This document shows, one piece after another, positions 1-64,000 of a stretch of 64,000 nt of DNA. The stretch spans positions 21,041,846 through 21,105,845 of the forward strand of contig NC_090414.1 in assembly GCF_036365525.1 (NCBI RefSeq). The letters are read 5' to 3'. How positions within the stretch are numbered: position 1 is the first letter of the stretch; each line of letters begins with the position of its first letter. The notes under the pieces were generated by a model, which made no database searches, was not told the DNA's origin, and saw nothing but the letters and a program-made list of their open reading frames with translations. This DNA comes from Heterodontus francisci (taxonomy: Eukaryota). A program made the translations under genes and the position numbers.

Positions 1-185
1 TTTGTCCTGGATAGTGTTGTTGGAGCTGCACCCATCCAGGCAAGTGGAGAGTATTCCATCACACTCCTGACTTGTGCCTTGTAGATGGTGGACAGGCTTT
101 GGGGAGTCAGGAGGTGAGTTACTCACCGCAGGATTCCTAGCCTCTGACCTGCTCTTGTAACCATGATATGTGTGCGTCTGGTCCA
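1..185 (-). mobile_element. CR1/L2-type LINE fragment in SART1 intron
   Basis: Resembles the RT C-terminal region of shark LINEs (ggagagtattccatcacactcctgacttgtgccttgtagatggtggac); recognised by eye. Confidence 0.55.
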
Positions 186-349
186 GTTGGACAGATCTGG
201 GACTCATCCCCACCTCCTACCTCTGTTATTTCTAAATATTTGGGGTGACAATGTTTCTCATCTGGGACCTGTACCTATGAGCCTGTCGGTTTGGTGTGCG
301 CGGCCTCACTGATCCAGTTAGTGATTCTAACTGTGGTGTGTTGATGCAG

Positions 350-1985
350 GTTAATAGACGACAAGTACAGTAGGAGGGAGGAGTATCGCGGCTTCACACA
401 GGAGTTCAAAGAGAAGGAGGCGTATCGGCCGGACGTGAAGATCGATTATGTGGATGAATCAGGAAGGAGACTAACTCCAAAAGAGGTCAGATGAAAATCG
501 CAATCGGAGGCTTGTGCAGTGGTTTAAAAGAAAACCTCTAGTTCGTGGCCCAGTCCAGGTCGACAGTGCTGAGGGAGTGTCTCGCTGTCGGAGGTGTTGT
601 CCTTTGGATGAGACGTTTAAACCGAGGCCTGCATCTGCCCTGTCAGGTGGATGTAAAAGATCCCACGGCTACTATGATCAGATGAGCGGGGGGGGAGGGC
701 AGTTCTCCACAGTGCCCTGGGCCCAATACTTATCTCTGAACCAGCATCACTAAGAAACAGATTATCTGGCCTTATCACATTGCTGTTTGTGGGATCTTGC
801 TGTGCGCAGATTGGCTGCCGTGTTTCCTACAACAGTGACTATGCTTCAAAAGTATTTCATTGGCTGTAAAGCGCTTTAGGATCTCCTGAGGGGTGAAAGG
901 CGCCATAGAAATGCAAGTCTGTCTTTTACAATGAATTAAGATCATCCCAGGTTTTATTATGCTCCCTATTGGTTGATATCTTTGCAGGGTTGAGCTCCGA
1001 GCAGTTGTTTCTCTCTCCAGCAGTAATCCTGTTCCGTGTCTGCTCTGTTATTCCCAGGCTGAGCTGCGTAAGGCGTGGACTTTTTATTAAAAAAAATGCT
1101 ACATATGTTGGTGTTTATCGCCCGTCCCTATTTGCCCTTGAGAAGGTGGTGGTGAGCTGCCTTCTTGAACCACTGCAGTCCATGTAGGGTAGGTACACCC
1201 ACAGTGCTGTTAGGAAGGGAGTTCCAGGATTTTGACCCAGTGACAGTGAAGGAACGGCGATATAGTTCCAAGTCAGGATGGTGTGTGACTTGGAGGGGAA
1301 CTTGCAGGTGGTGGTGTTCCCATGCATCTGCTGCCCTTGTCCTTCTAGGTGGTCGAGGTCGCGGGTTTGGAAGGTGCTGTCGAAGCAGCCTTGGTGAGTT
1401 GCTGCAGTGCATCTTGTAGATGGTACACACTGCTGCCACTGTGCGTCGGTGGTGGAGGGAGTGAATGTTTTAAGGCGTGATGGTGGGGGAGACCCCTGCT
1501 GGCTGTCCATTTTGGATCTAACGGTTGGAATTTGGTTTAAAAACAGGCCTTCAGACAACTGTCCCATCGCTTCCACGGGAAAGGATCCGGAAAAATGAAG
1601 ACTGAAAAGCGGATGAAGAAACTGGAAGAGGAACATGTGAGTTTACTTCCCTTTGCAGCCTCCGCACAGCTGCCCCCCTCTCCTTCTGAATAATGACCAC
1701 CCTTCGCTCTGTCTTGTCTTGTGACTGTCTCTCTTTTTGTGTTGTGTTTGGTTCAGCTGCTGAGGAAGATGAGTTCTAGCGACACCCCCCTGGGAACAGT
1801 GGCCCTCCTGCAGGAAAAGCAGAAAGCGCAGAAAACACCGTACATTGTGCTCAGTGGAAGTGGCAAAAGCATGAATGTGTACGTGAGCTGGGCTGGGGGA
1901 GGAGGGTTTTGTTTTCTTGGGAGGGGTTGGTTTTGTTGTAAGTCTCTCCTCTCTTTTCTCTTTCAGGAACACAATAACCAAATGA
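350..1985 (+). CDS. SART1: SART1 (U4/U6.U5 tri-snRNP-associated protein 1), last four coding exons; gene begins upstream of the window
   Basis: Exons 350-485, 1547-1636, 1757-1878, 1967-1985, all AG/GT bounded and in phase. They translate to [121 protein letters not shown], matching the remembered human SART1 C-terminus. Confidence 0.97.
565..925 (+). mobile_element. Deu-domain SINE (SacSINE1/AmnSINE1-like)
   Basis: Core gagggagtg...ggatgagacgttaaaccgagg...caggtggatgtaaaagatcccac and tail tgctgtttgtgggatcttgctgtgcgca...aaatgcaagt; related copies at ~4075, 32440, 51905, 56530. Confidence 0.75.
1115..1480 (-). mobile_element. LINE 3' fragment (CR1/L2-like)
   Basis: Minus-strand ORF ends ...[35 protein letters not shown], typical of LINE ORF2 C-termini. 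Confidence 0.7.
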
Positions 1986-2114
1986 AACTCACTGACCAAG
2001 GACTGCCGTTGAGAGTGGGAGCAAGCGAGTGGATGGGGGACAGGGTGGGGTGGTTGCCGTGGCTGTTTTTATGAGCTGATTTATTTCCAGTCGCCTGTTT
2101 TCCTTCTGTACATT

Positions 2115-2120
2115 AATAAA
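2115..2120 (+). terminator. Polyadenylation signal of SART1
   Basis: AATAAA 130 nt after the stop, followed by a T-rich tract. Confidence 0.7.
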
Positions 2121-3126
2121 GACACTTTTTCCTTTTTTTTCCTAGAGTATTGAGTGGCTGAAGTTGTGAGCCTGGGTCACACAGCTGCAGGGGTAAACTT
2201 TATTCTGTTAGGTCCAGTAATGATGTGAAGACCTGTGGGACAGGGTAGAATGGGAGAATAGTGGGAAAGTTTCAATGCAGTCAGGGATTTTTGTTCAGCA
2301 GTAAAAAGATCTTTAATCGGTCAACTGCTCCCCTAGTGGATCCAGCTGTATCGAGGCAAGAGACGCTATGGTACCCAAGACCATCCGCCCCACTCTCCCA
2401 CCGTAACCAGACTCCTGTCCTTTTTGTTCCCCCTCCCCCTCCCTCAAAGAATAAACCAGCACAAACTCTTCCACATCTCCCCAATCTTTTATTTACACAA
2501 GAATAGTATTTTTCTCCCTGCAGGGCTTGCTCTGAAAACTACAGGCACATAAACTCTTGGGCTGCTCGACTGTGGGAGGAGGCGCAGGAACTGGATCAAA
2601 TCCCCTCCCCGCCCCGTGATTGGTTAGCTGCGATTTTTTTTGGGGGGGGGGGGGGGCGGAGAGTGTTGGAATGTGCATTCATCCTTATGGTCGAGCAGCT
2701 AGGATTTGGGAATTCCAAATTTGACCCCCCCCCCCCCCCCCCCAAACCCCCACCAAAAAAAAAAGGGCAAAAGAAAGTAGAAAGCGTCACCTGAGATGCC
2801 ACTGATTGGTCGCCGGGGCTTTAGCCTGCTAACTAGGGCTTCAGGTGGTCGCCGTGTCCATGGGACCAGCAGCCCCTCCCCCCCCCCCCCACTACACTCA
2901 GCCTGATGTGAGGTGGGGGAGGGGATATATTAGCAGTTGCCCTGTTGCCGAAAGAGGTTTTAAAATATAATATACACTTGTCCACACAGCAAGGCAGGAA
3001 AATGTCATCCTCTCCACATCTCCCTACCCCCAACCCCAACGGGTCTTTACAAAGAAATAAACAGCAACACTTCGACAAATGTCAGGCAAACGTTTCCTCG
3101 CGTCCTAGAAGACGAAGCCCCAGCCT

Positions 3127-6100
3127 CTAAACTTCCCCCCCTTCCTCCTCCTCCTCTTCCTTCTCACTCTCCTCCTCGCTTTCCGAATACTCGTAATTTC
3201 TGCGGTTTGTGTTGACAAAGAGGTCACTGTCGTCTTCCGAATCTGACTTGGATTCCTCCTCCGAGCCTTGATTGCTGCTCTCCTTTGGGTTACTGGGAGG
3301 GGGGGGGAAAACATTGGGAATGAGTGTTCTCTGACCACCGAGTACAGAGCCTCCACCCCCCCCCCCCTTACCCCACACACAATCAGTAAAGGGCTTGGGA
3401 TCCCCACCTCCGGCCTGTGCTGCATTCGGGAGCCCACGGCTGCCGCTGATCTCTGCAGGGGGGAAATTCAGCCAAGGATCCCGCACCTGCTCACCTTCCA
3501 GTGGCCCATCCCGGGATGTCGGGGGGGCAGGCTTGGCTGAAACGTGGGCAGTGACACAGCCTCGGCAAAGTGGCTGCTAGCACGATGTTTCACAGTGTGA
3601 CAGCTTCCCCAGGGGACTGGACCCCGGACAGTGCAGGTAGTTCCCGCCCGAGGCACAGAGAGTGGGCTGCGAGTGCCTCGCCCTGGGAGCATTGGAACAG
3701 CAGAGGGTCCGGTTACTGCCAGCCTCTCCAGGGATAGAGTGTCTGCCCCTGCGCGTGGAATAAAAGCCCCTCCTGCTGCCCTAGTGGCAGGGGTTAGAGA
3801 CAGGACACTCACCTCTTGGGGCTCGCTGTAGCTGGATCCGTGAAACTGGAAGGCCTTGAGGGCAAGGAAGGAACATGGATCAGATGCAGGGTATGCACAG
3901 ACTGTCAATTAATTACCTTCACCGAGACCCGTGCCCACTGCTACCCCTCCCTCCCTCCCTCCCCCACCCCATTCACCCCGAGAAAGCAGTCTAGTGCCCA
4001 GCCCTCCCTCCTTGCTGGCGTAGTTCTCCCCCCCCCCCCTCCCCCCTCCACTTGTAATCCTCCTCCCCATAAAGCAAGACTTGCATTTCTATAACGCCTT
4101 TTATGACCACAATGTCCCAAAGTGCTTCACAGTCAATGAGGTACTTTCTGAAGTGCAGTCACTGTTGTAATGTAGGAAATGCTGCAGTTTGCGCACAGCA
4201 AGATCCCACAAACAGCAATGTGACAAATGACCCAGGTCATCTGGTTTTTCTCCGTGACGTTGGTCGAGGGATAAATATTGGGCCCCAGGACACCAGGGAG
4301 AACTCCCCCCACCCCACCCCACCCCCTCCTTCCAGTAGTGCCTGTGGGATCTTTGACATCCACCCGAAAGGGCATTGGTTTAACGACTCGTCCGATAGAC
4401 GGCACCTCCGACAGCGCAGCACTCCCTCAGCGCCGAGGGCGTCGGCGTCTCTGAAGCGGGACTCAAACCCACAACCTTCTGACTCGGAGGGGAAAGCGAT
4501 ACCTGCGGTTCGGTGCACTGCTTAATTCCATTGAAATTCCAAGCTGGAAGCAGGGTCACTCAGCACCGCCCACCCCCCGCCTACCTGTAACTCCCTTTCG
4601 TTTAAACCTCTACTAAAATGTTCTCTGCTTCAATCGCCAACAGTCCACATCACAACCCTCCGTAGGAAACTCTTCCTCTTGCTCGGTCCTAAACCTCTTG
4701 GGTTACTCCACCATTATCCTACCACAGTGCTTCCTTCTGCAGCTGTTTGATGTGCTCCTTGTACAGGATGGAGTTAATTTCCGCCTTCACCTTCTCCCCT
4801 TCTTTGATGGGATCCACAATTAGGAAGTCACCTGAACGGAACAACACACACACCACATCAGTGATTTCGCCCCGGGACGCAGGAAGGCCCAGGCTTTGAT
4901 CCCTGGCCTGTGCTGGGTTAGGCCGTCCTCCCGCCCACCCGAGGTTCTGATATTGACAGTGAGACCGCTGCAGAAAGAGCCTGGCACTCCCCAATGCCTT
5001 GCCCTGAAGTCACATATGAACATCCAAATTAGGAGCAGGAGTAGGCCACTCGGCCCCTCGAGCCTGCTCCGCCATTCAACAAGATCATGGCTGCTCTGAT
5101 TCTAACCTCAACTCCACATTCCCGCCGATAACCTTCCACTCCCTTGCTTATCAAGAATCTATCTACCTCGGCCTTAAAAATATTTAAAGACTCTGCTTCC
5201 ACTGCCTTTTGAGGAAGAGAATTCCAAAGACTCACGACCCTCGGAGAGAAAAACAGTGACCCCTAGTTCTAGATTCTCCCACAAGGGGAAACATCCTTTC
5301 CATATCCACCCTGTCGAGACCCCTCAGGATCTTATATGTTTCAAACAAGTCGGCTCTTACTCTTCTAAACTCCAGCAGATACAAGCCTAGTCTGTCCAAC
5401 CTTTCCTCATAAGGCAACCCGCCCATTCCAGGTATTAGTCTAATAAACCTTCTCTGAACTGCTTCCAATGCATTAACATCCTTCCTTAAATAAGGAGACC
5501 AATACTGTACACAGTACTCCAGATGTGGTCTCACCAATACTGTACACAATACTCCAGATGTGGTCTCACCAATACTGTACACAATACTCCAGATGTGGTC
5601 TCACCAATACTGTACACAATACTCCAGATGTGGTCTCACCAATACTGTACACAGTACTCCAGATGTGGTCTCACCAATACTGTACACAATACTCCAGATG
5701 TGGTCTCACTAATACTGTACACAGTACTCCAGATGTGGTCTCACCAATGCCCTGAATAACTGAAGCATAACCTCCCTACTTTTGTATTCAATTCCCCTCG
5801 CAATAAAGAATAACACTCTATTAGCTTTCCTAATTACTTGCTGTACCTGCATTCTAACCTTTGCGATTCATGCACTAGGACACCCAGATCCCTCTGCATC
5901 TCAGAGCTCTGCAATCTCTCACCATTTAGATCATATGCTTTTTTATTCTTCCTGCCAAAATGGGCAATTTCATATTTTCCCACATTATGCTCCATTTGCC
6001 AGGTTTTTGCCCACTCACTTAACCTATCTATATCCCTTTGTAGCCTCATGTCCTCTTCACAACTTACTTTCCTCCTTAACCTTGCGTCATCAGCAAATTT

Positions 6101-9100
6101 AGCAACCATATCTTCAGTCCCTTCATCTAAGTCATTTATATAAATTGTAAAAAGTTGAGACCCCAGCACAGATCCCTGTGGCACACCACTCGCTACATCT
6201 CGCCAAACAGAAAATGACCCATTTATGTCAACTCTGTTTCCTGTTAGCTAACCAATCTTCTATCCATGACAATATGTTACCTCCTACACTGTGAGCTTTT
6301 ATTTTCTGCAATGACCTTTGATGTGGCACACTATCAAATGCCTTCATGTCTGCTGAAAAGCATGACCCCGGAGCCCATACTGTGCCCAATCATTCTGGCA
6401 GACCCTCCCCTCCGCCAAACCATCTGTTTAAAGGGGCCTCGCAGCACCGGCTGTCCCCAAACCCTGCCTGCCAGCTGCTTGAATCTGGTAGCGGGAGACA
6501 CAGCACAATGCAACTCGCGAACAGACTGGCGCATGGAGGGGTGGGGTTAACCCAGCAGCTACAAGCAGCGTCCACTTTTAAACCGCCGCGCCCCCCCCCC
6601 CACCTCACCCCCGCATACCTCGCTTGATCCAGATGTTCTTCCGGAATTTGGTGGGCATGCTCACGAGGAACCGCTCTCCCTGTGAGGTTTCCACTTCGTG
6701 AAGATTGTTCCCTGGCGTTCCGAGCACCTGCAGGGATGAGTCAACAGACGTCTGAGAGGGAATTCGCGAGGTGGCTCGGCTTAATGACTCCTCAAAACGG
6801 ATGCCAGCTCCGACAGTGCAGTAACTGGCACTGAAGACGACGACAACAATGTTTAAAAATAGTTAAATCTCAATGCATCTCCACTCCAGTGTCTCCCAGC
6901 CCTGGAAAACTTATCAGAACTGTTCCACCAAGGGCTACAAGAGTTGCAGGCAAGTGACCTGTCGTCATTGTTCCTGCCCGGATAAAATTCTCCGGCCACC
7001 ACTATTCATCAGCAGCTGAGAAGCGGTACCGACCCTCCACACTGCGCTGATCTCCACTGAACTATTTAGGGAGCTAGTTAAACAATAATCAGCTTGGATC
7101 ACTGACACCGGAAAATGTGCGTCTTGAAACTGTGCTTGGCTGTGATGACTGTTGCAGTCAAATAGCCTTCTGAAAATAGTTCTCTAGGTTCACAGAAGGA
7201 AAGCGTTTAGCGTCTGTACAACCCGTACCTCAGTGAGAGTCAGTGTGTGTGTGAGACCCGTATCCCAGTGAGAGTCAGTGTGTGTGTGAGACCTGTACCC
7301 CAGTGAGAGTCAGTGCGTGTGAGACCTGTACCCCAGTGAGAGTCAGTGTGTGTGTGAGACCTGTACCCCAGTGAGAGTCAGTGTGTGTGTGAGACCCGTA
7401 CTCCAGTGAGAGTCAGTGTGTGTGTGAGACCTGTACCCCAGTGAGAGTCAGTGTGTGTGTGAGACCCGTACCCCAGTGAGAGTCAGTGTGTGTGTGAGAC
7501 CTGTACCCCAGTGAGAGTCAGTGTGTGTGTGAGACCTGTACCCCAGTGAGAGTCAGTGTGTGAGAGACCCGTACTCCAGTGAGAGTCAGTGTGTGTGTGA
7601 GACCTGTACCCCAGTGACAGTCAGTGCGTGTGAGACCAGTATCCCAGTGAGAGTCAGTGTGTGTGTGAGACCTGTACCCCAGTGAGAGTCAGTGTGTGTG
7701 AGACCCGTACCCCAGTGAGAGTCAGTGTGTGTGAGACCCGTACCCCAGTGAGAGTCAGTGTGTGTGGAACCTGTACCCCAGTGAGAGTCAGTGTGTGTGT
7801 GACCCGTACCCCAGTGAGAGTCAGTGTGTGTGAGACCCGTACCCCAGTGAGAGTCAGTGTGTGTGGGACCCGTACCCCAGTGAGAGTCAGTGTGTGTGGA
7901 ACCCGTACCCCAGTGAGAGTCAGTGTGTGTGGAACCTGTACCCCACTGAGAGTCAGTGTGTGTGAGACCAGTATCCCAGTGAGAGTCAGTGTGTGTGTGA
8001 GACCAGTATCCCAGTGAGAGTCAGTGTGTGTGTGAGACCTGTATCCCAGTGAGAGTCAGTGTGTGTGTGAGACCTGTACCCCAGTGAGAGTCAGTGTGTG
8101 TGAGACCTGTATCCCAGTGAGAGTCAGTGTGTGTGAGACCTGTATCCCAGTGAGTGTCAGTGTGTGTGGAACCTCACCAGACACCAGTGAGAGTCAGTGT
8201 GTGTGAGACCTTTATCCCAGTGAGAGTCAGTGTGTGTGAGACCAGTATCCCAGTGAGAGTCAGTGTGTGTGTGAGACCTTTATCCCAGTGAGAGTCAGTG
8301 TGTGTGTGAGACCTTTATCCCAGTGAGAGTCAGTGTGTGTGTGAGACCTGTATCCCAGTGAGAGTCAGTGTGTGTGTGAGACCTGTATCCCAGTGAGAGT
8401 CAGTGTGTGTGTGAGACCTGTATCCCAGTGAGAGTCAGTGTGTGTGTGTGAGACCTGTACCCCAGTGAGAGTCAGTGTGTGTGAGACCTGTATCCCAGTG
8501 AGAGTCAGTGTGTGTGAGACCTGTATCCCAGTGAGTGTCAGTGTGTGTGGAACCTCACCAGACACCAGTGAGAGTCAGTGTGTGTGAGACCTGTATCCCA
8601 GTGAGAGTCAGTGTGTGGGGAACCCGGACGCCAATGAGAGTCAGTGTGTGTGGAACCTCACCAGACACCAGTGAGAGTCAGTGTGCGTGGGACCCATACC
8701 CCAGTGAGAGTCAGTGTGTGTGGGACTCGTACCCCAGTGAGAGTCAGTGTGTGTGAGACCTGTACCCCAGTGAGAGTCGGTGTGTGTGAGACCTGTATCC
8801 CAGTGAGAGTCAGTGTGTGTGAGACCTGTATCCCAGTGAGAGTCAGTGTGTGTGAGACCCGTATCCCAGTGAGAGTCAGTGTGTGTGGGACCCGTACCCT
8901 AGTGAGAGTCAGTGTGTGTGTGAGACCAGTATCCCAGTGAGAGTCAGTGTGTGTGTGAGACCAGTATCCCAGTGAGAGTCAGTGTGTGTGTGAGACCTGT
9001 ATCCCAGTGAGAGTCAGTGTGTGTGTGAGACCTGTATCCCAGTGAGAGTCAGTGTGTGTGTGAGACCTGTATCCCAGTGAGAGTCAGTGTGTGTGTGTGA

Positions 9101-12100
9101 GACCTGTATCCCAGTGAGAGTCAGTGTGTGTGGGACCCGTACCCCAGTGAGAGTCAGTGTGTGAGACCAGTATCCCAGTGAGAGTCAGTGTGTGTGTGAG
9201 ACCTGTATCCCAGTGAGAGTCAGTGTGTGTGTGTGAGACCTGTATCCCAGTGAGAGTCAGTGTGTGTGTGTGTGAGACCTGTATCCCAGTGAGAGTGAGT
9301 GTGTGTGGGACCCGTACCCCAGTGAGAGTCAGTGTGTGTGTGAGACCTGTATCCCAGTGAGAGTCAGTGTGTGTGTGTGAGACCTGTATCCCAGTGAGAG
9401 TCAGTGTGTGTGTGTGAGACCCGTACCCCAGTGAGAGTCAGTGTGTGTGTGAGACCTGTATCCCAGTGAGAGTCAGTGTGTGTGTCTGAGACCTGTATCC
9501 CAGTGAGAGTCAGTGTGTGTGAGACCTGTATCCCAGTGAGAGTCAGTGTGTGTGAGACCTGTATCCCAGTGAGAGTCAGTGTGTGTGTGTGAGACCTGTA
9601 TCCCAGTGAGAGTCAGTGTGTGTGTGTGAGACCTGTATCCCAGTGAGAGTCAGTGTGTGTGGGACCCGTACCCCAGTGAGAGTCAGTGTGTGTGGGACCC
9701 GTACCCCAGTGAGAGTCAGTGTGTGTGGGACCCGTACCCCAGTGAGAGTCAGTGTGTGTGGGACTCGTACCCCAGTGAGAGTCAGTGTGTGTGAGACCCG
9801 TACCCCAGTGAGAGTCAGTGTGTGTGGGACCCATACCCCAGTGAGAGTCAGTATGTGTGGGACCCGTACCCCAGTGAGAGTCAGTGTGTGTGGGACCCGT
9901 ACCCCAGTGAGAATCAGTGTGTGTGTGAGACCTGTATCCCAGTGAGAGTCAGTGTGTGTGTGTGAGACCTGTATCCCAGTGAGAGTCAGTGTGTGTGAGA
10001 CCTGTATCCCAGTGAGAGTCAGTGTGTGTGTGAGACCTGTATCCCAGTGAGAGTCAGTGTGTGTGTGTGAGACCCGTATCCCAGTGAGAGTGAGTGTGTG
10101 TGGGACCCGTACCCCAGTGAGAGTCAGTGTGTGTGGGACCCGTACCCCAGTGAGAGTCAGTGTGTGTGGGACCCGTACCCCAGTGAGAGTCAGTGTGTGT
10201 GGGACCCGTACCCCAGTGAGAGTCAGTGTGTGTGAGACCCGTACCCCAGTGAGAGCCAGTGTGTGTGGGACCTGTACCCCAGTGAGAGTCAGTGTCTGTG
10301 CAACCCGTACCCCAGTGAGAGTCAGTGTGTGTGGCACCTGTACCCCAGTGAGAGTCAGTGTGTGTGAGACCAGTATCCCAGTGAGAGTCAGTGTGTGTGG
10401 AACCCGGACCCCAGTGAGAGTCAGTGTGTGTGGGACCCGTACCCCAGTGAGTGTCAGTGTGTGTGGGACCCGTACCCCAGTGAGAGTCAGTGTGTGTGGG
10501 ACCCGTACCCCAGTGAGAGTCAGTGTGTGTGAGACCCGTACCCCAGTGAGAGTCAGTGTGTGTGGGACCCATACCCCAGTGAGAGTCAGTATGTGTGGGA
10601 CCCGTACCCCAGTGAGAGTCAGTGTGTGTGGGACCCGTACCCCAGTGAGAATCAGTGTGTGTGTGAGACCTGTATCCCAGTGAGAGTCAGTGTGTGTGTG
10701 TGAGACCTGTATCCCAGTGAGAGTCAGTGTGTGTGAGACCTGTATCCCAGTGAGAGTCAGTGTGTGTGTGAGACCTGTATCCCAGTGAGGGTCAGTGTGT
10801 GTGTGTGAGACCCGTATCCCAGTGAGAGTCAGTGTGTGTGGGACCCGTACCCCAGTGAGAGTCAGTGTGTGTGGGACCCGTACCCCAGTGAGAGTCAGTG
10901 TGTGTGGGACCCGTACCCCAGTGAGAGTCAGTGTGTGTGGGACCCGTACCCCAGTGAGAGTCAGTGTGTGTGGGACCCGTACCCCAGTGAGAGTCAGTGT
11001 GTGTGGGACCCGTACCCCAGTGAGAGTCAGTGTGTGTGGGACCCGTATCCCAGTGAGATTCAGTGTGTGTGGGACCCGTACCCCAGTGAGAGTCAGTGTG
11101 TGTGGGACCCGTACCCCAGTGAGAGTCAGTGTGTGTGGGACCCGTACCCCAGTGAGAGTCAGTGTGTGTGGGACCCGTACCCCAGTGAGAGTCAGTGTGT
11201 GTGGGACCCGTACCCCAGTGAGAGTCAGTGTGTGTGGGACCCGTACCCCAGTGAGAGTCAGTGTGTGTGGGACCCGTACCCCAGTGAGAGTCAGTGTGTG
11301 TGGGACTCGTACCCCAGTGAGAGTCAGTGTGTGTGGGACCCGTACCCCAGTGAGAGTCAGTGTGTGTGGGACCCGTACCCCAGTGAGAGTCAGTGTGTGT
11401 GGGACCCGTACCCCAGTGAGAATCAGTGTGTGTGGGACCCGTACCCCAGTGAGAGTCAGTGTGTGTGCGACCCGTACCCCAGTGAGAGTCAGTGTGTGTG
11501 GGACCCGTACCCCAGTGAGAGTCAGTGTGTGTGGGACTCGTACCCCAGTGAGACTCAGTGTGTCTGAGACCCGTACCCCAGTGAGAGTCAGTGTGTGGGA
11601 CCCGTACCCCAGTGAGAGTCAGTGTGTGTGGGACCCGTACCCCAGTGAGAGTCAGTGTGTCTGAGACCCGTACCCCAGTGAGAGTCAGTGTGTGTGGGAC
11701 TCGTACCCCAGTGAGACTCAGTGTGTCTGAGACCCGTACCCCAGTGAGAGTCAGTGTGTGTGGGACCCGTACCCCAGTGAGAGTCAGTGTGTGTGGGACC
11801 CGTACCCCAGTGAGAGTCAGTGTGTCTGAGACCCGTACCCCAGTGAGAGTCAGTGTGTGGGACCCGTACCCCAGTGAGAGTCAGTGTGTGTGGGACCCGT
11901 ACCCCAGTGAGAGTCAGTGTGTGTGGGACTCGTACCCCAGTGAGAGTCAGTGTGTGTGGGACCCGTACCCCAGTGAGAGTCAGTGTGTGTGGGACCCGTA
12001 CCCCAGTGAGAGTCAGTGTGTGTGGGACCCGTACCCCAGTGAGAGTCAGTGTGTGTGGTATCCGTACCCCAGTGAGAGTCAGTGTGTGTGGGACCCGTAC

Positions 12101-15100
12101 CCCAGTGAGAGTCAGTGTGTGTGGGACCCGTACCCCAGTGAGAGTCAGTGTGTCTGAGACCCGTACCCCAGTGAGAGTCAGTGTGTGTGGGACTCGTACC
12201 CCAGTGAGACTCAGTGTGTCTGAGACCCGTACCCCAGTGAGAGTCAGTGTGTGGGACCCGTACCCCAGTGAGAGTCAGTGTGTGTGGGACCCGTACCCCA
12301 GTGAGAGTCAGTGTGTGTGGGACTCGTACCCCAGTGAGAGTCAGTGTGTCTGAGACCCGTACCCCAGTGAGAGTCAGTGTGTGTGGGACTCGTACCCCAG
12401 TGAGAGTCAGTGTGTGTGGGACCCGTACCCCAGTGAGAGTCAGTGTGTCTGAGACCCGTACCCCAGTGAGAGTCAGTGTGTGTGGGACTCGTACCCCAGT
12501 GAGAGTCAGTGTGTGTGGGACCCGTACCCCAGTGAGAGTCAGTGTGTGTGGGACCCGTACCCCAGTGAGAGTCAGTGTGTGTGGTATCCGTACCCCAGTG
12601 AGAGTCAGTGTGTGTGGGACCCGTACCCCAGTGAGAGTCAGTGTGTGTGGGACCCGTACCCCAGTGAGAGTCAGTGTGTCTGAGACCCGTACCCCAGTGA
12701 GAGTCAGTGTGTGTGGGACTCGTACCCCAGTGAGACTCAGTGTGTCTGAGACCCGTACCCCAGTGAGAGTCAGTGTGTGTGGGACCCGTACCCCAGTGAG
12801 AGTCAGTGTGTGTGGGACCCGTACCCCAGTGAGAGTCAGTGTGTGTGGGACCCGTACCCCAGTGAGAGTCAGTGTGTGTGGGACCCGTACCCCAGTGAGA
12901 GTCAGTGTGTGTGGGACTCGTACCCCAGTGAGATTCAGTGTGTCTGAGACCATTACCCCAGTGAGAGTCAGTGTGTGGGACCCGTACCCCAGTGAGAGTC
13001 AGTGTGTCTGAGACCCGTACCCCAGTGAGAGTCAGTGTGTGTGGGACTCGTACCCCAGTGAGACTCAGTGTGTCTGAGACCCGTACCCCAGTGAGAGTCA
13101 GTGTGTGGGACCCGTACCCCAGTGAGAGTCAGTGTGTGTGGGACCCGTACCCCAGTGAGAGTCAGTGTGTGTGGGACTCGTACCCCAGTGAGAGTCAGTG
13201 TGTCTGAGACCCGTACCCCAGTGAGAGTCAGTGTGTGTGGGACCCGTACCCCAGTGAGAGTCAGTGTGTGGGACCCGTACCCCAGTGAGAGTCAGTGTGT
13301 GTGGGACTCGTACCCCAGTGAAACTCAGTGTGTCTGAGACCCGTACCCCAGTGAGAGTCAGTGTGTGGGACCCGTACCCCAGTGAGAGTCAGTGTGTGTG
13401 GGACCTGTACCCCAGTGAGAGTCAGTGTGTGTGGGACCCGTACCCCAGTGAGAGTCAGTGTGTGTGGGACTCGTACCCCAGTGAGAGTCAGTGTGTGTGG
13501 GACCCGTACCCCAGTGAGAGTCAGTGTGTGTGGGACCCATACCCCAGTGAGAGTCAGTGTGTGTGGGACCCATACCCCAGTGAGAGTCAGTATGTGTGGG
13601 ACCCGTACCCCAGTGAGAGTCAGTGTGTGTGGGACCCGTACCCCAGTGAGAGTCAGTGTGTGTGGGACCCGTACCCCAGTGAGAGTCAGTGTGTGTGGAA
13701 CACGTACCCCAGTGAGAGTCAGTGTGTGTGGAACACGTACCCAAGTGAGAGTCAGTGTGTGTGAGACCAGTATCCCAGTGAGAGTCAGTGTGTGTGGAAC
13801 CCGGACCCCAGTGAGAGTCAGTGTGTGTGGGACCCGTACCCCAGTGAGTGTCAGTGTGTGTGGGACCCGTCCCCCAGTGAGAGTCAGTGTGTGGGACCCG
13901 TACCCCAGTGAGAGTCAGTGTGTGTGGGACTCGTACCCCAGTGAGACTCAGTGTGTCTGAGACCCGTACCCCAGTGAGAGTCAGTGTGTGGGACCCGTAC
14001 CCCAGTGAGAGTCAGTGTGTGTGGGACCTGTACCCCAGTGAGAGTCAGTGTGTGTGGGACCCGTACCCCAGTGAGAGTCAGTGTGTGTGGGACTCGTACC
14101 CCAGTGAGAGTCAGTGTGTGAGGGACCCGTACCCCAGTGAGAGTCAGTGTGTGTGGGACCCGTACCCCAGTGAGAGTCAGTGTGTGTGGGACCCATACCC
14201 CAGTGAGAGTCAGTATGTGTGGAACCCGTACCCCAGTGAGAGTCAGTGTGTGTGGGACCCGTACCCCAGTGAGAGTCAGTGTGTGTGGGACCCGTACCCC
14301 AGTGAGAGTCAGTGTGTGTGGGACCCGTACCCCAGTGAGAGTCAGTGTGTGTGGAACACGTACCCCAGTGAGAGTCAGTGTGTGTGGAACCTGTACCCCA
14401 GTGAGAGTCAGTGTGTGTGAGACCAGTATCCCAGTGAGAGTCAGTGTGTGTGGGACCCGTACCCCAGTGAGTGTCAGTGTGTGTGGGACCCGTACCCCAG
14501 TGAGAGTCAGTGTGTGTGGGACCCGTACCCCAGTGAGAGTCAGTGTGTGTGGGACTCGTACCCCAGTGAGAGTCAGTGTGTGTGAGACCCGTACCCCAGT
14601 GAGAGTCAGTGTGTGTGGGACCCATACCCCAGTGAGAGTCAGTATGTGTGGGACCCGTACCCCAGTGAGAATCAGTGTGTGTGGAACCCGTACCCCAGTG
14701 AGAGTCAGTGTGTGTGGGACCCATACCCCAGTGAGAGTCAGTGTGTGTGGGACCCATACCCCAGTGAGAGTCAGTATGTGTGGGACCCGTAGCCCAGTGA
14801 GAGTCAGTATGTGTGGGACCCGTACCCCAGTGAGAGTCAGTGTGTGTGGGACCCGTACCCCAGTGAGAGTCAGTGTGTGTGAGACCCGTACCCCAGTGAG
14901 AGTCAGTGTGTGTGAGACCCGTACCCCAGTGAGAGTCAGTGTGTGTGGAACCTGTACCCCAGTGAGAGTCAGTGTGTGTGTGACCCGTACCCCAGTGAGA
15001 GTCAATGTGTGTGAGACCCGTACCCCAGTGAGAGTCAGTGTGTGTGGGACCCGTACCCCAGTGAGAGTCAGTGTGTGTGGAACCCGTACCCCAGTGAGAG

Positions 15101-18100
15101 TCAGTGTGTGTGGAACCTGTACCCCAGTGAGAGTCAGTGTGTGTGAGACCAGTATCCCAGTGAGAGTCAGTGTGTGTGTGAGACCAGTATCCCAGTGAGA
15201 GTCAGTGTGTGTGTGAGACCAGTATCCCAGTGAGAGTCAGTGTGTGTGAGACCAGTACCCCAGTGAGAGTCAGTGTGTGTGAGACCAGTACCCCAGTGAG
15301 AGTCAGTGTGTGTGTGAGACCAGTATCCCAGTGAGAGTCAGTGTGTGTGTGAGACCAGTATCCCAGTGAGAGTCAGTGTGTGTGAGACCAGTACCCCAGT
15401 GAAAGTCAGTGTGTGTGTGTGAGACCTTTATCCCAGTGAGAGTCAGTGTGTGTGAGACCAGTATCCCAGTGAGAGTCAGTGTGTGTGTGAGACCTTGATC
15501 CCAGTGAGAGTCAGTGTGTGTGTGAGACCTTTATCCCAGTGAGAGTCAGTGTGTGTGTGAGACCTTTATCCCAGTGAGAGTCAGTGTGTGTGTGAGACCT
15601 GTATCCCAGTGAGAGTCAGTGTGTGTGTGAGACCTGTATCCCAGTGAGAGTCAGTGTGTGTGTGAGACCTGTACCCCAGTGAGAGTCAGTGTGTGTGAGA
15701 CCTGTATCCCAGTGAGAGTCAGTGTGTGTGAGACCTGTATCCCAGTGAGTGTCAGTGTGTGTGGAACCTCACCAGACACCAGTGAGAGTCAGTGTGTGTG
15801 AGACCTGTATCCCAGTGAGTGTCAGTGTGTGTGGAACCTCACCAGACACCAGTGAGAGTCAGTGTGCGTGGGACCCATACCCCAGTGAGAGTCAGTGTGT
15901 GTGGGACTCGTACCCCAGTGAGAGTCGGTGTGTGTGAGACCTGTACCCCAGTGAGAGTCGGTGTGTGTGAGACCTGTATCCCAGTGAGAGTCAGTGTGTG
16001 TGAGACCTGTATCCCAGTGAGAGTCAGTGTGTGTGAGACCCGTATCCCAGTGAGAGTCAGTGTGTGTGGGACCCGTACCCTAGTGAGAGTCAGTGTGTGT
16101 GTGAGACCAGTATCCCAGTGAGAGTCAGTGTGTGTGTGAGACCAGTATCCCAGTGAGAGTCAGTGTGTGTGTGAGACCTGTATCCCAGTGAGAGTCAGTG
16201 TGTGTGAGACCTGTATCCCAGTGAGAGTCAGTGTGTGTGTGAGACCTGTATCCCAGTGAGAGTCAGTGTGTGTGTGTGAGACCTGTATCCCAGTGAGAGT
16301 CAGTGTGTGTGTGTGAGACCTGTATCCCAGTGAGAGTCAGTGTGTGTGTGTGAGACCTGTATCCCAGTGAGAGTCAGTGTGTGTGGGACCCGTACCCCAG
16401 TGAGAGTCAGTGTGTGTGAGACCAGTATCCCAGTGAGAGTCAGTGTGTGTGTGAGACCTGCATCCCAGTGAGAGTCAGTGTGTGAGTGTGAGACCTGTAT
16501 CCCAGTGAGAGTCAGTGTGTGTGGGACCCGTACCCCAGTGAGAGTCAGTGTGTGTGTGAGACCTGTATCCCAGTGAGAGTCAGTGTGTGTGTGTGAGACC
16601 TGTATCCCAGTGAGAGTCAGTGTGTGTGAGACCTGTATCCCAGTGAGAGTCAGTGTGTGTGTGAGACCTGTATCCCAGTGAGAGTCAGTGTGTGTGTGTG
16701 AGACCTGTATCCCAGTGAGAGTCAGTGTGTGTGGGACCCGTACCCCAGTGAGAGTCAGTGTGTGTGGGACCCGTACCCCAGTGAGAGTCAGTGTGTGTGG
16801 GACCCGTACCCCAGTGAGAGTCAGTGTGTGTGGGACCCGTACCCCAGTGAGAGTCAGTGTGTGTGGGACCCGTACCCCAGTGAGAGTCAGTGTGTGTGGG
16901 ACCCGAACCCCAGTGAGATTCAGTGTGTGTGGGACCCGTACCCCAGTGAGATTCAGTGTGTGTGGGACCCGTACCCCAGTGAGATTCAGTGTGTGTGGGA
17001 CCCGTACCCCAGTGAGAGTCAGTGTGTGTGGGACCCGTACCCCAGTGAGAGTCAGTGTGTGTGGGACCCGTACCCCAGTGAGAGTCAGTGTGTGTGGGAC
17101 CCGTACCCCAGTGAGAGTCAGTGTGTGTGGGACCCGTACCCCAGTGAGAGTCAGTGTGTGTGGGACTCGTACCCCAGTGAGAGTCAGTGTGTGTGGGACT
17201 CGTACCCCAGTGAGACTCAGTGTGTCTGAGACCCGTACCCCAGTGAGAGTCAGTGTGTGTGGGACCCGTACCCCAGTGAGAGTCAGTGTGTGTGGGACTC
17301 GTACCCCAGTGAGACTCAGTGTGTCTGAGACCCGTACCCCAGTGAGAGTCAGTGTGTGGGACCCGTACCCCAGTGAGAGTCAGTGTGTGTGGGACCCGTA
17401 CCCCAGTGAGAGTCAGTGTGTCTGAGACCCGTACCCCAGTGAGAGTCAGTGTGTGTGGGACTCGTACCCCAGTGAGACTCAGTGTGTCTGAGACCCGTAC
17501 CCCAGTGAGAGTCAGTGTGTGGGACCCGTACCCCAGTGAGAGTCAGTGTGTGTGGGACTCGTACCCCAGTGAGACTCAGTGTGTCTGAGACCCGTACCCC
17601 AGTGAGAGTCAGTGTGTGGGACCCGTACCCCAGTGAGAGTCAGTGTGTCTGAGACCCGTACCCCAGTGAGAGTCAGTGTGTCTGAGACCCGTACCCCAGT
17701 GAGAGTCAATGTGTGTGGGACTCGTACCCCAGTGAGACTCAGTGTGTGTGGGACCCGTACCCCAGTGAGAGTCAGTGTGTGGGACCCGTACCCCAGTGAG
17801 AGTCAGTGTGTCTGAGACCCGTACCCCAGTGAGAGTCAGTGTGTGTGGGACCCGTATCCCAGTGAGAGTCAGTGTGTGTGGGACCCGTACCCCAGTGAGA
17901 GTCAGTGTGTGTGGGACCCGTACCCCAGTGAGACTCAGTGTGTCTGAGACCCGTACCCCAGTGAGAGTCAGTGTGTGGGACCCGTACCCCAGTGAGAGTC
18001 AGTGTGTGTGGGACCCGTACCCCAGTGAGAGTCAGTGTGTGTGGGACCCGTACCCCAGTGAGTGTCAGTGTGTGTGGGACCCGTACCCCAGTGAGAGTCA

Positions 18101-21100
18101 GTGTGTGTGGGACCCGTACCCCAGTGAGAGTCAGTGTGTGTGGGACTCGTACCCCAGTGAGAGTCAGTGTGTGTGAGACCCGTACCCCAGTGAGAGTCAG
18201 TGTGTGTGAGACCCATACCCCAGTGAGAGTCAGTATGTGTGGGACCCATACCCCAGTGAGAGTCAGTATGTGTGGGACCCGTACCCCAGTGAGAGTCAGT
18301 ATGTGTGGGACCCGTACCCCAGTGAGAGTCAGTGTGTGTGGGACCCGTACCCCAGTGAGAGTCAGTGTGTGTGGGACCCGTACCCCAGTGAGAGTCAGTG
18401 TGTGTGGGACCCGTACACCAGTGAGAGTCAGTGTGTGTGGGCACCCGTACCCCAGTGAGAGTCAGTGTGTGTGGGACCCGTACCCCAGTGAGAGTCAGTG
18501 TGTGTGGGACCCGTACCCCAGTGAGAGTCAGTGTGTGTGGGACCCGTACACCAGTGAGAGTCAGTGTGTGTGGGACCCGTACCCCAGTGAGAGTCAGTGT
18601 GTGTGGGACTCGTACCCCAGTGAGAGTCAGTGTGTGTGGGACCCGTACCCTAGTGAGAGTCAGTGTGTGTGTGAGACCAGTATCCCAGTGAGAGTCAGTG
18701 TGTGTGTGAGACCAGTATCCCAGTGAGAGTCAGTGTGTGTGGGACCCGTACCCCAGTGAGAGTCAGTGTGTGTGGGACCTGTACCCCAGTGAGAGTCAGT
18801 GTGTGTGGGACCCGTACCCCAGTGAGAGTCAGTGTGTGTGGGACTCGTACCCCAGTGAGAGTCAGTGTGTGTGAGACCCGTATCCCAGTGAGAGTCAGTG
18901 TGTGTGGGACCCGTACCCTAGTGAGAGTCAGTGTGTGTGTGAGACCTGTATCCCAGTGAGAGTCAGTGTGTGTGTGAGACCTGTATCCCAGTGAGAGTCA
19001 GTGTGTGTGAGACCTGTATCCCAGTGAGAGTCAGTGTGTGTGTGAGACCTGTATCCCAGTGAGAGTCAGTGTGTGTGTGAGACCTGTATCCAGTGAGAGT
19101 CAGTGTGTGTGTGAGACCTGTATCCCAGTGAGAGTCAGTGTGTGTGTGAGACCTGTATCCCAGTGAGAGTCAGTGTGTGTGTGAGACCTGTATCCCAGTG
19201 AGAGTCAGTGTGTGTGTGAGACCTGTATCCCAGTGAGAGTCAGTGTGTGTGGAACCTCACCAGACACCAGTGAGAGTCAGTGTGTGTGTGAGACCTGTAT
19301 CCCAGTGAGAGTCAGTGTGTGTGTGAGACCTGTATCCCAGTGAGAGTCAGTGTGTGTGTGAGACCTGTATCCCAGTGAGAGTCAGTGTGTGTGTGAGACC
19401 TGTATCCCAGTGAGAGTCAGTGTGTGTGGAACCTCACCAGACACCAGTGAGAGTCAGTGTGTGTGTGAGACCTGTATCCCAGTGAGAGTCAGTGTGTGTG
19501 GGACCCGTACCCCAGTGAGAGTCAGTGTGTGTGTGTGGGACCCGTACCCCAGTGACAGTCAGTGTGTGTGGAACCTCACCAGACACCAGTGAGAGTCAGT
19601 GTGTGTGTGAGACCTGTATCCCAGTGACAGTCAGTGGGTGTGGGACCCGGATCCCAAAGTTGGCAAGAAATGAAGAGGTAAGATTGAAATGCGATCAGGT
19701 GGTGTGAATTGTCTAAAGCTAATCACAATGTAGAGTAAATCAAGTGGGATGAATAGAATAGATCAGATTGGAACAGAGGATTTTAATATGATCAGAACCA
19801 ACATGATTAACAGATGCTAAGCTGGTTATAGGACTGATGGAGAAAAACTGAAAAGGGAGGAGCTGAGTTCGACCAGGCAGAAAGATACAGAACCCTTGTG
19901 AGGCACAGATGAGAAAGGGCCCAGTCACAGCTCCAGTGACACATTGAATCCAAGCATACTGTCTGGGGGCGGGGGGGAAATGACTGTCAGATGACCTGGT
20001 TTGTTTGCGAGTGTGGATAAAGTTTGGGCATTCAGAGCTTGGATTAAAGACTAAAAATCAAGCTCAGAGTGTGAGGTACATCAAACGGGCTGTCAGCATG
20101 TAAGTATACAGACATATTTCCCTTGCCTACGTACTACGAGTGTTGTATTATATGTCTAAGGTTAGATAGAGGCCAAAATCTTACGGTACATGGCCGTGGA
20201 ACCAGTACCCCAGTGAGAGTCAGTGTGTGTGGGACCCGTACCCCAGTGAGAATCAGTGTGTGTGGGACCTGTACCCCAGTGAGAGTCAGTGTGTGTGGGA
20301 CCCGTACCCCAGTGAGAGTCAGTGTGTGTGGGACCTGTACCCCAGTGAGAGTCAGTGTGTGTGGGACCCGTACCCCAGTGAGAGTCAGTGTGTGTGGGAC
20401 TCGTACCACAGTGAGAGTCAGTGTGTGTGAGACCCGTATCCCAGTGAGAGTCAGTGTGTGTGGGACCCGTACCCTAGTGAGAGTCAGTGTGTGTGTGAGA
20501 CCTGTATCCCAGTGAGAGTCAGTGTGTGTGTGAGACCTGTATCCCAGTGAGAGTCAGTGTGTGTGAGACCTGTATCCCAGTGAGAGTCAGTGTGTGTGTG
20601 AGACCTGTATCCCAGTGAGAGTCAGTGTGTGTGTGAGACCTGTATCCCAGTGAGAGTCAGTGTGTGTGTGAGACCTGTATCCCAGTGAGAGTCAGTGTGT
20701 GTGTGAGACCTGTATCCCAGTGAGAGTCAGTGTGTGTGTGAGACCTGTATCCCAGTGAGAGTCAGTGTGTGTGTGAGACCTGTATCCCAGTGAGAGTCAG
20801 TGTGTGTGTGAGACCTGTATCCCAGTGAGAGTCAGTGTGTGTGTGAGACCTGTATCCCAGTGAGAGTCAGTGTGTGTGTGAGACCTGTATCCCAGTGAGA
20901 GTCAGTGTGTGTGTGGGATCCGTACCCCAGTGAGAGTCAGTGTGTGTGGGATCCGTACCCCAGTGAGTGTCAGTGTGTGTGGGACCCGTACCCCAGTGAG
21001 TGTCAGTGTGTGTGGGACCCGTACCCCAGTGAGAGTCAGTGTGTGTGGGACCCGTACCCCAGTGAGAGTCAGTGTGTGTGGGATCCGTACCCCAGTGAGA

Positions 21101-21618
21101 GTCAGTGTGTGTGGGACCCCTACCCCAGTGAGTGTCAGTGTGTGTGGGACCCGTACCCCAGTGAGTGTCAGTGTGTGTGGGACCCGTACCCCAGTGAGTG
21201 TCAGTGTGTGTGGGACCCGTACCCCAGTGAGAGTCAGTGTGTGTGGGACCCGTACCCCAGTGAGAGTCAGTGTGTGTGGGACCCGTACCCCAGTGAGAGT
21301 CAGTGTGTGTGGGACCCGCACCCCAGTGAGAGTCAGTGTGTGTGGGACCCGTACCCCAGTGAGAGTCAGTGTGTGTGGGATCCGTACCCCAGTGAGAGTC
21401 AGTGTGTGTGGGACCCCTACCCCAGTGAGTGTCAGTGTGTGTGGGACCCGTACCCCAGTGAGAGTCAGTGTGTGTAGGACCCGTACCCCAGTGAGAGTCA
21501 GTGTGTGTGGGCACTAGTCCGAAAGCCTTACCCGCACAATTTGTTGCTTCTCGGAGGGCGGCTCATAATCTCCCAGCACCTCCTTCACCACGTGTTTTCT
21601 TTTCGTCGCCTGCGACAT
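3127..21618 (-). CDS. EIF1AD: EIF1AD, eIF1A domain-containing protein (about 170 aa)
   Basis: Coding exons 21618-21532 ([29 protein letters not shown]), 6727-6619 ([36 protein letters not shown]), 4831-4723 ([37 protein letters not shown]), 3854-3813, 3292-3127 (...[16 protein letters not shown]...EEEEGGEV*). GT-AG, phases consistent, 513 nt total. Upstream exon donor at 22564. Confidence 0.96.
4075..4525 (-). mobile_element. Deu-domain SINE, near full length with tRNA-like head
   Basis: Reverse complement of the 565-925 family; head contains gagtcagaaggttgtgggtttgagtcc (B-box-like). Confidence 0.75.
5010..6345 (-). mobile_element. CR1 LINE 3' fragment (degenerate RT)
   Basis: Minus frames give [45 protein letters not shown] and [11 protein letters not shown]. 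Confidence 0.9.
5499..5748. repeat. 35-bp tandem repeat (~7 copies) within the CR1 fragment
   Basis: Unit ccaatactgtacacagtactccagatgtggtctca. Confidence 0.92.
7220..19655. repeat. 33-bp minisatellite/satellite array, segment 1 (EIF1AD intron)
   Basis: Unit ccagtgagagtcagtgtgtgtgggacccgtacc with variable (tg)n (31-39 bp variants); hundreds of copies. Confidence 0.98.
20196..21513. repeat. 33-bp minisatellite array, segment 2
   Basis: Same unit; ends about 18 nt from the donor site of the first EIF1AD coding exon. Confidence 0.97.
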
Positions 21619-22559
21619 CCTGGACTCTGGGCGACACTTTCAGCTCAGAGTCCAACAAAACCTGCAAGAGGAGAAGCGAACATGAGCACCAAGCTCTGAC
21701 CCAGGAGCAACGTAAGTGCCCAAAAGACAAAAGTGCAACTTTCATTTATCTAGTGGCATTAACACCCCCTTCGACCAAATTTAGCAAGTCGGCGATGCTC
21801 AGGAGGCCAGAAGGGGAGGTGTGCAGAGATCTCGGAGAGCTGTGGAGCTGGAAGAGGTTATAAGGATAGGGGACAAGGAGGCCATGGCGGGATTTGAAAA
21901 CAAGGATGAGAATTTTAAAAATCGGGGTGTTGCCAGACTAAGAGGACAGCGGTGGTGATGGGCAAACAGGACTTGGTATGAATTAGGATGCAGAGCAGCA
22001 CAGTTTTGGATGAGCTCAACTTACGGAGGGCAGAAGTGCAGGCAGTGCCTAGCCATTGGCTACCAATCCTATGCTAACAATCTGTACTTAGGTTAAACAT
22101 TCCTGAAGCCAATGAGTGAGATCCAGTAACTGGGTGGGTGGAGTGCAGTGGGAGAAAGGTCCCCGCGGTGACTCCTGAAGACCACCGGTTTATTCTGCTA
22201 CTGGCCTCAATCACACATTTACATCCCCAACCTTTGTGTGAAGAAGCGTTTCCTGATTTCGCTCCTGGTTTTATTTTAAATGATGATCTTCCCTCGTCTC
22301 CATCCCCAGCAAAAGAGGAAATCACGCCACTGTATCTAACCCCCCCATCGGCCGGCCAGCGGAGTGCTGCAACAGTCCAATCAGGAGGTAACTAAGGGAA
22401 CGGGTGAGGACTTCCATAGCCGAATAGCTCAGGCGGGGTTGGGAAATGGAGAATACCGGCGGGAGGGGTGGTGAAGTATAAAGAGCTCCCACCCCGGCCA
22501 GAGCATGGAGAGACCAAACCCACCCCCGGCCAGCGACGGTCCAACCCCCCGGGACCCAC

Positions 22560-22960
22560 TCACCTGTGTTCAGCCGCCATGCTCAGCCGGCAGGACTTCC
22601 GGTCGGATCTTCTTTTTCCCTTCCCCCGGCGACTTCCGGTGCGACCCTTACCTCTCACCCACTACCTTCCGGCCCCGACCTCTCTGCCCTTTTCCCCCCA
22701 CCCGACTTCCGGCCGCCCATTGATACGCAGAAGGCGGCGCAGCCTCTACCCGGAACGGGGCCAAGTTTTTGTCCCCAAAGCTATTCGCTCGGCCGGTTTA
22801 CAGGGAGGAAGGGGGAGGGGGGGGGGCTTTTAAACGTCGCGCTCGGAACCCAAGTGAAGCAGCCGCGGTCGGCGAGAGAGGGAAGGATTTAAAGGACGGG
22901 ACGGGGGGTCGTGACCCGGAAATAGTTGGTTGGCGGGGATTGGCGGCAGCGGCAGGTACT
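22560..22960. promoter_or_regulatory. CpG-island bidirectional promoter EIF1AD/BANF1
   Basis: CpG-rich; repeated ETS/GABP-type cores cttccgg (~22596, 22632, 22667, 22706) and ccggaa (22750); YY1-like ccgccat at 22574 and cgcccatt nearby; divergent first-exon donors at 22564 (-) and ~22955 (+). Confidence 0.8.
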
Positions 22961-24200
22961 GAGGAGTCGGAGAGACACCCGGGCCCGGGGGGAGGGGGGA
23001 GGTTGGTGGGTGGGTGGCGAGGCCGCAGCAGGCCGACCTCAGGACCCTCCTCACCCCGCTGGATATCGGATTCCCGGGGTCGCAGGGCCGCCAACCCGAC
23101 CCCCCCCCCCCCCCCCACAACCTGGAGTTGGAATGAGTGTGCAGCCTCCTCCAGTCGAATAGCCGGGGAGGGTGGGTTGGGGGGAGTTGTGAATTAAAAT
23201 GCTTTGCTTCCTCCTTTTTCCACCCTCCCTCGTTCCTTGAGGCACCTGTTGGCTGGGGGAGGGGAGGGTTGGTGGGGGGGGGACCAAGGCTGGGGGAGGG
23301 GAGGTGGGTGAATAACGCCGGGAGAAGTGGGTGGGTGTCGGTTGGAAGTGGGTGGGTGTAATTCCCCGGTCATTCATTTTCACTTTCGCTTTATACTGAT
23401 TTGTTTTGATTACATTTGTTCTCTGTCTGTGGGTGGGGTGGTGGTGGGGGTGGGGGAGTTTCCCCATCTCAGGGTTGCATCAGAACATAAAGGGGCAGAA
23501 AAAGCCTCCCCTCTCTGAAGCACATTCCTGAGCTCACCTGGGTGTTTATGACCAGCGGGAAGCTTTGCTGATCAGTTTTCTGGAGCTAGGCCGTGAATTG
23601 TCTCGAATGTGGGGTGGGGGTAGGGGGTTTAGTGCTGGTCCCAGTGCCACAAGCACTGGACGACTCAACTCATCCTGTGTCAAGTCACAGCTCAGTGTCT
23701 CACTCTCCTCTCCTGAGTCAGAAGGTTGTGGGTTCGAGTCGGGTCTATATTCTGTGTCCAGCATTCGGATTGGGTCAGGTTTAGGTTGGCTGGGGTCTGA
23801 TTTTGTATCTGTTTCTTTTTAATCTACGTTTTGACGCAATTTTTTTTATTCTGTGCTGATAACATGTTTGATATTTTCCGGGCGGGCATGAAAAAACAAT
23901 TGAAGTAGTCTGGGTCGGGTTTTAATTTTATACCCAAGCCAGGCTTTAGGCTCGTGTCCCACTCCAGAGACTTGAGCACATAAAAATCCAGGCCGACGCA
24001 TCCGGTGTCAGTATTGACCAACTGCTTGGTGGAGATGCTTTGGGTTGGTCCTGAGGTGGGGAAATGTGCAAGTTGCTTCTTGAAGGGGAAAACGAGCAAC
24101 ATCTATGTAATCTGGCCCTGTAGTTTAATCCTCTGAACCCAGGAAGCGTCCTGATTTTGTGTGTGTGTTTTTTTTTAAAGTAGAAACACACAGCAGCACA

Positions 24201-25681
24201 ATGTCAACATCACAGAAGCACCGAGATTTTGTGGCGGAGCCCATGGGGGAGAAATCAGTCAAGTGCCTAGCTGGTATCGGAGAGATCCTCGGAAAACGGC
24301 TAGAAGATCAGGGATTTGACAGGGTAGGTACTGTGTATAGTTTGTTGTTGAAAGGTCGTCGACCTGAAGCGCTCCAATCTGTAATTACATTGAATTTATA
24401 GCACAGAAGCAGGCCATTCGGCCCACTTAGTCCATGCTGGTGTTTCTGCTCCACATGAGCCTCCTCCCACACCTCTTCATCGCACCCCCTCAGCATGTCA
24501 TTCGATGCCTTTCTCCCTCCTGTGTTTATCCAGCTTCCCCTTAAACGCTTCTAATGCGTTTGCCTCAAATGCAGGGCTCATAACGGTCCTGGGTTGTTTG
24601 TGATCTATCTCAGTGATTTAGACTTAAATGTAGGGAGGGGGTGGGGGGGGGGATGTTTCAGACATTTGTAGATGAGATGGAAATTGGCTGTGTGGTTGAT
24701 CGTGAGAAAAGATAGCTGTAGACTGCAGGAAGATATCAATGGATTGGTCAGGTGGGCAGTGAAGTGGCTAATGCAGTTTAATTGGAGAAGGTGAGGTAAT
24801 GCATTTGGGGAGGGCAAACAGGGCAGGGGAACACAATAAATGGTAGCATTCTCAAAAGTGTAGGGGGAACCTTGGAGTCTACAAGTTCCTGAAGGTAGCA
24901 GGACAGCTCGATAAGGTTAAGATGGGATACGGAATACTTCCCTTTATTGGCCTGGACATAGTTTAGAAGAGCAGGGACGTTACGCTAGAACTTGTGTTAA
25001 ACACTAGTTGGGCTGCAGCTGGAGTACTGTGCACAGTTTTGATCGCTGCTTTACAGGGAGGATGTGATCACACTAGAGACGGTACAGAGGAGGTTTACGA
25101 GGATTTTAGCATGAGGCAGGATTGGATAGGTTGAGGTTGGAACAGAAGAGGCGAAGGAGAGATTTAATTGAGGTATGTTGAGTTCTGTTGTGTCTAGCTG
25201 GAGTGGATAGGACGGACCTATTTCCATTAAGAGGTCAGTAACCAGGGGGCATTGAAAGTAATTGGAAGGATTTGAGGAGTTTTCACTGAGAGGGTGGTGG
25301 GTGTCTGGAACTCGCTGCCTGAAAGGGTGGTAGAGGCAGAAACTCTCAACATTTATATTAAAAAATGGATATGCACTCATTGTACCATAACCCAGAGCTA
25401 TGTTTAGACTGGACAGACTCATTGGGCCAAATATCCGCCTCCTATGCTGTATGTTTCTGCCACTCCCTGTGGCACGGGTTCTGTGTTCTTGCCATTCCTT
25501 GGATAGTCCAGTGAATATATGTTTCTTTCCTCAGGCGTATGTGGTGTTGGGACAGTTCCTGGTCTTGAGGAAGAACGAAGATCTCTTTAAAGAGTGGCTG
25601 AAGGATACGTGCCAGGCCAACTCCAAGCAATCCAACGATTGCCACACCTGCCTAAGGGAGTGGTGCGATGCCTTTCTGTAA
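24201..25681 (+). CDS. BANF1: Barrier-to-autointegration factor, 89 aa
   Basis: Exons 24201-24323 ([41 protein letters not shown]) and 25535-25681 ([48 protein letters not shown]); AATAAA at 26279. Confidence 0.97.
24655..25460 (+). mobile_element. Decayed CR1 LINE fragment in BANF1 intron
   Basis: Recognisable CR1 ORF2 3' motifs (ctggagtactgtgcacagttttg, gtacagaggaggtttac, tggaactcgctgcctgaaagggtggtagaggc) with many stops. Confidence 0.7.
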
Positions 25682-26644
25682 AGCTCCCGGCTGCAGCTCT
25701 CCTCTCCCTCCCTCCCTCTTCCTTTGTACTTTTATCGATCTTAAAATGGTGTTAAATTATCCGCTTTGCCTTTATCTCCACCCCCTCCCCTCCCCTCCCC
25801 CCGCCCCACTTCGTGGTTGACGCCCGGAGGTTTTTTTTTTCTGTCTTTCTCTCTGCTGAAATTGTCATCAATTGCTGCTTTGGTGACTGAGTGACCGTTG
25901 TGAATTGATACCAATGAAGGAATGACCACATGAGCTACACCAGCTAATGTGAGGGGGGGAAACTTGTTTGGCTGATAACGTATGCGCGCACTCACCACAG
26001 CGAGGCCCCCTTGAACCTCCCCCCACCCCGTTCCATTAATTGTAGTGTACACTGTTTGATACCCAGTGCACAGCTCACTCCGCAGAGCTCTTTCTCGCGT
26101 GTGAGCTGGCTTGCTGCTTTCCGAAGCGGGGTGAAGGTGTGCTGAATCAACTTGTGAATCGTTTTATTCATTCTTAACCCTCGGGCTTTTCCCTCCTGAT
26201 CTGACTTCCCCCCCCTTGTACTTTTCACAGTGGGTGAGATTCAGCATCGCTATGGAAACCTGTTATTAAATTTTATATAATAAAACACATTAAAAGTCGT
26301 CTTGTCCTTGTGATTTCCTTCTTTCTGCAGTCTCTCTGCCTTTCCTGACCCTCTGGCACCTCATTCCTGTATAAGGCGAAAGAAGTGAGTGTTGGCCCGC
26401 TATTCAACTGTGGGGGCAGTGTATTTCTGACAGTGGGCCTGGGGAATTAATAATGGAAAACGGGGATGAATTGAACAGATATTTTGATTAGAGATACCCT
26501 TTTAGGGAATATTAGATGCAGGACATGAACTAGATTTACTACAGATCTTTCAGACCTGTAACACAGGTTGTATGCCCACTCTAATAGACTACATCTTTAG
26601 ATGTCACACCTGGAGTAATTTTCAAGCTTTATTAGTTTCTGAAG

Positions 26645-27960
26645 CACTGTCTTCACTGTAGAGGATACAAATAACATCCCAGAAATAATTGTGTATCAGG
26701 AGGTGAAAGGGAGGGAGGAACTTAAAACGTTTACAATCACCAGGGAAAGGGTACTGAAAAATTATTAAAACTAAAAGCTGACAATTCCCCAGGTCCTGAT
26801 GGACTTCATCCTAGGGTCTTAAAAGAAGTGGCTGCTGAGATAGTGGATGCAATGGTTTTAATGTTCCACAATTCCCTAGATTCTGGAAAGGTCCCATCAG
26901 ATTGGAAAATAGTGAATGTGACTCCTCTTCAAGAAAGGAGGAAGACAGGAAGCTACAGACCAGTTAGTTTAACATCTGTCATAGGGAAAATGCTGGAATC
27001 TATTATTAAGGAGGTTATAGCAGGGCACTTAGAAAATCTCAATGCAATCAAGCAGAGTCAACATGGTCTTATGAAAGGGAAATCGTGTTTGACTAATTTA
27101 TTGGAGTTCTTTGAGGAAGTAACAAACAACGTGGATAAGGGGGAACCTGTGGATGCGTTATACTTGGATTTCCAGAAGGCATTTGACGAGGTGCCACATC
27201 AAAGGTTACTGCACAAAATAGGAGCTCATGGTGTTGAGGGTAACATACGAGCATGGATGGAGGATTGGCTAGCTAGCAAGAAACAAGAGTAGGCATAAAT
27301 GGGTCATTTTCAGGTTGGCAAGATGTGATGAATGGAGTGCCACGGGGATCAGTGCTGGGGCCTCAACAATCTATATCAATGACGTGGATGAAGGGACAGA
27401 ATGTCTGGTTGCTAAATTTGCTGATGACACAAAGGTAGGAAAATTAGTTGTGAAGAGGAAATAAGGAAACTGCAAAGGGATTATAGATAGGTTGTGAGTG
27501 GGCAAAAATTTGGTAAATGGAGTATAATGTGGGAAAATGTGAAGTTCTCCACTTTGGCAGGCAGAATAGTAAAGCAGCATATTATTTAAATGGAGAGAGA
27601 TTGCTGAACTCTGAGGTACAGAGGGATCTGTGTCCTGGTATATGAATCACAAAAGATTGATATGCAGATACAAGAGGTGATTAGGAAGGCAAAAGGAATG
27701 TTGTTTATTGCAAGGGAAATGGAATATAAAAGTAAGGATATTTTGCCACAGTTTTATAGGGTATTGGTGAGACCATATTTGGAATACTGTGTACAGTTTT
27801 GGTCTCCTTATTTAAGAATATAAGGTAGATAAATTCTTGACTATCAAGGGAGTCAAAGGGTATCAGGGGGTAGGCAGGAAAGTGGAGTCGGGGCTACAGT
27901 CAGATCTTCCATGATCTCATCAAATGGAAGAGGGGGCCGAATGGCCTACGCCTGACCAAA
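26645..27960 (+). mobile_element. CR1 LINE fragment (RT)
   Basis: SPGPDGLHPRVLKEVA; YRPVSLTSVIGKMLESII; QHG.MKGKSCLTNLLEFF; YLDFQKAFD; KFADD. Confidence 0.92.
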
Positions 27961-27974
27961 AGTTCAGTGAAAGA

Positions 27975-28300
27975 AGTAGGTTTTTAAGGAGCGTCTTCAA
28001 GGAGGAGAGAGGCGGAGAGGTTTAGGGAGGGAATTCCAGAGCTGAGGGACCCAGGCAGCTGAAGGCACGGCCGCCAATGGTGGAGCGATGGGAAATCGGG
28101 GTATGTGCAAGAGGCCAGAACTGGGGCAGTGCAGAGATTTCGGAGGGCTGGAGGAGGTGAGGGAGATAGGGAGAGACGAGGCCATGGGTCAATTTGAAAG
28201 CCCGGGTGAGAATTCCAGAAGTGAGGTTTTGCCGGACCGGGAGCCGGTGAGTAAGCACGGGATGATGGGTGAGCGGGACTTAGTGCAAGTTGGGATACAG
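27975..28300 (-). mobile_element. L2-like LINE 3' fragment
   Basis: Minus frames give IGGRAFSC and LWNSLPKPLR, an L2-type ORF2 end; related copies at ~21800, 33360, 60120, 60360. Confidence 0.65.
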
Positions 28301-30132
28301 ACAGCAAGAGCTTGGGTTTTATTCTACGTTAGCAATGGTCGCTCACAAAATCTGGCTCTGTGTCATGTGGTGTGTGTCCCTTTAAGTCCATAAGGTTCTG
28401 TTACTCAGCTATTGCGGAGGCCACTGCTCGGGTCACAGGGCACATCTTGCAGCTGTAATCCTGTGTTTGAATGCGGGTTTCCACAGCATCGCAGCTGCTG
28501 CTGGTGGACGCTCTGGTAGGTGGTACTGCAGCTGGAGTGGGTTTTTTTTTAGGGTGAGGATTATGAAGCTTTGATGGATAGAAATGTGGCCCTACTGCAT
28601 ACAATTCCGGTCTCAAGGAAGCATGTATTTTCCTTAGACTGTGCACAACGCAGGTTCACTGGACTGATTCTTGGGATGAGTGAGTGGTCCGACGAGGAGA
28701 GATTGAGCACACGGGGCCGATATTCCCTGTAGTTTAGAAGAATGGGAGGTAATCTCATTGAAATGTACAAAATTCTTAAGAGGGCTTGATAGGATAGAGG
28801 CCGAGGGGCTGTTTCCCCCTTGCTGGAAAGTCTAAAATGGGATTGTCCAACATCCGGCCCACCAGTCTACCTGTGGCTCAGCTCTGATTAACAATTCCCA
28901 TGTACGGGGGGGAGCAGTGACAGGGGGAGAGGGATGGGGGCAGGAGAGAGACAGAAAGGGGAGGAGAGTCATAGAGTCATTTACTTACAGCACAGGAGGC
29001 CATTTGACCCATCAAGTCCACGCCAGCTTCCTCATATTCCCCCCTGCGTCTTTTGCACAAAACTTTCAATGCGTCCCCTAAAGGGGAGGGAAGAGAGAAC
29101 GAGAGACACACACACGTACAGCACTGGGAGAGGGGGGGGGGGGGGGGGTGGGGGAAGAGAGATCAAGGTCTCTCCTGAAAGGTGGACATCTCTCCAGAAT
29201 ACTCTGTATCGCTACATCAAGTGTCCGGGCAGAGACTGACTACTTATTAAAGCAAACAAAATGCCTGGTACGTCACTAAATCAGTTTTCAATATAGTGAC
29301 GAGAAAGTAAGTGCATAAATTAATCTTGTCATTTAAAGCTTCTTCACAAAAATGTACATTTGTTGTTTTTATTAGTGAGATAAATTTTTAATGCCTTTAT
29401 CTTTCGAAATTTGCTCAACGAACCCCCGGGCCGAGCAAAAACTCACAATGCGGCCCTCAGCCTGAAAAGGGTGTTAACCCTGGTATAGAACGAGGGGGCA
29501 TAGTCTCAAGGTAAGGAGTTGGCCATTTAGCAATGTCTTCACTCAGAGGGTTGTCAACCTTTCGGTTTATTGACCGGCCGGAGAGCTGTGATTGCTGAGT
29601 CTTTGAGTATATTCAAGGCTGAGATCGATAGGGTTTTGGGGGCGCTAATGGAGTCACAGGAAGTGGAGTTGAGATAGACAATCAGCCATGATTTTATTAA
29701 ATGGTGGGGGCCAGATACGAGGGGCCAAATGGCCTCCCCCTCCTATTTCTGAAGTTTCTGGGAGATGAACGGCCTCCATTATGGCGGGCAGCTTGGTGCA
29801 AGGCTCGTGACAAGCCAGATGCGCACAGCCTCCCACATTGACAGCAGCCACAAACGTGGGTGTGCAGTGCCTGTCCCTGCATCAGTATCATGTGCCCCCC
29901 TCCCCTCCCCCATGCACACACAGGTGGGGTGGGCTGAGAGGTCACAATGGGCAGTTACCCATACCTGCTGGTCAGTCCTGAGTGATGCTGACACCATAAT
30001 GGCTGACCTCACTATACTGGGGTTTGCACCTCACTGCAACACCACACTGATCCCAGCAACCGGCAGAAAGTGGACTTGGCTTACAAAGAGGACAAAGCTA
30101 CTGCAGTTAGTGCAGCTGATTGGGAATCAAAG

Positions 30133-33051
30133 ATGGAATTGCGAGCATCTGCCGTTACTGATTTCAACATAGATAAAGGTGAGAGGGTGTTAACGGAGGG
30201 GAGAGCTATTTTAGGGAGGAATCTTTTATATTAGATACAGAGTAAAGCTCCCTCTACACCGTCCCCCATCAAATACTCCCAAGACAGGTACAGCACAGGA
30301 TTAAATACAGAGTAAAGCTCCCTCTACACTGTCCCCATCAAATACTCCCAGGACAGGTACAGCACGGGGTTAGATACAGAGTAAAGCTCCCTCTACACTG
30401 TCCCCCATCAAACACTCCCAGGACAGGTACAGTATGGGGTTAGATACAGAGTAAAGCTCCCTCTACACTGTCCCCCATCAAACACTCCCAGGACAGGTAC
30501 AGTACGGGGGTTAGATACAGAGTAAAGCTCCCTCTACACTGTCCCCCATCAAACACTCCCAGGACAGGTACAGCACGGGGTTAGATACAGAGTAAAGCTC
30601 CCTCTACACTGTCCCCCATCAAACACTCCTGGCTCAGGGATGTTAGATGATCTCATCCTATCTTCAGTTGACATCCAATGCATGAAAGTTTCTACAGGAG
30701 ACACTGGATAGCCATGAGGAGCAGGTCCCGGGCTCCTTTGGCCCCTTCTCCTGCCCTGGGATCTGAGACTAGCTGTGTCCTCTTCTAAGTGCTGCCTTCA
30801 GCAGAGACTGCCTAACTTTAACTTGGCAGTAGAGCTTGCTCCTGCAGTATGTAAAAGCCCCAAACTGATTGTGAATCAATTGTTAAACCAGTATCCAAAC
30901 AGCGTGTGTTTTTTTTTTGCACACAAGGAAGAGGTTTGGGGTGAGGACAGGAGAGACTGAAAAACACAATTAGGGAGAGGGACTGAAAAATAGAGGTAAA
31001 GAGAGGAGGCAAATGTGACAGAGACTGGGAGAAAGAGATAGAAAGATGGAGATAAACAATGACAGATGAACAGAGTGAAAGACAAACAGGGATGGAGAAA
31101 TGGAGGGAGGTGTCACACAACCTGGGTGTACTGATTAATATAGATTGATTTATCAGTCTGTCTCTCAGTCTAGCTTTCTCCTTTAATCTTTCTCACTCTC
31201 TCTCTCTCTCTCTCCGTCTCTCACTGTCTGTAACATATCAGCCTAATCCTACCTTCGTTGTTGAAGGGTTTCAGAGAACCTGTTGCCTCCTTTTCCCCGG
31301 TCACTCCCCCCTCCCAGGCCCTGTCCCTCATCTCTCTCTCTCGCCCTCAATTCCAGTCCTGCTCTATCCCCATGGTTACTCACTCTCTCACCTTTTTTTC
31401 CTCTGACACCAATTTTGATCACTGTCAAGAACCTCTCACCGCTTCATTCTCTCCATCTCACTATTTCTTTCGCTCTGCCACTCTCCATCACTCACTTTCT
31501 CCATCTTTTTGTGTCTTTTATTCATTGTCTCCCTCTGTACGTGTCCCACTCTCCCTCTTTGTGTCTCTCTCTCCCTCAGTCTTTCTCTCTCCCTCTGTCT
31601 CTCTCACCTTCTACCTGTCTCTCTCCGTCTGTTTCTCTCTCACCATCTCTCTCTGTCTTTCTCACAGTCTTCTCTCTCAGTCTCTCTCTCTCCCTTTCTC
31701 TTTACATTGACTGTTCCAGATGTCAGTGACCATAAACCCCTCTGCACTGTGTTCAATTCTGGGCATGAGGGAGGGATGAGGGAGGGCAGAGGGTCTAATT
31801 GGATAGATAGGCACAAACACGATGGGCTAAATGGCCTGCTGCTGTGATGGTATGAACATGGAGCTGGTGGTGTCTCTGTGGGACTGCTGCCCTTGTCCTT
31901 CTAAGCAGTGGAACTTGCCGGTTTGGTGGTAAAGATTTCATCGGTCCCAGTGCCTCCCCTGGCATCTGCTCTCCTCTCACTAACTGTGTGTCTCTCTCTC
32001 TCTCGCTGCCTATTCCAGACCACCCTCCTAGCTATCCCACGGCCCACACAACATCGCAAAAGCACAAGAACTTTGTGGTGGAGCCCATGAAGGAGAAGTC
32101 TGTGAAGGAGCTGGCAGGTATCGGCCTGGTCCTGGGAGGGCGCCTGGAAGAGAAGGGCTTCTGCAAGGTGAGGCTTCGGGCTCGCTGCCCTGGTGGGGTG
32201 GGGTGGGGGGTCACAGGGTGAGTGTCACAGTGCACAGGACATGTGGCGCGGAGGGGGCTGGTGGACTGAACTTGCCTTTTGCTAAACCGCACCCACCCAA
32301 TTGTCCTCTTCAAACTCATGATGTAAGACGACAAAGCTCATCCTTAGTTGCCCTTTGAGAAGGTTGGAAGTGGGTCTCCCTCTGGATTTTGACCCAGCGG
32401 CGATGACGGAATGGCCAATATATGGGCAGAAGATCTAGGCTGACATTCCCAGTGTCAGTACCGAGGGAGTGCTGCACTGTCAGAGGCGCCGGCTTTCAGA
32501 TGGGACATGAGGAGGGGGCCCCCCCGTCAGCCCTCTCAGGTGGATGCAAAAGATCCCACGGCCACTATTTTGAAGAGGGTGGGCTCTCTCTCCCCAGTGT
32601 CCTGCTCCGATGTTTAGCCCTCAGATCACATTGCTCTGTGGGATCTTACTGTGCGCAAATCGTCTGCCCAATCTTGATGCCAAGTGACTTCAAAAATGAA
32701 TGGACTTTGTGGCTGAGCTCGGGCAGGTCAGGCCTGAGCCCAAAGGTACCCTGGGGACTGTGTGGATGGGGCCACTATGCTTAGTGTTGCATTATATATA
32801 ACATGCGCGCATACGAGAGTTTGTGCGTGCGCGAGTACTGAGATGCTTTTTGTGTGCCGAGTAGACTGTTGTTTTAATCCCTTTTGATCGGTCCCTGTTT
32901 CCAGGCCAAAGACGTGCTGGGCCAGTTCCTACTACTGAAACAGGATAAAGCTGCCTTCAAAAGCTGGATGAGGCAGGTGTGTTACGCGGGGAACCGGCAA
33001 TCAGAAGACTGTTACCGCTGCCTCAGAGAGTGGTGTGATGCCTTTCTTTAA
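30133..33051 (+). CDS. BANF1-like tandem paralog with N-terminal extension (about 113 aa predicted)
   Basis: Well-supported exons 32019-32167 ([49 protein letters not shown]) and 32905-33051 ([48 protein letters not shown]), same intron position as BANF1; AATAAA at 33199. The first coding exon 30133-30178 (aagATGg, [15 protein letters not shown], phase-1 gtgaga donor) is inferred. Confidence 0.85.
30230..30630. repeat. 70-bp satellite array (~5.5 units)
   Basis: Unit gttagatacagagtaaagctccctctacactgtcccccatcaaacactcccaggacaggtacagcacggg. Confidence 0.95.
32440..32700 (+). mobile_element. Deu-domain SINE fragment
   Basis: gagggagtgctgcactgtcagagg...caggtggatgcaaaagatcccac...gtgggatcttactgtgcgca. 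Confidence 0.7.
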
Positions 33052-33514
33052 AAGGCCTCCTACCTCGCTTAATTCACAGAGTAATAACCTCCTCGAAAAT
33101 GTCCCAATAATCCTTAAGTGTTATTTATTGATCTTTGCAGCCCAAGGTCACGAGGGGGCTTCCAGATTTTATGCTGTGTGTTTAAAAGCTGATTTATTAA
33201 TAAAACTGGCAGGCGTCAGTCTGTTTCCAAGACGAACAGCTTCCATCTTGTCCAGAAACAACATACGTAAAGACTTGCATTTTAGCGCCTCTGATGTGAC
33301 CATTAGAAACGTGACAGCAATGGAGAGAGATATCAGGTGCCTAAACAGCACGGTCTGAAGTAGATTTTAAGGAGGAAAGAGGCGGATAGATTTAAGGAGG
33401 GGATTCCAGAGCTCAGGGCCCCCCAGGCAGCTGAAGGCACGGCCGCCAATGGTGGAGCGATGGGAATCGGGGGATGGGCCAAGAGGCCGGAATTGGAGGA
33501 GCGCAGAGATCTCG

Positions 33515-34455
33515 GAGGGTTGTGGGGGCTGGAGGAGGTTACGGAGATAGGGAGGGTTGTAGGGGCTGGAGGAGGTTACAGAGATAGGGAGGGTTGTAGG
33601 GGCTGGAGGAGGTTACAGAGATAGGGAGGGTTGTAGGGGCTGGAGGAGGTTACGGAGATAGGGAGGGTTGTAGGGGCTGGAGGAGGTTACAGAGATAGGG
33701 AGGGTTGTAGGGGCTGGAGGAGGTTACGGAAATAGGGAGGGTTGGAAGAGGTTACAGAGATAGGGAGGGTTGTGGGGGCTGGAGGAGGTTACAGAGATAG
33801 GGATGGTTGTAGGAGCTGGAGGAGGTTACAGAGATAGGGAGGGTTGTAGGGGCTGGAGGAGGTTACGGAGATAGGGAAGGTTGTAGGGGCTGGAGGAGGT
33901 TACGGAGATAGGGAGGGTTGGAGGAGGTTACAGAGATAGGGAGGGTTGTAGGGGCTGGAGGAGGTTACAGAGATAGGGATGGTTGTAGGAGCTGGAGGAG
34001 GTTACAGAGATAGGGAGGGTTGTAGGGGCTGGAGGAGGTTACGGAGATAGGGAGGGTTGTAGGGGCTGGAGGAGGTTACGGAGATAGGGAAGGTTGTAGG
34101 GGCTGGAGGAGGTTACAGAGATAGGGAGGGTTGTAGGGGCTGGAGGAGGTTACAGAGATAGGGATGGTTGTAGGGGCTGGAGGAGGTTACAGAGATAGGG
34201 AGGGTTGTAGGGGCTGGAGGAGGTTACAGAGATAGGGAGGGTTGTAGGGGCTGGAGGAGGTTACAGAGATAGGGAGGGTTGTAGGGGCTGGAGGAGGTTA
34301 CAGAGACAGGGAGGGTTGTAGGGGCTGGAGGAGGTTACAGAGATAGGGGAGGGTTGTAGGGGCTGGAGGAGGTTACAGAGAGGGATGGTTGTAGGGGCTG
34401 GAGGAGGTTACAGAGATAGGGAGGGTTGTAGGGGCTGGAGGAGGTTACAGAGACG
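33515..34455. repeat. 37-bp purine-rich minisatellite grown from an L2 fragment (33360-33520)
   Basis: Unit gggagggttgtaggggctggaggaggttacagagata, ~25 copies, directly continuing the L2-like sequence. Confidence 0.93.
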
Positions 34456-34751
34456 GGGAACAAGACCATGAAGAAACTTGACAACAAGCTTGGGAATGTT
34501 AAAATCACTGAGGGAAGAATGTGGAACTCACTACCACAGGGAGTGGTTGAGGTGAATAGTATCGATGCATTTAAGGGGGAAGCTGGATAAACACGAGGGA
34601 GAAAGGAATAGAAGGAGATGGTGATGGGGAGAGATGGAGAGGGGGTGGGAGGAGGCTCGAGTGCAGCATGAACACATGGATGGAGCAGATGATGTACATT
34701 CTATGTTATCACAAAATGTGATTTTTTTTGTGCTCATCACATTGCAGAATA

Positions 34752-34956
34752 TTAGATACAGAGTAAAGCTCCCTCTACACTCTCCCCCATCAAACACTCC
34801 CAGGACAGGTACAGCACGGGGTTAGATACAGAGTAAAGCTCCCTCTACACTCTCCCCCATCAAACACTCCCAGGACAGGTACAGCACGGGGTTAGATACA
34901 GAGTAAAGCTCCCTCTACACTCTCCCCCATCAAACACTCCCAGGACAGGTACAGCA
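34752..34956. repeat. 70-bp satellite array (~3 units), truncated by the Tx1 insertion
   Basis: Same unit as 30230; breaks off at ...caggacaggtacagca. Confidence 0.95.
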
Positions 34957-35622
34957 TTGGGGTTGGCTGCTGTCTAATTGGTGTGTTGACTGCTGGTTGC
35001 AGCAACAAGCCTCAGCTGAGAGTGCTGGTGGCAGTTGGAGGTTGCTGAGGTGGAGAGAGCAGCTACACTGAGCAGCGGAAAGCTTTAACAATCACCATTA
35101 AAGAGAAGAGTCTTTTTGTTGGAACCAAGGCTTTGTCTGGAGGTGGGGGCTGAACACCAGTAATTTACTTTACTTTGGACTGTTGGGGGAAGAACAAGTG
35201 GCCGGAACAACAAGGGGTGGGGCTGCCAATTCAGCAGGAATCTGTGCTGCTGCAACAAGCACACAGGGAAGCTCCCTCCCCACACCAATTGCCCAACCTG
35301 GGTCAGCTGAAGCTATCCGGCTAAAGAGACGGAAGGGGATAGATAGTGCCTGGGCAGCTTCAGCTGACTCAGGTGAAGATACCTCCCTCAACCAGAAGAC
35401 CGGAAGACCAAGTGTGCTGGCATTGACTGTTTTAAGTGTGCTGTGTGCACCACCTCCGGAAAGCAAGTCATCCCTTACAGCCTGTCTTTCCCTCTCCTCC
35501 ATACCCTCAGCCTCTCCCCTAACATGTTGTTTGTTTTTTATAGATATTTAATATCTTCTATGAATCTTTTTGTTATTCGGTTTGCAAGCCCACAATTTGG
35601 GGTGGGTTTAGCTGTTAGACCC

Positions 35623-37565
35623 ATGGCAAGCCCTTCATCACCGGTGGCGGGGCCCTCTACAACCTATGCAGCTGCAGCCTCTGTGGCTGCCCACGTGGCC
35701 CCGTCACCCTTTAAATTGATAACATCCAGCCATGGGGTGAAGAGCTATCCCCACCCCAACATGTCCATTGAGGCCTGCATAAAGGCAATGGCCAAGGTTG
35801 TCAGCCCTTCGGCCATTGTTGCAGCTTCAAAGATGTACGGGAAGGCTGTGTTCTTCCTGAAGACCGAGCGGGTGGTGTCCCTGGCCCTGAGTAAAGGGAT
35901 CACTGTGGGGGGGACCTTCCTGCTGGTGGACCCTCTGGGGGCCACTGCGCAGCGGATCATGCTATCAAACGTCCCGCCCTTCATTCCCAGTGAGCTCCTC
36001 CTCCCCCACCTACACCATCTGGGGGAGGTGAGGTCGGAGATCACCCCAATCCCGCTCGGTCTTCGGGAGCACAGCCTCCAACATGTCTACTCCTTCCGCC
36101 GCCAGCTATTTGTGCAGCTGGCAGAGAGCCACTTCAGTGTGGAGTTCCAGGGGAAGGCCTATTGTGTCTTCTGGACCTCGGACGGGGTGCGCTGCCACGT
36201 CTGCAACCTCCCGACCGCCAACTCCATCTCGGCGTCCCAGTGTGGCGCCACTGCACCTCCTCCCACTCCCCCAAAATCTCCTACAGACACCGCTCAGTTG
36301 GTTCCGGAGGCTGTGATTTTCAAGGCCTCCGGCAGGGAGGGGAGTGCCCATCCGGGTGGAAGGAAGGCACGGAGGAAAAATAAACATCAAGAGGCGCATC
36401 GCCTGGACACATTGACACAACCCGAGCCTGAGCTCAGCCCAAGGCCCGATCTTGGGGAGCCCACTTGCCCCAGGGCTGGGCTCAGGCCTTGGGTGACTAA
36501 AAAAAAGGAGGGTGCTGAGGTGGAGGCCTCTGATGACATGGAGGTCTCTGAGCCTCTGCGCCCAACTGGGAAAAAGAGAAGGCACCCCTCCACAGAGGTA
36601 ACACAGGGCCATGAGGTGCAGGGCCCATCTGTTGGAGGGGAGCTGCCTCCTGTTTCGGGTCCCCAGGTTCCCCCTGCCACCACCCATCATCAAGGCTGCA
36701 AAGTCTGAGCAGGAGCTCCCTACCCCTCAGGATGGAGGGGAGGGGAGGGGGAGGCCCCTCCTGGAGGAGTAAGTGGAGGCCTGCTTGTGGTGGGGGAGCC
36801 TGGGGACGCATCCCATTCTGCCACTTGGTCAAGTGCCCTGAGTGGAGGGGAGGGCAGGGCCCCAAAGGGTCGGCCCTCCCGTCCGGAGTCCACCACCAAC
36901 CAGGAGATACCCCACCCAGTTGTAATTGAAAATTTTGTCCCATCTGCTGGGTCTGTGGGTGCTGGCTGAGCAGGAGATGGCCTCCTCTCTTCACCTCTGG
37001 TCCCGGCTCCAGCTGCATTTCCGGAGTTGGGAAGTTCCGTCTTCCCTGGACCGCTCATTGGCCTGGGGACGAAGGTGGAGGGGGGGGTCCTGAACCGCTG
37101 ACGCCCACAGGCTCCGGGTTCACAGTAGAACCCAGAGAGGACTCCTCTGCCATCGATCCTGGGGGTGGGATCGTGACGGAGGCGGGACCAGCTGGTACGG
37201 CCAGGACGTCCAGCCCACAGTGTGTGGTGGGTGTGCCAGCCGCTGGCGGTGACGACCCGGAGGAGGATGGGGATTCGGTGTGGGGCACGGAGGACGACCT
37301 TGATTCCATTGCCAGTGAGGTGGTGGAGTCCCTCATGCCTCCCACCGAGTCTCCTCACATCCCCACGGCGGAACTCCGGGATTTCCTCGCAGCTTGCAGG
37401 GGTTGCCGCAATAAAGTTCAGCTACCCCTCGGCCGTTGGTCGAATCTGGCGCTGATCATCCAGTCCGTCCGTGCCGCCCTCAAGAAAGTGGGCAAGGGTG
37501 CGGGCGTAAAACTGGTTGAGAGGCGCCGGTTTAATGTGTTCCTCAATGGGTTGCTGGAGGAGTGA
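35623..37565 (+). pseudogene. Tx1 ORF1 (RRM/zinc-knuckle nucleic-acid-binding protein), disrupted
   Basis: Tx1-type ORF1 motifs; knuckle reduced to CHVC; broken over frames 35443-36708, 36787-36969, 37173-37565. Confidence 0.8.
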
Positions 37566-37633
37566 AAGGCCAGGTGCACTTCCGCTCCCTCCTCACAGTG
37601 AGCTGTTGGTGACGGGTTTTAAGTACCTTTGAC

Positions 37634-40600
37634 ATGAAGATAACCATAGCCAGCCTCAACATCAACGGCAGCAGGGGGTCTCACCGCAGATTTCACAATC
37701 TCACAGTCCTCAGGGAAGGGAGATACGCGGTGAGCTTTCTGCAGGAAACCCATACCGTTCCGGGAGACGAAGCCACCTGGCTCCAGGAATGGCAGAGTGG
37801 GGTCTACATGAGTCACCTCACCCCTATTTCTAGTGGGGTGGCCCCGACTTTTCAGCCGGAGATCTTGGGGGTCAAGGAGCTAGTGCCGGGCCACTTGCTC
37901 CACCTCGTCGTTCGCCTGGGTAGCGTGCCGCTCCACTTTGTGAACGTGTACACGCCCAGGCCCGGCGCGTTGCGAGCGCGCTTCTTTGAAGAAGTGTCCG
38001 CTCTCTTGAGCTCCATCGATAGCGGCGAGTGCATCATCCTCGGGGGGGATTTTAACTGCACCCTCGAGGTGGGGGATCGCTCCGGTCCCCAGTGCGGCCA
38101 AGCGTCGGTGGAGAAGTTGAGGGAACTGATCAGCTCCCTCAACTTGTTGGACGTCTGGCGGAATCTCCAACCCGACTCCAGCGCCTTCACGTGGAGGTCT
38201 GGAGGAGGAGGGTCCCGAATTGACCACCTTGACATTTTACAGGCGTACGTCTCCCGCAACTCGGCGGCCTCCATGTGGCTGGTGCCGTGCTCGGACCACC
38301 ACCTGGTGTGGGCAGAGTTTAATCCGCTCCGCACGCGGACGGGGTCCGCGTACTGGCACTTTAACAACCGGCTGCTGGAGGATGAGCGATTCCGGGACTC
38401 GTTCTGTCGATTCTGGGCCGACTGGAGAAGGAAGCAGGGGGGGGGCTTCCCCTCCTTGAGGCTGTGGTGGGATGTGGGCAAGACTCACATTGTGGCAGGC
38501 GTACAAAGAGAAGGGCGCGCTGAGGGACCTGCAACTCATAGGGTCCCTAGGCGCGTACGTGAGGTCACGGATCCAGATCCTGGAAGATTTGGACCGCGCC
38601 TCACCCTTCTCGCTGGAAAAATGGAGAGGGGTCCGTAAGGAGCTCATCGAGCTGCTGGCCGAGGACGGATCCTCCATCACGGATCTGGAGGGAATGGGCC
38701 CCCTGGTCCGTACTTATTACAGTGCTTTGTTCTCTCCAGATCCGTCCAGCGAGGATACGCACAGAGTTTTGTGGGAGGACCTGCCGCTTTCAGACTCGGG
38801 CCGCATTTCGTGGCCCGGGTCCGACTTTTATACGCCGCCGCAGAGTGTCTAGTCAAAGTTAACGGGTCCTTGACGGCACCCCTTCAATTTGGGAGAGGAG
38901 TGTGTCAGGGATGCCCCATGTCCGGCCAACTGTACATCATCTGCGTGGAGCCCTTCCTGTGCCTGCTTCGCAGGAGGTTGACAGGATTGGCTCTGCGCGA
39001 GCCAGCCATGCGGGTCGTCCTCTCGGTTTGGGCCGATGACGTGCTCCTCGCGGTCACAGATCCCGTTGACTTGCGGAGGATGCGCGACTGCCAGCAGAAC
39101 TTTTCTGCCACATCCTCCGCGAAGATCAATTGGGAGAAATGTTCCGGTCTCCTGGTGGGTCAGTGGCGGGTGGACTCCCTGCCGGAGGAGATGACACCTT
39201 TTGCGTGGAGCACCACGCACCTCCTCTATTTGGGAGTTCACCTTAGCCCCGCTGAGGAAGCCTGGCTGGTAAACTGGCAGGAGCTGGAGTGAAAGTCACC
39301 GCTCGGCTGGGGCGCTGGACAGGACTACTCCGAGTGCTTTCCTACAGGGGCCGAGTGCTGGTCATAAACCAACTGGTGGCCTTGATGCCGTGGTACTGGT
39401 TGGTCATTTTAGCCCCGCCCCCTGCATTAGCCACCAAGATCCAGAAGAAACTCGTCGATTTCTTCTGGGGCAAGAGGAAACACTGGATCCCTGCTGCGGT
39501 CCTGAGTCTCCCGATTGAGGAGGGCGGCCAGTCGCACCCAGGCTGCGACTCTCCGCCTTCGGACCCTGCAGAGATATCTGTATGTCGAGCGTCCTCCCAA
39601 ATGGTGTGCGCTGGCGACGTATTTTTTCCGCAGTGTCATTGCCTTCAAGACGACACGCAGCTCCCGGCGGAGACCGTTAGCCGCGCCACTCTGAGGGAGT
39701 TGCCTGTCTTTTACCAGGATCTACTTTGAGTCTGGAACATGGTCGCCTCCAGTCAGGGCGCTCCCCCGCTGGCGGAGGAGAGCGCCTCGGCTGTCCGGGC
39801 GGCCAACTCCGGGGACGGACCGGCAGGCGGAGGAATAGCCGAAGCCCCCGGGACGCCCCTCACTGCGGGTGGCGAGGGGGCGCGGGACAGCAGACTGCTC
39901 CTGGCCAAGCTGCTCCCTGCTCGGCCGGAACTGCTGATCGGACCCAGGTCCCGAAACCCTCCTCGGAGCCGGTCCCGCACAACCCGAGCCGCCTCTCAGA
40001 AACGCCCTCCGTGCCATTCCAATCGGCACGGAGGGGTTTCCTGTACGGGCTGGCTGCTCCTGCACACTCTCCACTTCCTCGCCCTCGTCAGCCGACCGGA
40101 CACGCCCTGGTGGTCCGCGTTGCCATCTGGCGGCGAGGGGAAACCCCGATGGAGGTCTCTCTACGCGGGAGTCTTCCCCCTTTACATCGGGGACCTGGGA
40201 TGGAGGGTGTTGCACAGGGCAGCCCCGTGCAATAGACTTTTAAGTAGGTTCACGGACTCCCAGGCCACCTGTACTTTCTGCGGCCTGGATGAGTCCGTGT
40301 TCCATGTAAATATGGAGTGTGCGAGGTTGCAGCCCCTATTTGAGTATTTGAAGGGGCTGCTCCTCAAGTTCTGGCTGCACTTCAGTCCCACGCTCCTGAT
40401 CTTTGGGCACCCGGTGCGATGGGGCGTGGGCCGGGAGGAGGATCTCCTCGTCGGTCTGCTGCCGGGCCTGGCCAAGGTGGCAATTCACAGGTCCAGGTTG
40501 CGGGCTGTCGGGGGGGGGGGTCCGTCCTCCCTGATTGCGCAGTTACGTTTGCCCCGGGTGTCCCTGGAGAAGGAGCATGCGGTGTCCGCTGGTACGCTTG

Positions 40601-40674
40601 AGGCCTTCCGTGACCGGTGGGCACCACAGGGACTGGAGTGCATTGTCGACGCCGAGAATGGCATTTTAATTTGA
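37634..40674 (+). pseudogene. Tx1 ORF2 (APE endonuclease-reverse transcriptase), frameshifted with internal deletions
   Basis: SLNING, FLQETH, GGDFNC, SRID, SDHH (APE); GVCQGCPMSGQLY and WADD (RT); CTFCGLDESVFHVNMEC (zinc finger). N-terminal RT motifs are missing near 38790. Confidence 0.9.
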
Positions 40675-40711
40675 GTTTTTGGTTTATTTATCTGGTTTTA
40701 ATAAAGTTAAA

Positions 40712-41050
40712 GGGCGGCACAGTGGTTAGCACCGCCGCCTCACAGCTCCAGGGACCCGGGTTTAATTCCGGGTACTGCCTGTGTGGAGTTTGCAAGTTCT
40801 CCGTGTCTGCGTGGGTTTCCCTCCGGGTGCTCCGGTTTCCTCCCACAAGCCAAAAGACTTGCAGGTTGGTAGGTAAATTGGCCATTATAAATTGCCCCTA
40901 GTTTAGGTAGGTGGTAGGGAAATATAGGGACCAGTGGGGATGTGGTAAGAATATGGGATTAGTGTAGGATTAGTATAAATGGGTGGTTGATGGTCGGCAC
41001 AGACTCGGTGGGCCGAAGGGCCTGTTTCAGTGCTGTATCTCTGAACTAAA
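40712..41050 (+). mobile_element. HE1-like tRNA-derived V-SINE nested in the Tx1 3' UTR
   Basis: gggcggcacagtggttagcacc...gggacccgggtttaattcc (A/B boxes), V-domain gtgtggagtttgca...gtgtctgcgtgggtttcc...ggtttcctcccaca, tail gggccgaagggcctgtttcagtgctgtatctct. Confidence 0.85.
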
Positions 41051-41698
41051 AAATTATTTTAAAAAATATGTATATAAAGGGGGCCTGAGGAATAAAGGCC
41101 CCCTCGACATGAAACATATAAAAGGGGCCTGGGGTATAAAGGCCACCTTTAAATAAAAAAAGGGGTTAGACACAGAGGAAAGCCTCCATTCTTCCAACTG
41201 ACTTTTACAGAGACAATGCACAAAACACAAAACAGTTGATAATACAGGAAATACATTTATTAGATAAATGAATACAAGGCTATATAAAACAGTAATACTT
41301 AGTGCTTGACTGAGCAAGTACCAGTGGACTACCCATTCCACAGCAGAGGGAGCAGGGTTTAACCAAGGCTGATTGATTCTCTGACAGACAGCACTGAAGT
41401 AGCTGCAAGTGGTTAAAAATTCCTACTGGTTATTGTGTGTGTGTTAGGTGCAGCAGATCGTGTGCTTTGGTGAAGCAGCTGGCTAGGCCTTGGGACTGTC
41501 CATCTTCTCAACGTGTGAGCGGTCCAGTTTGGGTTAAGGTGACTGCAAGCACACAGCGACGTCGGGACAGGAGTGCCACACCAAGCTCTTCACCCCCTCG
41601 GATATGAAATGGTGATTATTATTGCACTAGAGAAGCGTGGGACCCAGCTGCTGGCACTTGCCTGGGCAGGGGGCGTGACGGACGCTGGCTTGGTGGAG

Positions 41699-44600
41699 TT
41701 ACTCTTGCTGGATGCGCCGGCATTTCTGTTTCTCCACGGTCATTGGGCCAACCCATGGCTGGTCCCAGATCTTGAAGCTGCAGATGACATGCTAACGGAA
41801 CATACATCAACATTAGTATCAGGCTGCAGACGCTCAACCCAAACACGACCGAGTACCCAATACCATGTCACCCAACAGCTGATACCCACCGCCGCCCTCC
41901 CCTGTTTCTCTTACCTTGGAATACTGCGGGTGCTGGTGGAAGGCACACTGGTTGAGCTTGACATTCTGTCCCCTGGTCTTCCTGCAGGTGGTCGTTGCCA
42001 GCTCCAACTTCAGATGGTACATTAAGCCCGCCACCACCTGAGAGAAAGAGGGCACCCACCAACTTTCAGTGGCAGAGACAAGGCGAAGCAGTAACTACCA
42101 ATGCCCTCCCCAATCCCGAAACTAACTTAAGGAGGCATGCAGTGAAATCCTTGTGCATGGTTGTGGCCCAATTCCCCACCCCCTTCATGTGGCTACAATT
42201 GGCCTCAGGGTCCCTACATGAGGGGAGGGGAGGGACAAATCCTGCTTCTAATCACTATCCAGCCACTTCTGATGAAAACTTCATGTACAGAACTGCCCTT
42301 CAAATATTTCTTTTTTGGAGGGGGAGGGGGGGGGGCGTGGTGTACGATGCTGGATTTAAATGTCCCACTGTATGTCAACATTTCCCATGCAATTTTGCTA
42401 TGTAAACTGTCACAGTGTAGTTATGGGCTCTGGCCACCTGGTGGCACTGTGGAGTGAGCAACTGAAGTCTCCCTCCCAAATTTGTCATGTTACAAATTAA
42501 CGTTACCCCACCTTCACCTGACACTGGGCTATTCGACAGCGTAGAAGACTATAAACATAAACTATGCTGTTACACTGGACATACAGAATATGAAAATATT
42601 TGCTCCTGACAAGGCACTTAAACAGAACGATTAAAACTGCATCTTTCTGTATCCACCGTTCACCAATCCATCCCAATGGAATATTAACATAAACAGCCCT
42701 CAACCTATCAGAATTCATTGCTTCCTGATGCTGCATCCCTCACCCGGACCTCGTTATCTCCCTCTCCCCAACATCTACCCAGTCATTCCCAAGACCTCGA
42801 AACCCTCCCTCCATTCCTTTGTTCCATCCTCTCTTTTCCCCTCCACCCCTAACACTTCCCATTTCCTCTTCCCTTCCCAACCCCACCTCCCCTCCTTATC
42901 CCTCTTCCAAAAGCTCTCCACCTCCCTCCTTCAACACCCTCCAAACCTTCTCTACAAACTGCTCCCCCCGTTTTCTCTCTCACCTCTTCTAACAGCCCCC
43001 AGCTCACTTCCCTTCACCCCCACTCCTCCTCCCTTCCCTCATCCCACCTCCCTGTACCCCTCCAAAACATCCTTCCTCCCCCTCCCTCCCCCCTTCCGCT
43101 TTTCTTTTCCCTCACTCCCCTCCTTGTCCCCTCCCCCCTCTCTCCCTCTTGTCTTTCCCCTCGCTGCCCCTCTCCCCCATCCTCTAATTCCCCCGCTCCC
43201 TTCCCTGCCCCTCCCCATCTCTCCCTCTTTTCTTTCCCCACTCCCCATCCCCTCCCCATCTCTCCCTCTTTTTCCCCCCACCATCTCTCCCTCTTTTCTT
43301 TCCCCTCACTCCCCCCCTCCCTCTTTTCTTTCCCCGCCCACTCCCCCCTCCCCATCTCTCCCTCTTTTCTTTCCCCTCACTCCCCCTCCCCATCTCTCCT
43401 TCTTTTCTTTCCCCTCACTCACCCATCCCCATCTCTCCCTCTTTTCTTTCCCCTCACTCCCCCCCCTCCCCATCTCTCCCTCTTTCTTTCCCCTCACTCC
43501 CCCCCCTCCCCATCTCTCCCTCTTTTCTTTCCCCTCACTCCCCCCCTCCCCATCTCTCCCTTTTCTTTCCCCTAACTCCCCCTCCCTCTTTTCTTTCCCC
43601 TCACTCCCCCCCTCCCCATCTCTCCCTCTTTTCTTTCCCCTCACTCCCCCCCTCCCCATCTCTCCCTTTTCTTTCCCCTAACTCCCCCTCCCTCTTTTCT
43701 TTCCCCACTCCCCTCTCCCTTTTTTCTTTCCCCTCACTCCCCCCTCCCTTTTTCTTTCCCCTCACTCCCCCCTCCCAATCTCTCCCTTTGTTCCTTCCCC
43801 ACTCCGCCCCTCCCTTTTTTCTTTCCCCTCACTCCCCCTCCCCATCTCTCCCTTCGTTCCTTCCCCACTCCCCCCCTCCCTTTTTTCTTTCCCCTCACTC
43901 CCCCTTCCCCATCTCTCCCTTCGTTCCTTCCCCACTCCCCCCCTCAGTTTTTTCTTTCCCCTCACTCCCCCCTCCCCATCTCTCCCCTTTTCCTTCCCCA
44001 CTCCCCCCTCCATTTTTTCTTTCCCCTCACTCCCCCCTCCCCATCTCTCCCTTTTTTCCTTCCCCTCACTCCCCCCTCCCCATCTCTCCCTTTTTTCCTT
44101 CCCCACTCCCCCCTCCCTTTTTTCTTTCCCCTCACTCCCCCCTCCCCATCTCTCCCTTTTTTCCTTCCCCACTCCCCCCCTCCTTTTTCTTTCCCCTCAC
44201 TCCCCCCTCCCCATCTCTCCCTCTTTTCTTTCCCCTCACCCCCCATCCCCATCTCTCCCTCTTTTCTTTCCCCTCACTCCCCCCCCATCTCTCCCTCTTT
44301 TCTTTCCCCTCACTCCCCCCCTCCCCATCTCTCCCTTTTCTTTCCCCTAACTCCCCCTCCCTCTTTTCTTTCCCCTCACTCCCCTCTCCCTTTTTTCTTT
44401 CCCCTCACTCCCCTCTCCCTTTTTTCTTTCCCCTCACTCCCCCTCCCTTTTTTCTTTCCCCTCACTCCCCCCTCCCCATCTCTCCCTTTGTTCCTTCCCC
44501 ACTCCGCCCCTCCCTCTTTTCTTTCCCCTCACTCCCCCCCTCCCCATCTCTCCCTCTTTTCTTTCCCCTCACTCCCTCTCCCTTTTTTCTTTCCCCTCAA

Positions 44601-46526
44601 TCCCCCTCCCTTTTTTCTTTCCCCTCACTCTCCCCTCCCCATCTCTCCCTTCGTTCCTTCCCCACTCCGCCCCTCCCTTTTTTCTTTCCCCTCACTCCCC
44701 CCTCCCCATCTCTCCCTTCGTTCCTTCCCCACTCCCCCCTCCCTTTTTTCTTTCCCCTCACTCCCCCCTCCCCATCTCTCCCTTTTTTCCTTCCCCACTT
44801 CCCCCTCCCTTTTTTCTTTCCCCTCACTCCCCCCTCCCCATCTCTCCCTTTGTTCCTTCCCCACTCCCCCCCTCCCTTTTTTCTTTCCCCTCACTCCCCC
44901 CTCCCCATCTCTCCCTTCGTTCCTTCCCCACTCCCCCATCCCTTTTTTCTTTCCCCTCACTCCCCCCTCCCCATCCCTCCCTTTTTTCCTTCCCCACTCC
45001 CCCCTCCCTTTTTTCCTTCCCCACTCCCTTTTTTCTTTCCCCTCACTCCCCCCTCCCCATCTCTCCCTTCGTTCCTTCCCCACTCCCCCCTCCCTTTTTT
45101 CTTTCCCCTCACTCCCCCCTCCCCATCTCTCCCTTCGTTCCTTCCCCACTCCCCCCTCCCTTTTTTCTTTCCCCTCACTCCCCCCTCCCCATCTCTCCCT
45201 TCGTTCCTTCCCCACTCCCCCCTCCCTTTTTTCTTTCCCCTCACTCCCCCCTCCCCATCTCTCCTTTTTTTCCTTCCCCACTCCCCCCTCCCTTTTTTCT
45301 TTCCCCTCACTCCCCCCTCCCCATCTCTCCCTTTTTTCCTTCCCCACTCCCCCCTCCCTTTTTTCTTTCCCCACTCCCCCCTCCCTTTTTTCTTTCCCCT
45401 CACTCACCCCTCCCCATCTCTCCCTTTTTTCCTTCCCCTCACTCCCCCCTCCTCCCTCTTTTCCTTCCCCTCACTCCCCCCTCCTCCCTCTTTTCTTTCC
45501 CCTCACTCCCCCCTCTTTTCTTTCCCCTCACTCCCCCCTCCTCCCTCTTTTCCTTCCCCTCACTCCCCCCTCCTCTCCCTCTTTTCTTTCCCCTCACTCC
45601 CCCCTCTTTTCTTTCCCCTCACTCCCCCCTCTTTTCTTTCCCCTCACTCCCCCCTCCTCCCTCTTTTCCTTCCCCTCACTCCCCCCTCCTCTCCCTCTTT
45701 TCCTTCCCCTCACTCCCCCCTCCTCCCTCTTTTCTTTCCCCTCACTCCCCCCTCCTCCCTCTTTTCTTTCCCCTCACTCCCCCCTCCTCCCTCTTTTCTT
45801 TCCCCTCACTCCCCCCTCCTCCCTCTTTTCTTTCCCCTCACTCCCCCCTCCTCCCTCTTTTCTTTCCCCTCACTCCCCCCTCCTCCCTCTTTTCTTTCCC
45901 CTCACTCCCCCCTCCTCCCTCTTTTCTTTCCCCTCACTCCCCCCTCCTCTCCCTCTTTTCTTTCCCCTCACTCCCCCCTCCTCCCTCTTTTCTTTCCCCT
46001 CACTCCCCCCTCCTCCCTCTTTTCTTTCCCCTCACTCCCCCTCCTCCCTCTTTTCTTTCCCCTCACTCCCCCCTCCTCCCTCTTTTCTTTCCCCTCACTC
46101 CCCCCTCCTCCCTCTTTTCTTTCCCCTCACTCCCCCCTCCTCCCTCTTTTCTTTCCCCTCACTCCCCCCTCCTCTCCCTCTTTTCTTTCCCCTCACTCCC
46201 CCCTCCTCCCTCTTTTCTTTCCCCTCACTCCCCCCTCCTCTCCCTCTTTTCTTTCCCCTCACTCCCTCCTCCTCGCACCTGCTGGCTGGCGGACAGCACC
46301 CTCCGCACTTTGCTGTAATAAACATCGTTGGACTGGCGGTTGAAGGCCTTGACGGCCACGGAGGCCGCACTCAGCACCGCCGGATCCTGGACAGGCAGGG
46401 GCGAGAGGCCGCCGGGCATAACGGCCTGGCCGGGCATGCTGGGGTCGCTTTCGCCGCCGGCCGGGAGCAGGAGCAACAACACGGCGGCGCCCAGCAACTT
46501 GGCCCAACTCTCACCGCAGCCGCCAT
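41699..46526 (-). CDS. Type 2 cystatin, probably cystatin E/M (CST6) ortholog; start codon ambiguous
   Basis: Exon 1 ~46526-46279 (signal [18 protein letters not shown]; [15 protein letters not shown]...[22 protein letters not shown]), exon 2 42037-41915 ([20 protein letters not shown]...[11 protein letters not shown]), exon 3 41791-41699 ([30 protein letters not shown]). G, QVVAG and PW motifs, four Cys, three-exon layout; AATAAA (minus) at 41256-41261; CST6 neighbours BANF1 in human. Confidence 0.88.
42740..46272. repeat. Polypyrimidine/polypurine minisatellite in cystatin intron 1
   Basis: Almost G-free plus strand; units such as cttttctttcccctcactcccccctcctccct (32 bp) and longer composite units. 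Confidence 0.95.
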
Positions 46527-46605
46527 CTTCAATACGCAGCCGGAATTCCACTTCCGCCCGCACTGGAGTCACATCCGCCCCGCTGCCGCTGATCCGCCAT
46601 CTTTG
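46520..46605 (-). promoter_or_regulatory. Promoter elements of the cystatin gene
   Basis: Two YY1 consensus motifs (cgccatctt at ~46521 and ~46596), ETS cttccg at 46551, GC box ccgccc; CpG-rich. Confidence 0.55.
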
Positions 46606-48287
46606 TGAGGGCAAACCGGCCAACACCATAGAAGCCACCCCAGCTAGTGCAGACACTAGCAGCGACTTGTTGGACCGAATGGCCTGTTTCCATACTGTAA
46701 AACGCTGGGTAATTCGATGTAAATCAGGGAAGGCAGGCTGCAGGGCCGAGGCCTTCTGCCATGTATTTTCATTCTGGCTCCAGGGCTGAGGGACTTGGGA
46801 GAGACTGGGAGAAGCTGGGATTGAGCAGAGAAGGTTAAGAGGAGATTTAATAGAGGCGTTCAAAATCATGAAGGGTTTCGAGAGAGTAAATAAGGAGAAA
46901 CTGTTCCCCGTGGCAGGAAGGCTGGTAACCAGAGGGACACAGATTTAAGATAATTGGACAGAGGGGGGGGGGGGGAGAGGAGGAGATTCACCATGAATGA
47001 GAGATGCTGTGGGGCACACGCTCAGTCCAAGAGGGGCAACCGACATCAGAAATAAACCCCAACTGTCAGCATGATCATGGTTCAGTCCTGAATGTGATTA
47101 ACAGCAACAAGTCGAATCCAACCCTTGTAATCACCTGTGACCTCGCTGGTGTCTCAGCAGGTCGGATAACTGAGTGAATCCCTTGAAGTGGGCTGTTGTG
47201 ATCTGGAATGCGCTGCCTGACCGGAGAGTGGAAGCATTCGGCGCCTCTCAAAAGGCAACTGGATAAATACTTGAAAAGTAAAAAACAACTGCAGGGTTAT
47301 GGGGAAAGAGCGGGGCGGGTTTGGGAAACGATTTTGGAATCATCTTTCAAAGAGCCGACACAATGGGCCAAATAGCGGCCTCCTGTCCGGTACAGTTCTG
47401 TGACACCGAGGAGGACTCGCTTAATCTTCTAATAGTTGGCCGTGGGATCCTTTATGCCCACCGGATGTGCAGTTATCCAACTTTGGGATAACTTTCGCAG
47501 TTTCTTGCATGCTGGGAGCAGGGAGCACCCTCAGCTGAACGCCGACTACCCTACCCTACACGACAGTAATAAAACCAGCTCTCCCAGTGGTCAGTAAAGC
47601 ACGAGTCATTGGAAAACTTCCCCTAAAAATGTCTTTATTCAGAGTGAGATGGTCAATCACGCTCCCCCCCCCCCCCCACCACCACCGAATACATTCTCCC
47701 GTCTCCACATGCCACCGAGTCTCATTAACAGCAGCAGAGGGGGGAGGGGAAAGCAACAACGGAGAAGACTGGCATCTTCCTAGATTATTATCTACACAGA
47801 TTTCAACACACACGACGATTCTCCCGGCCAGTACAGGCGAGGCTCCCTCCGCCGACTCGAAACCGAAAATTCTGGCAAGACGAGAGCGCGGAATTCTTTC
47901 CCGAAAAAAATTGTGGGTTTTTTCTCAAATTTTATTTCACATTTTACTAAAAGTAAAAATTTAAAATAATGCCAAGTGGGTCAGCCACTGGTGACTTCTG
48001 CACAAGTGCATGGCCCACCTCACTCATCTTTGCCATCCTTTCTCTCTCTCTCTCTCATTCTCTCTCCATCCACTTATTTTTTGGAAGGGAGGGGTATCAG
48101 AGGGCTGTGTTTTTGGAAGGGGGGGGGAATTCCGTGCACAGAGTAAACACCGCGAGGGGATAAAATAGTTTAAGAACTGCAACTCAAGACGCAGTAAATA
48201 AAACAACCCGAGAGGAAGCTAAACCCCAGAGGAACAAATATGAAAAAAAATACATCTGGAAAGAAGAAACAGACGCGCTCACAAACA

Positions 48288-48290
<3 letters not shown>

Positions 48291-48321
<31 letters not shown>
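48291..48321. repeat. (CA)n microsatellite in DRAP1 3' UTR
   Basis: About 15 CA units. Confidence 0.9.
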
Positions 48322-48324
<3 letters not shown>

Positions 48325-48391
48325 ACACAAACAGAATAAAACCCCCGCTCCAATCTCCCCACTTCATCCAAAACATAAATGAAACCCAAAG

Positions 48392-51300
48392 CTAAGAGTC
48401 ATAATCGTCATCTTCCTCGCCATCTTGACTGCAGACCATTGGGGCGGGCGCTGGCATCGGCAGGTTGCTCATCACTGGTGAACACATGGGCATTGGCAAC
48501 ACTGGCAGAGGAGTGCTGAAGACTGACTCGGGGCTGCAGGAGACAAGTGAAACAGAGTCTGTGGTTATACCTTTTGCCACCTCCCAAAGCACTTCACAGC
48601 CAATGGGGTAGAGTGTTCCATCACGTCTACAGCACGCGGACAGGCCATTCGGCCCATCTGGTCTGTGGCAGGCCTTTACGCTCCATGCAAACCTTCCCCC
48701 ACTCCCCCTCTCCGTCTCACCCCATCAGCATACCCTTCTATTCCTTTGTTGATTGAGGGATAGATATCGGTTCAAGGGCACGGGGGGCGGTTGGGCGTGG
48801 AGAACTCCCCTGCTCTTCCTTAAATAGTGGCCGAGGGACCTTTCACAGAGGGCAGACGGGGAGGCCTCAATTTAACTGCGTTGGGCCTCAGGACTACACC
48901 AGGCGAGATCAGTTAACTGTGCAGTGGCCGAGGATGGAATCCCGCTGCTCCGCCTGATTTGGTTAACTCCACGTTCCAATTCAGCACCAATTTAGATTCA
49001 TGGAAAATTATCCTTGGAAAAACCAACACCTTCAGACAGGTTGCACAGCGCACGGGAAGAGTGTTTCGGTTTAGCCTCCCCACTGCTCAACACAGAGCTT
49101 GGGGGCACAAGACAGCAGGTTCTGCCACTCTCCGACCAGCAGCAGGATCTGCTAAGGCGGGCTCCCTGACGGGTGACATGTCACGAGCAGCCACCAACCT
49201 CTGAATTTTGTCTCCGGGTCTGTCCGTGCTGGACCGAGACACCTCTTCCTCGTCCGTGTCACTGTCCTCGGACTCGTCCTGTTGGCACAAAGTGACAAAA
49301 TTGGGAATTCAGCAGGTATTCTCCAGCGCGTTGGTCCACTGTGCACGAACCATTGTGGCGCATGAGCTATTTGACAGTAGAAGCATCGCACTACACCAGA
49401 AAGCTAGTTGAAGGATTATGCCGGAGCCAATCTTTACTTAATCTTACATTTATTTTACAAAGTAACAAGTTTACAAACATGCAGCTCCTCACTCAGTTCA
49501 CCCAGTTTCAGTAATTGTCTCCTTATAAAAACTCAAGTAAAACCCTACTCAACACCCGCCATCTGCATATTATTAAACACAATTAACAATTGCGGTCATG
49601 CCCTATCCAGTCATGGGGCGGGGTATCGTGGCTAAGTGGAATTCGACCACATGGGCATCACAGCCACGTACTATTCACACACGGGTCAACGCAATCATTG
49701 TCTGCGATGCCAGGCTGGGCCAAACTTGGAGTGCGATCGGGGTGGGGGGGTGGTGGGGGGGGTTGCTACAGACTGACTCACCTCCTGTTCCGATTCCGTA
49801 CTCGACTGCTTCTTGTCCTTCCCTTTCGCCCCGGCCCCTCCATTTGTGTTTCTCCGCCCAGACCCGGGCTTCCTCCCCCTGGTAATGACACAAAGACGAG
49901 TTCAAGCGTGAATAATACATTCCAGCGTTAAACCAGTCCAATCCCTCCCTCTGGGCACCACCCCCCCCCCCCCACTTCCTCCTCCAGGAGCAGGCTCTCG
50001 CTGGTGTTCAGCTCGGCGGACAGCCTCGGGTACTGTGGTCAGTCGACTGTGGGGGGCATCACAGCCCGCATCTTCCAGCGGGGGCAACATAGAGCAGGAA
50101 AAAGGTTCAGGCCTGTACTAACACAGAACAGGCCGACGATGGGGAGAGAGAGTGAATGAGTGCGAGTGTCTGTCTCAGTACATCGAGGAAGGGGAAGGGG
50201 GATTGCTGTCCTTTAACCTCTCAGCACCTACCTGCGTGGGGTCTTGTCCCCTTCCATGTGGTTGTCCTCATTATCGCCCTGTATGTCTGGCACAGAGGCT
50301 ACTAAGTCCTTCAGGAAGTCAAACTGCTGCTCCAGCTCAATGCACTGCTTCCTGGAAGCAAACATCCCATAATGTTAACATTATGCTCTCCCTTACCATC
50401 AGCACTCTTCCCCCAGCTATCTTCTGACCCCGAGCTGACCTTCAAAACAACGCCCCCCCCCCACCACCCCGTACCCTCCAAAATCCCCAGGACTGCCTTC
50501 ATAACATCACCGTCCCTGCCTCTGCAACCCTTCTGCGACAGGGAGGTTGATTAATTGTATGCTCTGGGTTGTTACTCTGTGACACCCGCTGTACTGTGCC
50601 AACGCAGAGGGAGGTCAGAACCACAGGTTCAAAGGTCAGCTGGCATTCGCCCCCTAGACTGTCATAAAACTCCCAGGACAGGTACAGCACGGGGGTTAGA
50701 TACAGAGTAAAGCTCCCTCTACACTGTCCCCCATCAAACACTCCCCAGGACAGGTACAGCACGGGGGTTAGATACAGAGTAAAGCTCCCTCTACACTAAA
50801 AAAAAAAAAAAAAAAAAAACGGGGGTTAGATACAGAGTAAAGCTCCCTCTACACTGTCCCCATCAAACACTCCCAGGACAGGTACAGCACGGGGGTTAGA
50901 TACAGAGTAAAGCTCCCTCTACACTGTCCCCATCAAACACTCCCAGGACAGGTACAGTACGGGCGTTAGATACAGAGTAAAGCTCCCTCTACACTCTCCC
51001 CATCAAACACTCCCAGGACAGGTACAGAACGGGGGTTAGATACAGAGTAAAGCTCCCTCTACACTGTCCCCATCAAATACTCCCCAGGACAGGTACAGTA
51101 CGGGGGGGTAGATACAGAGTAAAGCTCCCTCTACACTGTCCCCCATCAAATACTCCCAGGACAGGTACAGCACGGGGGTTAGATACAGAGTAAAGCTCCC
51201 TCTACACTGTCCCCCATCAAATACTCCCAGGACAGGTAAAGCACGGGGGTTAGATACAGAGTAAAGCTCCCTCTACACTGTCCCCATCAATGCATTCTCA

Positions 51301-54011
51301 AACGTAATGCTTTACTGCCCCAGCGTGCCAACCTGAGAGTCAATTGGCAAATGAGGGTCAGTAATTGGAACTGTGGCAAATGTATTTTGTGCTGCGGGAC
51401 AGGAGGTTATCAGAGATCCTATGTGGGCTGGATCTGAGCAGAGGTCAGAAGTGAAAGGTCAGAGGATTGGTTAGTTATTGATCCTGTTCTTCTGCCATTA
51501 CCGGGCACGAGCTGGAGAGACGGCAAGGGTCTGGTGGGGAAAATCGTTGACGTGGGCTCCATGGGGAAGGGTTTTGGGACATGGCACCTGGAACCGATCG
51601 CACCAAAGGAAGGCGCAAGGGGTTCACAGAGCAAAGGCTGCTGGAGGAAAAGATAAATGAGTGCAGTTTCCTTACAGGTGTGACGTGGTCATGGTCTTGG
51701 CGTTTCGCGATTGAGTCACGTGACAGGCCTTCGTCAGCAGTGAATTCAGGAAAAGCTCCAACGCCCGAGCTAACCAGAGTAGGTTAAGGAAAATCCTCCC
51801 GGCCCTCGTGGTCAGTGACGGCTCTCCCCCACTGAGCCCGAAACGGTGCCAACGTTGCTGCCCTTCGTTCCTCCGCCCAAACGTAGTTCCTGCTTCTAGG
51901 CGTCAGCTGTGGCTCAGTGGGTAGCTCTCTCTCTCTCAGTTCAGAAGGTGCCAGTGCAGAGGCTCGAGCCCATAACCCAGGCCGACCCTCCCGCTGCCAG
52001 TACCGAGGGAGTGCTGCACCGTCGAATGAGCCATTAAACCGAGTCTGCCCCTCTCGGGTGGATGTAAAATATCCCACGGCCGCTATCGGAAGAGCAGTGG
52101 TGGGGGGGGGAGTTCTCCCCGGTGTCCCTTAACCAACATCACCAGGAACAGATGATCTGGGTCATTATCACGTAGCTGTTTGTGGGATCTTGCTGTGTGC
52201 AAGTTAACACATTTAATACATTACAACTCTACACTTCAAAAGTACTTCAGTGGCTGTAAAACGCTTTGGGACATCTGGAGGTCGAGAAAAATGCTAGAGA
52301 AATGGATAGATTGGCCTCGGAGGGAGTGCTGTGTAGATTTACCAGAATGATATCTGGACTCCAAGGGTTAAATTAAGAGGGGAAATTACACAAACTAGGG
52401 CTGTATTCCCTGGAATTTAGAAGGTTAAGGGGTGATTTGATTGAGGTTTTCAAGATATTAATGTAAATTGAGAGGGTCGATAGTGAGAAACGATTTCCGC
52501 TGCTTGGGGGAGTCGAGGACTCGGGGGGCAGAGTTTAAAAATTAGAGCCAGACCTTTCAGGAGTGAAATGAGGAAACACTTGCACACACAAAGGGTGGGA
52601 GAAGTTTGGAACTCTCTTCCACAAACGGCAATCGATGCTGGATCAATTGTTAATGTTACATCTGAAATGATAACACCTTTGGTTAACAAGATTCTAAGGG
52701 GTATGGAGTTAGGTCACAGGTTAGTCCTGCTTGCACTGAATGGCAGATTAGGTTCAAGGGGCTACAGGCATCTATTAATGTGGTAACCAAAATACATCTC
52801 TCGCAGATTTAAAATGAACAATTAACATCAGCTGCGGGAGAGCGTTCCGAACTTCAGCCACCCTGTGCGTGTGGAAGCGTTTCCTCATTTCACTCCTGAA
52901 ATGTCTGGCTCTAATTTTTAGGCTATCTCCCCTAATCCTGGAGTAGAGCAGTCAGAGCCTGGAAAACACCCACCACACGCCAAAACCAGTTCACTCGCTA
53001 AGCATGAGGGGCGGGTAGGATTCAGCGTTGTACAGTTTGGAGGATACAGATTATCACAGGAACAGCTGCAGCAACCTTTCCAATTTCCTCATCGGTCTGC
53101 ATGATTTTCTTGATTCTGGCCTGCAATTCAATAAAATTATACAAATCAATGCCGACAACCAGTCAAAGAATCAAATCACCCTGAACCCCACCATGAGATT
53201 CCACTCTGTTATTCACATCCATTACCTTGGGGGTGACCGTTGCCCCAGTACTGACACTGTCCCTCTGCATCCCCTGCTCCTTCCACACCTCTCCCTCGAC
53301 CCCCCCTCCCTCCACCTGCCACCCCCATCCCTCCCTCCGCCTACCCAGGTCCCTCACTCCGCCTCCGCGCCCCCCCCGCCCCGTGTCCCTCCGTCTGCCT
53401 CCCCAGGGTCCTTACCTCCCTCCACCTAACCTCCGCCTCCCACCTCCACCGTCTGCCTACCCACCCCACCCCACCCCACCCCCCCCATCCATCCCATCTG
53501 CCTCCATGTTCCCCTATTAATTCTATTCTATCTCAAGGACCAGCCTCCTTGTCACCTCTGAACAACACAGGCACCAGGCCCTCCAGCCCTATTCCCCAGC
53601 CCCCATGTCCAACTGTCACAGTCCCGGTCTCCACACCGCCACACCCCCCCCCCCACAGTCCCAGGCCTCACCTCCTCCAACCCCCCACCCCCCCACTACC
53701 CCCCAGTCCCAGGTCTCACAACCCCCCCCAGACCCAGTCCCCAGCCCCTCGCCCCCCCAGTCCCAGGCCTCTCGCCCCCCCCCCCCCCCCCCCCCAGTCC
53801 CAGGCCTCTCGTACGCCAGTCCCAGTCCCCAGGTCCCCCTACCCCCCAGTCCCAGGTCTCACAACCCCCCCCCAGACCCAGTCCCCAGCCTCTCACCCCC
53901 CCCAGTCCCAGTACCCAGGCCCCCCCACCCCACCCCACCCCACCCCCCGGCCTCCTCAGTGCCTCTGACCGGCGGGAAGCGGGCGTTGTATTTCTTCTTC
54001 TTGGAAGGCAT
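48392..54011 (-). CDS. DRAP1: DR1-associated corepressor (NC2 alpha), about 215 aa
   Basis: Exons 54011-53970 ([14 protein letters not shown]), 53120-53048 ([24 protein letters not shown]), 51769-51676 ([32 protein letters not shown]), 50351-50232 ([17 protein letters not shown]...), 49878-49782, 49278-49199, 48533-48392 (...EEDDDYDS*); phases consistent; AATAAA (minus) at 47634-47639. Confidence 0.96.
50667..51290. repeat. 70-bp satellite array (~9 units) with internal poly(A) tract
   Basis: Same unit; A22 at 50798-50819. Confidence 0.95.
51900..52300 (+). mobile_element. Deu-domain SINE, near full length
   Basis: Head gtggctcagtgggtagc...tcagaagg, Deu core, tail aaagtacttcagtggctgtaaa. 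Confidence 0.75.
52305..52765 (+). mobile_element. CR1 LINE 3' fragment
   Basis: ctggaatttagaaggttaaggggtgatttgattgaggttttcaag; [13 protein letters not shown]. Confidence 0.75.
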
Positions 54012-54240
54012 CCTCAGGCTGTGGAGCTGCTGCTGGGGCCGGGCCCGAGCTCAGTGACGGCAGCAGCGGCGCGACCAGGGGGGTCCTTCTCTCCCGCCGG
54101 CGCACAGATTCCCGGATAAAGGAGGCGGCTGCGGCGCCTGCCTAACGGCGCCGCGGAATCGGGACACGGGGAGCGGCCGAGCCCGGGTAAAGAGCGGCAC
54201 AACCCGGGGAGAGAGGCGGCCTGGACAGGGCACGGGGAAG
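53960..54240. promoter_or_regulatory. CpG-island bidirectional promoter DRAP1/C11orf68
   Basis: Dense CpG immediately upstream of the DRAP1 ATG; candidate C11orf68 exon-1 donor cgg|gtaaag near 54186; the head-to-head arrangement is also known in human. Confidence 0.7.
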
Positions 54241-54244
54241 TGAC

Positions 54245-56040
54245 ACTAGGGTCCCCTCCCCCCTCCGGCCAGTGTTGCTAGGGCCCCCTCCCTCGTCCGG
54301 CCAGTGTTGCTAGGGTCCCCTCCCTCGTCCGGCCAGTGTTGCTAGGGTCCCCTCCCTCGTCCGGCCAGTGTTGCTAGGGTCCCCTCCCTCGTCCGGCCAG
54401 TGTTGCTAGGGTCCCCTCCCTCCTCCGGCCAATGTTGCTAGGGTCCCCTCCCTCGTCCGGCCAGTGTTGCTAGGGTCCCCTCCCTCATCTGCCAGTGTTG
54501 CTAGGGTCAGCTCCCTCCTCCGGCCAATGTTGCTAGGGACCCCTCCCTCCTCCGGCCAGTGTTGCTAGGGACCCCTCCCTCCTCCGGTCAGTGTTGCTAG
54601 GGTCCCCTCCCTCATATGCCAGTGTTGCTAGGGTCCGCTGTCTCCTCAGGCCAGTGTTGCTAGGGACCCCTCCCTCCTCCGGCAAGTGTTGCTAGGGACC
54701 GCTCCCTCCTCCGGCCAGTGTTGCTAGGGACCCCTCCCTCCTCCGGCCAGTGTTGCTAGGGACCCCTCCCTCCTCCGGCCAGTGTTGCTAGGGACCCCTC
54801 CCTCCTCCGGCCAGTGTTGCTAGGGACCCCTCCCTCCTCCGGCCAGTGTTGCTAGGGACCCCTCCCTCCTCCGGCCAGTGTTGCTAGGGACCCCTCCCTC
54901 CTCCGGCCAGTGTTGCTAGGGACCCCTCCCTCCTCCGGCCAGTGTTGCTAGGGACCCCTCCCTCCTCCGGCCAGTGTTGCTAGGGACCCCTCCCTCCTCC
55001 GGCCAGTGTTGCTAGGGACCCCTCCCTCATCTGCCAGTGTTGCTAGGGTCCCCTCCCTCATCTGCCAGTGTTGCTAGGGTCCCCTCCCTCTTCCGGCCAA
55101 TGTTGCTAGGGACCCCTCCCTCCTCCGGCCAATGTTGCTAGGGACCCCTCCCTCCTCCGGCCAATGTTGCTAGGGACCCCTCCCTCCTCCGGCCAATGTT
55201 GCTAGGGACCCCTCCCTCTTCCGGCCAATGTTGCTAGGGACCCCTCCCTCCTCCGGCTAATGTTGCTAGGGACCCCTCCCTCCTCCGGCTAATGTTGCTA
55301 GGGACCCTTCCCTCCTCCGGCCAATGTTGCTAGGGTCCCCTCCCTCGTCCACCAGTGTTGCTAGGGGCCCCTCCCTCCTCCGGCCAATGTTGCTAGGGTC
55401 CCCTCCCTCGTCCGCCAGTGTTGCTAGGGACCCCTCCCTCCTCCGGCCAATGTTGCTAGGGTCCCCTCCCTCATCTGCCAGTGTTGCTAGGGTCCCCTCC
55501 CTCCTCCGGCCAATGTTGCTAGGGACCCCTCCCTCCTCCGGCCAATGTTGCTAGGGTCCCCTCCCTCATCTGCCAGTGTTACCAGAGCCCCCTCCCTCCC
55601 CCGGCCAGTGTTGCCAGGTCCCCCTCCCTCCCCCGGCCAGTGTTGTTAAGGTCCCCTCCCTCGTCCACCAGTGTTGCTGGGGACCCCTCCGTCTTTCAGC
55701 CAGTGTTGCTAGGGACCCCACCGTCTTTCAGCCAGTGTTGCTAGGGTCCCCTCCCTCATCCGCCAGTGTTGTTACGGTCCCCTCCCTCATCCGCTAGCTT
55801 TGCTAGGGTCCCCTCCCTCATCTGCCAGTGTTGCCAGGGACCCCTCCCTCCTCCGGCCAGTGTTGCTAGGGATCCCTCCCTCCTCCGGCTGGCATTGCCA
55901 GGGTCATCTCTCTCCTCCGGTCAGTGTTTCTCGGGATTCCACTCCCCCTCCAGCCAATATTGCTAGGGGGAACAACCCCCTCTGACCAGTGTTGCTCGGA
56001 TTCCCCCTCTCCTCTAGCCAGTGTTGCTAGGGGCCTCTCT
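54245..56040. repeat. 32-bp minisatellite in C11orf68 intron
   Basis: Unit gccagtgttgctagggacccctccctcctccg, decaying toward 56040. Confidence 0.95.
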
Positions 56041-56529
56041 GTACCAACCGGTGGTGCTGGGATCCCCTCGCCCCTGTGCAGTGTTGCCATGAACCTGTTC
56101 TCTGCAGTTTGTTGCTCGGGCCCCTGCCCAGAGGGGTGTGTTACTTGCAGCTTAAACCGAGTTTTTCTTGAATTTAGTTTGTAATGTTCTCCTGACGCCG
56201 AACTTCCTGTATTAACTTTGGTGTTCAGTTTCTCGAGTACTGGCTCCTGTGTGTTTACCTCAATCATCTTTCTAATCGGCAGGGTGTTAACTCTGGGAGT
56301 CTTTCAACATTTCCCTGTCAGTAGGAATAAACTAGGAACACAAACTCTGAGAACAGAAGCAGCACCAAAGGCTGAGGAACTTTCCGGTAAGTCAGCCTCC
56401 CGTTTCCCGACTGAATGTCGACCACTCTTCCCCCACCAGATGTAAATTGGCTGCCATCCCATCATCTAATCTGTCTCTGTTGGGAATCTCAACTCTTACC
56501 CCTCCCCTGCTCCAGAGATAGACCTTAAA

Positions 56530-57290
56530 ATGCAGGCTGACGCCCCCAGTGCCAGTACTGAGGGAGTGCTGCACTGTCAGCGGTGCGCTCTTTCGGATGA
56601 GACATTAAACTGAGGCTCCGTTTGCCCTCTCAGATCCCACAGCTGCTGTTGGGAGTGGAGCAGTGGGGAGTTCTGCAAGTATCCCGGAGCCAATGTTTAT
56701 CCCTCAATCAACATCATTAAAACAGATAATCTGGGTCATTGTCACGTTGCTGTTTGTGGGATCTTGCTGTGCGCATTTCCTACATTGTAACAGTGACTAC
56801 CCTTCGAAAGGACTTCATTAGGCGCCATAGGTGGGAAAGCAAGTTGTGAGAAGGATACAAAGAGTCTGCAAAGGGATTATAGATCGGTTGGGCGAGCGGA
56901 CAGAAATTTGGCAGGAAGAATAGAAAAGCAGATTATTATTTAAATGGAGAGAGGCTACAGTACAGAGGGAACACAAAAAGTTAGCATGCAGGTACAGCAA
57001 GTAGTTTGGAAGGCAAATGGAATGTTGGGATTTATTGCAAAGGGGGATGGAGTATAAAAGTTAGAGAATTCTTGCTACAGTTGTACAAGGTGAGGGTGAG
57101 CAGTTTTGGTCTCCTTATTTAAGGTGGGATCATACTTGCATTGGAGGCAGTTCAGAGAAGGTTCACTAGGCTGATTCCTGGGATGAAGGAGTTGTCTTAT
57201 GGAGTTTAGAAGAACGAGAGGTGATTTTATTGAAAGATTCTGAGTTGGGCTTAACAGGGTGGATGGTGAGAGGCTGTTTCCCCTCATGGG
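56530..57290 (+). mobile_element. Deu-domain SINE (56530-56830) followed by decayed CR1 fragment
   Basis: cagtactgagggagtgctgcactgtc...; then CR1-like ggaggcagttcagagaaggttcactaggctgattcctgggatg. Confidence 0.7.
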
Positions 57291-57371
57291 GGAGCAGGCA
57301 GGGAAGTGGAGTGAAAGGAGGGTACTGCTTCATGCCCACAACATCTCACCCGCCTCCATTTTTTTTTCTGA

Positions 57372-58157
<786 letters not shown>

Positions 58158-60116
58158 CCGAGCGGCGGGAGATGTTTGTCTGCGTCCGGCCTGCTGTTTT
58201 TTTTTTAAAAAAATGTACAGATTTAAAAGAAACTAGAAAGTACGAGCAAAAGAAATAGTGTCGGCATTGTCAATAAGTCTCAAGTGGGGCCTAGATTTGT
58301 GGTTTCCGTTTTGTCGCATCCTCCCCTCTCCTGATTTGGGGTGGAGGTGAAAAAAAGAGAGGGGGGGGACCATCCCAGGCTTCACAAGCATTGCCATCTC
58401 ACCCGCTTAACTGCTGAATGCTAGCAGGTCATGGACGGGGGGGGGGGGGGCAGCGTTGCCCCGCTGGTTTCTGTTTGGCGTGTCCTGCCCTCACAGGCAA
58501 GGCTAGTAGGTGGAGGGCGGGTGCGGATGGGTAAGCTAGGTGGCACTCCGCTTGGCAGTGAACCGATCCCTTCCTCACCCAAATTCCGCACCCACAACCC
58601 TGAGTTTTCCCCCCCCCCCACACATTGGATAGTCCACAAGCAGCAACCCCCCTGGCTGACATTTTTGCCTTTACACCGAACGCACCCTGCCCGAGAGCAG
58701 GCCGTGGCTGGAGCCTGGGCCCTCTCCTGCTCACTGTCTGGGGCTCAGCAGCAGAGGAGAGAGGAGGGGCTGAGGAGAAATGTACCGCGTGCCAGTTTGT
58801 TCACAAGCCCGTCAGACAAACACCACTGCGCAGCAGAAATGGAATTTCAGCTTTATTTTAAAAGAATCATACTTTACTTTTTAAAAAAAAAAAGTTATTC
58901 TGGTGCACATGATAATACTTCCTAAAAGTGTAAGCTTTTGGCAACATCTTTAGTCTAACTACAGGAGGAGGAGGAACATGTCTATGACTGCTTTCTAGTC
59001 TCTAAGCCCCATTTACAATAACCTGTGCAGCATGGCTGGGTTACAGCCCTCACAATCCTGGTAGACTGTTGGAAATCTGTTCTCACTCCCAACCAAGGTT
59101 CTGGTTCACACACTGGAGTAAAAAAAAAAGGGTTCCACAGGGCTGGTCACCAACTGTAGCCTTGCTTGCTATTTGACTGGGGTGGGCATTGCAGCTAAGC
59201 CCACTCCTGTTCTGATTCGGGTTGGCGAGGGGGGGCTGGGAGGGGCCTCCAGTTTAGTTAATCTCAGCTGGGAAGGGTTTTTTTTTTTTTTGGAGTGGGG
59301 GGAGGGGGTGTGCAGGTCAATAGTAGGAGCAGGAGGGAACCCTTCAGGAAGCTGGCAAGAGATCGCCTCGCTGTGGAGGGGGTTGACAGCGGTGGTCCAG
59401 AGTTAAGGGACTCGTGCAGCTTCAGTAAGGCTGCGGCTTGCTGCGTCTCTGCTATGGCGACATTACAACACTGGGTGGATGGGAAAGCATGGCCTGTAAT
59501 ATTGTCCCCTCTCAGGTGCAGAATCAAACCAAGTAACTGTTTGAGGTCTCGATGCAGAATGTCAGCCGTTGGATTAACATGTCAAACTGCACGCTTGGGT
59601 CACGCATCTTCTTGCTCTCTCTCTGTCTGTCTCTTTCACATGGGCTGGCTTGTCCTGGGGCCATTCGCACAAGTGGTTTTCCCACTTGTCATTTCCCACC
59701 CTGCTGCGATTGGAGAGCAAGAAACAAGATGGAGGCAGGGGTCTACCCAGCATGCCGAGTGCCAGAGAAAGCCCTCTATCAAAGTAAGCGGGGAGGAAGG
59801 GCTGCCTCGATCGAGGTCTGAACCATTTCACTTGTCCTTTTCGGCTTCCTGGGTACCGCCACGCCCCCAATTTTTGTACGTTTTCTGAGATTGGCAGTTC
59901 TTTTTCCAATCGAGCAGTGGAGACATCGTAATCCATTGCTCACAGGTAGATAAATTGTGTTTGAAGTGGTGCTTCAGGCAAATACATAGGGGCACTTCAA
60001 CCATTTTAAGGGTTGTCTCTGTCAGCAAAAACATATTCTATGAGGTGACTGACAAATCCTATCGTAGCTCTACAACATTTACGACTTGGATTGGGGAAGG
60101 AAAACTTACTGTGTGT

Positions 60117-60500
60117 CTCCAATTCCGGCCTCTTGTCCATCCCCCGATTCCCATCACTCCACCATTGGCGGCCATACCTTCAGCTGCCTGGGGGCCCCAA
60201 GCTCTGGAATTCCCTCCCTAACCCTCTCCTCCCTCCCCCCCTCTCTCTCTCTCTCCTCCCTTGAAGACTCTCCTTTAAAACCTCGATGTCCAATTTCCGT
60301 TTGCTAATTGCTCCTGTCAAGTGCCTTTTTACCAAAAGCTTGGTCAAAGGGCTCAGTTTTTAAGCAGCGTCTTCAAGGAGGAGAGAGAGAGGCGGAGAGG
60401 TTTAGGGAGGGAATTCCAGAGCTTAGGCAGCTGAAGGCACAGCCTCCAATGGGTGGAGCGATGGGAATCGGGGGATGGACAAGAGGCCGGAATTGGAGGA
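60117..60500. repeat. Inverted pair of L2-like fragments
   Basis: 60117-~60283 is the approximate reverse complement of ~60355-60498. Confidence 0.88.
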
Positions 60501-60678
60501 GCGCAGAGATCTGAGGGGAGGTGGGAAGTGGGTGAAGGAAGGGGTGGCGGGCAGGCGGGGGGGAAAGAGTGGGTGAGGGGGGTATTTGAAGGCGAAGATG
60601 AGAACTTTTTAAAAAGTGGAGGCGTTGGTTTAACAAACAACACAGGAGAGCAGGGATGGACGACATGGATTCTGCTTC

Positions 60679-63600
60679 CTACTGTGTCTCATAGATCTTG
60701 TTTATCTCGGAGGAGTTCATCAGCTCAAAGCTCTGGGAAAAGAGGGACATAAAGTGCTCCTCTTCCGTGTTATCGGCCAGGAAAGCGGCTGTAGGCTCCA
60801 GGTCCCCATTGAGCGCCCCCTCCCCGGGATCGGCCTTCTCGTCTTCCTGGTTGCTGGCCATGAGCTTCAGGATGTCGGGCGAGTAGCTCATCAGGGTGGT
60901 GGTCTGCATACTGCTGGCCAAGCCATCCAAATTGAAATCGGGCATCAGGGTTCTCTGTAGGTTGTGCTGCTGCTGCGGGTTCACCATCTCCTGCCTCAGC
61001 ATTTCCCGGAAATCCATGTTGTCGATGGAGCCCAGGCTGACGCACTCCCCCTCCTGCCCCATCAGGGCCCCTCCGACCAGGAACTGATCCATCGAGCTGG
61101 GCCCGTCGGTCAGGTACAGCTCGGGCTTGGCCATGCAGGGGGCATTCGAGCCGCCCCCACCACCGCCTCCTCCTCCTCCTCCCCCCATGTCCTGGCTGAG
61201 CTGGAAGGAGGTGCCGAACAGCTCGGTCACGTCGATAGTGGAGAAGGCGTTGGGGACGTTGGCGACGTCGGGGGCCTTGCTCGCAAAGGCGAAGGGGCTC
61301 GCCATCTGCCCGGCCCGGTTGTCTGTCACTGCCGGGGTCAGGTAGTAAGGCTGTTGGGGGGCGGGAGTGGGCACCGTGGAGGCCGTGGCAGCTGCCTGGG
61401 GGTGGCAGGTGCCGGTGGAGAAGCGGTCAAGCGGTTGGTAGCCGATGTTGGCCGGCACGGTCCCTCCCAGGAGGTCCGGAGCGTTCCCACCTGAGGAGAC
61501 ACAAAAGAGAGCAGGAGACCCTCGTTAAACACCTCGTAAATTAATCCCACCGGACCATATCGCACAAACCCCCACCTTCTCCCTGTATCTCATCCCCCCA
61601 CCCCCCCCCCCGCGCCACCCAATCTCACTGCCCCACTCCCCACAACCCACCCACAGCAAACGGTTAAATGAACCGCCAACCTCTCTGGCCGAGTTTCTCG
61701 TATAGTTTGGATTTGGCCGCTCTGTTGTCGTTTGTGACTCGATGGGGCATCGCGATGGGTCGCTGGGCAGGGGGTGCACCTGGGGGGGGGGAGGGGGGGG
61801 GAGAAAGAGAGGTCACAGGTCAGGAAGGCAAGCCAATCATTACACATTAAAATACAATATATATATATTTTTTTAAATGAGATAGACAGACCGTGGCAGA
61901 CAGACAACAATGAGCTCCTCACCCTGCATGTTGCATTTCTGAAGCATGTTCATAAATTCGATGTGTGTTTTACGCCGTTTCTCCTGGGTGCCGTAGGGAT
62001 CTGTTTTTTTTTTATTTAAAAGAAAAAAGAGAAATCATATTTGGAACAACCCCCGCACAGACACTGCGTGGCCCAAGATAATGAACATACGTTGATGCAA
62101 TCATTGAGGCACTGAATCAGAGGAGAGTGGATTCTGCACACACTCCGGGAATGATTTCTGATCACCGCAGAGCAGAATCCTGTCAAGAACAGCCCTTTGC
62201 GTGCGTCAAGCAAGACTATTCAACTGTGGGGATCGTCACCTCCCACCTGATTGGGCCCTCAATGGAAGCATCCTCGCGCGCGCACAAGCCCTTACACACT
62301 TGACAGCTAGCATCCATGCAGATAGGATGTTTGAATCGAGTGTGCACACTCCCAAATGTTAGGCAGGTAAAATAAGTCATCGCAAGATCGCCACTTGTGG
62401 ACCCCCCCACCCCCCACCGCCCACCGCGCGCGTCACAGTGAAGTGTTGCATCGTTAGGAGGGGCTGCGGCCAACGTCCAAGCCCAGTCCAGAGGCTCAGC
62501 CAACCCCTAGAGGCGCACGCATTCCCAGAAGGAGCAGTGACCGGCAGCAAGAACCTCTGGCTGATTCCTCCCTCCCCACAAAGGCAGAGGCAAACTGCAG
62601 CTCGTGCTCCCACCGAGGTTGGAACCTTCCAGGGCGCACAGCTCAACACAGAACTGCGAGGGGCCTCGGGGGGGGGGGGGGGGGACGTGGCGAGGCAGCG
62701 AAGGGCGCGGTTCCCCGCCTGCCGGGAGCAGCTACCTTTATCGTCGGGCAGATACTGGAACTCCATGGCGTCGCTGACTTCCTTGTCCGACGGGCGGCGG
62801 AGCTGCATGTGGACTGTGACGGGCTGGCTCAGCGTCACGTCCCTGTAGGGCGGGGTCTTGAACACAATGGCCACCTGCCTGTGGACGTCTGCCTGAGAGA
62901 AGGACCCCTTCCCTTCCCAGTCGTTGGTGAAGAATCGCACCTCAATATCCTCTGATCGCGGAGGGGGGGGGACGCGGGATGGCGGAGGGAGAGAGAAGAA
63001 CATGGGTTACAGCTGGCCTTCCACCTCACCCAAACCCACCCCCTTCACTCCCCACCCACCCACATCCCATGAGGCATCGGCCCATTGCACAGGGACAATT
63101 TTCATGCCCTTCCCAAGTCCGGGATGGATTTGACCATGTCCGGTTTAAACTGCTCATATCACCCACTCCCGCCAGCAGGCCGAGCCAGAACCCGTCTTCC
63201 CCACACACAATATTCCAATCACCTTTCTGAACTTTGTCACACAGCAGAAAGATCTCCTCTCCGCCCTTACAGCTCCCAGAGTTCTTGTTCACACGACAGA
63301 TCTTCAGCTCTGCGGTGTTCGGGGCCCCTGAAATCGGAGAAAGTAATCCCTTCAAAACGCTGGCCATTATCGCACAAGGCGATGTTAGATACAGAGTAAA
63401 GCTCCCTCTACACTGTCCCCATCAAACACTCCCAGGACAGGTACAGCACAGGGGTTAGATACAGAGTAAAGCTCCCTCTACACTGTCCCCATCAAACACT
63501 CCCAGGACAGGGACAGCACGGGGTTAGATACAGAGTAAAGCTCCCTCTACACTGTCCCCATCAAAAAAAAAAAGACGGGGGTTAGATACAGAGTAAAGCT

Positions 63601-63941
63601 CCCTCTACACTGTCCCCCATCAAACACTCCCAGGACAGGTACAGCACGGGGTTAGATACAGAGTAAAGCTCCCTCTACACTGTCCCCATCAAACACTCCC
63701 AGGACAGGTACAGCACGGGGTTAGATACAGAGTAAAGCTTCCCCTCAAACTGAGATGGAGACAGTCTGGTACCCGTTTCTACGGTGATTCTCCTACTCAC
63801 GGTTGTCATAGATTGGGTTGGAGACGACAGGCGGAAGGGGCGCTTTGCAAATCCCAAGCTCGTTGGGAAGAAAGACTTGGAAGCAGAGCCGGACCACGTT
63901 CAAATCTTCCTCTGTCTCGTTCATCAACTCCTCTGGTGAGA
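60679..63941 (-). CDS. RELA: NF-kB p65 (RelA), 3' portion; gene begins beyond the window end
   Basis: Exons 63941-63801 ([14 protein letters not shown]...SNPIYDNR), 63327-63223 ([34 protein letters not shown]), 62951-62736 (EDIEVRFF...[20 protein letters not shown]...[10 protein letters not shown]), 62000-61923 (NLS EKRRKT), 61779-61681 (RPIAMPHR), 61490-60679 (transactivation region). RelA-like TA motifs [13 protein letters not shown] and [11 protein letters not shown] plus 11q13 synteny favour RELA over REL. Confidence 0.88.
63385..63745. repeat. 70-bp satellite array (~5 units) with internal poly(A) tract
   Basis: Same unit; A11 at 63563-63573. Confidence 0.95.
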
Positions 63942-64000
63942 CTGCAACGTACACAAGATGCCACGGATTAATCAAGAGAGCAGCAGATCCTGAGCAATTG

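Follow-up and report, generated by a model that had tools for sequence, protein, structure and literature searches.

Downstream of BANF1 in Heterodontus francisci lies a second, intact BAF-family gene, which is very probably a real, conserved gene distinct from BANF2. We read it as a tandem duplicate of BANF1 whose product is a putative DNA-binding and DNA-bridging BAF, with a likely weaker hold on LEM-domain proteins and lamin A/C and a likely restricted tissue distribution; we hold this reading, built on sequence comparison, with moderate confidence. What is already known is that such genes stand in the databases under automatic names, and what appears to be new is their recognition as a distinct, conserved third BAF paralog. 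Positions refer to the window, i.e., the whole stretch of 64,000 nucleotides that was analysed, and papers are cited for those portions of them that were accessible.

Scanned for motifs in six frames, the window shows two BAF loci, namely BANF1 (89 aa) and the paralog (Table 1). Both core exons of the paralog exceed the curated Pfam SAM_BAF cut-off in a profile search and the paralog is therefore not a chance resemblance; its ortholog P0002 scores 130.5 bits against a cut-off of 25. The spliced frame is open over 113 aa, with 24 extra residues, His in place of Met1, and then the BAF core. This agrees with the earlier note, which had described an intact second BANF gene with His for Met1 and the same intron, here after codon 41. 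The spacing of ~6 kb given there is right for the first core exon, 6.3 kb from the BANF1 stop, but not for the ATG exon, which lies ~4.5 kb from it. The proposal of a phase-matching ATG exon at 30133 adding ~24 aa is supported by the conservation of its peptide: it shares 12 of its 15 residues with P0002, the ortholog of the white shark, while the next best among the 1253 ATG-started 15-mers of the window reaches 5/15. The exon has a single match within its own genome, and the context of its ATG is AAAGATGG.

Table 1. Features of the BANF1 and paralog loci in window positions
Feature	Position	Strand	Remarks
BANF1 coding exon 1	24201..24323	+	donor also spliced rarely to the paralog acceptor at 32019
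BANF1 coding exon 2	25535..25681	+	parent gene
Paralog coding exon 1	30133..30178	+	ATG, 15 codons plus 1 nt; ends AAAG/GT, phase-1 GT donor at 30179
Paralog intron 1, GT..AG	30179..32018	+	contains the tandem array and the CT-rich tract
70-bp tandem array	30231-30629		within paralog intron 1
CT-rich tract	31549-31701		within paralog intron 1
Paralog exon 2	32019..32167	+	9-residue linker, His at position 1, BAF residues 2-41; acceptor TTCCAG
Paralog intron 2, GT..AG	32168..32904	+	737 nt; phase 0, follows codon 41 like the BANF1 intron
Paralog exon 3, coding part	32905..33051	+	BAF residues 42-89, then TAA at 33049-33051
AATAAA	33199..33204	+	likely paralog polyadenylation signal; RNA contigs end at 33152-33218

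Four sequencing runs of one sample, of unrecorded tissue and taken as RNA because their contigs skip GT..AG introns, carry about one third of the words of 32019-33200. Each of the four has one contig that spans paralog exons 2 and 3 with 0 mismatches and with intron 2 (32167/32905) spliced out, so the splice sites of these exons work. No contig of this one sample shows the 30178-32019 junction that had been predicted, and exon 30133-30178 is uncovered, which does not imply silence; restricted expression fits the absence of the paralog's own transcript in a single sample. In the only upstream junction listed, the BANF1 donor is instead spliced to the acceptor of the paralog (24322 to 32018, GT..AG). 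This joint was found in three of the four runs with a depth of 4-6, whereas the regular BANF1 joint reaches 747-1189 in the same runs, although contig depth reflects expression level poorly; the shorter side of the joint has 29 letters, below the 31-letter rule. The read-through is out of frame and meets a TGA at 32088, which lies 77 nt ahead of the final junction, and thus is likely a target of decay. The same stop overlaps the ATG of Met15, the residue at which two database models (75 aa) start. One could take the paralog, on the strength of that sole upstream junction and its early stop, for a non-functional copy present only in BANF1 read-through and destroyed by nonsense-mediated decay. 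This is scarcely credible: the frame is open, the ATG exon is conserved, the core is 83-97% identical in eight compared species including a chimaera, and the RNA comes from one sample only.

Searching with exon 3 retrieved four proteins among five candidates, 77-94% identical, which are cluster representatives; their clusters have 22 members, with at least 17 named species among the 21 listed, comprising sharks, rays, a skate, a sawshark, and the chimaera Callorhinchus, for which the profile search gave a further copy, P0023. A peptide of the same length, opening M[DE][LF]R and matching window exon 1 at 6-12 of 15 residues, is present in 11 of the 22 ortholog records, the remaining 11 beginning elsewhere. 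Carpet sharks and the chimaera have a Met directly before the BAF core as well, which would allow a form of 90-91 aa in these species. In five batoid records the contigs of the paralog and of BANF1 have equal lengths and are read as one and the same contig, with accessions adjacent or near-adjacent in three, so the tandem layout is likely conserved. The databases name these orthologs “barrier-to-autointegration factor A-like/B-like” (e.g., XP_041035892.1, XP_055487774.1), automatic names that do not mark the paralog as distinct, with start models that disagree and range from 75 to 210 aa. The paralog, present in sharks, rays, and a chimaera, is older and more widespread than could be seen in the earlier note.

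Outside the cartilaginous fishes, the non-exhaustive searches found no ortholog in bony vertebrates. In the profile search 8000 candidates were scored, of which 805 proteins had E ≤ 1e-15; among the best 120 of these, which were inspected, scores drop to the ordinary BAF level (≤144 bits, ≤67% identity) past five chondrichthyan and two internally duplicated proteins. The latter two high scorers, P0022 from a saury and P0024 from krill, are internally duplicated ordinary BAFs and were rejected as orthologs. No single-domain match above 63% identity stood among the top rows of the representative search. On a signature of eight sites, every one of the 22 paralog records scores 7-8; of 304 other proteins, 302 score no more than 3, and the two exceptions, each of 76 aa, score 5.

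The genome itself (6.0 Gb, 2306 contigs) has eight BAF profile matches out of 109 candidates. Four are on contig C44, two exons each of BANF1 and the paralog; two on C13 form a third intact BAF gene; and two on C40 are an intronless, frameshifted copy of the C13 gene, identical at 255 of 268 aligned bases. At a distance of 3.6-4.0 Mb from the C13 gene there are RRBP1-family and PET117 matches, a loose synteny with the genes we take to be the neighbours of human BANF2. The paralog is not at this RRBP1/PET117 locus, since on C44 it adjoins BANF1 and a gene with an eIF-1a domain (exon at 6617-6730, minus strand), while downstream of it are cystatin, Bles03, and Rel-homology exons. By eye, the likely first coding exon of the eIF-1a-domain gene is near 21520-21618, head-to-head with BANF1. 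From human gene order, this neighbourhood presumably fits the 11q13 surroundings of BANF1. The human gene is placed at 11q13.1 (PMC13443024, in the part available).

A tree was built under LG+G4 from 89 columns and 60 rows, i.e., 57 named proteins chosen from 326 plus the three genes of this genome. All 17 paralog rows form one clade with support 100/100, a stem of 0.40, and short tips. A BANF2-like clade of 15 rows (97/93) includes the C13 gene with fish and lizard proteins, the fish and lizard rows being labelled by similarity and mammalian BANF2 being absent from the tree. The two clades are separate in the best tree, which attaches the paralog stem among molluscs, likely a long-branch pull. 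The separation is not enforced by the AU test, which rejects no attachment (p 0.22 for the BANF2-like rows, 0.42 for BANF1 of chondrichthyans, and 0.32 for BANF1 as a whole) and so permits joining the BANF2-like rows. Because the placement is unfixed, the BANF1 origin of the paralog rests on its position and on diagnostic sites: at the 16 sites where BANF1 and BANF2-like proteins of chondrichthyans differ diagnostically, the paralog has the BANF1 state at eight, the BANF2 state at none, and another state at eight. Most likely, then, the paralog is not BANF2, with which the separate C13 gene groups, although tree tests leave its attachment unfixed.

Between species the paralog core is as close to the window copy as BANF1 is, with 95% against 91% identity in a skate, 97% against 92% in Hypanus, 94% against 93% in Mobula, and 97% against 89% in Pristis; the chimaera core is 83% identical. 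These values (94-97% for the paralog, 89-93% for BANF1) and the distances between the two window genes (dN 0.31, dS 1.41, the latter near saturation) point to purifying selection. Eight paralog positions have states found in no other row of the 60-row set. As read from the sequences, change came in a burst, and strong constraint set in afterwards. The description of the paralog as an independently evolved, specialised BAF variant is supported by its single clade (100/100), its conservation in 17 species, and its own contact changes; heterodimerisation with BAF, a modulator role, and germline expression, also proposed there, would be candidate properties.

Structure prediction gave a BAF fold for the core. 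In an AlphaFold2 model of the skate ortholog P0001 from 96 rows, 72 residues have pLDDT ≥ 90 and residues 1-23 are below 50; the model matches human BAF 1ci4_B with E 1.3e-10 and an rmsd of 0.9 Å over 88 columns, from an alignment rich in ordinary BAFs. It supersedes a weak earlier model from 15 close orthologs (mean pLDDT 60). The 24-residue extension, with its conserved M[DE][LF]R start, is predicted to be disordered.

Published contact lists were mapped onto 17 paralog and 19 BANF1 rows. The twelve substitutions noted earlier are all correct relative to human BAF (A12V, G16K, E28L, Y43K, V44D, E56K, D57A, L58A, E61S, D65Q, N70G, and R75E), and TTSQK, GIG, and LREWCDAFL are kept, as was also said. 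R75E, though right against the human protein, had been overstated: Arg75 is present in only 8 of the 19 BANF1 rows, and window BANF1 has Asn75. Similarly, the contrast drawn between the kept GIG and BANF2 stands for the tetrapod-type protein but not for the shark BANF2-like gene, which has G25 and G27 in 9/9 rows.

The expected alteration of LEM and lamin contacts is seen throughout the clade. In the LEM site (R37, F39, Q48, V51, L52, L58, E61, W62), F39, Q48, L52, and W62 are invariant, V51L is found in all rows and R37K in 16/17, but L58 is replaced by A/S/V/T and E61 by S/C/N/T in 17/17, variably within the clade; at the level of sequence, this surface is not intact. In the lamin A/C site (V11, A12, P14, E83, A87, F88), V11, P14, and E83 are invariant, F88 is present in 16/17, and the remainder is kept or conservatively changed, except that A12 is replaced by V/L/G/S in all 15 covering rows, again variably. 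Both contact lists come from the accessible part of PMC6212729.

The DNA-contact set, taken from an AlphaFold-based list (PMC13712952, in part), is kept at S4, Q5, K6, A24, G25, G27, V29, L30, and Q73, with R or K at 72: G25 and G27 are found in all 17 rows, Q5 and K6 in 15/15 covering rows, and S4 in 14/15. Changed are E28, mostly to hydrophobic residues, N70, which is G in 16/17, and residue 75, acidic in 17/17. The residues of the switch between phosphorylated T3 and K72, as described in the accessible text of PMC8053085, are kept. Residue 16 is K or R in every paralog row and G in 19/19 BANF1 rows, but K/R16 is not peculiar to the paralog, being present in 24 of 304 other proteins of the BAF family. 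Human G16R, according to the available part of PMC10099716, binds dsDNA with sevenfold higher affinity (Kd 16 vs 117 nM) and lamin threefold more weakly, and forms a salt bridge to the Leu89 carboxylate of the other subunit. The net core charge is +4/+5 in 15/15 full paralog cores and -3 to 0 in 18 of 19 BANF1 rows; compared with chondrichthyan BANF1, the paralog core is more basic by 5-8 charges.

The paralog might instead resemble mammalian BAF-L, binding DNA weakly on its own and dampening BANF1 through heterodimers. BAF-L heterodimerises and binds DNA weakly (PMC13443024, in part), N70G and the acidic residue 75 stand on the DNA face, and L58 and E61 are changed. Moreover, the BANF2-like gene of sharks has diverged little (72% identity to human BAF, with G25, G27, L58, and N70 kept), so a modulator role may be free. 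We nevertheless consider this reading doubtful, because S4-Q5-K6, G25, G27, L30, and Q73 are kept, residue 75 is something other than Arg in 11 of the 19 BANF1 rows as well, the core is far more basic, and Lys16, a point absent from the earlier note, mimics the gain-of-affinity variant.

A further cluster of changes lies on or beside the helix that holds G47, where K/R43, D44, and Q54 are fixed in 17/17 paralog rows against Y43, V44, and K54 in 19/19 BANF1 rows. In the model, where this helix spans 42-52, a single helical turn separates position 43 from G47, and we assume that Y43 contacts the partner subunit in BAF; the literature search found no paper stating a role for Tyr43. G47 is described as the centre of the dimer interface (PMC6212729, accessible part). 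With these changes the dimer helix could have been rebuilt, such that the paralog pairs only with itself or a new partner and works apart from BANF1. We regard this as unlikely, since G47, L50, P14, and D86 are invariant, F88 is present in 16/17 and L89 in 15/17 rows, and no paper was found that states the assumed partner contact of Y43. Rather improbable, too, is that the paralog is a near-equivalent BAF kept for tissue- or stage-specific supply (subfunctionalisation): the fold is unchanged and the residues that contact DNA, lamin, and LEM domains are for the most part retained, but the long stem followed by stasis and the eight unique positions argue against it.

Our preferred reading, a DNA-bridging BAF loosened from the envelope, would run as follows. 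BANF1 would have been duplicated in tandem before the chimaera-elasmobranch split, placed at ~420 million years ago (PMC6238376, in part), and the copy would have changed rapidly before being held as tightly as BANF1. DNA binding is suggested by the kept S4-Q5-K6, G25-G27, V29-L30, and R/K72, by the loss of the acidic E28, and by Lys/Arg16, which would form a salt bridge to the partner's C-terminal carboxylate like that of human G16R. Weaker tethering to the envelope is suggested by the changed and variable L58, E61, and A12. The paralog is probably dimeric and would be a natural analogue of L58R, which abolishes LEM binding with DNA bridging kept (PMC5638020, in part), i.e., DNA would be bridged without LEM binding. 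Control of the VRK1 type would be kept, given T3, S4, and the basic residue 72. Use in the germline is a guess by analogy with BAF-L, drawn from the accessible parts of work on mouse BAF-L (PMC8877947) and fish banf2 (PMC8268354). A bolder version, which we put forward only tentatively from the sequences, is a separation-of-function BAF of cartilaginous fishes, independent of BAF-L, that would bind and compact DNA more tightly, through its fixed counterpart of the human G16R disease allele and its basic surface, release LEM proteins and lamins, and have been kept for a step of germline chromatin compaction for >400 million years.

Several residues bear on these proposals from the other side. 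With L58A/S a side chain is lost, which may have a milder effect than L58R, and F39, Q48, L52, and W62, as well as V11, P14, E83, and F88, are kept, which counts against weak tethering. N70G and the acidic residue 75 belong to the DNA-contact set and could lower DNA affinity. The fixed Y43K/R, V44D, and K54Q lie by the G47 helix, and the dimer needed for bridging may differ.

The usual account of BAF in vertebrates is of a single essential gene and BAF-L, and A12, G16, and L58 are the sites of human progeria, of neuronopathy, and of the standard LEM-blind mutant. Among the open papers partly surveyed, none was found that describes this paralog, and the supplements of PMC3964593 and PMC13188829 contain no BAF term. 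The closest relative is BANF1/BAF (Pfam PF02961), with which the paralog shares the fold, the intron position, the T3/S4 phosphorylation sites, the G25/G27 hairpin, G47, and the C-terminal WCDAFL, at 61% identity to the neighbouring BANF1 and 64% to human BAF. It differs in its 24-residue extension from an extra coding exon, in charge (+5 vs -1), in the fixed K/R16, K/R43, D44, Q54, K/R56, and Q65, in G70 (16/17), and in the relaxed A12, L58, and E61.

BANF2/BAF-L is likewise a divergent second BAF-family gene kept in addition to BANF1; it is testis-enriched, heterodimerises with BAF, and binds DNA weakly (PMC13443024 and PMC8877947, each in part), and by analogy a germline or modulating role is possible for the paralog. 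Unlike BANF2, the paralog has a different locus, the BANF2-like gene being on C13, and in the best tree a different clade; it keeps the DNA-binding hairpin, and has 0/16 BANF2-type states. With the human variants G16R, A12T, and L58R it shares the three changed positions, K/R16 being chemically equivalent to G16R; unlike them, its states are fixed or tolerated across a vertebrate class, and A12V/L/G/S and L58A/S/V/T are substitutions other than those tested. The paralog is a variation on a known protein, and a third BAF paralog fixed across cartilaginous fishes would offer a natural experiment in which DNA bridging is uncoupled from nuclear-envelope tethering.

The BANF1 donor at 24323 is joined at low level to the start of exon 2 of the paralog at 32019 among the RNA contigs (one sample), and in this read-through transcript the frame is lost, with a stop at 32088 that overlaps the ATG of Met15 of the paralog, the residue at which two 75-aa database models start.

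The cystatin, Bles03 and Rel-homology coding stretches agree with the gene neighbourhood of human BANF1. The 33-bp array sits in an intron of an eIF-1a-domain (EIF1AD-like) gene (between exons at ~21520–21618 and 6617–6730). The retroelement has an ORF1-like frame and endonuclease and reverse-transcriptase domains, its frames being broken, and the 70-bp unit is very abundant among the RNA contigs (one sample).

Features of the window and BANF2-like loci elsewhere in the genome
Feature	Location	Strand	Remark
33-bp-unit array	window 7221–21511		14.3 kb, 424 copies
70-bp unit, four separate tandem arrays	window 30231–30629, 34752–34964, 50819–51290, 63384–63739
Non-LTR retroelement	window 35377–40674	+	between paralog and cystatin gene
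Cystatin	window 46225–46944	−	coding stretch
Bles03 (C11orf68-like)	window 57372–58157	+	coding stretch
Rel-homology (RELA-like)	window 60679–63421	−	coding stretch
BANF2-like gene	L005 1510–1635, L002 1495–1641; C13 23.26–23.28 Mb	− (L005, L002)
Retrocopy of BANF2-like gene	L006; C40 7482730–7482974		intronless, frameshifted

In the paralog clade, Callorhinchus is represented by no fewer than three distinct proteins (P0004, P0020, P0023), which suggests further duplication within chimaeras. Two unnamed 76-aa BAF-family proteins, P0263 and P0320, have 5/8 signature states in common with the paralog (K43, D44, Q54, K56, and E75), a likeness that may reflect either convergence or a distant relationship.

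The BANF2-like gene on contig C13, which has a 15-kb intron, shares 72% identity with human BAF. Its retrocopy on contig C40, identical at 255 of the 268 aligned bases, implies that the C13 gene would be transcribed in the germline; retrocopies of BANF1 or of the paralog were absent among the own-genome BAF profile matches listed. Unlike tetrapod BAF-L, the C13 gene retains G25, G27, L58, and N70.

Follow-up and report, generated by a model that had tools for sequence, protein, structure and literature searches.

Introduction

Retrotransposons of the Tx1 clade use a range of insertion targets. The accessible text of PMC4494074 lists Tx1D, U2, microsatellites, transposons and 'Sat' among them, and the legend of its Fig. 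3 gives a satellite as the target of one Tx1 family (Kojima 2015). In the same text, a Tx1 family counts as target-specific when the target is found in more than 20% of flanks, Tx1-Mar moves SINEU to the Tx1-Mar target, and hitchhiking with the target was examined and rejected. The target of Tx1L is the DNA transposon Tx1D (PMC4494074, PMC1919474); its endonuclease reads about 10 bp, and LINEs are divided into relaxed and stringent ones (PMC1919474, PMC3747384). A telomere-specific element of the anole, Tx1-1_ACar, is cited in PMC10088271 from Repbase Reports 2013. For L1, R7Ag and R1Bm, 3' transduction has been described, with R1Bm using downstream target; R1Bm and R7Ag target rDNA, and their transduction was seen in assays (PMC7265360). 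CR1 or Tx1 elements are held to sustain retrocopies outside mammals, a link made by abundance only (10.64898/2026.06.26.734816). These statements reflect the accessible parts of each source.

Here we describe a Tx1 copy in a window of Heterodontus francisci DNA (the window is the whole stretch analysed, 64,000 nucleotides) and the family to which it belongs. Like Tx1L (YTX2_XENLA, Xenopus laevis), the family has two ORFs and an APE endonuclease and inserts into another repeat. Unlike Tx1L with its Tx1D target, the shark family targets a 70-bp tandem unit, often misses it, and moves it. As far as the accessible text goes, it resembles crocodilian Tx1-Mar/SINEU in showing preference, not strictness, for a dispersed repeat, in tandem insertions around a target-site duplication (TSD), and in bringing other RNAs in trans to the same target. 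The 'Sat'-targeting Tx1 of Kojima 2015 also has a satellite target, a comparison that draws on the figure legend only. In contrast to the systems in the accessible text of PMC4494074, the shark family carries its target to new sites and has mRNA retrocopies at that target. Tx1-1_ACar, as it appears in the accessible part of PMC10088271, is also of the Tx1 clade, and the shark target includes the telomere unit GGGTTAG; unlike Tx1-1_ACar, the shark family shows 0 junctions of A tail and (TTAGGG)n. As in the 3' transduction of L1, R7Ag and R1Bm (PMC7265360, accessible text), a downstream flank and a second A tail lie within one TSD. What differs is that the flank in the shark family consists of the dispersed repeat that the element itself targets, is found in about half of the off-target copies, and comes in serial pieces.

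The initial annotation knew of no description of the pairing of element and satellite. Our literature search, run without Repbase Reports and most subscription papers, located no paper on the pair or on a target-spreading Tx1, but a satellite-targeting Tx1 already stands in the legend in PMC4494074, and the family and its target may have been annotated already. Each ingredient has a precedent; the new part is the loop of a Tx1 element dispersing its own target.

Results

A decayed copy inserted in a 70-bp repeat

The layout first described for this locus, with three 70-bp units running to 34956, an element, an A7 tail and repeat resuming at 41162, is real. The features, by window position, are as follows.

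30231..30629, + strand: plain 70-bp array; no A tail, no Tx1 piece
34752..34956, + strand: upstream part of a 70-bp repeat array, 2.9 units; insertion-site end ...GGTACAGCA
34957..34964, + strand: target-like 8-nt leader of the Tx1 element, TTGGGGTT, in place of a duplicated target
34965..35622, + strand: 5' UTR, from alignment with the natural intact copies L112, L125 and L130
35623..37601, + strand: ORF1 remnant; frameshifted, zinc-knuckle stretch gone
37634..40674, + strand: ORF2 remnant with APE endonuclease, RT and C-terminal Cys motif; two deletions and frameshifts
40710..41049, + strand: SINE inserted later in the 3' UTR; not in other copies
41050..41161, + strand: terminal part of the 3' UTR, bearing two GC hairpins (z = -4.2), and the A7 tail (41155-41161)
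41162..41183, + strand: downstream half of the target unit, 22 bp, GGGGTTAGACACAGAGGAAAGC; unique DNA beyond
50693..51290, + strand: further 70-bp array; partial unit whose A tail runs into CGGGGTTAG (about 50764-50820)
63384..63739, + strand: further 70-bp array; partial unit with A tail at about 63520-63577

The element spans 34957-41161 (6.2 kb) and is a decayed full-length copy, 87-92% identical to natural intact copies. Pfam found endonuclease and RT remnants, and comparison with the natural intact copies placed the ORF2 deletions after 38490 (about 125 bp) and near 38780 (about 520 bp). With ORF1 frameshifted, ORF2 carrying two deletions and a SINE in the 3' UTR, the window copy is dead. 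The SINE at 40710-41049 may be HE1-like. The repeat sequence behind the A7 tail is just 22 bp long and has two mismatches to the unit; 100 shuffles gave an expectation of 0 such matches. The element does split a repeat unit, as had been proposed, but the split is not blunt: the leader at 34957-34964 belongs to the element.

A Pfam scan that took in 148 of the 277 open stretches of the window identified exons of an EIF1AD-like gene, BANF1, a second BAF-like gene, a cystatin, Bles03 and a Rel-homology gene. The neighbours of the element are the last exon of the BAF-like gene (about 32920-33070) and the 3' end of the minus-strand cystatin gene. Given this position, the locus looks intergenic, with no intron evident, and the description of the satellite here as intronic was not borne out. 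The array at 63384..63739 adjoins exons of the Rel-homology gene and is likely intronic. The tailed partial unit at about 50764-50820 is a footprint of the same Tx1 machinery.

The family is large, intact and related to Tx1L

An exact 22-bp motif from the 3' end occurs at 1,633 places in the 6.0-Gb genome (control, 0), and this exact-motif count puts the family at 1,633 3' ends or more. In an endonuclease search, 139 of 23,102 candidates were scored, and by manual count 97 of those 139 sit in a 1252-codon open frame, several of them forming head-to-tail series with a spacing of about 6.7 kb. Forty intact copies, hand-picked from these loci for spread, all code for a 1245-aa ORF2 protein with a mean identity of 98.8%. 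Intact ORF1 encodes 679-681 aa with a CCHC knuckle, CX2CX4HX4C (L112, L125, L116), and has no Pfam match. The ORF2 protein of the natural copy L101 matched PF03372 (E 5e-16) and PF00078 (E 4e-37).

The nearest named protein among the matches listed was Xenopus Tx1L ORF2 (54% over 948 aa); other matches were 91% identical (Heterodontus francisci) and 72% identical (a ray). Keno, Dewa, Mutsu, Kibi and Koshi were absent as named families from the 120 protein matches listed. A quick IQ-TREE analysis of the RT (84 rows, midpoint root, partial turtle rows excluded) grouped shark, sturgeon, Tx1L and turtle rows with an SH-aLRT of 100, Tx1L being the sole named Tx1 family in the tree. The family also has the features of the clade: an N-terminal APE and RT in ORF2, a separate CCHC ORF1, a poly(A) 3' end and a TSD. 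Taken together, the 54% identity to Tx1L and the RT grouping confirm the earlier assignment to the Tx1 clade, and the RT part of the tree that had been suggested as a check gives the same answer. The family is young and likely still active.

Insertions prefer one site in the repeat

Insertions gather at ACAGC^ACGGGGTTAG within the dispersed 70-bp repeat, of which exact 37-mers occur 14,480 times in the genome. A random insertion would meet this site about once in 100,000 (~1e-5), even allowing ten times more sites. Among close relatives of the window copy, the sequence after the tail was target-like in 27 of 29, three of these being partial or behind a spacer.

For a census we listed every exact 3'-end motif on C1-C3 and assigned classes by hand, as an automatic flank classifier had mislabelled several rows. 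The 90 3' ends divide into 45 on target, 40 off target and 5 unclear. The terminal set, 50 places within roughly the outer 20 Mb that were often assessed from their 3' flank alone, gave 43 on target, 4 off and 3 unclear; in the interior set (40 places, including four near chromosome ends), the counts were 2, 36 and 2. On-target insertion at 43/50 places near chromosome ends against 2/40 in the interior indicates preference, not strict specificity. C1-C3 contain 90 of the 1,633 3' ends, and the on-target share may be higher genome-wide. After removal of carried repeat (see below), the same repeat still lies at 45/90 insertion sites, above the 20% used in PMC4494074. The proposed specialisation on the satellite thus holds as a site preference (45/90 against a chance of ~1e-5) but is loose. 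The heterogeneous flanks that were to speak against it do exist, at 40/90 places, yet the on-target count is far above chance.

TSDs were called at 26 off-target sites, four further calls having been discarded as on-target or doubtful. They measure 11-18 bp, mostly 13-14 bp. Only CANC^A is retained at these sites, matching the ACAGC^A of the target: C stands at -1 in 22, C at -4 in 16 and A at -3 in 14 of the 26, and a control for C^A gave a mean of 5.0 and a maximum of 13 against the 22 observed; A at +1 is inflated by manual registering. The downstream GGGGTTAG of the target was not kept at the 26 TSD-called sites.

The target contains one telomere unit, GGGTTAG. We rejected telomere targeting, having found 0 junctions of A7 with telomere units in an assembly that may be without telomeres. 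The family is distinct from Tx1L proper, as its flanks consist of the 70-bp repeat and not of Tx1D, and identity to Tx1L is only 54%.

Pieces of the target travel behind the A tail

Behind the tail lie chains in which a target piece is followed by an A tract, and two or more A tracts were present in 30 of the 40 intact copies. In L123, L129 and L139 a downstream copy has contributed its 5' end as a piece; other pieces are unique DNA. Cargo variant and breakpoint are identical across different chromosomes in two pairs, L116/L130 and L126/L131. In the interior set, 19 of 36 off-target copies have repeat cargo behind the tail, inside the TSD in 16. Cargo inside the TSD measures 293 bp in L189, 247 bp in L175 and 199 bp in L172, and no repeat 12-mers occur within 3 kb upstream of these three.

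A pattern of A8 followed by target has 2,407 matches genome-wide, from which 20 places were fetched. All nine interior places on C1-C3 consist of a Tx1 3' end, cargo and a tail at a non-repeat site, with an abutting TSD at seven; the remaining 11, near chromosome ends, lie inside arrays or behind elements. At L241, about eight repeat units sit inside a 14-bp TSD at a repeat-free site. Off-target cargo inside a TSD ranges from 5 bp to about eight units. The hallmark of L1-type 3' transduction, a downstream flank and a second A tail in one TSD, was seen at 16/40 and 7/9 places. Outside L114 itself, the unique cargo of that copy matched a single locus, an array end on C36, and the roughly 1.5 kb upstream of this locus contained no Tx1 in the assembly used; a donor search for the L189 cargo matched only itself.

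With these results, we conclude that the Tx1 family uses 3' transduction to relocate its target; the carried repeat likely gives the element fresh landing sites. The repeat, earlier pictured as a safe harbour, is not a purely passive landing place: cargo lies within TSDs at repeat-free sites, and the element delivers the repeat to new places. Tabulating the 30 nt after the poly(A), the check put forward by the initial annotation, would score about 69/90 as target-like, but the true on-target figure is 45/90; this test overcounts targeting because cargo is scored as target.

Processed host mRNAs at the target

A fragment of ribosomal protein S14 mRNA with a tail (PF00411) was present in one element flank. 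RPS14 is present in the genome as an intron-split parent and 11 intron-less copies. Seven of these 11 processed copies lie at the target or leader, one of them full-length with a TSD; the seven include the copy through which RPS14 was first noticed, and a pair with a common flank could stem from a single event. For a retrocopied gene with three copies, which we take to be SEC61G-like, one of three is on target, namely the ascertained one. A genome search for BANF1 retrocopies returned none. Host retrocopies were likely placed at the target by the same Tx1 machinery. The processed mRNAs at the site end in plain A tails. The RPS14 RNAs are without target sequence, and so site choice at the protein level is sufficient, which counts against homing by RNA only.

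The leader and the 5' junctions

Distinct full-length 5' ends (n = 107, all loci collected and not a random sample) follow repeat in 78 cases, another copy's A tail in 25 and neither in 4; copies pile head to tail. The leader, the 8 nt ahead of the 5' UTR, is target-like, and variant forms of it occur at the 5' ends of full-length copies across the genome. Its commonest form is CTGGGATT (46/103 classed 5' ends), which is absent from the common repeat unit, and we conclude that the leader travels with the element. A long repeat-derived 5' leader was considered but found no significant support (27 pairs, all p > 0.09). The piece at the L187 5' junction gave no tRNA call. Single-case hints of a long leader were seen at L108 and in a variant common to L031-L033; the flanks of L031-L033 are not segmental duplicates.

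Arrays of the 70-bp repeat

At 6-14 Mb of C1, 43 array pieces comprise 24 with a Tx1 piece, 6 with tail and target only and 13 with neither; in this region at the start of C1, 0/43 end in an A tract. The 13 without a Tx1 trace, and the lack of A-tract ends, indicate that a simple tailed transduction does not account for most arrays. The repeat disperses partly through the element, which is not necessarily the main route. A defined 5' end of the arrays was also considered: three of the four window arrays begin TTAGATAC, and a larger sample does not repeat the pattern.

Rfam gave no match on the 70-bp repeat (one chance hit lay elsewhere), and no fold signal was detected in it (z 0.03 and -0.33). 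The repeat showed none of the marks of a SINE or retrozyme: no RNA-gene head, no ribozyme and no defined tailed ends. In sequencing runs of three organisms, the repeat was present at 10/10 sampled words, although 9 rows of that survey may come from the same source as the window DNA. Contigs of these organisms contain relatives of the ORF2 end, mostly less than 90% alike in two of the three.

Discussion

We conclude that the window copy is very probably a dead member of a young family related to Tx1L, one that prefers the 70-bp target and carries this repeat to repeat-free places, likely via read-through RNA. The alternative of an element strictly specialised on the satellite, with the latter a passive safe harbour spreading solely by its own means, would accord with target-like flanks in 43/50 terminal-region and 39/40 intact copies and with the 13/43 arrays lacking a Tx1 trace. 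We regard this as very unlikely: 36/40 interior-set copies are off target, and repeat cargo inside TSDs at repeat-free sites contradicts it, unless the TSD calls are artefacts. Reading the tailed pieces as long target-site duplications, or as insertions of nothing but poly(A) into arrays already present, is highly improbable as a general account. A duplication of about 250 bp does occur at L108, many pieces break directly before an A of the repeat, and inside arrays the origins are indistinguishable, so this process likely accounts for some pieces. It fails for the pieces at repeat-free sites, for the downstream-element 5' ends in L123, L129 and L139 and for the variants common to different chromosomes, and the L116/L130 pieces differ from the following unit and match a distant source copy.

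Another possibility is that target sequence in read-through RNA base-pairs with the primer strand at the nick, and that this pairing and not the protein produces most of the preference. The loss of GGGGTTAG at off-target sites is in keeping with such RNA-assisted homing, as are the frequency of read-through and the precedent of R1Bm in the accessible part of PMC7265360. We consider it unlikely, since RPS14 mRNA copies without target sequence are nevertheless at the site in 7/11 cases. It is quite unlikely that the Tx1 lineage generated and dispersed the 70-bp repeat entirely as a non-autonomous partner of the SINE or retrozyme kind. Two observations fit this idea: 30/43 array pieces carry either part of a Tx1 element or an A tail with target, and repeat and Tx1 relatives co-occur in three organisms. 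Against it are the missing Rfam match and fold signal, the variable and untailed array ends, and the retention of the repeat at all sampled words where Tx1 relatives are mostly less than 90% alike.

For a target-preferring family that transduces its target, we propose the following mechanism. The APE endonuclease would nick the bottom strand at CAGC^A, reading mainly upstream bases, and one T:A pair could prime reverse transcription at the nick. Weak 3' end formation would allow read-through and polyadenylation at variable points, adding one piece per generation. The RT may accept any polyadenylated RNA, with site choice coming from protein and local target density. During 5' joining, the leader may anneal to the target, and the leader itself could be re-used as target. 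Repeat seeds at off-target sites would be new targets; they may expand into arrays and be re-used for landing, which would amount to a positive feedback. In its strongest form, this would be a self-reinforcing pair in which Tx1 is the main founder of satellite loci, seeds grow and are re-used, and the satellite is the main sink for processed pseudogenes, an extension that is possible but that we hold to be doubtful.

How short satellites spread to thousands of places is an open question, and here a route is visible through tail, TSD and shared variants. Flank-based specificity scores overcount wherever the target is transduced. Processed pseudogenes in a non-mammalian vertebrate are tied to one identified LINE by an insertion-site signature, and the many near-identical intact copies leave the family open to direct assay. 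An element that prefers a target and builds its own supply of it is relevant to the question of how elements retain or lose their site specificity.

Copies of the target across the genome

Matches to an A tract joined to the target (A8 + target) were unevenly divided between the strands of the genome, with 878 forward vs 1529 reverse, and the exact 22-bp motif of the element 3' end had no strand skew (815 vs 818). Perhaps a single large amplified array, or a small number of them, accounts for the skew in the A8 + target matches. At locus L087, positions 1500-2388, we observed approximately 13 tandem copies of a unit consisting of a 36-bp repeat piece and an A tract. Here a Tx1 footprint has become a new higher-order unit. 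The target at L270 (G000:C25:74596828-74596913) contains an A-tailed insert limited to the 5' portion of a SEC61G-like mRNA; the insert is a tailed RNA fragment and not a 3' end.

Element copies were concentrated close to chromosome ends. A search for junctions of the element to telomere arrays identified none. The target itself contains one telomere unit (GGGTTAG, window 41162-41168).

Other features of the window

The following arrays are also present in the window:
5498-5748, array of a 35-bp unit
7221-21511, 14 kb of a 33-bp unit repeated 424 times, between the EIF1AD-like and BANF1 exons
33514-34453, array of a 37-bp unit
54246-56039, array of a 32-bp unit

The 37-bp and 35-bp units resemble fragments of L2 and CR1 LINEs. 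The window also carries a tandem pair of barrier-to-autointegration-factor genes (24129-25700 and 31856-33070), the second of which is clearly diverged.

5' junctions and 5' UTRs of element copies

At L187, a copy of the element, about 100 bp of tRNA-like sequence separate the TSD from the truncated element; ARAGORN called no tRNA in these 100 bp. The arrangement of this junction resembles a template switch. Both flanks of L108, another element copy, show a target duplication of about 250 bp in an old array. The final bases upstream of the leader, the target-like 8 nt at the element 5' end, were changed to the common-unit form, hinting at homology-led 5' joining. The same leader precedes at least four distinct 5' UTR types (loci L101-L140 and L203-L234), as if promoters had been exchanged between subfamilies.

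Follow-up and report, generated by a model that had tools for sequence, protein, structure and literature searches.

Poly(A) tracts in a 70-bp shark satellite as probable footprints of Tx1-type target-primed reverse transcription

Two A-tracts in a dispersed 70-bp satellite

In one array of a 70-bp minisatellite of the horn shark, a pure run of 22 adenines stands where the repeat unit normally carries a 34-nt spacer. The question raised by this locus is which process could have written such a tract into a tandem repeat. The window, by which we mean the whole 64-kb stretch of DNA analysed here, contains five pieces of the repeat, all on the plus strand and 1,637 bp in total (Table 1). The initial annotation had described an A22 tract in place of about half a unit, within a base or two of a Tx1 3′ junction, and this description was confirmed in the assembled sequence. 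The tract is bounded by ...CCCTCTACACT on the left and CGGGGGTTAGATACAGAG on the right, it takes the place of the 34 nt that lie between these anchors in a normal unit, and the satellite picks up again at C-GGGGGTTAG, 1 nt off the 3′ junction of a dead LINE in the window. The 37 nt to the left and the 37 nt to the right of the tract are identical. Among the 20 A/T runs of at least 8 nt in the window A22 is the longest, followed by a T14. The left end of the scar is devoid of an A seed, so slippage alone does not yield A22; simple slippage from the AAA of the unit was therefore ruled out for this scar, in which 33-34 bp are also gone.

Table 1. Positions of the satellite arrays, the scars and the LINE within the window
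Feature	Position	Strand	Remarks
70-bp array	30231-30629	+	scar-free
70-bp array 5′ of the LINE	34752-34964	+
GGGGTT	34959-34964	+	probable 6-bp target-site duplication (or the LINE's own 5′ end); repeated at 41162-41167
Dead LINE, assigned to the Tx1L subgroup	34965-41161	+	APE endonuclease, RT, zinc-binding domain, two 3′ stem-loops, AATAAA, A7 tail
Diverged 22-bp satellite stub 3′ of the LINE tail	41162-41183	+	91% over 22 nt
70-bp minisatellite array with scar 1	50650-51290	+	degenerate left end
Scarred unit 1	50768-50825	+	58 bp; normal unit 70 bp
AGTAAA, putative variant polyadenylation hexamer of the unit	50778-50783	+	14 nt before A22
Scar 1, pure A22 replacing the 34-nt spacer	50798-50819	+	assembled sequence
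70-bp array with scar 2	63385-63745	+	between two exons of a minus-strand Rel-homology gene (intron position inferred)
Scarred unit 2	63524-63581	+	58 bp
Scar 2, A11	63563-63573	+	starts from the unit's own CAAA, followed by GA-CGGGGG; absent from the initial annotation

The second scar lies in another array, so that 2 of the 20 complete satellite units in the window carry one. Its start coincides with a C/A step, and its junction is 3 nt away from that of the LINE. RHD_dimer matches were found in 62380-63006 and 63029-63421, and from the position of the array to the right of both we infer that it is intronic. An apparently single-exon gene on the plus strand, which we take to be Bles03 (C11orf68-like), is arranged tail to tail with the Rel-homology gene (57381-58157 and 60679-63900). 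A cystatin-domain exon was seen on the minus strand at ~46270-46530.

The satellite arrays have further features in common. Three of the four arrays with an intact left end (30231, 34752 and 63385) begin exactly at TTAGATACAG, after ATA, ATA and ATG, respectively, and their right ends differ. This shared start, the varying right ends and the uniform plus orientation suggest that the arrays themselves may be mobile, with a fixed terminus (the minus strand ending in CTCTGTATCTAA). On the minus strand, the terminal CTAA/T is a candidate Helitron-like end. No target-site duplications flanking whole arrays were detected; the longest words shared by the flanks were of 4-6 nt and did not abut the arrays. 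Outside the arrays, a lone exact 15-nt match to GGGGGTTAGATACAG of the satellite is located at 22328-22344 on the minus strand. The window also comprises a 14.3-kb array of a 33-bp unit (~424 copies, 7221-21511), further arrays with units of 35, 37 and 32 bp and a 3-kb C/T-rich tract.

The satellite motif was found neither in viral contigs nor in metagenome contigs (0 in each set), and three single 18-mer matches in bacterial genomes were taken as chance. Proteins P0087 and P0088 include satellite-like translated pieces, which are probably mis-predicted exons from related fish. Satellite-derived peptides, used as a route to further loci, gave 19 candidates, none of which was scored, and two later peptide hits were discarded as uninformative, being satellite-like pieces without the lysine run. 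Unit motifs had no match in the literature. A literature search, with Repbase, Dfam and most subscription journals outside its scope, returned neither a satellite-targeting Tx1 element of sharks nor this 70-bp unit.

The neighbouring LINE and the coincidence of junctions

The LINE matches Exo_endo_phos (5e-12), RVT_1 (3e-13) and zf-RVT (6e-4, below the cut-off) in Pfam, and a tblastn search with the Tx1L ORF2 gave a collinear alignment. Its identity to the Xenopus TX1 149-kDa protein (P0134) amounts to 56% in the reverse transcriptase and 45% in the endonuclease. In a reverse transcriptase tree (27 rows, 166 columns, midpoint root, without an L1 row) the LINE falls into a six-row clade that includes P0134, with a support of 100/100. 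These data assign the LINE to the Tx1L subgroup. Over 71% of the query, its endonuclease shares 90% identity with a horn-shark gene model; for a skate model the value is 67%. The copy in the window is dead: its ORF2 is broken and measures 3,041 nt versus 3,924 nt (~0.9 kb short), and for ORF1 only broken frames without a Pfam match were recovered at ~35620-37600. An Rfam scan of 30000-42000 returned no U2 piece, the two matches obtained being attributed to chance. As neither a U2 target nor a U2 head was found, an identity as Keno or another U2-headed Tx1 element was rejected. A distant reverse transcriptase fragment at 26726-27292 is 25% identical to Tx1-group proteins.

Compared with Tx1L and turtle relatives, the endonuclease lacks several residues in its beta-hairpin loop (FTWRSGGGGSRID, 38160-38230). 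The short loop is common to the shark and skate relatives and may go along with a changed target. Among endonuclease relatives in metagenomes (57 loci), the best segment was 24-40% identical, and none of these loci contained a 14-mer of the satellite. In the 3′ UTR two near-identical GGGGCC...GGCC stem-loops (41072-41150) have a z score of -3.3 against shuffled sequences and are a candidate recognition signal for the reverse transcriptase. Upstream of them, a SINE-like insert (40712-41053) carries a tRNA-like head, as judged by eye, and a tail ending in GCTGTATCTCTGAACTA6. Relatives of this tail occur at ~24397-24432, 46664-46699 and 48628-48667, and CTGTATCT is present both in it and at the end of the satellite arrays on the minus strand.

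At its 3′ end the LINE has an AATAAA that abuts the A7 tail (41155-41161), followed by GGGGTTAGACAC; its 5′ side reads TACAGCA-TT-GGGGTT. Altogether, three A-tailed junctions, that of the LINE and those of the two scars, lie on one strand, at distances of 0, 1 and 3 nt from a common G-run. Inside the satellite, which makes up 2.6% of the window, 2 of the 10 A/T runs of at least 10 nt were found (P = 0.026). Both satellite A-runs end no more than 3 nt away from the position of the LINE junction (P = 0.01 for a uniform distribution over the unit), and a random insertion would land in the satellite 2.8% of the time. All of these P values were calculated post hoc. No A/T run longer than 7 nt was present in five other tandem arrays (20,450 bp, including the 14.3-kb one). 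Run counts, junction positions and the empty other arrays taken together, the A-runs are tied to the satellite and to one position in its unit.

This arrangement matches what target-primed reverse transcription (TPRT) would leave, with A-tracts on the sense strand of the LINE that end 1 and 3 nt from the site, the site itself being set by one insertion. On the strand that would be nicked, the scar site reads CCCCG/T or CCCC/G, versus 5′-TTTT/AA-3′ for the L1 endonuclease consensus (as given in PMC4859970). L1 was rejected as the agent on account of this difference. The initial annotation had regarded scar 1 as independent support for site-specific cleavage of the satellite. One LINE and two scars of equal unit length, all in one window, give a weak hint in this direction.

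Readings of the scars

Insertion at fixed sites in multicopy repeats has been described for Tx1L, Keno and Tx1-Mar, and satellites are among the known Tx1 targets (PMC4494074, Fig. 3 legend). In vitro, nicking by the Tx1L endonuclease is almost confined to its own site (PMC1950540). Of 124 disease-causing insertions mediated by L1, four consisted of poly(A) only, three of them with a deletion (PMC4859970, Table 1). Given these precedents for fixed sites and for poly(A)-only insertions, together with a site unlike that of L1, TPRT by Tx1-type machinery is the best family of explanations, and with its deletion, duplication and retrocopy forms taken together we consider it fairly likely. In the preferred form, a LINE of the Tx1L subgroup would nick the bottom strand of the 70-bp unit at or beside CAGCA/C/GGGG, and reverse transcription would be primed at the nick on the poly(A) tail. 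At position 50798 the reverse transcriptase would have halted within the tail, and repair would have linked the A-tract with the target at the cost of 33-34 bp upstream, leaving A22 without a LINE body. A second such event at 63563 would have removed ~21 bp and been joined through the unit's own AAA. With the copy in the window dead, an active sister copy would have to exist or to have existed recently. To poly(A)-only TPRT with loss of target bases by a LINE of this subgroup we assign a probability of roughly 0.4.

The tandem context conceals the outcome. Since 37 nt are identical on each side of A22, an A-run with a 34-bp deletion, an A-run with a 36-37-bp duplication and a retrocopy of satellite RNA give the same letters. 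If nothing was lost, poly(A)-only TPRT would have duplicated a long stretch of the target site, 36-37 bp at scar 1 and 45-48 bp at scar 2, as the identical flanks of A22 would allow. Long staggers are known, for instance 126 bp in R9, but APE LINEs usually duplicate 10-20 bp (PMC6895275), and the LINE of the window shows 6 bp at most. Moreover, the flanking stretch is identical in most units of the array, so the identity around A22 says little, and the two copies at scar 2 are not alike, with differences in two homopolymers (G4/G5 and C4/C5). We regard a long duplication as very improbable. The third history, in which Tx1 proteins would have copied a polyadenylated satellite RNA into the Tx1 site as an orphan 3′ transduction, is less improbable but still unlikely. 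Its source could be Tx1 read-through past a weak signal into a downstream array, or a transcript of a plus-strand array, cut and polyadenylated after AGTAAA. The insert would then consist of satellite and poly(A), so that only the A-run would be visible and the array would gain DNA. Among 12 hexamers tested AGTAAA is the sole match in the unit, and it lies on the plus strand, 14 and 23 nt upstream of the A-runs. Cleavage takes place mostly after CA, 15-30 nt downstream, with AGUAAA as a weaker variant of the signal (PMC4844933). Scar 2, with its start at C/A, agrees with this, whereas scar 1 at 14 nt is not at CA and falls marginally beyond the cited range. The AATAAA of the LINE, placed directly against the tail, also favours a retrocopy. 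L1 has been described to undergo read-through and 3′ transduction and to leave inserts of transduced sequence only (PMC3514663), and 3′ transduction is also on record for the site-specific R7Ag and R1Bm (PMC7265360). However, the LINE copy in the window has no second A-run downstream, a G/U-rich downstream element is not evident by eye and the source element is not traceable. Two of two starts within a 10-30-nt interval correspond only to P = 0.09.

The equal length of the scarred units bears on readings that dispense with Tx1 or with a second event. In both scars exactly 22 nt separate CTACACT and CGGGGG, in register, and an identical 58-bp length in two independent events would have a chance of ~0.02-0.06 (for assumed spreads of 5-15 nt). 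With both units at exactly 58 bp the scars are perhaps not independent and may represent one event plus conversion. One A-rich 58-bp variant unit that arose once could have been spread and in part overwritten by gene conversion, or a hairpin break or slippage could have been repaired with A-rich filler. For a single event it also speaks that scar 2 looks like a normal unit on its left and an A-run on its right, and that it has a G5 where four of the five other scored G-runs of its array are shorter. Yet a comparison of units in the two arrays revealed no diagnostic variants common to the neighbour units of the two scars. Hairpin repair would be favoured by a CTGTCC/GGACAG inverted repeat of the unit, which is covered by the lost segment, but the unit folds no better than shuffled sequences (z = -0.87 and -1.16) and special folding was rejected. 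In addition, readings of this kind leave the match to the LINE junction and the common strand to chance, and we hold them to be improbable. That the runs are artefacts of assembling or base-calling a repeat array appears somewhat less probable still. An equal net length seen twice could be systematic, but no such run occurs in the 20,450 bp of other arrays with the 14.3-kb one among them, the flanks of A22 are perfect, the window contains no N, no adapter-like sequence follows the runs by eye, and if the runs were artefacts, nothing would make them end at the LINE junction.

Coming back to the deletion form of TPRT, further observations argue against it as well. The only long insertion here, the LINE, has a probable 6-bp duplication and no deletion; the junctions are not identical (0, 1 and 3 nt), with GA preceding the target at scar 2; and the sole LINE copy in the window is old and broken, yet A22 looks young. 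The initial annotation had proposed an extremely 5′-truncated TPRT product with target deletion. The TPRT part of this proposal gained from the neighbour of the Tx1L subgroup, from an A-run that is on the strand of its tail and ends at its junction, from the second scar and from the L1 precedents for poly(A)-only insertion with deletion, whereas the target deletion here is one of three equal readings and runs counter to what the LINE itself displays. The scars are present in the assembly and are probably a footprint of Tx1 TPRT, an event of known type in a new context.

Implications and comparison with known systems

If the scars are real and common (2 of 20 units in the window), they would allow integrations of a site-specific vertebrate LINE that were aborted or stay hidden to be counted. 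With the right junction fixed and the left one variable, thousands of natural events would then map first-strand nicking and second-strand resolution, an integration step of which understanding is said to be poor (PMC6895275). The scars would also suggest a Tx1 endonuclease whose target is G/C-rich. A retrocopy would mean a germ-line, RNA-based route to minisatellite growth. It is doubtful, though conceivable, that Tx1 proteins reverse transcribe RNA of the satellite, cleaved after AGTAAA and polyadenylated, into the Tx1 site of other units. Such a loop would have the LINE build its own target, with the A-runs as seams of a satellite retro-amplified in the germ line. With a single converted variant or an artefact, the finding would be ordinary.

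Each ingredient of the explanation is already known from other systems. Like Xenopus Tx1L, Keno and the crocodilian Tx1-Mar, the LINE of the window has inserted into a multicopy repeat, and its ORF2 groups with Tx1L. It differs from them in its target, a dispersed 70-bp elasmobranch minisatellite. A family has been classed as target-specific when one and the same repeat flanks more than 20% of its copies (PMC4494074); of the shark family one copy was seen, flanked by the 70-bp satellite. The duplication of ~6 bp compares with 16 bp for SINEU-3 (PMC4494074), and relative to Tx1L the endonuclease has the shorter beta-hairpin loop and a U2 head is absent.

The expansion of HSATII, as cited in PMC12112567, resembles the retrocopy reading in that satellite RNA is copied back into satellite arrays. 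It is somatic and occurs in cancer cells, and the available text of PMC12112567 describes no site-specific LINE or poly(A) mark. L1 orphan 3′ transductions and the 3′ transduction by R7Ag and R1Bm likewise involve read-through RNA, a downstream poly(A) signal and a 5′ truncation that removes the whole element. In the shark, under the same rival reading, donor and target would be one and the same repeat, so that the insert would be hidden within the array.

A parallel to the preferred reading, TPRT with loss of target bases, is given by the poly(A)-only L1 insertions in COL4A6, AGA, BRCA2 and NF1 (PMC4859970). These also consist of an A-tract of tens of bases without an element body, and three of the four have a deletion without a duplication. 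They are found in unique genes at sites of the TTCT/A type, and the deletions measure 2-13 kb, whereas the shark scars occupy a G/C-rich site in a tandem unit and change it by tens of bases.
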